DNA of 45,765 bases, counting the filler, from Jimgerdemannia flammicorona (taxonomy: Eukaryota): assembly GCA_003990765.1 (NCBI GenBank). It is 2 parts of 2 records of this genome, joined end to end, with 100 filler letters (N's around TTAATTAATTAA, not from the genome) between each part and the next. Parts side by side here need not be neighbours in the genome. Positions count along the whole stretch, not along the records: positions 1 to 22,835 come from RBNJ01001196.1; 1 more part is not named here. One strand, given 5' to 3'. A model generated the notes under the pieces. That model was not told the DNA's origin. It searched no databases and saw only the letters and a program-made list of their open reading frames with translations. The translations under genes and the position numbers were made by a program. Positions 1 through 45,765 of the stretch are shown here, in pieces (position 1 is the stretch's first letter; every line of letters starts with the position of its first letter).

Positions 1-1
1 T

Positions 2-466
2 GGTGACAAGGTCATGCTTAGAACAGACCACCTCCACCCAGACACCCTGGCACAACAACCAGCCAAGAAACTCTGTGCTAGAAGAATTGGACCATACAAG
101 ATCATGGAAAAAATCAGTGAAGTAAACTACAAGTTGCAACTTCCCCACAATATCCGAGTATACCCAGTATTCCATATCAGCCAATTGGTGGACTACCATG
201 AGAACCCATTCCCCGAGTGTACAGTTCCACCACTGCCCCCAATTAGGATCAATGATCATGAGGAATTCGAAATTGAGGAAGTACTTGACCACAAGGTCCG
301 CAACTATCCCAAAGCAGTCAAGCACTTTTTCCTGATCAAGTGGAAGGGTTACCCCACCCATGATGCCACCTGGGAAAAAGAAGAAGCACTGAAGAATACA
401 TGCGAAGCCCTCCAGGACTACATGGAAATACTCACCCCCCAGCAAAGGAAGGAACTACAGCTCTAA
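2..466 (+). CDS. pol: C-terminus of Pol: integrase GPY/F module plus chromodomain (5'-partial)
   Basis: KKLCARRIGPYKI...VYPVFHISQL (GPY/F) followed by EFEIEEVLDHK...FLIKWKGYPTHDATWE (chromodomain). The frame is open to the window edge. Confidence 0.93.
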   Translation, partial: GDKVMLRTDHLHPDTLAQQPAKKLCARRIGPYKIMEKISEVNYKLQLPHNIRVYPVFHISQLVDYHENPFPECTVPPLPPIRINDHEEFEIEEVLDHKVRNYPKAVKHFFLIKWKGYPTHDATWEKEEALKNTCEALQDYMEILTPQQRKELQL

Positions 467-1036
467 GTATAGGAGCATACAGCAGGCGGAAGGATACCAC
501 ATATTTTTATCTGGAAACATATAATACCAAATATTGCGAAAAAAGGAATACTATGGATAACCAACAAGAAGATACCCGAGCAAAAGAACAATCTAGTACA
601 GTACAGCAAAATGCATTTGAACAACTCTATTTCACGCCATCTGTGTCATCTCTGCTGGATGATGACAGATGCTTCATGTGAAACTTAGGAAAGCTGACAA
701 TGTCGAAACCAGTCTAAGTCCATCCACGTGACAGATATTATTACTAAAGAATTGTCTCGGATTATAAGAAAAGTCTATTTCCGAGAGGTTCGAACCCCCA
801 GCCACGAAATGGGAGCCCTCACCCTAGACAAGGATGGTCAGTCCTCGCAAATGTGCCAACCAGACAAAAAAAAAAGTGGACCAAGATCTGTTAACCCTGT
901 GTAACCACAGATGGGTGATGAGATTTTTGAAATCAGGATTCCCTCATATGACCAACACATGCTCTGCTTACAGCACAGGTCATGCATTTTACCAGAAAGT
1001 GTGACCAAAGGAAGGTCACATCAGATGGGCGAATAA

Positions 1037-1048
1037 GTATAAATACCC
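1037..1048 (+). promoter_or_regulatory. Putative internal TATA box upstream of the extra ORF
   Basis: GTATAAATACCC ~70 nt upstream of ATG 1110. The same 12-mer lies in the LTR at 2261 and is conserved in the second copy (~37179-37190, minus strand). Confidence 0.5.
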
Positions 1049-1109
1049 AAGGCAAGAATACCTCACAACTCTCATCCCCCTTTCCTCACAAAGAAAAGAC
1101 AAGACAAGA

Positions 1110-1919
1110 ATGCCTGCTACCTGCTGCCAGACTGCCCGCCGTAGCCAGCCCCTCCCAAGCTAGGTTGACCGCCTCTTTGGACACATCCAGGTTGCCATCC
1201 AAGGAAGGAACTGCCACTCAGAGGCCCTTAACCTCTCCAGCCCAGACCTAGGACAGTATGCCCTTGACCGCCGCGAACTCATTGAAAGGGCCTACCTTGC
1301 TACTAGCTGCCTAGAAATCTGGCACAAATATGAAATTAGTCACCAGCTTCTCCAACATACAAATGGCCTACCCACAGACCAGGTCTCTGACTGGACTCAC
1401 CTAGACAGGCATGAGCAAAGACTTGCCAAGAAGGTCCATCAAATTATGCACCATGCACCTTTTGCGATCCCCAACCTCAACTACATACAACTGAAGGACT
1501 TCCAGAACCTCTCTTTCCCTGAGGTCAATGCCCTAGAAGTCAAGGTCGCCCAAGAAGCCAACTCCTGGATTGCCCTCAAGTCTACTGACTGCAAACCCTA
1601 CTGGAGCCCCCTCCTGAATGACAACCCTGACCAATGGCTCCAAGGTCTCTCTGACCTCTTTGAAGGACCACCTATTCGAATGGATATTCCCAGGCATAAA
1701 GATCAAGAGCCCTACTTGGATGGCCCCAACTGTATCAGATGGAGAACCCCAACACCAGCACAAAACCCAGTGCAAGAACCATTTGTAGACCTCATTGACT
1801 TCTCCATCCTGGACAGCGAGCTATTAGCAACAACCACCCCCCCTGCCCCTGAGGAAGATTCCCCACCTTTCTCTCCCCTGGTTCTCAATTTCTCAATTAA
1901 TGAGGACATTGATTTCTAA
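1110..1919 (+). pseudogene. Extra ORF (ORF3, ~269 aa, unknown function) of the chromovirus, with one premature TAG
   Basis: ATG 1110 is in frame with listed ORF 1446-1919. The only interruption is TAG at 1161-1163, where the second copy reads CAG. The stop codon overlaps the PPT. Confidence 0.7.
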
Positions 1920-1930
1920 GAGGGGAAGGA
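1918..1930 (+). promoter_or_regulatory. Polypurine tract
   Basis: AAGAGGGGAAGGA immediately before the LTR start TGTAATAG. Confidence 0.92.
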
Positions 1931-2740
1931 TGTAATAGAATGATGAACGATGAACAACGAGCGATCACGTGACCCAGCGAGTGATGACATCATCATACAA
2001 ATGAAGTGCGACATACGAATTACGAACAATGAATGATGCGAATCGACGCAGAAAATGATATCCAGCTTATCCCCAACAATCGGCACTGCAGCCAGCACCG
2101 CAGCAACAGTTGCCACAGCAGCTGATCATTGCCTAGTAATTGAGGTCCTGATCACAAAGTTGTTTTTGCCAAAAACCATCTGACAAAGGTCATGATCACA
2201 AACCTCATTATAGTTACCAAATTAGTCACTCATACTTAGTCAGAAATTGTGGACCAACTTGTATAAATACCCCCCAGTTTCCATCCGAAATAAAGCAGTT
2301 TTAGTTCAGTCCTTGATACAAGAATCAAGTCCCCCCCCCACATACACACATTCCCCTGAGTCTTAGTAATGACATCTAAGTGACTCTAGTGTTTCTGACT
2401 AAACTCCAGGAGCCTAGCTAACTTCTGCCAGAACTGAGACTGGTATATAAATCCCCAAAGACTTAAGTAAACCCATTGAACCTGAATTCCAAGGTGAATT
2501 CAGTCTGTGCACAGCAAGGAATAAGACCCTTGAAATAGGGCACAAGAGAAAGACCTTTGAAACAGAAGGCAAACCAGAAAGACCTTTGAAAGATAAGGCA
2601 CTGCTGCTACAACTACTTTAAGTGAGCACTTCCTCAACTGAAGGCTTCTTGGTACACATTGTATACTAAGTCCCTAAGTAATAGTCCACTTCCCTAATTA
2701 TCCAAAGGATAAGAGAGGGATAGAAGTGAGAGCTATTACA
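1931..2740 (+). repeat. 3' LTR (810 bp)
   Basis: 8-bp terminal inverted repeat TGTAATAG...CTATTACA, TATAAATA at ~2262 and AATAAA at ~2289. Homologous to 35532-36287 (-) and 42637-43196 (+). Confidence 0.95.
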
Positions 2741-2845
2741 TAAAAGTTCCCATTGCTTACTATTGAGCAAGTATAGTAGAGGTGAGGTTGAAGATAGAGT
2801 TGTTGCTATTTGATATATTATAGATATAGTTTTATAAAAGGGTAA

Positions 2846-2864
2846 TTAGGGTTTAGGATTAAGA
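2846..2864 (+). repeat. Short degenerate telomere-like tract
   Basis: TTAGGG TTTAGGA TTAAGA, on the same strand as the telomere-like tracts at the LINE junctions. Confidence 0.45.
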
Positions 2865-3143
2865 GTGTGAGGTTTAACAAGAAATTCAACAGAGTTGAGT
2901 AATAGCTGTGTTAGATTATGGAAATTCGAACATCTCTTGTCAGACTTACTATTGCTTATATATCTTTTACTTATCTGCTTCAGACTTAGTAAATAGTTAT
3001 ATAATGTTAACATAATATAATACAAAGAAATTTCATACATAAAAGTGATTACTTCTCAGGTTTCAAAATCAGATAGCTTTGATCTACTGACCAAATTATA
3101 TAATAAAAAAATAATAATTTATATCACAAGAGTTAGAGTTAGA

Positions 3144-4952
3144 CTTCAAGTAAGGATTTTATTCATTGTAGAGAAGAAGGGATATATCAGACTAATAAAT
3201 AATAAAGACTTTTAAGATGATAAGAGCAAAAAGAGGCCAGTAAAGTAAACAACTAGCTAAGAAGAGCAAAACTAAGACCAGAGAGGTGACAACTCTATAG
3301 ATAGGCTGGGTATATCATTTTGTTATAGCCATAAAGATAACAAGTACAAAAGCAAAGAGAGAGGCTAAATAAAATAGATATAAGCCTGATGTCAATTATA
3401 GGAATAATATCAACAATCAATACCAATCAGCTAATATAAGATATATAATATAATGCACTCTCAATAATTAGAAAACTAATTAAGATGAGTTATAGGAGGG
3501 AAGAAAATAAAGAAAATATACTTTTACTCAATTGTATAAATATTTTTATAATTTCAGTTAGACAAAATCTGGCTATAAGGTAGTAACCAAAATTGTATAT
3601 AGTATTGATAGTATAGAAGGTGGACTCATGAAGAGTGTGAAGAGGAAAGATAAGAACCTCCTTCTGTTATTCATTACTGGTGAACCAATAGAGTTACTCA
3701 TGACTAGAATTACTTTAGAAGACCAGATTAGAGCTATCAAGAATACCACACCTATAAAAATAGTCACAGTAAAACCAATCTCTATAGAGATAGATGTGGG
3801 GTTGGCCAAAATGATTATAATGTCAGGTAAGTGCAGAATACATAAGCTGAGAAAAAAAGAAGAGGACTAAGTTGGCTTACTGAGACTACAAGTAGCCTCA
3901 GAGTATTATATACCAAACTAGCAATTAGAAGAAGAAGACCCATTCTTACAATAACTGGTCACAAAGAAAGGACTAAAGGAAGGAGTGAAGCTAGTAAGTC
4001 ATGTGGACCTGAGACAAAGATCTCAGTATTAGTCAAAGTAGTCAAGCCAGGAGGTCCAATGCTAGAATTTATCAATAATAGAACCTGAAAGATACATGAC
4101 AAAGTACTCACTAAGATAGCTAATGGAGTTATTGCCCAACTTACTACATTAGTCCAGATGGGCTTAGAATATATAGCAGAGATCAGATATTTAATAAAGA
4201 AAGAAAGAGAGGTCAAGAATTACACTATCAACTATGAGTCTGCCAGAAAATCTGATAGCCTAGACTACAGTCTTATCAAGAATGCCTTGGAGTACTTTAA
4301 TACCTAAAGCTCTGTAGTAGTAGCTAGATAGGAGGTATAAAGAAAGGAGAGGCCATATTCTCACTGAGGTCTGACAAAAGTATATATGATGGTCAGCTTA
4401 GCCATTTGTGACTAGAGAAGACCACAGACTTAGTAAAAGTTAAGAGTATATTCCATTTTAGCTATATTCTATAATGCCAGATTAATAAAGTCAAACTCTT
4501 TATTAGTATATAGTATGCTCAGATATATATAGGAGGTGGATTACAGATAGGGGATATCTCTAATCAGTATAGAACAGTCAGCTAGACTAATATAACTATA
4601 CTTCTTGAGGTTGAGCTCTATATCATTTATCTTAAACCAATCTTCACAGAAGTTGACTATATATTCTCTACCCCTCAGTAGTAGTATGAGGGGTAAGATA
4701 ATATCATTTATAAAGAAAAGACTGAGTGGAAAGTTGTACTCCTTAAGCATTTAGCAAACTAGTCAGCAAGGGGGTTAATAAAGATATTAAAAAGTCAAGA
4801 AGAGAAGAGGAAGTAGGAATCAGAGGGGTGATGAGACCATTAATAACTATCTGATAGGAATAGTAGTTGAATATACTTTACACAATACTAAGGAGAACTG
4901 TATCAGTATTCCATACCTCAAGCTGGAAAAAAATGAGCTTAAGAGAGACTCA
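3144..4952 (-). mobile_element. Telomere-repeat-associated APE/RT LINE, copy A (3' UTR plus ORF2 C-terminal part, decayed)
   Basis: 3144-3530 matches 9709-10090 and 21561-21888; 3530-4950 matches ~4990-6425. Preceded by AGAGTTAGAGTTAGA (3129-3143), a G>A-decayed AGGGTTAGGGTTAGG. Confidence 0.85.
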
Positions 4953-4991
4953 ATGGAAAGAAAGGAATAAAGAAAATGTGCAATTGCTCAA

Positions 4992-7900
4992 TTATCCAAG
5001 CATCTTTGTAATCTTGGTCAGACAGAACCTGACTGTGAGGTGGCTACCAGAATTATACATAGCATCAATAGTATAGTAGGCTGTCTTGTGAAGAGCATGA
5101 AGAGAGTAGATATGAAGTTCCTCCTGCTATTTATTATTGGTAAACCAATTGAGCTATTCATGATGGGAATTATCTTAGAACATAGAGTACAAACTGTTGA
5201 GAAGACTGCACTCATAGAGATGGCTATGTTAAAACTTATCTCCACAAGGGCTAGGGCATAGTTAGGCAAAGTAGCCATAATGCCAGGCAAGAACAGAGTG
5301 CACAAGCCAGGGGGGGAAGGAGAGGACATGGTCAGCTCCCCAAGACCATAAACAGCCTTTGGGGGTAATATACCAAATGAGAGCCTGAGAGGAGGAGACC
5401 CATTCTTGGAGCAGCTGATCCCAGATGAATGACTAGAGGAAGGAGCAGAGTGAGTGAGTCTTATGGACCTAGAGACAGAGGTCTCAGTATCAGTTGAGAA
5501 AGTCAAGCCAAGAGGTCTAATGCTGGAACTTGTCAATGATAGAACTCAGGGGATATATGATAAAGTACTTGCTAAGAGGGTCAATGAGATTGTTACCAGA
5601 CTTACTACACCAATCCTGATGAACTTGAAATATACAGCAGAGGTCCAATATATGATGAAGGAAGAAGGAGAGGCCAAGAATCAAGCTGCCAAGCAGAGGG
5701 TGGCCAGAAAACCTGACCACTCAAGTGATAGCATTATTGAAGACCTACTTGGAATACTTTAACATCTGAAGTTCCATAATAGTAGCTGGGCAAGAAGCTT
5801 ATAGAAGTAGAAGACCATACTCCAGCTAAGACCTAATAAAGATATATATGATGGTCAGCTTGACCTTTAGTGACCAGAGGGGACCATGGGTATGGCAGAA
5901 CCCAAGAGTACATTCTGCCTTCACCATATTCTGCAATGCCAGCCTGACAAAGTCAAATTATTTGTTAATATATGAGATGCCCAGATATATATAGGAGAGG
6001 GGTCATGGGCAGGGCTTGCCCTCAATCAGCACAGTATAGTCAGCAGGGCCAACATAACTATACTTCTTGGGATTGAGCTTAGTATTATTTGCTGAGAGCC
6101 AAAGCTCACAGAAGTTAACCATTCTCTGCCCTTCTACAGTAGTGCAGGGTGTGAGGGCAATATCATCAGCAAAGAAAAGCCCAAGAGAGAAGTTGTACTC
6201 CTTAAACTGCTCATTAGCAAGAGGGTTAATAAATATGTCAAAGAGCTAAGGGGAGAGAAGAGAGCCCTAAAAGAGGCCATGCTCAGTTGAAACTAAAGGG
6301 GTGATAAGGTTGTTAACAACTACCTAATAGAAACAGTGATTGAACAGGCTTCAGATGATGCTAAGGAGGGCCACATTGGCTTCTTGCTCCTCAAGTCAGG
6401 AAAGAATGAACTTGAGGGAGACTCTATCATATGCCTGCCAGAGGTTGAGGAAGATATAGCAGTCCCACCCCTTGGCCTACATCTCATGTGAGGGCAAGAC
6501 ATAGGAAAGAGATGAGAAGTGGGTTTGGAAGTCACCTTGGCAGTATGACATTTCTATCAGGCCACTCTGGCTCTTGACATAACTTTTCAAATACTGCTTA
6601 AAGAGTCTGTGAAACTCTCAGTAAGAGTGATAGAGTGAAATCTATCAATTATCTGGAACTTCTCCTTCTTAGGGATTGGGGAGATGATGGGTGAGTTCCC
6701 AAACCATGTATATCTAGAAGAAGAAGGAAAGGGCTTTTGATAGACTACAGAGAGCATCCTTCTCACCCCAATATCTGAAGGATCTGGACATGTAAAGAGT
6801 TAGCCCCACAGGTCTTCATAAGGGGGTAGCTATGTATGACCCTCCAAATCGCAGTTTGGTCAAACCAAGACTGTAGTCCAAGGGCCCCCACACTGAGGGA
6901 GAAGATATTCTCAGAGTTATCAAGATGTAGGGAGATATCTAACTGGCTGAAGATAGTAGTAAAGTGGGCAACTATATTATCAAATACCAAGACAACAGGA
7001 GAGCAGAATTAGAGAAAAGCCAGGAGGGTAGAGGAGTATGTACACTTGAAACCATGAATGGTATCAGAGACCAATAATGCACTGCAAAGGAGGTCCTACC
7101 ACAGGAGTAGTACTGCCCTGATCTCTCTGATATCATATGAGTCCAGAATATTCTCATAGATGGACTGCAGAATAGAGATCAAGAGAGTACAAACTGCTGG
7201 TGATCTTCCACAGAGCAAAAGCCAGTGATGTGGTCCTGGATAGAATAAATAGACCTGACAACAGTATTGCAAATGATATCTGCTAATTCCCAAAGATGAG
7301 CTTAGATGACTAGATCAATCAGATACTTCACAGCATAATGGTAGACACTAGCCAAGACAGCAACCAGCAAGAGGAAGAAGAGAAAGGAGACAGTAAGAAG
7401 GGAGGGATAATTAGTAGTAACAAGAGGTTTGGAGCAGATGAGAGATGTATAGAGGGATGCAGTGACAAATTTGTGATCTATGTATATAGATCCAGCAACC
7501 AGGATCAGGTGATTCAATATCCACATCAATAAGGAGATATCAATGACATCCATCCAATCTCTAGAACCAGAGTTGATATTACTAAGTCAGAAACTGAAGT
7601 GCATATTAATGTCATCAATCAAAAGGGCCTTACCCAGGAAGTGGCCAGATATAAGATCATGGAAGCCATTAATAGAAAGAGAGGTGGGGTATAAATTCTG
7701 ACCAAAGCCAGGCCCTAGAACATAAGCCAGATATAGAAGGGGTTGTTGGAGGATCTGGAAATGAGTGTAGCAAAATTGTTTGACATAAGGACCACAAGAT
7801 CACCATTCTGGTGGCTTATGATCCTATGTGATGCCAGGGGGGAAGATATGTAAATGAGTGGAGCAAAATGGTTTGACATCAGGACCATAAGACCACCATT

Positions 7901-8071
7901 CTGGTGGTCTATAATCCTATGTGATGCCAGGAGGGAAGATATGTAAATGAGTAGAGAGAGATGCCATGTTTCACAAATGAAAAGAATATTGAGGGGAGGA
8001 CCAATCAACCAACTGAGCATATAAAACTTGTCCTGAGTTAGTCTATGTACATTGGAGAACCTGACTCTTAT
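4992..8071 (-). pseudogene. LINE ORF2: apurinic-like endonuclease + reverse transcriptase + C-terminal Cys/His motif
   Basis: Start xRVRFSNVHRLTQDKF...ILFICETWH (APE), IYIDHKF, QAYDRV, GSLLSP, FFADDIAL (~6155-6178), YLGI, and C-terminal LAWHYGYFA*LCPSPCGDKF*HSHLYEC. Many transition-derived stops. Confidence 0.9.
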
Positions 8072-9180
8072 TGGGGATCAGGTACATTAGTGCCAATAGT
8101 GTGAGAAGTATCTGAGGAAGAAGCCTCAGCTTCCAAAACTATTGCCATATCTCTGATCATTGCCACAGTATCACCTATCTTCAAAGCAGGGCTGGCCATT
8201 GGGGGGGCAAGAGAGAGAAGGGTGAGGCTGAGTTCTATACCCCACACCTTGTAGAAGATTTGCATCTTAGGCCTCTTTATAGTGGTATTACCAGCCAATT
8301 GCCAGATCCAGGCATAAAAGGATTTGAGGACCTGTGCCTTCATGACCTCCAAGGTATTCTTGTTATAGGGGAGTACAGAGTCCCAGACTGAGAGTACTGA
8401 GAACCTGAGCACTTTCATCTTCTTTTAGAATACTGTAACATAATCAGGGTATAGGAGAAATTCAATAGTCAATGTTAAGACATATGATATGTTGAGAACC
8501 TTGAACAACATCATATGGATATTGTACAAGTTCTTTCAGATCTGTCTGATATTAAGATGGGTGAATCTGTCAACATAAACATACTTTAGCTGAGTACCTC
8601 ACTCAGTTAGTGAAAGATGAGAGGTCAGCTTATAGGTCATGTATAAAAGAGCAGTAGTGGTAAAAGCCCTTTCCATCTTAGGGTAGGCCAGGGTTCTATC
8701 CTTGATAGAAACCTTTTTGATGGTAGGGGCATATGATTTGAGGGGGGCAGGGGTTGAAGCAGAGAACAAGGACAGACTGGCAATATTTGGTCCCACAGAT
8801 GTAACCTGGGGCACTAGCCTGGGGGCCTTGGTCTTACCCTTTTTAGGGGGCATGGCTTTGGTAGCCAGAGTGGTGGCTCTAGCAGTCTGCTTGTCTACTC
8901 ACTTCTGGGCCTTAGATTATATATTCAGTAGGAGGTGGGGCCAACAACTTAGGGGGGGTGGATGTGGATGGAGCAGCAGGGGTACTCCCAAAGGAGCACC
9001 AGATAATATGGGAGTGGTGGATGCTGATTGTGCAGTAAGCTGTACCATCAGCTGGATATTGATCTTAGCCAGATCAGTCATCTGAGTCAGTAGATCTGAG
9101 ATCTGCTTTCTCATCATAGCCATCTCCATGACCAGATTGGAGTCAGTTGAGGGATCTGCATGACTGATAGTCAGGGTCAT
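8068..9180 (-). pseudogene. LINE ORF1 (fragmented)
   Basis: ORF pieces 8917-9180, 8599-8853 and 8068-8418 linked by KYVYVDRF...KVLNISYV...EFLLYPDY, a pattern resembling ORF1 of fungal LINEs. The true start may lie further upstream. Confidence 0.75.
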
Positions 9181-10686
9181 TCCCTAACTAGTATTTGGGT
9201 GACTACACTTGTTATGATTGAGGGATAGGGGTATAGAAGAGAAGAGAGAGGACTGGAAATCATGGTCTGAATTGGAAGAGATCATGATCTCTTCATTATT
9301 CTCCACATCATACAGGGAAGATAAATATACTGATATCAGTCATATATCCCCATATGACCTGCACATTATCATAAGACTACCCTCACCAAAGTCAAGAGAG
9401 AGAAGATCAATACTATGAAATTTAGTACAGCAGAGAGAGGTGCCAAAGCATACAAAGAGATGGGTTGTATTCAAGTCATTGCCAATGACAGAAGAGGTCG
9501 CTGATATTACCAAAACAGGCAGAGGTATATTTGTTTGTTTTCTGGAAACCTTTGTTTGGCAAATGAAAAAATAATAGAGAAGAGGGGTATTTATACCCAA
9601 TGAGAGGCTTAGCTAATAAAAGTAACTGCTTTCTTAATTTGAAATAGCTTTGGACTATAAAGCTGAGTCTAGCCAAATGGAAATATCAAATGAGTGGCTT
9701 AGGTTAGGCTTCAAGTGAGAATTTATTCATTGTAGAGAAGATAAGATACATCAGAGCAATAAATGGCAAAGACTTCAAAAGCAGAAAGAGACTAGCAAAG
9801 TAAACAACTAGCTAAGAAGAACTAAACAAAGGCCAGAGAGGTGAACACTCTATGGACAGACTGGATAAACCATTTAGTCATGGCTATAGAGATAATAAAT
9901 GCAAAAAGTAAAAAAGGAAGAGCTAAAAATATAATATACAAATGCCTGGTACCAACTATGGAAACAATATCAACACCTAAATGTGAAGTGACTGATATGA
10001 GATATATAACTCAATGTACTCTCAATAACAAGGGAACTAACCAAGATGAATGAAGGGAAAGAAGGAGGTAATGAAAATGTGTGATCACTTGATCACCCAA
10101 GTATCTTTGTAATCTCAGTAAGGCAAAACTCAACCATGAGGTGGACATAAGAATTATACATTGTATTAATAATGTGGTAGACTGTCTTGTGAAGAGCATG
10201 AAGAGGGTAGGCAAAGAGCTCCTCCTGCCATTCATCACTGATAAACCAATAAAGCTGATTATTATGATCAGAATTACCTCAGAAGGCAGAATATGAGCCA
10301 TCAAGAAGACTGCATCTGAGGAGATGGCCATGATGAAACTTATCTCTACAGGGTAGGGGCAGAGTTGGCCAAAGTAGCAATAGCACCAAGTGAGGGCAAA
10401 ACACACAAGCTAGGTAGAGAAGGAGAGGATATGGTTGGAACCCCTAGACCATAAATAGGACTGTTAAATGGTTTGAAATCAAAAGATTCAAACCAATTTG
10501 AACCACTTCAGTTTGGTTTGATTTGGTCAGCAGTTTCAAAATAATGTGTATCTTTATTTCTTATTTGCATAAGAATAAATCATATAAATACTTCTTGTAT
10601 GAGTTTATATTTTCAGATTCGGCTACTTGACTTGAAACAGTAAAAGAACTCAGTCTCTTTCAGCAAAAAGAATGATCTACAAAGTG

Positions 10687-11057
10687 TCTGCCATTTGATC
10701 TGAATGTTTAAAATTTAATTACTTTATGAAACTACAACTAGTTTTAATGACCTTGATCTTGTTTGAAAGCTATAAATATTGGATTTTAGACACATTTTAT
10801 TCTGATGAAATCAGATGTTTTTTCATAGAGCTATTGCACTTTAAAAAAACTTGGGTCAATTGCCATTTGAAGAGTTAATCCATGATTGATCTGAGTTTTT
10901 TAAAGTGCAATGGCTCAATGAATACAGATCCAATTTCATCGAAATAAAATATGCCTGGAAGCCAATATTCTTAGCTTCCAAACATGATCAAAATTATTAA
11001 CATTGAATATGGATTCATGAAGTTATTAAATTTTAAAAGCTCAGGTCAAAAGGTAGA
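10687..11057. repeat. Long imperfect palindrome (foldback/MITE-like), ~170-bp arms and 24-nt loop
   Basis: For example ATTGCACTTTAAAAAAACTTGGGTCAAT (ends 10860) pairs with ATTGATCTGAGTTTTTTAAAGTGCAAT (starts 10885). Pairing extends outward to TTTGATCTGA / TCAGGTCAAA. Confidence 0.85.
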
Positions 11058-11257
11058 TGATACTACTCATAACTGAGATAAGTCATGCAATAATGATGGC
11101 ACCCAAAATGAAGACAGCTATTCAATGCCTGAAACCAATACATCCAAAACCAATATGCCTAAGATCTAAGTATCTAAGACATTCCTGTATTCATTGACCT
11201 ATGGTCTCTCATGAGCTGCTAATTTATATCTTTTACAAAAAACACTTATATATCAAA

Positions 11258-11690
11258 ATGAGCACCTCCCAAAGCAGCATTTATCACCACTTTACAAAAC
11301 TGGCCAATGGCTCAAGGCAGTGCAACTATTGTCCTAAAGAGAAGATTTATCAAGCCAGTAGTGCTACATCTATCTTATAGACTCAAATCAAGAAATATTA
11401 TCCTGAAAAGATGACCAAGGAAGGGGAAACTGAATTATCTCTTACCCAACAAGAGTATGAGACTATTACAAGTAGTTATATTATATGAATAGTCAAAGAT
11501 CTTCAACTATTCTCAACTTCTAATAATGAAGACTTAAAAGTCTTTATAAAGTACCTGAATCTAAGATATTATATTCCTTACTGTCAAACTACTCATAAAC
11601 TAGTGATGGAGAAATTCAAATCTTACAAAGAGCATATTCAAAATACTCTATACTATATAGTAGGAGCTATATCTTTGACATGTGATCTCT
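11258..11690 (+). pseudogene. hAT transposase N-terminus (BED zinc finger to first catalytic Asp)
   Basis: MSTSQSSIYHHFTKLANGSRQCNYCPK...SSATSIL*TQIKK...*IVKDLQLFS...LNLRYYIP...GAISLTCDL. A likely C-terminal remnant TVLSLRS*DR... lies at ~15775-15890. Confidence 0.85.
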
Positions 11691-13235
11691 GCATCTTTCT
11701 CCACTATCACTCATGTAACACAAACTTCGAAATACACTTTTGACCTGTTTATTAGAGAAAGATACTAAGGTTATGGCAACCAACAAGTAAGCAGACACAC
11801 ATACTAGATTGGGTGAACTGGGGGCCTTCAACTGGTCATATGTCAGATAAGGGTATGGGCTTGGGATGGGGTCATTCAGTGGTCCAAGTAGATAGGGCAG
11901 CTCAGGTAGTAGAAGTGGCACTGGTGGAGGGGCTGGAGGGCAGAAGAGGAGAAGCTTTACAGATATGCTGAAGGCTGGAGATTGGCTGGTTGGAGCTCAT
12001 AGTGGTCAGATAGGTGGAAAGAGGAAGCAGAAAGAAGAAGAAGTTGGAGATGCTGGATCTCAGCAGGTGGGAGAGAGGGCTAGTAGAGTAGCTGCTAGGG
12101 ATAGAGGTGGGACTACTGATAGTGATATGATAGAAAATCAGGAAAAAAATCCAGATGTGACAATTGATAGTGTGGCTGAGCAGATTGGCTCAAAGAGGAT
12201 GGGAGACCTAGCCAATAGTATTATGGGGCTGGCAGTGGCACTGTTACTCAAGAAGTCAATCTCAGAGTTTATGACAATCTTATACTTCTGGGGCTTTGCT
12301 GTAATGGCAAGAATGGTTCTGGGGATTATCTCAGAGCAGGTGGCTGGGGCAGTCTTGGTGAAATTTCTGAAGTAACTAGAGAGAGTTGAAGTGGGTTTTC
12401 AGGAGGTGGGCCTACTGGAGGAAGCATTGAAATCTGGAGTTGCTGTTGGCAAGGTAGTTGTCCCTATGGTACAGTGTTTGAGATGGGACTCCAGAGTGAT
12501 TTAGTTACTAGGCCTACAGTGACAAAGGTTGAGACTAGGAGGAGTGTGATGGTAGAGTATGACAATATGGTTAATATCAGTTTCCAGCTGTAGAAGGGGA
12601 CTGCTTTCAGGACAGGAGACATGGACATCAGGATTAGAATGGCTGAGAGTGAGGCCATGGGGAAAATGAGTGACTGGCCTTCAGTGATGATGTGGGGGGC
12701 TTTTATCTATAAGGTATCATGGGTAAAAGGGAGTGACAAGGAGGAGGAGAACTTGTTGGAGGCTCTGGAGGAGATGAGTGGAGCAGTAGAGTGAAGGGTA
12801 AAGACCTGGAAGTTATATGTTAAGTTGATGCACTTGGAGATTATAGATAGAAAACATATTCATACTGATAAGAGGTAGTGAGAGAGAGCTCAGAGGCACA
12901 AGAAGCAGAAGGAGCTGCTGGCAAGCATAGTAGAAGGGGCAAAGATGAATTCTAGGAGTACTGAGAAGTCTGGGGGTATAGAGGTGAGTGTCTGGGCTAG
13001 TAAGAGAGGAGGAGGAGATGCAGAGAAGGACCTAGTTGGGGCCAGAAAGATAATGCACAAAATATATTTACTGATAGTATGTTCAAAGTCTGGGAGCTAG
13101 TCTTAGAAGACACTCCTCCTCTGGTTAATATGGTTCTACTATAAGGAGTTAGGCAGCTGAGGATGAGCTGATGTGGGGTACTCAGTAGGTATACTTTGGA
13201 GTTCCGGATATGAGAAAAGGAGGACAGATGGTGGT
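11691..13235 (+). mobile_element. L1/Tx1-like LINE, 5' UTR and ORF1 part (3'-truncated)
   Basis: ORF 11965-12375 (LLLKKSISEF...VAGAVLVKFLK) is homologous to ORF1 at 33835-34350, 43689-44402 and 27877-28560. Confidence 0.85.
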
Positions 13236-13239
13236 CCCC

Positions 13240-13558
13240 TTCTATATCTGGAAACCAATATCAACCACATTACTGTACTCTCCCATCACCTCCTCAACCC
13301 TCCTCCTCATCTCAACTGCTATCACCATATGCACTCTCTTTACTATTAACTGAACCACTCTGGAGTTCTACCTCAGACAGTACACCCTAGAGACAACTAC
13401 TTTCCCAATAGTCACTCCAGTCTTCAGAGCCTCTTCCAGTGAACCTGCCTCCTCAAAGCCCATCTCCACCCCCTCCAGACCCTTCTGGAACTTTACTGAG
13501 ATGGCCCCTACCACTTACTTTGAGATAATCTCCAATACCATCCTCACTGCCACCACTA
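13240..13558 (-). mobile_element. Inverted L1/Tx1-like ORF1 fragment
   Basis: Minus-strand translation VRMVLEIISK*VVGAISVKFQKGLEGVEMGFEEAGSLEEALKTGV. Confidence 0.8.
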
Positions 13559-15770
13559 TATATATATATCTAAGTTAAGGCACTGTTTCAAAACCAAAAA
13601 GCTGATCACTCTCTCCTTTTGAAAAGCTGAATTAAAGGAATATATATATATATATCTTAGTTAAGGCAACATTTCAAACCCTCCTCCTTTTGAAAAGCTG
13701 GAATAAGCAGTGAGATGAGACAAATGGACACTCTCTCTCTCCTTTCAAAAAGCTGGATAAAAAGAAAAAGTATATAATTATATATCTTAGTTAAGGCACC
13801 ATTTCAAACCCTCTCTCTAGCAGTATACTCTTCCCTTTGGAAAAGCTGGATAAAAGGAATATATATATCTTTTTTTTTTTTTTTTTTTTAATGGACTCAA
13901 TATCCTGCAGATTTTTATTGAAAGGGAACCTAGACTGTATAGACCAAAACCCTCCCCCACCACCCACCAAGCACTGCCCCCCCATTAATCTAGACTAGCT
14001 ATTGTCCAGCAGCTTGACCATGCCAGGTACAGTAGGGCCAAAGGAGGCCCACACCTTATTCTACACACCATGCTCTCCCTACTACCAGGGGAAACCCAGC
14101 CATACACCAATGACTGAAAGCACATTTCCAAGAACCCAACATATGTATAAGGCCATGCCTGAGCTGAATAGAATAGCCCCTGCCACCCCAAAGAGAATGA
14201 CAGGCAGAAGAAAAACTCTCATCAAAGCACAACACGGTGGGTAGGGCCTGGTTCTCCCAGTCAAGGTGAGTAAAGGACTTACATGTGAGGTGGGAGGAGA
14301 CCCCCAATGCCCCACTACTCAAGCCTTGGACCTCAATCATGTTGCCATATCAGCTCCCAGTTCCAGTTGAGTATAGCCAAGATGTCTGAAATGAGTAGTC
14401 TCAGACCCCCCAACCCCCCCTGATGACTGGGGCCTAACCTGCCTGACTGCCAAAAGAAGCCTAGAGTGACACCTACTACCTAACTGCACCACACCAATCA
14501 AAAGGCCCCACCGAAGCAGCACCTGCCCCAGCTGTAACAGCTGCCCCCAGCCTGGCACCCTACTAGTCCACCATTATCGCCCTTCCTCCTATCTGTGACA
14601 GTCATCTCTCCTCCCATCCCAACAACATCTGAAAAGCAGTCACCTATATCAGAACTGTACATGCCAGGAAGCTCACCAAAGCCAGAGGGCTCTACCACAG
14701 ACACCGAGGATCTGCAGATAACCTATACTGAGCACTTGATGCCCAAGGTTGGCTGACTCCCTATGTAGCCTGAGATATACTGAGACAGTACCTTGTTGGT
14801 GATGACAAAAGGAAGAAGGCACCACACCAAAACGGATGCACTCCAGATGCAGCTGAAGATTTCAGAAACTGCAAAAAAGTGGAGAAGACACTGATCTGAC
14901 ACTGATAAAGTGGCAACTCATCACCATTGCCCTCCTCCTACTATGCCCATGCAGGCACAGCAAACCAACCCAAGGTAGAGGGGGTAATAATAGAGGAAAG
15001 GAAACTCAGAAGGTTGTCTACCAAATCTTGTAACCGGTAAGATAGTGGAGAAAGGAGCTAAAGGAATATAACTTAGTTAAGGTGCTATTTTCTCTCCTTT
15101 TTAAAAAGCTGACATGAGCAGTATACTCTCCCCTTTTGAAAGCTGGATAAAAGAAATATATATAAATATACCTTAGTTAAGGCACCATTTTGAATCCTTC
15201 TCCTTTAGAAAAGCTAGAATAAGTAGCAAAATGAGACAAGTATACACCCTCTCCCTCTTTGAAAAGCTGGATAAAAAAAGAAAGTATATAATTATATATC
15301 TTAGTTAAGATGCCATTTCAAACCCTCACCCTTTTGAAAAGCTGAATGAGCAGTATACCCTCTCCTTTCGAAAAGCTAGATAAAGGAATATATATACTTT
15401 AATTAAGGTGTCATTCGAAACCTCTCTCATTCAAAAAGCTGAAATGAGCAGCACACACTCTTATTTTGAAAAGCTGAATAAAGGAATATATATACCTAAG
15501 TTAAGGTACCATTTTGAACCCTTCCTCTTTTGAAATGCTGAAATGAGTAGTACACACTCTCATTTCAAAAAGCTGGATAAATGGAATATATATATATCTT
15601 AGTTAAGGCACTATTTTGAACCCTCCCCACCTTCCTCTTTTGGAAAGCTGGATAAAAAGAATATATATATACCTTGGTTAAGGTATTATTTGAAACCCCT
15701 CTCACCTTTCAAGTAGTGAGATGAGACAAGCATATACTCTCCTCCTCTCTCTTTTTTGAGTATATAATTA
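13559..15770. repeat. Tandem satellite (~110-130 bp unit of two related halves), interrupted at 13870-15058
   Basis: Recurrent AAAGGAATATATATATCTTAGTTAAGGCACCATTTCAAACCCTCTCCTTTTGAAAAGCTG, about ten copies of the TTAGTTAAGG core. Confidence 0.9.
13870..15058 (-). mobile_element. Non-autonomous 1.2-kb poly(A) retroposon with L1/Tx1-like ends
   Basis: T20 at 13870-13889. Sense 5' end GCTCCTTTCTCCACTATC...ACAAGA...TAGACAAC resembles the LINE 5' ends at 11691 and 43197. TAAAGGAATATA is duplicated on both flanks. No RT motifs seen. Confidence 0.7.
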
Positions 15771-18700
15771 TATGACAGTTTTAAGCCTCAGATCATAAGA
15801 TAGACTTTGCAAGCTTCCAACTTTACAAATTGCTTATATTCTTAGTGAAATCAATCACAAGGCTAATAAAATAATTTTTGAAGTCAGATAGCAATAAACT
15901 ACTTGGTTGAACTGATTTGATATATGAACTGATAATCTGAATCGATTTACACTGATTTGAACTATTTAAAAGCCCTAATCTTAAATAGTCTTTGAGAGTA
16001 ATATACCAAATGAGAGTCTGGAAGAAAGAGGCCCCTTTCTAGAGCAGCTGATCCTGGAGAAATGACTAGAAGAAGGAGCGAAGTAAGTGAGTCTTGCAGA
16101 CCTGGGAATGAAGGTCCCAGTACTAGTTCAATGCCAGAACTTGTCAATGATAGAACTCAGGGGGTATGTGACAAAACACTAACTAAGAGAGCTGATAGAG
16201 TTGTTGCCAGACTTGCTACACTAATTCAGATTGGCTTGGAACATATAGCAGAGGTCCAACATATGATAGAGGAAGGAAGAGAGACTAAGAATTGAACTAC
16301 CAAGCAAGGGATGGCTGGAAAATTCAACTGTCTAGATGATAGTTTTATCAAAGACCTACTCAGGGTACTTTAACACCTGAAGACCCATAGTGATTATAAG
16401 GCAGAAATCTCATAGAGTAGAAGACTGTACTCTAGCTGAGACCTAATGAAGGTATGTATGATGGCCAGCTTGACTACTGGTGACCAGAGGGGACCATGGA
16501 CATAGCAGAACCCAAGAGTTTGTTCTGTCTTTGCTGCATTCTTCAATACAAGGTTAACAAAGTCAAACTCTTTGTTAGTATACAATATGCCCAGATATAT
16601 ATAGCAGAGGAGTTGCAGACAGGGCTCACCTCTAATCTGTACAGTACAGTCAGCAGGGCCAACATAACTGTACTTCTTGGAGTTGAGTTCCATACCATTC
16701 ACTAAGAGCCAATTCTTACAAAAGTCAATCTTCCTCTGCTCTTCTGTAGTAGTACAGGGGGTGAGAGCAATATTATCAGTAAAGAAAAGCTTAAAGAGAA
16801 AGTCATACTCCTTAAACTGCTCATCTAAAGAGATGATAAGATGGTTAATAAATATATCAAAGAGCCAAGGAGAGAGGAGGGAGCCCTGAAAGAGGCTGCA
16901 CTTAGTAGAGAACAAAGGAGTGATGAGGCTATTAACAATCACCAGATAGGAACAGTAATTGAACAGACTTCAGATAATGCTAAGGAGGGCTGTATTGGCT
17001 CTTTGCTCCTCAAGTCAAGAAAGAATGAGCTTGAGAGAGACTCTATCATATACCTGCCAGAGGTTAAGAAAGATATAGCAGTCCCACTCCTTGGATCATA
17101 TCTTGTACAAGAGCAAGATATGGGAAAGGGATGAGAAGTGGATTTGGAAGCTGCCTTGGTAGTATAACATTTCTGTCAGGCCACTCCAGCTCTTGACATA
17201 ACCTTCCAAACACTATTCAAAGAGTATGTGAAACATCTCAGGAAGAGTGATAGGGCAAAATCCATCAATTATTCAGAACTCCTCCTTCTTGGAGATTGGG
17301 GAGATGATAGCAGAATTCTAGCAGTAGAGGGTGAGCCTCCAAACCATACATATCTGGAAGAAGAAGGAAAGGACTTTCAATAGGCTATAAGGAGCATCCA
17401 TCATCTAAAGGATCTGGACATATAAGGAGTCAGCCCCACAGACCTTTATGAGGGGATAGCTATGGATGGCCCTCTAAACTGTAGATTGGTCAAACCAAAA
17501 CTGCAGTCGAAGGGCCCCCATGTCAAGGGAGAAGATGCCCTCAGAGTCATCAAGATATAGGAAGGCATCTGACTGACTGAAGATTGTAGTAAAGTAGGCA
17601 ACCACATCATTAAACACTAAGACAGCAGGGGAATAAGATTAGAGGAGAGCTGGGAAAATGGAGCAGTATGTATGCTTGAAACTATAAATGGCATCAGAGA
17701 CCAATGATGTACTGCAAAGGAGGTCCTGCTATGGGAGCAGTACTGCCCTGATCTCTCTGACATCATATGAGCCCAGAATGTCCTCACAGATAGACTGCAA
17801 CTGGAGGTCATGAGGGAGTCAAGGGAATTCACAAACTACTGGTAATCCTCTATAGAGTGAAAGCCAGTGATGTGGTCTTAGATAGAATAAATGGACCTGA
17901 CAATGATATTATAAATAATATCCACTGATTTCTAAAGGTAAGTTTGGATGATCAGATCAGTAAGGTACTTAACAGAATAATAACAGATATCAGCCAATAT
18001 AGTAATCAGTAAAAGAGAGAAGGGAAAGAAGATGAGAGATGATCAGTAATAATGGAAGGGATGGAGTAGGTGAGAGATGCATGGAGAGATTTGGTGGTAA
18101 ATATATGATCAATGTATATGGATCCAGCCACCAGGGTCAGGTGGTTCAATGACCATGTCATCAAGGAGGTATTGGTGACATTTATCTGATCTCTAGAACT
18201 AGAGTTCACCAAGTTGAGCATTGAAGTACATATTGATGTCACTGATGAAAAAGACCTTATCCGAGAATGGGTCAGATATAAGATCACAGAAGCCAGCAAT
18301 GGAAAAAGAGGAGAGAGCATAAACCCTGACCAAAGTTAGGCCCTGGAATAAGAGCCAGATATAGAAGGGATTGGCAGAGGACCCAGAAATGAGTAAGGTG
18401 AAACAGTTTGATATAAGGACCACAAGACTACTATTTGGTAATCCATGATCTCATGTGATAAAAAAAGAGAAGATATCTGAATTAGTGAAGAGAGATATAG
18501 TAGAATGTGCCATATTTCACAAATGAAAAGACTGTCAAGAGCAAGTTCAATCAACTGACTGAGCATATCAAACTTGTCCTGAGTTAGTCTGTGTATATTG
18601 ATGAATCTGAATCTCATTAGAAACTAGACACTTTAGCACCAACAGTGTGAGAAGCACTTGAAGAGGAAGCCTCAGCTTTCATCTCTCTGATTATAACAAT

Positions 18701-19433
18701 AGTACCACCTGCCTTCAAAGTAGGGCCAGCCATCAGGGGGACAAGAGAGAGGAGGGTAAGGCTGAGTTCTGCAGCCCATATCTTGTAGAAGTTTTGTACT
18801 ACAGACCTCTTCACAGTGGTATTGCCAGCAAACTGCCAGACCTAGGCATGGAAGAATTGGAGAACCTGTATCTTCACAGTCTCCAGGGCATTCTTATTGC
18901 AGAAGAATGCAGGGTCCCAGGCCTAGAGTACTAAGAACCTAAGCACTTTTATCTTCTTTTGGAACACTGTTATATAATTATAGTGCCAAAGAAATTTGAT
19001 GGCTGATGTCAAGATGAACAACATATTGAGAACCTTCAAGTTCTTCTAGATCAGCCCAAGGTTAAGATGGGTGAATCCATCAATATAAACAAAATACAGC
19101 CATGTACCTCTCTTAGTTGGTAATAAATGAGTGATCAGCTTGCAGATCATATATAAAAGGATAGCAGCAGTGATAGCCCTTTCTGTCTCAGGGTAGGCCT
19201 GGGTTTTATTCTTGATAGAGACCTTCTTGGTGACAGTGGCATATAATTTGGGAGATGTGGAGATCAAGCAGGGGATAAAGATGAACTGGTAACACTGGGT
19301 CCCACAGATGTAACCTAGTGTACTGGTTTAGGGGCCTTGGCCTTACCCATTTTAGGGAGTGTGGCTTTGGTGGCCAGAGGTACTGCCATAGAAGTTACCT
19401 TCTTTAGCAGTATACCAGACTGTAATATAGTGG

Positions 19434-20631
19434 TCTCAGTTCTTTCACTCAGACCAAATGCATCTAAGCTACTAGGATAGTGAGCATCTCAAGTTTTGGA
19501 GGCTATAAGCATAGACTCAAAGGAGTGCTGACAGATATATCTCATCTCTTAGATATAGGAGTTCCACCAGGTTATTTTGGCATAACCATAGCTTTTAGTT
19601 TCAGCAAGTTACAAGGATTTCAAGAATTTTGAACAAGATAGGCAAGATAGGTAATATGGGCAAAATGGGCAAAATAGGCAAATAGGCAAGATGGGTAATA
19701 TGGGCAATACCGACAATATGAGTAATATGGACAAAATGAGCAACATGAGCAACATGGACAAGGTAGGCAAGATGGCAAGATGGTAAGATAGGCAAGGCAA
19801 GACAGTAAGATAGCAAGATAGGTAGGATAATAAGATATATAAGATAGGCAAGATGGCAAGATGGCAAGATGGGCAAAATGGCAAGATAGCAAGACAGCAA
19901 GATGGGCAAGATGACAAGATGGGCAAGACAGGCAAGACAGCAAGATGGGCAATATAGATAAGATGGGCAAAACAGGTAAAACAGAATGGGCAAGATAGGT
20001 AATATGAGCAATATGGGCATTATGAGCAATACTGGTAAAATGGCAAGATAGCAAAACAGACAAGATGGGCAAGATAGCAAGACAGTAAGATGGCTAGATA
20101 GGTAAGAAGATAGGCAAGATGGGTAAGATAGCAAGACTGATAATATAGGCAAGACAGGCAAAATAGGCAAAATGGATAAGATTGGCAATATGGACAATAT
20201 GGATAACAAAGACAACATTGACAAGACTGATAAAATGACAAGATGGCAAGTTGGCAAGATAGGCAAGATGGGAAGATGGGTAAGACAGAGAAGATAGACA
20301 AGATGAATGAGATGGGTAAGATAGACAAGATAGCAAGACAGACAAGATGGGCAAGATGGGGAGGTACTAATAGGGATAGGCCAGATATATTAAATACTGA
20401 GTATTTGAGGAGATTGGGGTTCATAACTCATATCTACTATTTGATAAGGTAGGTCAGATAGAAGGATTTAGTTACTCAGATAGTGAGATTGCAACTCTTA
20501 CTCTAAAGATACTAAGATTATTATTGGTTTGGAGAGCAAATGAGTATAGGGGTACCAGTATAGTATGAGGATACTATAAATATTATAGATAGTTAATAAA
20601 TTTGGCTTTAGTCAATAGAAAAAAAAAAAAA
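19434..20631 (+). mobile_element. Non-autonomous 1.2-kb poly(A) retroposon with internal microsatellite
   Basis: Perfect 12-bp TSD GTAATATAGTGG (19422-19433 and 20632-20643), AATAAA at ~20595 and A13 tail at 20619-20631. Confidence 0.85.
19634..20360 (+). repeat. Degenerate 8-9 nt microsatellite (GGCAAGAT / GGGCAAGAT / GGCAATATG)n
   Basis: Directly visible tandem units. These explain the low-complexity ILP/CHLA ORFs on the minus strand. Confidence 0.95.
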
Positions 20632-21505
20632 GTAATATAGTGGCTTTAGCAGTATACTTATCTGCTTACTTCTGGGCCTTAAACTATATATTCATGGCAG
20701 GGCCAGTAGGAGGAGAGGCTAAGGACTTGAGGGGAGCAGATGTGGATAGGGCAGTGGAGATACTTCTCAAAGGAGCACCAGATGACATGTAGGCAGTGGG
20801 CACCAATTGTACAGCAAGCTGCACTATTAGCTGAGAATTAATCTTAGCCAAATCAACTACTTGAGTCAGTAGATCCAAGATCTGCTTCCTCATTATGACC
20901 ATCTCTGTAACCAGATCAGAGTCAGCTGAGGGATCTGTATAACTAGCAGTCAGAGTTATTCCCAAACTGGTGTTTGAGTAACTATGCTTATTCTGATTGA
21001 GGGATATGGGTATGGGAGAATAGGGAGAGTGCTAGGTATTATAGTATGAATCAGAAGAGATTGTGATCTCTTTATTATCTTCAGCATTATGTAGAGAAGA
21101 TAAATATACTAATATCATTCATTCATCTCTGTATGATCTACTCATCACCATAAGGCTACTCTCACTGAAGCTAAGAAAGAGAAGACTGATACCATAATAT
21201 TCAGTATAATGAAGAGAGGTGCCAAAGTATACAAAGAGATAGGTGGTATTTAAGTCATTACTGATGATGGAGGAGATGACCAATATTGCCAAATTAGATA
21301 GAAGTTGGTTTGTTTATATATTGAAAATTGTGAAATATAGGTTATATAACCTTTGTCTCTTTATTTGTACAATAAAAAAATAATGGAGAGGGGGTATTTA
21401 TACCTGAAGAGAGGCTTAGCTAATCAAATTAACTGCTTTCTTAATTTGGAAAAGCTTTGGGCCAAAAAGCCAAGTCTATCCAAATAGGGAAATCTTATGA
21501 GTAGC

Positions 21506-21560
21506 TTAGGGTTAGGGAGTAGGCTTCAAGTGAGAATTTATTTACAGAGTTAAAATTAGG
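21506..21560 (+). repeat. Two telomere-like tracts enclosing a ~22-bp stub of the LINE 3' end
   Basis: TTAGGGTTAGGGAGTAGG | CTTCAAGTGAGAATTTATTTAC | AGAGTTAAAATTAGG | CTTTAAGTAAGAATTTATTC. Confidence 0.8.
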
Positions 21561-21888
21561 CTTTAAGTAAGAATTTATTCATTATAGATAAGATAAGATA
21601 TATTAGAGCAACAAATAGCAAAGACTCTAAAGATGAGAAAAGTAAAAAGAGGCTAGCAAAGTAAACAACTAGTTAAGGAAAACAAATAAAGGCCAGAGAG
21701 GTGACCACCTTAGGATGGGCTGGATAAACCATTTTATAATAGCTGTAAAAATAATAAATATGAAAAGTAAAAAGAAGAGAAACTAAGATAAAATACACAA
21801 ATATCTGGCACCAACTATAGGAACAGTATCAATACCTGAATACCAAACAACTGATATGAGATATATAACTCAATATACTCTCAATAAT
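21561..21888 (-). mobile_element. Telomere-repeat-associated LINE, 3' UTR-only copy
   Basis: Matches 9709-10028 and 3144-3468. Confidence 0.85.
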
Positions 21889-21889
21889 C

Positions 21890-22670
21890 AATAGTATATA
21901 GATAGAGATTATTGAACTTAGTCTCATATATCTTAAGATACTCTCTATTACAAAGATAAATAATCTGAAGAAGAATCTGTCACTCACTCTAGGCTAAGAG
22001 ATTAATGAAGATCCACTTATAGAATCTGTCATAGAGAAAATACCAGAACTATCATTATAGATAAATTAATAAAATTGATTACTATTAATAATAAACCAAT
22101 AGTATTAGTAGTATTTTATAACTTCTTCATATAATGCAAAGTCCTTTTACAGAAAATCTTTATATTAATAGCTATATTAAAGGACCCAAGTACTCAGAGT
22201 ACTCTGTAGCAATACTATCTACTTAAAAAATTTAGAGCAATATTTAATAATAGTAAGATATAGCAATTTACTATTTCATGAATCCACTTTTCTAGTTTCA
22301 ATATTGATCTAAATATTATATTTCTATAGATAATTAAATAGTTATCAAGTTGTTCTTTCTAAATAAAACTAAGAATTTGTTATAAATCTATAGACAAACA
22401 GCTACCATTATTTTATTATCTTCTCTTATTATATTTGTTATCAAGATTGCCTTAGTAGATTACAAGCTCAAAAACTATGTGACTGATAATTTAAATATAT
22501 ATATTATGTTAAAAACTTTGCTGAACCAGATCTTATCTTCTTTATTAAGTTCTATAATAGTAATGTTATACATATTATTATTCAGCTAACTATTTATAAA
22601 CTGAAAGCTACTATGGATACCACTGATCCTTGTCTCTTTCATCAAAACAGTAATATATAATAATGAATTC
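21890..22670 (+). pseudogene. Highly decayed AT-rich coding remnant, possibly a Crinkler-type restriction-endonuclease-fold domain
   Basis: 22508-22650 translates VKNFAEPDLIFFIKFYNSNVIHIIIQLTIYKLKATMDTTDPCLF, reminiscent of the AGPD(I/L)xF...Q...TTDP pattern. Many stops upstream. Confidence 0.3.
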
Positions 22671-22835
22671 ATAAGAGACTAAATAAAAGAAGTAGTTTAT
22701 TTATTAAATAAATATTATACTTTAGGTACTATAAATAATAATATACAAATAATATAAAAAGAATTAGTATAAAGTTATATAGAAATATATTGACAATTCC
22801 AATACTCCTACTCAATGAGATATATATCCTAAAAA

Positions 22836-22935
22836 NNNNNNNNNNNNNNNNNNNNNNNNNNNNNNNNNNNNNNNNNNNNTTAATTAATTAANNNNNNNNN
22901 NNNNNNNNNNNNNNNNNNNNNNNNNNNNNNNNNNN
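22836..22935. other. Synthetic contig linker / assembly gap
   Basis: 44 N + TTAATTAATTAA (stops in all six frames, 22880-22891) + 44 N = exactly 100 nt. Confidence 0.97.
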
Positions 22936-23067
22936 TTTTTTTATAGTCGCTTGGACTCCTTTATTCCACTAATCTAGAAGAGAACACAATCCATGTATCT
23001 CTACAATTACCTTTAACAACAAAGAACCCAACCCACAACTATTCATAATAATACAAAGAAGGGCTAT

Positions 23068-26000
23068 TCAACCCACCCCTTCTTTCCACCTCACCCCCTT
23101 CTCACCAAGTACAAGGTGTTCCTGACTTCTCTGAACAATGTCTAACACCTTCTTCATGGTCCCCAACTGGTGCCTCTTCCCCTGATACCACCACCCTTGC
23201 ACCACTTCCAAGAGTAATCCCTTCCACTACTCCACCAATTCTCCAATACCCATCCAGGGATCCCTCTCAAATACCCACCGCCAGTGCACTGCCATCAGTA
23301 CCCAGATGCCGATAATCTGACCCAGGCCTCCCCAGATGTCCCCAATTTCTCCCACCAGGCGACGCTTGATTACTCGACAAGTGGGGCCCCCTGCCCACTC
23401 ACTCTCCTCCCCCCAATAACCCTCCAATGTCTGCCAAAATCCTTCAACCCCTGGACAGGCTGCCAGAATATGCTCTGGCATCTGCACTACTCCCCCATCC
23501 AGCTCACAACACCACTCACATTCCCTTATACCATCTTCCACCATCCACCCTGTCCTGTACCCCAGCATGATGTTCCTCTGCAGAAATCGCTACTATACCA
23601 TCCAGAACTTGGGCGGGGCAATCTTGAGTAGAGAGATCCCCCAGCCCCAAACCCGACCCCACTCCCATTCTTCACCAAACCCAGCCTTCTGCCAACCAAC
23701 CAGCCACCTCTCAAGCAGACCCGTTCGGATCCACTCCATTGCCCCTGACAAAGAGTATTCCACCAACGAGCGGCCGCTAATACGGATCACACCAAGTTGC
23801 CACCATTGTCGATCTGGGTCCTCCTCTTCTTCGCCAGGTTCTGGGCCCATGAGACCCATCGCCAGCCAAGCTTCTACAATACTCCACCAAAATCCCCTAT
23901 AATGCAACCTGCTAACCCTTCCAACCTGGAGCAAACCTCGCATGTCCTTCCAAACCTCGCTCCGGGAGCAGAACCAAACTTCCCAGTTGTCCATAGCCAG
24001 TTTGCTCCAGCCCTCCCCTCCTAATTCTGCCATCCGACAACCCCACCAGCCTCGGAGCACCTTTAGCCGCCTTCTGAAGTCCACCAACCCCAGACTACCA
24101 TCTGCCCTCACCATCACCATAATTTTCCAGCTAATCTGTGATCTCCTTCCCTGCCACAGCCATCCTTCGACCACCTTCTTCAGCTTTTGAACCACTCATC
24201 CTGGAAAGTCCAGGTGGTACCCCAAGTACTACAGCTTCAGTAACCAATATACATTCAAAACTACAATCCTCCCAACCAAGGAGAAGCCCCTCCCAGATCA
24301 GCCCACCAAGGCATTCTCCCACTTCTGTATCATTCCACACCACCACTCTTTTGGCAGCACCATCCCATAAACTGAGAACCAGATGCCCAGATATCGAACT
24401 GCTTCCCCAGGTCTAACCAATTGTCCAAAATGTCCATGCTCCCCCAACCCAGCTCCAAGCTCCATAGTCTTGCACTTGCCCCAGTTCAGCTTTGCTCCAG
24501 CCAGCATCTCATACTGTCCTACCCCTTCCTGTAAGCTCACCACATCTTCCACACTGCCTAACCCTACTACCATATCATCTGCAAAAGCCCCCATCTTCCA
24601 GACCACATCCCCCATTTTCAATCCGGTAAGTCTCCCCTTCAACCACACCAACAAGGGCTCCAAAGATAAAATGTAAAGCAGGGGTGAGAGAGGATCTCCC
24701 TGTGGCACACCTCGCCCTAAGCGGAACTTCGGGCTACTCCACCCATTCATCAACACTGCAGCCCTGCAACCTCGCACCAGACCCATCAGCTTTCGAGCCT
24801 CCTCCAGATCAAATCCGACCTTCCGTAGATCTGCCTCCAAGTAGTTCCACCACACCATATTGTAAGCCTTCTCCTGATCCAAAAACACCATCCTTCCATC
24901 TACTTGCCAGCTTCGACAACCTTCCAAAACATTTTGCACCCATGCTGTGCTGTCTCTAATCTGCCTCCCCTTCACAAACCCTCGCTGTTCATCACCCACC
25001 ATTCGGCCAATCCATTGTTGCATTCTCCCTGCCAGAATCTTGGAGACCAACTTCCTATCCACATTCAGTAACATGATGGGCCTCCAATTTCGCCACACAC
25101 GTCTGTCCCCTTTCTCCTTATAAAGCAGAGAGACTAGCCCTAAGGAGCTATTGCCAATCCAGCAGCCTTTCCCCAGTGTAAAGTTCGCCATTTCCACAAG
25201 CCATTCCCCAAGCTCAGTTTGAAACTCCTTCCAGAACTCCCAAGGCAGTCCATCCTCCCCTGGCAATGAACCAGTCTGCGCTTTCCTCAGAACCTCTAAC
25301 ACTTCTTCAAGGGACACCCTACCCATGACTGCCCCACCAATTGCTGGCTCTGCCACCACTGGCCAGCTGCTGACCAAATTGTTATTGTCCTCCAGTGCTG
25401 CCTCTCCCTCTGCCAGCCCTCCATCATCCTGCCATAGGGTGCGCCATCGACCAGAAACCTCCCCTAGCATGTCTGTGATATCGGTCACCTCAGTGCCATC
25501 CTCCTGCAATACAGAGGCCCAGCTGTACCTCACCCTTCTGGCCTTCAAGATGCCAGACAAGTATTTGGTGGGTCGCTCTCCTTCTTCCAACCGCTTGGCT
25601 CGCAGTCTTGCCAGCAACCCATCCACCACCCTATCCTCTGCAGCCTTCAAATCTGACCGCAACTCTGCTACCTCCTTAATCAACAGGGAGCACCATTCCC
25701 CTGAGGTGTTCTCTCCCTCTAAAAGTCTCAACCGCCAGCACAGCCCCTGCTCTACTCTCCTCTCTCTATCCTTCTGCTCCCTTCCCGCTACCTCTCCTAC
25801 ATCACGCCAATATGTACCTGCCAGATGTTTAAATTTCCCCCACCACTGTACTATTGACTGGCCACTATTCTTCTACCATGCCACTTCCTGTCTTGCAATT
25901 TCCACAAACTGATCCCGCTCCACCTGTCTCTTGAGTAGTGCCACATTAAGTTGCCATCTGCCTCCACCACCACTGGCTGCCTGGAACCTCCAACACACCT

Positions 26001-26703
26001 CTACACCTCAGTGATCTGACCAGGGACACCACCGTACCTCAGTTGAATCCAAAACATTACCCCAGCATTCTGCCACCAGAATCCAGTCAATCCTTGTACT
26101 AACCAAATCCTCACCAACCGAATGCCACCTAGTAAATAGCCCTGACTTCTCACCTTGACGTTGTCATACTCCATCAACCAATCCCATTTCCTTCTCAACT
26201 TGAAGCCATCATGAGAGCCCTGTAGAGACTGCCATACCGACTCCACCATCAGACCTATCTAATGTCCTATCACAAACCATGTTGAAGTCCCCTCCCAAAA
26301 TGTCCAGCCCAATCTCCTCTCAGCCTTCCCAATCCAGCCAACCTTCCACCCATTGGTTTTGCTCCCTGCCAACCGCTGGCAGATATACTGAGCCAACTGC
26401 AAGCCCATCGCCTGCTTCTCCTTTCAGTCTCCCCCAGACCAATCTATCACTATACCTCTCGACCTCCTTCAGCTCTCCTCTCCCCAAGCCAACCAAAATG
26501 CCCACCTGCTCATTCCACCCTGTGCTACCATACCATTCCTTGCTCCACTCCTCATAATCTTGCTCTCTATAGGCCCGAATGTCCTGCAGAAATATCAAGT
26601 CATACCTCCTGTTCTTCAGCCACCAAAACAAACGCCTTCGCTTCACTCCATCATGCAAACCATTGACATTTAGTGATAATATATGTAGACTGTTCATCAT
26701 CAT
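23068..26703 (-). pseudogene. L1/Tx1-like ORF2 (~1211 aa): APE endonuclease, RT, C-terminal Cys/His region
   Basis: ORFs 26320-26703, 24298-25731, 23593-24195 and 23227-23568 share one frame. Motifs: SLNVNGL, FLQD, GGDFN, TRIDWI, SDH, WRPIMLLNVDRK, DQEKAY, GVPQGDPLSP, FADD, YLGI, CEWC...EHILAAC. Only nonsense changes. Confidence 0.95.
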
Positions 26704-26715
26704 GAATATAAATGT

Positions 26716-28560
26716 TTAAATTTCCACTGGATTCGCCGCCACCTTCTCAGCCCTACCGCAAATAATAGCCTTCCATTCCTCGCAGATATCCCTCCAGATG
26801 CATGCTCCATTCACCCCATTGCAAAAGACCACTACTCGCTCCGATGCCACCTTCCTGATTTCAGCCATACGGTCCTCATCAACCTCATATCCTTCATCAT
26901 CCAGAAGTGCCGCCACCATTGCTGTCACCAACTTTGGCCCCTACAATACCATATTGAGAAACCCTTCTCAGGCCTCCTGCAATCCATTAAACACATCCAC
27001 TTCCTTAATATCCTCCTCCGCGAGTTCCTCGAGCACTGCCTGATACCAGTCATCAGCCGTCATCACCATGGGCCCCGGGGTGGCTGGCCTTGGAGTCCTG
27101 CTCAGCTCCTGCAGCATCTCTCTATCTGCCGATACATTGGAAGCCACATCCACCAGATCATCCTCCTCAGTGCCCTTCTCCAGCCGAACCACTTCACCCA
27201 CCTCTGGGCATTCCCAATGCACATTCGCCACTCCCGCCATGCGAACATCCTCCAACTGGGTCTCTGGTACCACCTCGACAACCTCCTCAAAGCCCCCAGT
27301 GGTCGCCTCCTCCTTATCCGCCCACTTCCCTGTCACTGGTGCATGAGTAGAATCCTCCACACCCCCTAGTTGTGAAAAGGACACTTCAGCTGTCTCCACC
27401 TCTTCCATTTGACTTTTGGCCATCTCCGCTTTTTCCTCCTCCTCCCTTTTTGAGCCCTGGAGGACTGTCTGCAGACGCTCCCAGTTTGCCCTTTGCCACC
27501 TCTTCCTCTTCCCATCAGTTGGAATCCAGATCCAATCCTTGGCAAACTCCTCCCACTTCCTCTTCCGCAATTCCTTCGGAGCCTCTCTCTCCTCTAGGGT
27601 AACTAGCAATTCCTCCTCCTCCTGTTCCGAGCCCTTTCTTCTCCACACTTTGCACTCCTGCCCTCCGATGTGAACTACTTCTGGCCAGTCCCTCCCTTGC
27701 CCTATGGCCTCCTTGCCTTCCAGTCTCACCATCACCTCGCAGTTGCCATTCCTCAACTTAGTCTCCTCCCAGAACATGAACCCGAAGTCAACCATCTCGC
27801 CAAATACCCCCAGTGCCTCCGCCATCATTCCTTTGGTCTCCTGTCTTCCTAATGTTGGCAGCCCTTCAATCACCAGTCATACTGCCCATGGGTCCCACCT
27901 CAGGCACCTCGCTATGCCAACCTTGATGCTCTTGATGACCAGCCCTTTCTCCAAGGCCTTCACCATCTCCTCCTCCTCAACAAATCCTATCTCAACCGCC
28001 TCAGCTGATGGAATGAACTTCAGCGACTCCGCCCCTGCAATCTCCTCTCCAACTAGCCGCAAGACCTCCCTTGCAGACATCCCCAGCCCCAAAAAATTCA
28101 CTGAAATGGCCCACGTCGATACCGATTTGTGGAAGAAGGGACGCACCATCAGTTCACCAGATCCAGCTGCCATTGTCGCCTTCTTCTTGTTCTCCGATAC
28201 TCCAGCAGTCACCCCAGCCACCAGCCCAGCCCCAGGAAAACCAGTCCCAGCCACACCACTTCTGGACCCCTGGCCCCGAGCAGGCACCTGACCAGTCACC
28301 TGACCCGTCACCTGGCTGGTCACCTGACCCCTACCCCTGTCAACACTACGCCCCCCCTGCCCTACCCCCATGGGCCTAGTGGCCGCCCTCCTGCCCCCCA
28401 TCACCGTGTGCCAACTCTCAACACCAGCCTGCCTCCCCTGACCACCTACTCCTCCTGCCCCTGCACCTGCTCCAACTGTCACCGCGAAACTCTTGGGGAG
28501 ACCCAGACCAGGCCTCCTTCTCTCCAAATGCTCAGAGCTTGATGAACCCTGGGTCGCCAT
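26716..28560 (-). pseudogene. L1/Tx1-like ORF1 (~614 aa) with two in-frame TGA
   Basis: ORFs 27877-28560, 26968-27873 and 26716-26931 are in one frame. Gly-rich N-terminus, RRM-like core (FGEMVDFGFMFWEETKLRNGNCEVMV), acidic C-terminal half. Confidence 0.9.
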
Positions 28561-28732
28561 CCAACGAAAACTCCACCAAAAAAGATGAGACTTGTTGTAT
28601 GTTGTAGCTAGACTCCTGCCGCACCTTGTACACTAGAATAGATGACGGGAAAACTTGAAAACGTGTTGCTTGTCACGAAAAGATGTCTGTGTGGCTTAGC
28701 TTACTCTGAATGGTTTGAGCAAAAGGAGTCCC

Positions 28733-31700
28733 CTGGTTACTTGGACTCCTTCCTTTATTAACACATTGTTTATCCTCTATATAATACACTGTGCCCACCC
28801 CTACCTAATCTCCCTAGGGGGATCTCTAATCTCCCCCCCCCCCACCTCCTCTCAATGAAAGACTACTTTGTTATTTACCATCACCACCCACCCACTACTC
28901 TGTTCACAGATCTCTTTTACCAAATAGCAATATTGTCCACCCTGGAGACCCCAACCAACCCACCATCCAGTCAACAGATCTTCCATCAATCCCTCTCATC
29001 TCAACAACTTCTCCTATATATTCATCTGCTGTCCCTTCTCAAAAACAAAGAGCCAATGTCCAACTAGCCCTACTTATACAGCTAAAACCCACCCTACAGT
29101 GAGCCATTTATTGCCCACACCTCCCACTAACCAAGATTTCAGATCTTTCCAGTGACCTCTCTCTCCATCCAGCCTCCTCTCCACACCCAACCAGATCTCT
29201 ACCACTATCCAAAAGTCCCCCAGAACCTCACACTCTCTCAGCTAATATTCTAGTATCTGTACAAATTTCCCAACTTACCTGACATTATAATACTCCTCAC
29301 AATCTAATCAACCACCATCTACCAGATGTCCAGTATAGAAATTCAACATAACATTCCTCCACAGTATCTACCACCATACAACCCAAAACTTAACAGGAAG
29401 CCACTTCTGTACTTCAGTACTCTATGATCAGACTCCTGTCCAGTCCCACTCCTCACCAATCCTTACTGCCTGCCAACTACTTGGTCATAAATCCTGACCA
29501 AGACCCTGCTGACATTCTACTCCTTCACCAATATCAAACTCAGCAAGTAGCACTCTCCCCAGAAGCAGTCAGTTCCATTACCACATAGCTGGTCCCCACA
29601 ATGTCTCTCCCTCATTGCTTTACTAGTACAGACCTATTTAGTGTACTCCATCTACCACTCTCCACCAGAAGCCCTTATACTATAGCCATTGACTTCTATC
29701 CAGATCTATCAGAGATAGCAAATCTCCTGAGGACTCTTATGGAGAGAATCTCATCTCCCACACCTTCTGCATTAGAGATACCCAACCCCCTCCCTACAAT
29801 TCAACAGCTCTTTTCAACTACCAAGCTCACAGACAATGCAGCTGCTTAGGAAAATCCACTAGGCCTAGCCCTTTCCTAGCCACTGGTGTTGCAAGAGTGT
29901 CCCAACTGATCTGAGACCACCTCCCTGTCCAAATCCAATCTCTAGCCAGTTTCATCAGTCTCTTTACCACTCAAGCTAGAAAGTCCAAATGATATACAAC
30001 ATACCACAGCTTGGGGAATCAGTAGATATTCAGGATTAATACCTGGCCTACCAGGGAGATGTAGTGACCTCCCTAACCTCTGAGAGCCTCTCTCTAAATG
30101 GCCACTCTCCTCTTCCACTACACCTATGGTAAGACAGACCCATATATAGAGAGGAAGATGCCCAGATACCTCACCACCTCTTCTGTAGGTACAATTGTTC
30201 CAATGATGTCCCCTTCCATTAGTCCATTCTCCAGCACCATTGTCTCATACTTATGCCAGTTGAGTTTTGCCCCAGAGTGTATCTCATACCATTCCACTGT
30301 CTCCTGAAGTACCACCACATCTGCCACTAAGCCAAGTTCAACTACCATATCATCTACAAAGACCCCCACCTTCCACACTATACCATATACAGAAAGCTCT
30401 ACTACCTTCTATCATATCTTATCCATCAAAGGTTTTAATGAAAGAGCATAGAGGATAGAAGACAGCAGGTCTCTCTGAGAAACTCCCCTATCCAAGGAGA
30501 ATATCAGACCCTGGTGACCATTACATGTCAGTACTGCCCTACTTCCCTCCAACAGACTCAACATAGAAGCTTGAAATTGTGGGGGAACACCAATTCTATT
30601 CAATATCTTATCTAGCCACACCTGCCAAACACAGTCATAGGCCTTTTCTTGGTCTAAAATAACCAGTCTCTCATCCAATTCACAAGCTCTTGTTTCTTCA
30701 ATAATGCCATAAACTCAAGCAGTCCCATCTCTGATAAGCCTGCCTCCAACAAAGCCCCACTACTCCTCACCTAGCACCTGTTGGGCAACCTTCTGTAGTC
30801 TCACAACAATCACCTTGGTCACTATCTTCCTGTCTATATCCAGAAGCATGATCAGCCTCCAGTTCTTCAAATCTTCCCTCCTTTCCTTGTCTTTATACAA
30901 CAAGGCCACCAGTCCTAAGTCCTGCTTGCCAACCCACCTACTATTTAGAAGAATATGATCACAGAGAGTAGCTATCTCTCCTAACACTCTAGGGACCTTC
31001 ACCATCTTCTTCCAAAAGTCCCAAGATAGCCCATCCTCTTCTGGTGCTGTTCCAAGCTTAGTTACTGCCAGGACTCCCTGGACCTCCTCCTCTTAGACTG
31101 GTAGTACCAAGTCTTCAAGACTCTCTACCAGTAGTAATTCCCACTCCTCCAGTGTGTTGCCAATTTCCTTCTCATCTGCACCCCCTTTCTCCTCACTCTA
31201 CAGACCCCTCCACCTCTCCTTCAGTACTCCCAAGATCAGTTGTATACTATGCACCATTTACCCCTTAGTATCAAGGATCTCATCTCATTGATGTTGCACT
31301 CTCCTAGCTTAGAGAAGTCTTAACAAGTACCCAGTAGGTCTCTCCCCTTCCTCAAGCCCCTGCCACCTTAGTCTGGCAGTTATTCCTTTCATACAAATCT
31401 CTTTCTCCTCTCTCAATATCTGTTGTAGCTTTACTATCTCCAGTTTTGCTCACTCCAACCTCTAATCCCCCACCTTCTCAGAAGAAATCAAATCAGCCCA
31501 CTCCATCTGTAATCTAAGTAGCCTATTAGAAGTACACCATACTCTCTTCCTTCTCTGCCTCCCAATCTCCCTACCAGCTTCTCCTCAATAAACCCTTATA
31601 GCCTCCTTCAACCTCATCCAATAAATATCTACAGGTGAACCTTCATGTATCCAGCTAGTCATCTTCACCCAAATGTCCTCCACTCATGAGTCCTACAGTA

Positions 31701-34620
31701 CCTTCTCAGCCAGTAGAGAGGAGTTAAGGTGCCAATGTCTGAGTCCATCTCTACTCTCCCCAAACTACCCCTACCCTAAGAGTCTCCAGTAATCAGACCA
31801 CAGGTATCACTCTACCTCTAGAGATCTCCAAACATCTACACCCCAGTATTTGGTAGTTAGAATCCAGTCAATTCTCATGCTTAGTCTATTCATCCAGTAT
31901 ATGTAAACTTGCTTTTTACTCCACTGTGTTCTGCCCATATCTCTCAAGGAGCTAAGGTTCTCTACCTCCTCTTATATGTATATCCAGACCACTACTCCTC
32001 CAACCCACACTTCTCCCTCTATCAGTCCTATCTAACAGTAGATTCTGCACCATATTAAAGTCACCTCCTAGGACATCCACTCCTTCCTCCAAAAGAATAC
32101 CCTCCTCCAAAAGATCTCTAACCCACTTAATCTACTTACTCCTAGCTGCAGGGCAGTAGTAGAAGCCAACCCTCACTAGTTCCCATCCAGGTCAATGCCA
32201 TTCTCTCCAGACCAAATGGTCACTCCAGCTCCTGACTCCACCCAAATCTCCTCTACCCCTTCTCACCAGAATCACCACTTTGCCAATCCAAGCAGCAGCT
32301 CTACCCTATTCTCTAGTTCACTCCACCTGATTCTCCTCATTCTCACACCATACATCCTATAGTAAAAAGAGATCAGCTTCCAATCCCTTAAGCCAAGTAA
32401 AAATATTCATATACTGTCCAGATCCCTGTAACCCATTCACATTTAGAGAGAAAATATTAGTTATATTATTCATAAGGAATAATGTTAATTATCAGTCTCA
32501 TCCTCTACAAGTCTACATTCAACTCCTCTTGTGCCAAGTTCAAGTTATGTTCTGCAGCCAGTATCTTCTCTTCTGCCACCCATACCTTTAGCCTGACCAG
32601 AAGTTCAGCCATCTCCCCATCCTTCTTTTTCTCAAAGTCCTCATAATACTCCAGGCATACCTCCTGCCAGAGTTACAAACCATAATGCTCTGCTCAACAG
32701 TAGGCAGCTTGCTCACTAGCAATAACTGCCAGCTCAGTCTCCCTTTCCTTATCAACCTCATAACCCTCCTCCTCTAGGAAAATCACAAGTATCTGTCTTC
32801 AGTGCCTTCACCACCCCATCTCTATATAGAATCCATGTCCAATGCTTCTCACTCATCACTTGCAGGTCCAATTTCCCCAATTTCTCAGCTATGATAAAGT
32901 TATCCATCATCTTACTTATCTATAGCAGGTTCCCCACCCCCTTCCCTCCAGGCATCTCTGGCCTTCCTGTATCCAGCATCATAGTATTAGCTCCTATACT
33001 GGTAGTCTCATCCCACCCCTTCTCTGGGACATCCACCAGCTCATCCTTACTAACTGCTACCACCTATCTTCCTTTTGTTATATCAGAAACTCCAAAGTGT
33101 ACCCACTGAGTGCCCCTCATTAGCTCATCCTCTGCTGTCTGACCCCTCACCACTGAACCCTGCCTGACTAGTAGAGAAGTGTTATCTATAACTGGGTCCC
33201 AGACTTTGAATGTACTATCAGTAAAAGAGTTCTTATAAGGTGCCTTCCCAGCCCCTTTCAGGCCCTCCTCTACCTCTCCTTCTCCCTTACTAGTCCAGAT
33301 ACTTACCTTTATACTCTCAGACTTCTCAGTGCTCCCAGCCTTCATCTTTGCCCCTCCTTCTATGCTTGCCAGCAGCTCTCTCTGTCTCTGGCACCCCTGA
33401 GCCCTCTCCCACTGTCTCTTATCAGTATAAATATGCTTTCCTTCAACAATCTCCAGATGCATTGACTCTACATACAACTTCCAGATCTTTACCCTATACT
33501 TGACAGTACCACTCAACTCCTCCAGAGCCTCCAACAAGTCCTCCTACTCCTCTTCACTCTCTTTCACCCAAGATATCTTGCAGACAAAAGCCCCCCATAT
33601 TAATACCAAAGGCCAGTCACTCATCTTCTCTGTGGCCTCTCTCTCAGCCAGTCTAATCCTGATATCCATGTCACCTATCCTGAAAGTGGTCCCCTCCCAC
33701 ATCTAGAAACTGATATTGACCACATCACTATACTCTACCATCATCTTCTCCACTCTTCTCCTAGTCTCATCCTCCATCACTGTAGGCACTCTCTTCACCA
33801 GTAACTGTACCACTCTGGGGTCATATCTCAAGCACTATACTATAGAGACTACTACCTCCTCTATGGCCACTCCAGACTTCAAAGCCTCCTCCAATGAGCC
33901 CACCTTCTCAAAGCCCACCTCCACTCTCTCTAACTCCTTTAAAAACTTCACTGAGGCTGCTCCAGCCACCTGCTCTGATATAAGCCCCAGAACTATTCTC
34001 ACTATTACTACCAAGTCCCTGAAATACAAGATCACCACAAACTCTGAAATTGACTTCTTGAGTAATAGTACTACTACTAGCTCCATCACACCATCAGCCA
34101 GGTCTCTCTTCTACTTTGGGCCCATCTGTCCACCCCCTCCATCAATAGTCACATCTGGATTTTTTTCCAGATTCCCAGTCACACCTCTATCAGCAGTCTC
34201 ACTACTACTCTCAGCAGCTACTCTACTAGCCCTACCTCTTACTGGCTGAGGTCCAGTACCTTCAGTCTTTCCAACCTTCTGCTTTCCCTTCTTACCTGCC
34301 TGCCCACCCTGAGTTTCCACTAGCCAACCTCCAGCCCACAGTATGTCCACAAAGCTCCTCTCCTTCTACTCTCTGGCCCCACCACCAGTGCTGCTTCTAC
34401 TGTCTGAGCTGTCCTTCCCACTCAGGCCACTGAAAGACCCTATCTCTAATTCATACTCTCATCCAACATATTATCAGTCAAAGGCCCCAGATTCACCTGA
34501 CCTAGTATGCACATCTGCTTGCTTGCTGGTTGCTATTGCCTTAGTATCTTTCTCCAATAAATGACTTGAAAGTATATTATAAAAGTATATATAATATGAA
34601 TTGTAGCAGAGAAAAGATCA
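28733..34620 (-). mobile_element. Older full-length L1/Tx1-like LINE of a related subfamily (decayed)
   Basis: RT fragments 30124-30378 (FVDDMVV, YLGI), 30412-30678 (DQEKAYD) and 30760-31005 (KNWRLIMLL). ORF2 start near 32474 (FSLNVNGL); ORF1 fragments 33064-34350. 3' end AAGGAGTCCAAG as in the young copy. Confidence 0.92.
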
Positions 34621-34627
34621 ATGTAAG

Positions 34628-35531
34628 TTCTCTTTCTTTATTACAATTCATATTACACAAACTTCTTATAATACTTTTTATATGGTTTTTAGAAAAAGGT
34701 AACTAGTAGCATAATAATATATAAGAGTTTCAACAGATATACTGGGTCAGATAAGTCTGGAACCTTTGATTGGTAGTATGTTAAGAGAGAGTACAGTATG
34801 GATAGGAGTTTTTTCAATAGTATAAGTAAGTAGAAAGATTCTGGAGGATATCAGATATCTAATATAAGTAGTAAAGAGTCAAGGTCTATGAGCTTTACTA
34901 ATAAGATGAAGGTGGAGAGATGGTCTGGAGATACTCAGAGTAGTAGATCTGAGGAGAAGAAGGTGAGTCCAGAGAGAACTGGAGGGTCAATACCAGATGA
35001 GAGGCTGGTAGAACTATGACTAGGGGTAGAGATGTAATAGCTAATAGTAGTGTAACTGAGAATCTAGAAAAAATTCAGATGTGACTACTGATGGTAGGGC
35101 TATAGGAGGGGCTAAGTAGTAGAGATATAGGAGAGGCTAAGTAGCAGAGATATAGAAGAAAGAGAGATCTGATAGATAGTATAATAAGTCTGGTAGTAAT
35201 TCTATTACTTAAGAAATCAATCTTTGATTTTACTATTATACTATACTTTTAGAGATTAATAGTAATAGCTAAGATAGTATTAGATTTAATTATGAGCCAG
35301 ATAGCTAGAGTAGCTTTAGTGAAGTTTCTGCAGGAGTTGAAGGGGGTGGAGGTGAGCTTTGAGAAGATGGGGTCTTTAAAGGAGGTCTTGAGATCTGAGC
35401 TAATAGTTAGAGAAATAGTAGTCTTAATAACTTAGTATCTGAGGTGAGACCTGAGGATGATCTAGCTCTTAATAAAAGAGATACCTATGGTAATAGTAAT
35501 TGAGATAAGAAGGAGAGTGGAAGAGATTTAT
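34628..35531 (+). mobile_element. L1/Tx1-like LINE 5' fragment, head-to-head with the previous copy and cut by the Gypsy LTR
   Basis: 5' UTR TTACAATTCATATTACACAAACTTC mirrors 34570-34615. Contains decayed ORF1 motifs LLLKKSI and VKFLQELKGVEVSFEK. Confidence 0.82.
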
Positions 35532-36287
35532 TGTAATAACTCTCACTTCTACCCCTCTCTTATCCTTTGGATAATTAGGGAAGTAAGACTATTACTTAGG
35601 GACTTAGTATACAATGTATACTAAGAAGCCTTCAGTTTGAGGAAGTGCTTGCTTAAAAGTAGTTATAGTGGTAGTACCTTATCTTTCAAAGGTCTTTATC
35701 TTTTGTTCTATTTTTCAAGGATCTTATTCTTTGCTATATACAGACTGAATTCGCCTTAGAATTTAGGTTCAATGAGTTTACTTAAGTCTTTGGGAATTTA
35801 TATACCAGTCTCAGTTCTGGCAGAAGTTAGCTAGGCTTCTGGAGTTTAGTCAGAAATACTGAAATCACTTAGATGTCATTACTAAGACTCAGGAGAATGT
35901 GTGTATATGTGGGGGGGGACTTGATTCTTATATCAAAAACTGAACTAAAACTGCTTTATTTCAAATAGAAACTGGGGGTATTTATATAAGTTAGTCTATG
36001 ATTTCTGACTAAGTATGAGTAACTAATTTGGTAATTATAATGAGATTTGTGATCATGATCTTTATCAGATGGTTTTTGGCAAAAACAACTTTATAATCAG
36101 GACCTCAATTACTAGGTAATAATCATCTGCTGTAATAACAGTTGCTACTGTGCCAATTGTCAGAAATAAACTAGATATTATTTTTCATATCATTTTCATT
36201 TATAATATCATATATTATGCTCAATTGTATGATGATGTCATCACTCACTGGGTCATATGATCACTCATCATATCTTATTCTATTACA
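35532..36287 (-). repeat. 3' LTR of the minus-strand chromovirus copy
   Basis: Reverse complement of 1931-2740, with TGTAATA...TATTACA termini and an adjacent PPT. Confidence 0.95.
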
Positions 36288-37752
36288 TCCTTCTTCTCTT
36301 AGAAATCAACATTCTTATTAATTCAGAAATTGAGAACCAGGAGAGAAAAAGGTAGAGAATCTTCCTCAGTATTATTGCCATCCTCTTCAGTAGCAGGGGG
36401 AGTGGTTGCTGATGGCTTGCTGTCTAGGATGAAGAAGTCAATGAGGTCTGCAAATGGTTCTTGCATTAGGATGGGTGCTAGGTGTAGGGGTTCTCCATCT
36501 GATGTAGTTGGGACCATCCAAGTAGAGTTCTTGATCCTCATGTCTGGAGATATCTATTCAGATAGACAGTCATTCAAAGAGGTCAGAGAGGCCTTGGAGC
36601 CATTGGTCTGGATTGTTATTTAGGAGAGAGCTCTAGTGGGACTCAATGTTAGTGGACTTGAGGATAATTCAGAAGTTGACTTCTTGGGCTACCTTGATCT
36701 CTAATATATCAATCTTAGGAAAAGAGAGATTCTGGAAATCCTTCAGTTAGATATAGTTGAGGTTGGGGATCACAAAGAGTATATGGTATATGATTTGATA
36801 GACCTTCTTGATAAGTCTTTGCTCATGCCTGTTCAGATGGATCTAGTCTGAGATCTGGTCAGTAGGTAGGTTCTTTATATGTTGGAAGAGTTGATGGCTG
36901 ATTTCATATTCATACCAGATCTCTAGACAGCTAGTAGTAAGGTAGGCCCTTTAAATGAGTTCACAGTAGTCAAGGACATACTATCCTAGGTCTGGGCTAG
37001 AGAGGTTAAAAGTCTCAGAGCAGCAGTTCCTTTCTCAGATGGCAACCTAGATATATCCAAAGAGATGGTCAATCTGGGCTGGTTATAGTGGGTAGTTTGG
37101 CAGCGAGTAGCAGATATTCTTGTCTTGTCTTTTCTTTGTGAAGAGAGGGGGATAAGAGTTGTGAGGTATTCTTGCCTTGGGTATTTATACTTATTCACCT
37201 ATCTGGTATGACCTTCTTTTGGTCATGTTTTCCAGCAAAATGTATGACTTGTTGCTATAAGCAGAGCATATACTGGTCACATGAGAAAATCCTAATTTCA
37301 AAGATATTACTACTTGCAGTTGTGGTTAAACAGGGTTAACAGATCTTGGTTCTCTTTTTTTTTATCTGGTTGGTACATTTGTGAGGACTGATCATTCTTG
37401 TCTAGGATGAGGGCTTCCAATATCATGGCTAGAAGTTCAAACCTCTCAGAAATAGTATTTCTTATAATCCAAAGCAATTCCTAGTAATAATATCTGTCAT
37501 ATGGATGGGCTTAGATTGGTTTCAATATTGTCAGCTTTTCTAAGTTCCATATAAAGCATCTATTATCATCTGGCAGAGATGATACAGATGACATGAAATG
37601 GAGTTGTTCAAATGTGTTTTGCTGTACTATACTAGATTGTCCTTTATCTGAGTATCTTCTTATTAATTATAGAGTTTCTTTTTTCTGTAATATTCAGTAT
37701 TATATATTTCAGATAAAATATGTAGTATCTTGTTTGCTATATACTTTAATTT

Positions 37753-40700
37753 TTAGAGCTATAGTTCCTTCCTTTGCTGGAGAGTGAGTGTTTTCATATA
37801 GTTCTGAAGGGCTTTACATGTATTCTCCAGAGCTTCTTTCTTTTCCAGATAGTGTCATAGGTGGGGTAACTCTTCCACTTGATGAGAAAAAACCACTTAA
37901 CTGTTTTAGGATATTTATGGATCTTGTGGTCAAGTACTTTCTTGATTTCGAATTCCTCATGATCATTGATACTAATTGGAGATGGTGGTGGAACTATATG
38001 CTCAGAGAATGGGTTCTCATAGTAGTCTACTAATTGGCTGATATGGAATACTGGGTGTACTTAGAGATTATGAGGAAGTTGTAACTTGTAGTTGACTTTG
38101 CTGACTTTTTCCACAATCTTGTATAGTCCAACTCTTTTAGTATAGAGTTTCTTGGCTGATTGTTGTGTCAGAATATCTGGATAGAGGTAGTCTGTTCTAA
38201 GCATGACCATGTCACTAATATTGTAGGAGACTTCTCTTTGCTTCAAGTTTGCATACTTGGTCTGGTAGTCTTGTACTTCTATGAGAGTATCTCTTATCAT
38301 ATGAGTAAGATCAGAAATGGTCTTAGCCAGATCTTGGGCTACTGGGACTGCTTATTTTACAGTAGTGCTTAGGGTTCTTGGGTGTTGACTATAGTTCAGG
38401 AAGAATGGAGTCTTCTTTATAGAGGTTTGCTGACTATTATTGTAGGCAAACTCAGTATGGACTAGGTACTTGTCCCAATTATTCTACTTATAATAGTAGA
38501 AGATACTAAGCATCTGCTTGAGAGTCCTATTAGTTCACTCAGTTTGACCATCAGTCTGGGGGTGGTAGGCAGTAGAGAGCTTCAGCTTGATTCCATAGAG
38601 AGAGAAGAATGCCTTCCAGAAGTTACTTGTGAACTTGGCATCTCAGTCAGATAAAATAGTGCTAAGCATATCATATAGTCTGAATACTTAGTTGAGGAAA
38701 ATTTCAGCAATCTCTGGTACTGTAGCAGTAGTCTTGATGGGTGTAAAATAGGCTTGTTTGCTTAAGTAGTCTATGAATACTATAATAGCATCTCATCCTA
38801 CTTTGGTCTTGGGGAGCTGAATAATAAAGTCTATTGCAATCTGATTCCAATTATGACTCAGAATAGGCAGAGGTTGTAGAAGTCCTGCTGATAGCTTGTT
38901 ACTACTTTTGAACCTTTGGTATATCTTATATGAGACTATAAAGTCTTTGATGTTCTTGGTCATCTTTGGCCAGTAGAACTCTCTTGAGAGGAGATTATAG
39001 GTCTTCTCGAAACCAAAGTGTCCTATTGTAGGAGTATTATGGAGTTCTTATATAATCTTGAGCCACAGAGTATCATTATTAGGTATAACCACTCTGTCAT
39101 AGTCTCTGTAGATAAGTTCATCATAATAAGAGAATCTCTTGGACATTTGCCTCATAGGTTCAAGGACCTCAGCCTCTGGGTCTTGTCAGATTTGAAGGAA
39201 ATTCATCAGGGGGCTGTCTTATTGGTAGCCATTCTTGATCATCTGAGTAAGGTCTCCAATTATCTTAATCATGAAGACAAGTTCATCTTCCATATATCTG
39301 GAGAAATCATCAGCCATACAGTTGGTTTTGTCTGGGATATACTTGATTTTTATATCAAAGTTAGCAATGATTTTCATCCAGTGGACTTGTCTGTGGGTCA
39401 GTATGGGCTGTGTGTGAATATACTACAGACCATAGTAATCAGTGTAGGCTATAAATAGTTGTCCTAGGAGGAAATAGCACTATTCTTAGAGTATAGTGAT
39501 AATGGCTAGGAGTTCTTCTTATGAGTAGTATACCAGGTCTCAGCTGGCTTAAGCTTTTGGGAAAGATAAGTCACTGAGTAATCTTCTTGACTGAGTACTG
39601 CCCTAATGGCAATATCAGAGACATCTGTGGTCAGAGTGAATGACCTAGTAGGGTTAGGTGCAATTAGTACTAAGGTCTCGGTAAGGAGTCTCTTGAGATG
39701 GTCCATAGCCTGGGTGTATTTGAGGGTCCATTCAATCTTGATGTTTACTCCTTTGTGGACCAAGCTGGTCAGTAGGGCTGCAATAGCAGAGTATTCTTAA
39801 ATAAATCTTTGGTAGTAACCAACAATATCCAGAAAGCACTGGAGTAGCTTGAGAGTAGTAAGAATAGGAATATCCTTGAGGGCTGATACTTTTTGGGGGT
39901 CTATGTTGATATCTTTAGCTGAGATAATATGTCCTAGGTACTTAATCTGGTCTTGATAGAACTTACACTTACTCATCTTAGTATAGAGCTAGTGTTCTTG
40001 CAGAAGAGTCAGTATCTGTCTGAGATGAGTGTAGTGTAATTCTACTGTTTTGCTATAAATTAGTATATCATCAATATATACAAGAATACAGATATTGAGG
40101 AGTGGTCTAAAGATATCATTCATCAGATACTGAAATATTGCTAGTATATTGGTCAAATCAAAAGGTATGACTCAGAACTGGTAGTATCCAAACTGCATTT
40201 GGAAAGCTGTCTTTTCAATGTCCTTTTCATCAATGAGAATCTGGTGGTAGCCATTTTACAAGTCTAGTAGGGAAAAGGTCTTGGCCTTGAAGATTTGGTA
40301 CAACAACTCATCAATTCTAGGCAAGATATATCAGTTCTTGATAGTGATCTTATTGAGGGCTATGTAGTTAATATATATTTATATAGAGTCATTCTTCTTC
40401 TTGACAAATAGAATGTGGGCTCCAAATAGAGAGTGGCTGGGTTCAATATATCCTTGGGCCAGTAGTTTGGTCAACTCATCCTTGAGGGTCTTGAGTTCAG
40501 ATTGGGTCAGTTGATAGATACTCTTATATAGGGGTTCAGATCCTGGAATGAGATCAATTTCATATTGGATTTGATACTTGGATGGAAGTCCTTGAGGGTC
40601 TTAGAAAACACCTTAGAATTTCTCAAATAGTTCTTGAGCTTCTGATAGGATTGGGCTACTTATAGCTTCAGTGACTTCTTGTATAGTACAGATGAAGTAG

Positions 40701-42636
40701 GTGTTTCCTTTTTTTTAAGAGAGTCTCTTTATTTGGATAGCAGAAATAATTTTGATTCCTTAATAATTGGTACCTTTCTGAGATGTCAGGGTGATCTTTC
40801 TGCCTTCATGGGTCAGGTTAATCTCATTGGTTCTTCAGTTGATGTCTGGGTTATACTGGGTCAACCAGACTTTTCCTAGGATAATATCTTATCCTGGAAG
40901 GTCTACAATACTAAAGTCCAACTTCTCTTGATATTTGCCAATCTTGAGTAAGAGATCTTCATAGATCTTGGTCAGTGGTATAGTTTTATTATCATCAAAG
41001 ATAATACTCCTTTTCTCAGTAGCTGGTCTGCTTCAGGCTCCAATCCTCTTGGCAGTCTTGGTGCTGATATAGTTTTCAGTAGCACCACTATCAAGCAAGA
41101 CATTGATATTCTGTCTGTAGACTTGGTCTGTGAACTTGATGCAACTGTCTTTCTTCTTGATAGAGTTAAGTTCTTTCTTCTCATTGTTGTCCCAATTGCT
41201 ATCAGTCTCCTTAAAGTCAGTTTCTCCCTATCTTTCACAAGGAGGGTGGTTCTGTTTTGGCTCCTCAGTCTGTTGGGCTTGGTTTCTTTCAGAATTGATT
41301 TTGAAAACCTTAAAAAGGCATGTATGGCATTTACTAACATATTCCATGTAGTACATTCAGATAGAATGAGGGCATCATCCATATGGTGCATAACTGTCTG
41401 CAATTCTCTTATACTAGTTTTCATCATCTTTCTTCATAGTTGTGATCTTTTGACTGAGAGGTTTATTGATTGATCCAAACTCTTTCTTGCTACAGTCTGT
41501 CTGAGAGAGCTCAGGAACTTCTTCAATAGTAAGATCTTGATGGATTTCTTCAATGATTGCTTGGGCAATTCTTTGGCCTGCTTTGACTTCAAATGAGGTA
41601 TCTCCAAAATTTCACAAGATGACATGTATTTTGCTTATAAATCCTTAGTCAACTACTCCTCCTCCTAGCTCAATGTTGAATTCTTTGGCTAGGCTGCTTT
41701 GCTTAGTAAGGTGGATATATGTATCTTTGGGAGCTTATATTACAATTCTTATTTGCACTATAGCATTAGTGCTTGGTAGAATGGTGAGGTCTTGGCTACT
41801 ATAGAGGTTATATCCAGTATTAGTAGGATGAGCCTTAGTGGGGATGGTAGCCTTGTACTATATTTTCTGTATTTCAATGATATTCTCAAGATTCTTCTTT
41901 CCTGGACCTTCTCTAATGACAGTAATGTTCTGATTATGGGGTTTGCCTGATCTGTTTTTCTTCTCAGGGCATTTGAATGAGATATGTTCCACCTTCTTGC
42001 AGATAAAGCACAATCCTTTTTTGTAGAGCTATTTCTTTTCATTCTTGGTGGGAGGTCTTGGTCCTCTAGGGTTTCACTGGTTTCTTTGATCATTCCTCTG
42101 ATCATTTTTTTGGTCATTTCTTCTGGTGGGATTCCTCCTATCTTAGTTATCCTTCTTGTGTTCTGGATTTCATGGGGCCTAAGCAGCAAGGATTTCATGA
42201 GCTCTTCTTTGTACTTGGGCAAAGCATCATGAATAGTGGAGATATTCTTGGAGAAGGCCTTGTTCCTTAATCTTCTGGGTGAGCCAGTCTGATAGGGCTG
42301 CAAAGAGATGGTTGGCTCTGGTACTATTGATAACTAAATTGGTTTTCTAATAGATAAGTCTAATAGTTTTGAGATAAGCATCCATTCTGGTAGCAAAGGT
42401 TTCTAGGTCCTTTTTGCTATTCTTATGGAACTTCATCTGGGCTAGTTTATTCCAAGTTTCTTATATATAGACTATATTTTGGAATTTGGTCAGTAGCAGG
42501 GCCTTGAGTCCTGGGCCTACTTCATAGTCATCCCATCCTGGTCTGTTATGGGCTTGTACTTGGTCTGCAACTTGAGAGCAGTATTCTCAGATTACTGGAT
42601 ATTATTCCAAGGTATACCAGAATTTGGCTGCAGTTT
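37753..42636 (-). pseudogene. gag-pol: gag-pol polyprotein remnant
   Basis: Zinc knuckle GLCFICKKVEHISFKCP (~41965-42020), protease VLLDSGATENYI (~41065-41105), RT LVYIDDILIYS (~40055-40085), RNase H LTTDVSDIAIRAVLSQ (39506-39763), then integrase and chromodomain. PR-RT-RH-IN order. Confidence 0.93.
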
Positions 42637-43196
42637 TGTAATAGAATGAATGAGCAAGTAAACAGACAAGATGCAATGAGTGATCACATGACCTGGTGAT
42701 GATGTCATCATACAATCAAGTACAACATATGAATAATGATATCCAGTTTATTCCTAACAATCAGTGCTGCAGCAACTATTACCACAGTGGCTGATCATTA
42801 TCTAGTAATTGAGGCCCTGATCACAAAGTTGTTTTTGCCAAAAACCACCTGACAAAGGTCACAATCATAAACCTTATTATAGTTACCAAATTAGTTACTC
42901 ATACTTAGTCAGAAATCACAGACTAACTTATATAAATACCCCCCAGTTTCTACCTGAAATAAAGCAGTTTTAGTTCAGTCCTTAATACAAGAATCAAGCC
43001 CCCCCCCCATACACACATTCCTCTGAGTCTTAGTAATAACACCTAAGTGACTCTAATATTTCTGACTAAACTCCAGAAGCCTAGCTAACTTCTACCAGAA
43101 CTGAGACTGGTATATAAATCTCCAAAGACTTAAGTAAATCCATTGAATCTGAATTCTAAGACAAATTTAGTCTGTATATAGTAAAGAACAAGACCC
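42637..43196 (+). repeat. Truncated LTR of the same chromovirus family in the opposite orientation
   Basis: Starts TGTAATAGAATG with no preceding PPT, matches ~1931-2529 and ends at AAGACCC where a LINE 5' end begins. Confidence 0.92.
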
Positions 43197-45746
43197 ACCT
43201 TTCACCAGTAACATTCAGGTAACACAAGACTTAGACAACACTTTCTATGATGTTTTTGGTGATAGATAACTATCAATATAGATGGCAACAATTGAACTGG
43301 TGAGCATACTGGTCAGGGGGGAGGTGGTGCCTTTGACTGGTAGTAAGTAGAGAGGAGGGGAGATGGTTTGGAGATATTAGGAGCCTTGATGGCTAGCCAA
43401 GACTCTGGTAGTTGAGGGAGGGGTGGCCTGAGGCAGTGAGGAGGGGAGAGGTTGACTTTTGCTGATAAGGTCAAGATGGAGAGAATGGCCTCTGGTCTGG
43501 ATGGTTGGCTGGGTCTGGGGAAGACATTGATAGCTACTGCTGAGAGATAGAGAGGAGTGCTCAGGGGATTGTTTGGTAGTAGGAGAGGAGGGGGAGTAGG
43601 GGCTAGAGATGTGACTGTTGATGGGGCTGTGACTGGAGATCTGGAAAAAAATCCAGATATGACAGCAGTTGCTAATTTGGGATAGAGAGTGGGCATGAGG
43701 CCCAGGGACCTGACAGATGGGGTGATGGGCTTGGTGTCAGCACTATTACTCAAGAAATCAAGGTCAGAATTCATAGTCACAATATGTTTCAGAGGCTTAG
43801 TGGTAACTGTAAGGATAATCTTGGGGCTAGTAATACAGGAGGTGAAAGGGGCAGCATCAGTAAAGTTTTTGAAGAGGAAAGAAGGAGTCAAGGTGGGGTT
43901 TGAGGAAGAAGAAACATTGCTGGCTGCTATGGAGAAAGGGGTGACAGTGGGTGGGGTTGTAGTCCCTATGGCCAGGTACATGTACTGGAACTCCTGAGTG
44001 GTATAGTTGATGGTATTAGATCTTTCTGAGGTATCAAAGGAGAGGGCTAGAGAGGTAATTGTAGAGGTGGTCAAGGAGTATAGGGAGATTGTGGATATTG
44101 GGTTTAAGGTCTGGGAGGGTATGGAGCTCTGGACTAGTGATGTCAACATCTGGGTGAGGCTGGCTGGAAAGGAGAATATAGGGAAGATGAGGGACTGGCT
44201 GGTAACTCTGAAGTGGGGCCCAGTGGAGTACAAGGTCACGAGGGTGAAGGGGACTCAGGAAGAGGAGGAAGACTTGCTTGAGGCTCTGGAGGATTTGGAA
44301 GAAGTGGTCGAGAGAAGGAGATTGGCTTGGAAGGAGTATGAGGCCAGGATGGTGGTGGAAGTAGTCGATGGAAAGAGGGTCAGGATGGATTGGATGACCT
44401 AGGAGAAGATGCAGGGAAGGAAAATCCAGAAGGAGCTACTGGCAAAGTTGGGTGGTGGTGGGGCAGGCAGCAGCACAGGGGATGGGAAAGTGGGATTGCA
44501 GGAGAGTGCCTGGGCAGGGGGAAGCAGGATGGCCCAAGAGGGGGTACAGGATGGATTGGGAGAGGAGAGGGAAGGTGGTGTGGAGGCAGATGTGATAATG
44601 AGTGAAGGAGTATACTCTCAGTATAGTGTCCCAGGTGGGGCAGGGGGAGAGGAGGAGTTGCTGGATGTACCGGATGAGGAGTGGGATGAGTCAGTGAGGA
44701 GGAGCACTCTGGTGGACCCTGAGGTGGGGGGTGGTTGAATCACCCAGAGTGTGGCAGAGGTGGTGAATGAGGAGAAGTAGCTGTGGAAGACTCTAGAAGG
44801 GGTGGTAGCAGAGGAGCTGGGGAGAGAGGACTTCTGGGTTATGGAAGAGAGGCATTGGGAGGAAATTCTTCAGGGGGAGGAGATATCGAGGAAGGTGAGG
44901 AATGAGATACTAGTGGTCCTCTTGGAATCAGTTGAATACCAAGTCAATGATCAGAGGGAGGAGAAACTTAGAGAGATTGTGAATGACCAGACAGCATACT
45001 TGTGGGGCTCGAGAAAGGGATTGGAGAAGTGGAGAGCAGTCTGCATAGACTACTAGATGGAGATAGAGGTGGTGGATGGGGTGGAATGTCAGGAAATCTT
45101 GGAGGCATTGGATGCTCAGGCTGTTGCAGAGGGTGACTTGGAAGCAGAGTGATGCTTGGATCTGGCTGGAGATGAGATGAGCATGGAATACTAGGCTGAG
45201 ATCTCAAATTCAAACATTTTTTCAATATGAACAGTACAACTAGAATATTCTCTTTGAATGTAAATGGGTTATGGGGGGTGGCTAGGAGGAAGTATATATT
45301 TGGATGGTTAAAGAGACTGGATGCGGATCTCTTCTTACTGTAGAATGTCTGTTATGAGGTAGATATAGACCTGTAGGATTGGACTAAGAAATGGGGGGGG
45401 GCTGTGATATGGATGGGGAGAGTGGGTATCCTCATTCAAAAAGGGATGGGGGATATTGGGGACATTGGACATTGGGGATCTTGGTTGGTGTGGGGAGTGT
45501 AGAAGAGGCCTGGATAGAGCCCATTGACAGTTGGGTCATGTTACTGTCCAGCTGAGAGAGGGGAGCAGGTAGATTGGATTTGCAGGTTGAAAGAGGCCAG
45601 TGTCTTGGGCAAGGTTGGGTTGGACTGCTTGGGGGGTGACTTCAATATGGTATAGAATAAGGAGATAGACAGGACAGATAGAGGGAGAGGAATGCAGAGC
45701 AAGAGTGGTGGGTTGGATGACTGGTTGGAGATAGAGAGGTTGAGTT
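43197..45746 (+). mobile_element. L1/Tx1-like LINE, 5' half (ORF1 from ~43282, ORF2 APE from 45227)
   Basis: ORF1 fragments 43689-45056. ORF2 begins MNSTTRIFSLNVNGL and has LGGDFNMV at ~45630. Cut by a T-run at 45747-45763, probably the tail of another element. Confidence 0.92.
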
Positions 45747-45765
45747 CTTTTTTTTTTTTTTTTAT

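Follow-up and report, generated by a model that had tools for sequence, protein, structure and literature searches.

Why should the 3' ends of a retrotransposon in a fungal genome lie against short runs of telomere repeat? The question is raised by a stretch of 45,765 nucleotides of Jimgerdemannia flammicorona DNA (assembly GCA_003990765.1; hereafter the window), in which two contig parts are joined end to end by a linker of N's. An earlier note on this DNA described a head-to-tail array of an APE-type LINE joined by TTAGGG tracts in the left-hand contig, and proposed that the element targets telomeric repeats or is added at chromosome ends.

Anatomy of the array

A single non-LTR retrotransposon, which lies on the minus strand, has four 3' ends in the window, and each of them adjoins a TTAGG(G)-like tract of 10–18 bp. 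The array is made up of the following features.

3129..3143, minus strand: tract T1, AGAGTTAGAGTTAGA on the plus strand (sequence read; TRF period 6, 2.5 copies)
3144..~4954, minus strand: copy A1, a 5'-truncated LINE of which the last ~1.8 kb is present (self-blastn)
3158–3163, minus strand: AATAAA signal of A1, TTTATT on the plus strand (sequence read)
4337–4738, minus strand: reverse transcriptase remnant of A1 (match to positions 609–743 of profile A5)
~4952..9698, minus strand: copy A2, with a full-length 5' end at 9698 but lacking ~345 bp at its 3' terminus (self-blastn)
4995–6614, minus strand: remnant of the reverse transcriptase and C-terminal part of A2 (profile A5, 218 bits)
7748–7956: 93-bp tandem duplication in A2
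7832–8071, minus strand: APE start of A2, decayed (profile A5)
8110–8598, minus strand: ORF1 remnant of A2 (match to ORF1 of locus L004, E 1.4e-15)
9699..9708, minus strand: tract T2, TTAGGTTAGG on the plus strand, separating the A2 5' end from the B 3' end (alignment spans the joint)
9709..10458, minus strand: copy B, 3' terminal 750 bp (motif match and self-blastn)
9722–9727, minus strand: AATAAA signal of B, 13 nt from the joint
10459..15981, no strand assigned: foreign insert of 5.5 kb that interrupts copy B and is not LINE (gap in the self-alignment)
15982..21505, minus strand: remainder of copy B, to its full-length 5' end at 21505 (self-blastn; profile A5, 251 bits)
16421–17800, minus strand: reverse transcriptase remnant of B (profile A5)
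18504–18614, minus strand: APE start of B, decayed (profile A5)
19380–20639, minus strand: 1.26 kb segment of B that is missing from copy A (self-blastn)
19634–20357: (CAAGATAGG)n expansion inside the 1.26 kb segment of B
21506..21523, minus strand: tract T3, TTAGGGTTAGGGAGTAGG on the plus strand, the window's sole perfect run of two TTAGGG units (sequence read)
21524..21545, minus strand: fragment C, an extremely 5'-truncated piece that consists of the final 22 nt with AATAAA (motif match)
21546..21560, minus strand: tract T4, AGAGTTAAAATTAGG on the plus strand (sequence read)
21561..21888, minus strand: copy D, 3' terminal ~330 bp (3116–3468 aligns with 21535–21888)

The window joints share one register, which on the plus strand reads ...TTAG(G/A)|CTT(C/T)AAG. 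The 3' end motif occurs on the plus strand at 9709, 21524, and 21561 with 0–3 mismatches (chance expectation, none), and a decayed fourth 3' end begins at 3144 (repeat family D18). Tract T1 follows the 3' end of A1 and has unrelated AT-rich DNA to its left; at the other side of the array, the homology of copy D ends at 21888, from which point the DNA is again unrelated and AT-rich. An AATAAA signal lies 13–14 nt before the joint at each of the four 3' ends. A self-blastn alignment of 8873–9720 with 20640–21535 spans both of the 5'-end/tract/3'-end joints, and so both full-length 5' ends adjoin a tract; a tract was also looked for at the A1/A2 joint, and there is none. Every coding match in the array is on the minus strand, and an A-run is absent from all four window 3' joints and from 20 of 20 joints of the relatives described below. 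These readings bear out the earlier note, which had every intact 3' end adjoin a telomere-like tract in the same register (four of four joints), both intact 5' ends directly at TTAGG(G) (two of two, with collinear joints), no poly(A) tail, and all copies pointing in the same direction. At both edges of the foreign insert in copy B we found AAATAG, which may be a target-site duplication.

The window copies are 68–78% identical, and the tract is common to them as part of the repeated unit, so that the four window joints alone do not amount to four independent events. Across the whole window, telomere-like 12-mers are not enriched (10 observed vs. 5.8 expected, 1 of them perfect); their position is non-random, and their number is not. 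On sequence comparison, the independent support for a tract at the 3' end is that provided by the relatives and not by the window joints.

A single element-plus-tract unit could have been multiplied into the array through unequal crossing-over or tandem duplication instead of repeated insertion, which would fit both the collinearity of the two 5'-end/tract/3'-end joints and the identical start base of the two full-length copies. However, the joints differ (10 bp at one; 18 bp, a 22-bp fragment, and 15 bp at the other), the same architecture is present in another organism (L004), and a duplication would leave the family-wide tail unexplained. We consider this origin of the array very improbable.

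Decay of the window sequence takes the form of CpG loss (CpG observed/expected 0.01–0.09). Classical RIP (CpA to TpA) was rejected as the mode of decay, because TpA/ApT is 0.84–0.95 with CpG observed/expected at 0.01–0.29. The earlier note had named G>A as the dominant change; G>A changes are indeed found inside the tracts, but the decay as a whole is CpG loss, which alone does not explain them.

Class and placement of the element

The window element is an APE-type LINE, present as old, dead copies, in keeping with the class assigned to it in the earlier note. Pfam RVT_1 matched 2 of 14 window fragments (best E 1.2e-8, above the cut-off), and the family profile A5 scored 251 bits on copy B and 218 bits on copy A. 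Only decayed starts of the window APE are left (8071–7832 and 18614–18504; profile A5), and the ORF1 remnant at 8598–8110 matches the ORF1 of four relatives (L004, L002, L001, and L007). The repeats in the array are whole-copy matches and not terminal repeats, and ORF1 lies upstream of ORF2.

The relatives carry a LINE-1-like endonuclease fold. Their N-terminal profile matches LINE-1 endonuclease (E 1.4e-4, with the catalytic motifs aligned), and a structure model of the same region (pLDDT 78) has LINE-1 endonuclease as its top fold match (E 4e-11) and also matches APE1 and the TRAS1 endonuclease (E 1.2e-7). The E, D-N, D-H, and D-H columns of the APE domain are invariant, and one relative (P0010) exceeds the Pfam Exo_endo_phos cut-off; the support from Protein Atlas extends only to "LINE with Exo_endo_phos neighbours" and includes no taxa. 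A restriction-like domain was absent by Pfam from 9 ORF2 proteins, which showed only RVT_1 with or without Exo_endo_phos; an RHD/KPD block was absent from P0001–P0003 as read by eye; and no RNase H domain was detected by Pfam in the family. The C terminus of ORF2 retains a C..C..H..C motif. Family members have two or three ORFs. In the relatives, neither ORF0 nor ORF1 nor the small ORFs near the 3' end gave a convincing Pfam family.

In an unrooted reverse transcriptase (RT) tree built without curated clade references, the window copies nest within the family clade (29 rows, SH-aLRT 96; subclade 98). This clade is separate from an adjoining clade of zf-RVT L1-like rows (99), which includes one protein named "TX1" by NCBI, and it lies away from the RNase H-bearing rows. 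By domain layout (APE, RT, and a C-terminal Cys/His motif, with no RNase H) the family would fit the L1/Tx1 group. The named family members come from the early-diverging fungi Smittium culicis and Calcarisporiella thermophila, and the family, as the earlier note had supposed, is probably fungal.

The window holds other reverse transcriptases. A second LINE has named relatives in Mucorales, which likewise points to fungi. The two other reverse transcriptases in the right-hand contig match each other over 151 bp only; their kinship was for that reason dropped.

Telomere-repeat tails among the relatives

Among the metagenome contigs, 21 distinct loci contain the end of ORF2. Counting as a tract at least two (CCCTAA)-like units, we found a (CCCTAA)2-4-like tract on the sense strand, 17–1233 bp past the ORF2 stop, in 15 of the 21, and tract-bearing loci are present in all three RT subclades. 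Across all loci (243,439 bp), tracts with at most one mismatch per 12-mer number 27 on the C strand and 4 on the G strand, and the corresponding counts for perfect units are 21 and 1. The arrangement described in the earlier note, a 3' end followed by C-strand telomere repeat with fixed polarity, is kept across a deep clade (27 vs. 4), and this speaks for a genuine association with TTAGGG DNA. The tracts are always short (9–26 bp) and in most cases are directly followed by unrelated sequence. No tract was found after ORF2 in L006 (within 1459 bp) or in L030 (within 483 bp).

The layout of the window recurs in L004, which consists of an upstream 3' end with CCTAACCCT, a complete two-ORF copy with its tail, and then a 31-bp piece of the 3' end that has a tail of its own. 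A further candidate 5' end at L004:5518 has only ~50–95 bp in common with copy 1 and was not counted as a copy. Locus L029 is a solitary copy with a tract at both ends, and tracts on both flanks are confined to the window array, L004, and L029. Tracts upstream of ORF1 or ORF0 occur only in L002, L004, and L029, with a single unit in L013, and the remaining loci that have 5' sequence contain none; pairwise alignment did not define the 5' ends of the relatives, the regions being too diverged (L026/L027; L029/L013). In L001, L004 (three times), L005, L007, L012, and L025, an AATAAA or ATTAAA signal precedes the joint by 10–24 nt. A long-UTR subgroup shares only the motif CTTCAAT(A/G)TGTA and a terminal ...TTGAA|CCCC, and no 3' stem-loop was found in it by RNAalifold (8 sequences, zero pairs predicted).

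These tracts might be simple-repeat tails borne by the element and renewed when the reverse transcriptase copies the 3' end of the RNA repeatedly, in the manner of microsatellite-tailed LINEs, in which case insertion would be dispersed and not aimed at telomeres, and the window array would be a local pile-up. The earlier note had itself named an element-linked CCCTAA tail as the reading opposed to its own, and part of that scenario stands: the tracts are uniformly short, their flanks are unrelated, and the 13 larger loci hold one copy apiece. Target-site duplications were not definable in the relatives, as exact matches of 8–20 nt between the 32 nt after the tail and the sequence upstream of ORF2 are of chance size; the exception, in L004, proved to be another 3' end. 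The contigs of L027, L028, and L032 break directly after two units, as expected of a dispersed repeat, a long telomere array is absent from the window, and most 5' regions are without a tract. Against these points, all lineages have the canonical telomere repeat as their tail unit, despite an ORF2 identity of only 26–40% across the clade, and no other microsatellite was found as a tail in any lineage of the clade. Polarity is constant (27 to 4), two unrelated genomes have head-to-tail joints that include tiny 3' fragments, and L029 has tracts on both sides. We regard a purely element-borne tail as rather unlikely.

The same tracts could instead record endonuclease-independent addition to chromosome ends, as for HeT-A/TART or Athena, with priming on the G-overhang of an end that is short or has lost its cap and with telomerase repeats added between additions; the left-hand contig would then be a fossil subtelomere with the old end to the right. 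The polarity is as this predicts, with the G strand 5' to 3' on the plus strand and the copies' 5' ends toward the right; the short tracts between copies and the severe truncation of fragment C are consistent with an end that eroded and was then healed. Subtelomeric elements with the same layout are described for M. graminicola in PMC4522978. However, the family retains an intact and conserved APE domain with invariant catalytic columns, and a terminal telomere array is absent both from the window and from the contig end: the left-hand contig stops at the N linker, in AT-rich DNA, 947 bp past copy D. The other repeats around and inside the array lie in both orientations, and in L036 the copy is oriented with its 3' end toward a contig end 9 kb away that lacks telomere repeats. 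We judge end addition of this kind to be decidedly unlikely, and the view of the earlier note that this contig is a current or fossil subtelomere finds no support in the same features of the window, which has no long TTAGGG array, an AT-rich contig end, and repeats in both orientations.

A proposed route of insertion and its counterparts

The explanation that we prefer, and hold with moderate confidence, is that the element RNA carries a telomere-complementary tail, that reverse transcription is primed from DNA ending in TTAGGG, and that the tails of resident copies serve as targets, giving rise to head-to-tail arrays. The RNA would terminate in a short tail of ~(CCCUAA)2-4, the length of which, in the subgroup of the window element, would be fixed by the AAUAAA signal 10–24 nt upstream of the joint. 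A DNA 3' end ending in TTAGGG would pair with this tail and prime reverse transcription, so that no poly(A) would be copied and the register would always be ...AA|CC(CC)TAA. The nick in TTAGGG-containing DNA would most likely be made by the encoded endonuclease, for which we infer a preference for TTAGGG. If the 2–4-unit tails of resident copies are targets, then new copies would land at old tails, and insertion there would generate head-to-tail arrays, joints of 10–18 bp, and occasional tiny 5'-truncated fragments. Against this explanation stand the unrelated sequence that follows the tract in the relatives in place of further telomere repeats, the one copy apiece in the 13 larger loci, the contigs that break after two units, the scarcity of 5' tracts, the tract-less loci L006 and L030, and the lack of definable target-site duplications.

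A broader proposal is possible but doubtful, and we put it forward only tentatively. An ancient and still active clade of APE-LINEs in early-diverging fungi may prime on TTAGGG 3' ends through its RNA tail, combining the LINE-endonuclease route with the pairing to DNA ends used by telomerase and by Penelope-like elements that have no endonuclease. Such elements could invade telomere-like tracts and heal short or broken ends, and the window would be a fossil of such an end.

Known telomere-linked elements share some of these properties. The HeT-A, TART, and TAHRE elements of Drosophila (jockey clade) have oligo(A) tails, and we know of no telomerase repeats between them; their likeness to the family lies in head-to-tail arrays with 3' ends toward the centromere side of the G strand. 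The TRAS and SART elements of Bombyx mori (R1 clade) have poly(A) tails and are sited inside long (TTAGG)n arrays, whereas the family has no poly(A), a 2–4-unit tract mostly followed by unrelated DNA, and fungal hosts. In both cases an APE-type LINE is tied to a telomere repeat, which for the family is presumably that of the host, and the TRAS1 endonuclease is among the fold matches of the family APE model, as noted above (E 1.2e-7). For SART1Bm a short repeat run suffices as a target, three TTAGG units being all that it requires (PMC7265360).

Among fungal elements, MoTeR (Magnaporthe), FoTeR (Fusarium), and Cnl1 (Cryptococcus) are non-LTR retrotransposons joined to TAACCC/CCCTAA repeats, with ~3–8 telomere units at the 3' end and 1–2 at the 5' end of FoTeRs (PMC12857005). 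Their endonuclease is restriction-enzyme-like, of the CRE/SLACS group in which that paper also places Cnl1, whereas that of the family is an N-terminal APE. Penelope-like elements that lack an endonuclease terminate 3' in 1–3 telomere units, with truncated copies in tandem, and Athena/Coprina and "family 4" of M. graminicola resemble the family in their short reverse-complement telomere repeats at the 3' end, truncated and full-length tandem copies, and fixed orientation (PMC4522978). They differ in having no endonuclease and a Penelope-type RT, whereas the family has a conserved APE, a LINE-type RT, and two or three ORFs. Among target-specific LINEs of the Tx1 clade, PMC10088271 lists the anole element Tx1-1_ACar as an APE-type LINE with telomeric repeats as its insertion site in a TTAGGG host. 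The family is likewise APE-type, with a telomeric repeat as its putative target, and no RNase H domain was detected in it. The anole element comes from a vertebrate, and the family stands apart from the zf-RVT L1-like rows in an RT tree that has no curated Tx1 reference.

The fungal telomere-linked cases that we found in print are restriction-like-endonuclease elements (MoTeR, FoTeR, and Cnl1) and endonuclease-less Penelope-like elements, and the APE-type cases are from insects and a lizard. Searches of the literature outside Repbase and subscription journals yielded no published description of a fungal APE-type telomere-tailed family of this kind. What is new here, at the level of sequence, is a telomere-repeat tail with fixed polarity across the relatives of the window LINE. 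Telomere-tied retrotransposons are central to ideas about the kinship of telomerase, Penelope-like elements, and LINEs, and to chromosome-end repair. If the route that we prefer is correct, LINEs that encode an endonuclease would also have evolved, or retained, the tail-pairing strategy, and some of the short interstitial telomere tracts seen in fungal assemblies would be traces left by such elements instead of former chromosome ends. The family includes many intact copies, so that target choice and priming are open to experiment.

Two further reports were set aside as describing different things: the non-canonical telomeres of Microstromatales (PMC13234504) and Grem-LINE1 of Mucor (bioRxiv 10.1101/706580). 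The latter gives the Mucor telomere repeat as TTAGGG.

Structure and decay of the array

Four 3' ends, each adjoining a telomere-like tract, had been described in an earlier note on this DNA, and motif matches, tract positions and self-blastn confirm them. A 24-nt 3' end motif lies at 9709, 21524 and 21561 with 0-3 mismatches (chance expectation, none), and a fourth, more decayed 3' end (repeat family D18) begins at 3144. The five copies, A1, A2, B, C and D, are decayed copies of one non-LTR retrotransposon.

Tracts and LINE copies in the window (copy boundaries, except for C, from self-blastn)
3129-3143, plus strand: tract AGAGTTAGAGTTAGA, directly preceding the 3' end of A1
3144-~4954, minus strand: copy A1, the 3' 1.8 kb of the LINE
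~4952-9698, minus strand: copy A2, full-length at its 5' end (9698) but without the final ~345 bp
9699-9708, plus strand: tract TTAGGTTAGG, directly preceding the 3' end of B
9709-10458 and 15982-21505, minus strand: copy B, interrupted by a 5.5 kb foreign insert
21506-21523, plus strand: tract TTAGGGTTAGGGAGTAGG, directly preceding the 3' end of C
21524-21545, minus strand: copy C, 22 nt
21546-21560, plus strand: tract AGAGTTAAAATTAGG, directly preceding the 3' end of D
21561-21888, minus strand: copy D

Since 8873-9720 aligns with 20640-21535 through both joints (5' end/tract/3' end), a tract adjoins each full-length 5' end, and at the identical base. No tract is present where A1 meets A2. 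Identity between copies is 68-78%, and stop codons are abundant. The observed/expected ratio of CpG is 0.01-0.09 in the array and 0.09 over the whole window, where CpA and TpG are in excess. Together with a TpA/ApT ratio of ~0.9-0.95 in the array, this CpG loss indicates decay by CpG deamination and led us to reject classical RIP; so extreme a depletion suggests that repeats in the host are heavily methylated at CpG and deaminated.

Copy B exceeds copy A by 1.26 kb (19380-20639) in its 5' part, upstream of the stretch that aligns with the ORF1 remnant of copy A; most of the excess is a 9-bp (CAAGATAGG)n expansion of ~84 units at 19634-20357. Within its decayed endonuclease region, at 7748-7956, copy A2 has a 93-bp stretch duplicated in tandem (2.2 copies, 88% match). 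The foreign insert (10459-15981) has AAATAG at both edges, a possible target-site duplication, as well as 98-bp and 75-bp tandem repeats at 15293-15708 and some stretches that are inverted copies of 33276-34578 on the other contig.

Identity of the element and its relatives

Pfam recognized RVT_1 in 2 of 14 open fragments of the window. With a 191-aa reverse transcriptase fragment as the query, a large protein collection yielded three long relatives (P0001-P0003), which match both window copies on the minus strand and led to 37 metagenome loci (handles beginning with L). These represent ~33 distinct loci, as L010 equals L009, L035 lies inside L036, and L019, L020 and L023 overlap. Many contain an intact ORF2 of 1000-1160 aa preceded by one or two further ORFs.

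A profile built from 17 N-terminal domains matched the LINE-1 endonuclease (E 1.4e-4), and the N, E, D-N and D-H motifs fell into alignment. For the AlphaFold model of the N-terminal domain (pLDDT 78.3, pTM 0.78), Foldseek ranked the LINE-1 endonuclease first (E 4e-11), followed by APE1; the TRAS1 endonuclease scored E 1.2e-7. The family profile (A5) gave 251 bits on copy B and 218 bits on copy A and located the decayed APE domain start at 8071-7832 and 18614-18504, and ORF1 of L004, L002, L001 and L007 matched 8598-8110. The reverse transcriptase, APE-like domain and ORF1 matches thus identify the window element as an APE-type, two-ORF LINE, and the earlier assignment to that type was correct.

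Profile searching added further members, among them two that NCBI assigns by name to Smittium culicis and Calcarisporiella thermophila. The host is likely a fungus, probably of an early-diverging lineage. A quick, unrooted maximum-likelihood tree of 63 reverse transcriptase regions, drawn without curated clade references, places both window copies inside the family clade (29 rows, SH-aLRT 96), which stands apart from a zf-RVT-bearing L1-like clade (99) and from RNase H-bearing rows. Support is 98 for the subclade that holds L001, L004 and the two named fungi. Another subclade (L013, L016, L018, L029, L032) has three ORFs, the extra upstream one of 555-940 aa having no Pfam match, and 3' UTRs of 1-1.2 kb with small open frames of 150-190 aa and a conserved CTTCAAT(A/G)TGTA motif.

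A telomere-like tail in the family

Perfect units form 21 sense-strand (C2-4TAA) tracts of at least two units in 14 loci, and a G-strand tract in one locus. Allowing at most one mismatch per 12-mer, we counted 27 C-strand versus 4 G-strand tracts in 243,439 bp, duplicated loci included. Among the 21 distinct loci whose ORF2 ends inside the contig, 15 have a tract 17-1233 bp past the stop (L001, L004, L005, L007, L009, L012, L017, L018, L025, L026, L027, L028, L029, L032 and L036). Post-stop sequence is limited in the six without one (L015, 54 bp; L030, 483; L016, 561; L013, 602; L008, 829; L006, 1459), and close relatives of L013 and L016 have a tract 1127-1152 bp past the stop, further than those two contigs reach. 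Tract-bearing loci occur in all three tree subclades, so the trait is old.

Tracts in the relatives are 9-26 bp long, in the invariable register ...AA/CC(CC)TAA (slash, joint). In a short-3' UTR subgroup, AATAAA or ATTAAA lies 10-24 nt before the joint (L001, L004 at three joints, L005, L007, L012, L025); the window element is of this kind, as AATAAA precedes each of its four joints by 13-14 nt. The long-3' UTR subgroup (0.8-1.2 kb) ends in ...TTGAA/CCCCTAACCCTAA. The telomere-linked reading in the earlier note stands in part: LINE type, polarity and telomere-repeat link are real and hold for the whole clade; its subtelomere claim is not supported.

L004, from another organism, has the window's architecture: an upstream 3' end with CCTAACCCT, a two-ORF copy that starts ~230 bp further on and is followed by a tail, then a 31-nt 3' fragment with another tail behind it. 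Tandem duplication is a very improbable origin for the window array. What had been taken for another 5' end in L004 is only a shared segment of 50-95 bp and was rejected. L029 has tracts at its 3' end and ~160 bp upstream of its first ORF; behind its tail, at 11049-11134, come a 12-bp repeat (TTACTTCCACCC)n and, at the contig end, CCCTAACCCTAACCC, resembling a variant telomere or subtelomere repeat. L001 opens with (GATTA)4 at 1-21 and has two more CTAACCCTAA motifs at 5776-5819, at most 100 bp past the tail.

Proposed priming and targeting, and the contig setting

The position of the TTAGGG tract, 5' of the cDNA strand, means that it was either present at the priming 3' end or copied from the RNA tail. 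From the usual spacing of poly(A) sites we infer that AAUAAA 10-24 nt upstream directs RNA cleavage to the tract itself or to the bases immediately behind it; this would account for the consistent length of 2-4 units. No poly(A) has been copied, which argues for priming that begins by pairing inside the tract. In the simplest model, the conserved APE domain would nick TTAGGG-containing DNA, which would then pair with the CCCUAA tail of the RNA; tails of resident copies would be ready targets for new insertions, generating head-to-tail arrays and very short pieces like C. We give this model an even chance. SART1Bm, according to PMC7265360, requires just three units as target.

Several observations count against simple telomere targeting: unrelated sequence follows the 2-4 units in nearly all relatives, 13 larger loci hold one copy each, the contigs of L027, L028 and L032 break directly after two units, 5' regions of relatives mostly lack a tract, and no target-site duplication could be defined in the relatives. 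A purely element-borne tail with untargeted insertion is somewhat unlikely.

We consider it unlikely that copies were added to chromosome ends independently of an endonuclease, a reading under which the contig would be a fossil subtelomere. The closest layout is that of the endonuclease-less Penelope-like elements of M. graminicola, for which PMC4522978 describes 3' ends bearing 1-3 telomere units and tandem truncated copies. That the contig itself is subtelomeric is not supported: the window contains no telomere array, its telomere-like 12-mers are not enriched (10 versus 5.8 expected, only one perfect), and the left contig, which carries the LINE array, stops 947 bp past copy D in AT-rich DNA.

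PMC10088271 lists SART/TRAS, GilM/GilT, Zepp1, MoTeR1, Tx1-1_ACar and Athena as telomere-associated retroelements; PMC12857005 places FoTeRs and Cnl1 with the restriction-like-endonuclease CRE group, and PMC4640811 assigns target-specific APE-type lineages mainly to the Tx1 and R1 clades. Our search, confined to openly available literature outside Repbase, turned up no fungal LINE of the APE type that carries a CCCTAA tail.

The linker N44-TTAATTAATTAA-N44 (22836-22935) joins the two contigs artificially, so features to its left and right are not necessarily genomic neighbours. Another repeat family, 78-91% identical, occurs on both contigs in inverted and direct orientation (1-2619 versus 35656-38215; 2093-2529 versus 42727-43196), with no Pfam match in the open frames tested (1164-1916; right-hand contig). 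The right-hand contig begins with a T7 run that could be a cut minus-strand poly(A) tail. It also carries minus-strand LINE-like reverse transcriptases of other families at 24364-25335 and 30145-31245, which reach 80 and 51 bits with the family profile. The first, lying within 24301-25872, groups with the zf-RVT L1-like proteins, and its named relatives come from Lichtheimia, Rhizopus and Choanephora (Mucorales).
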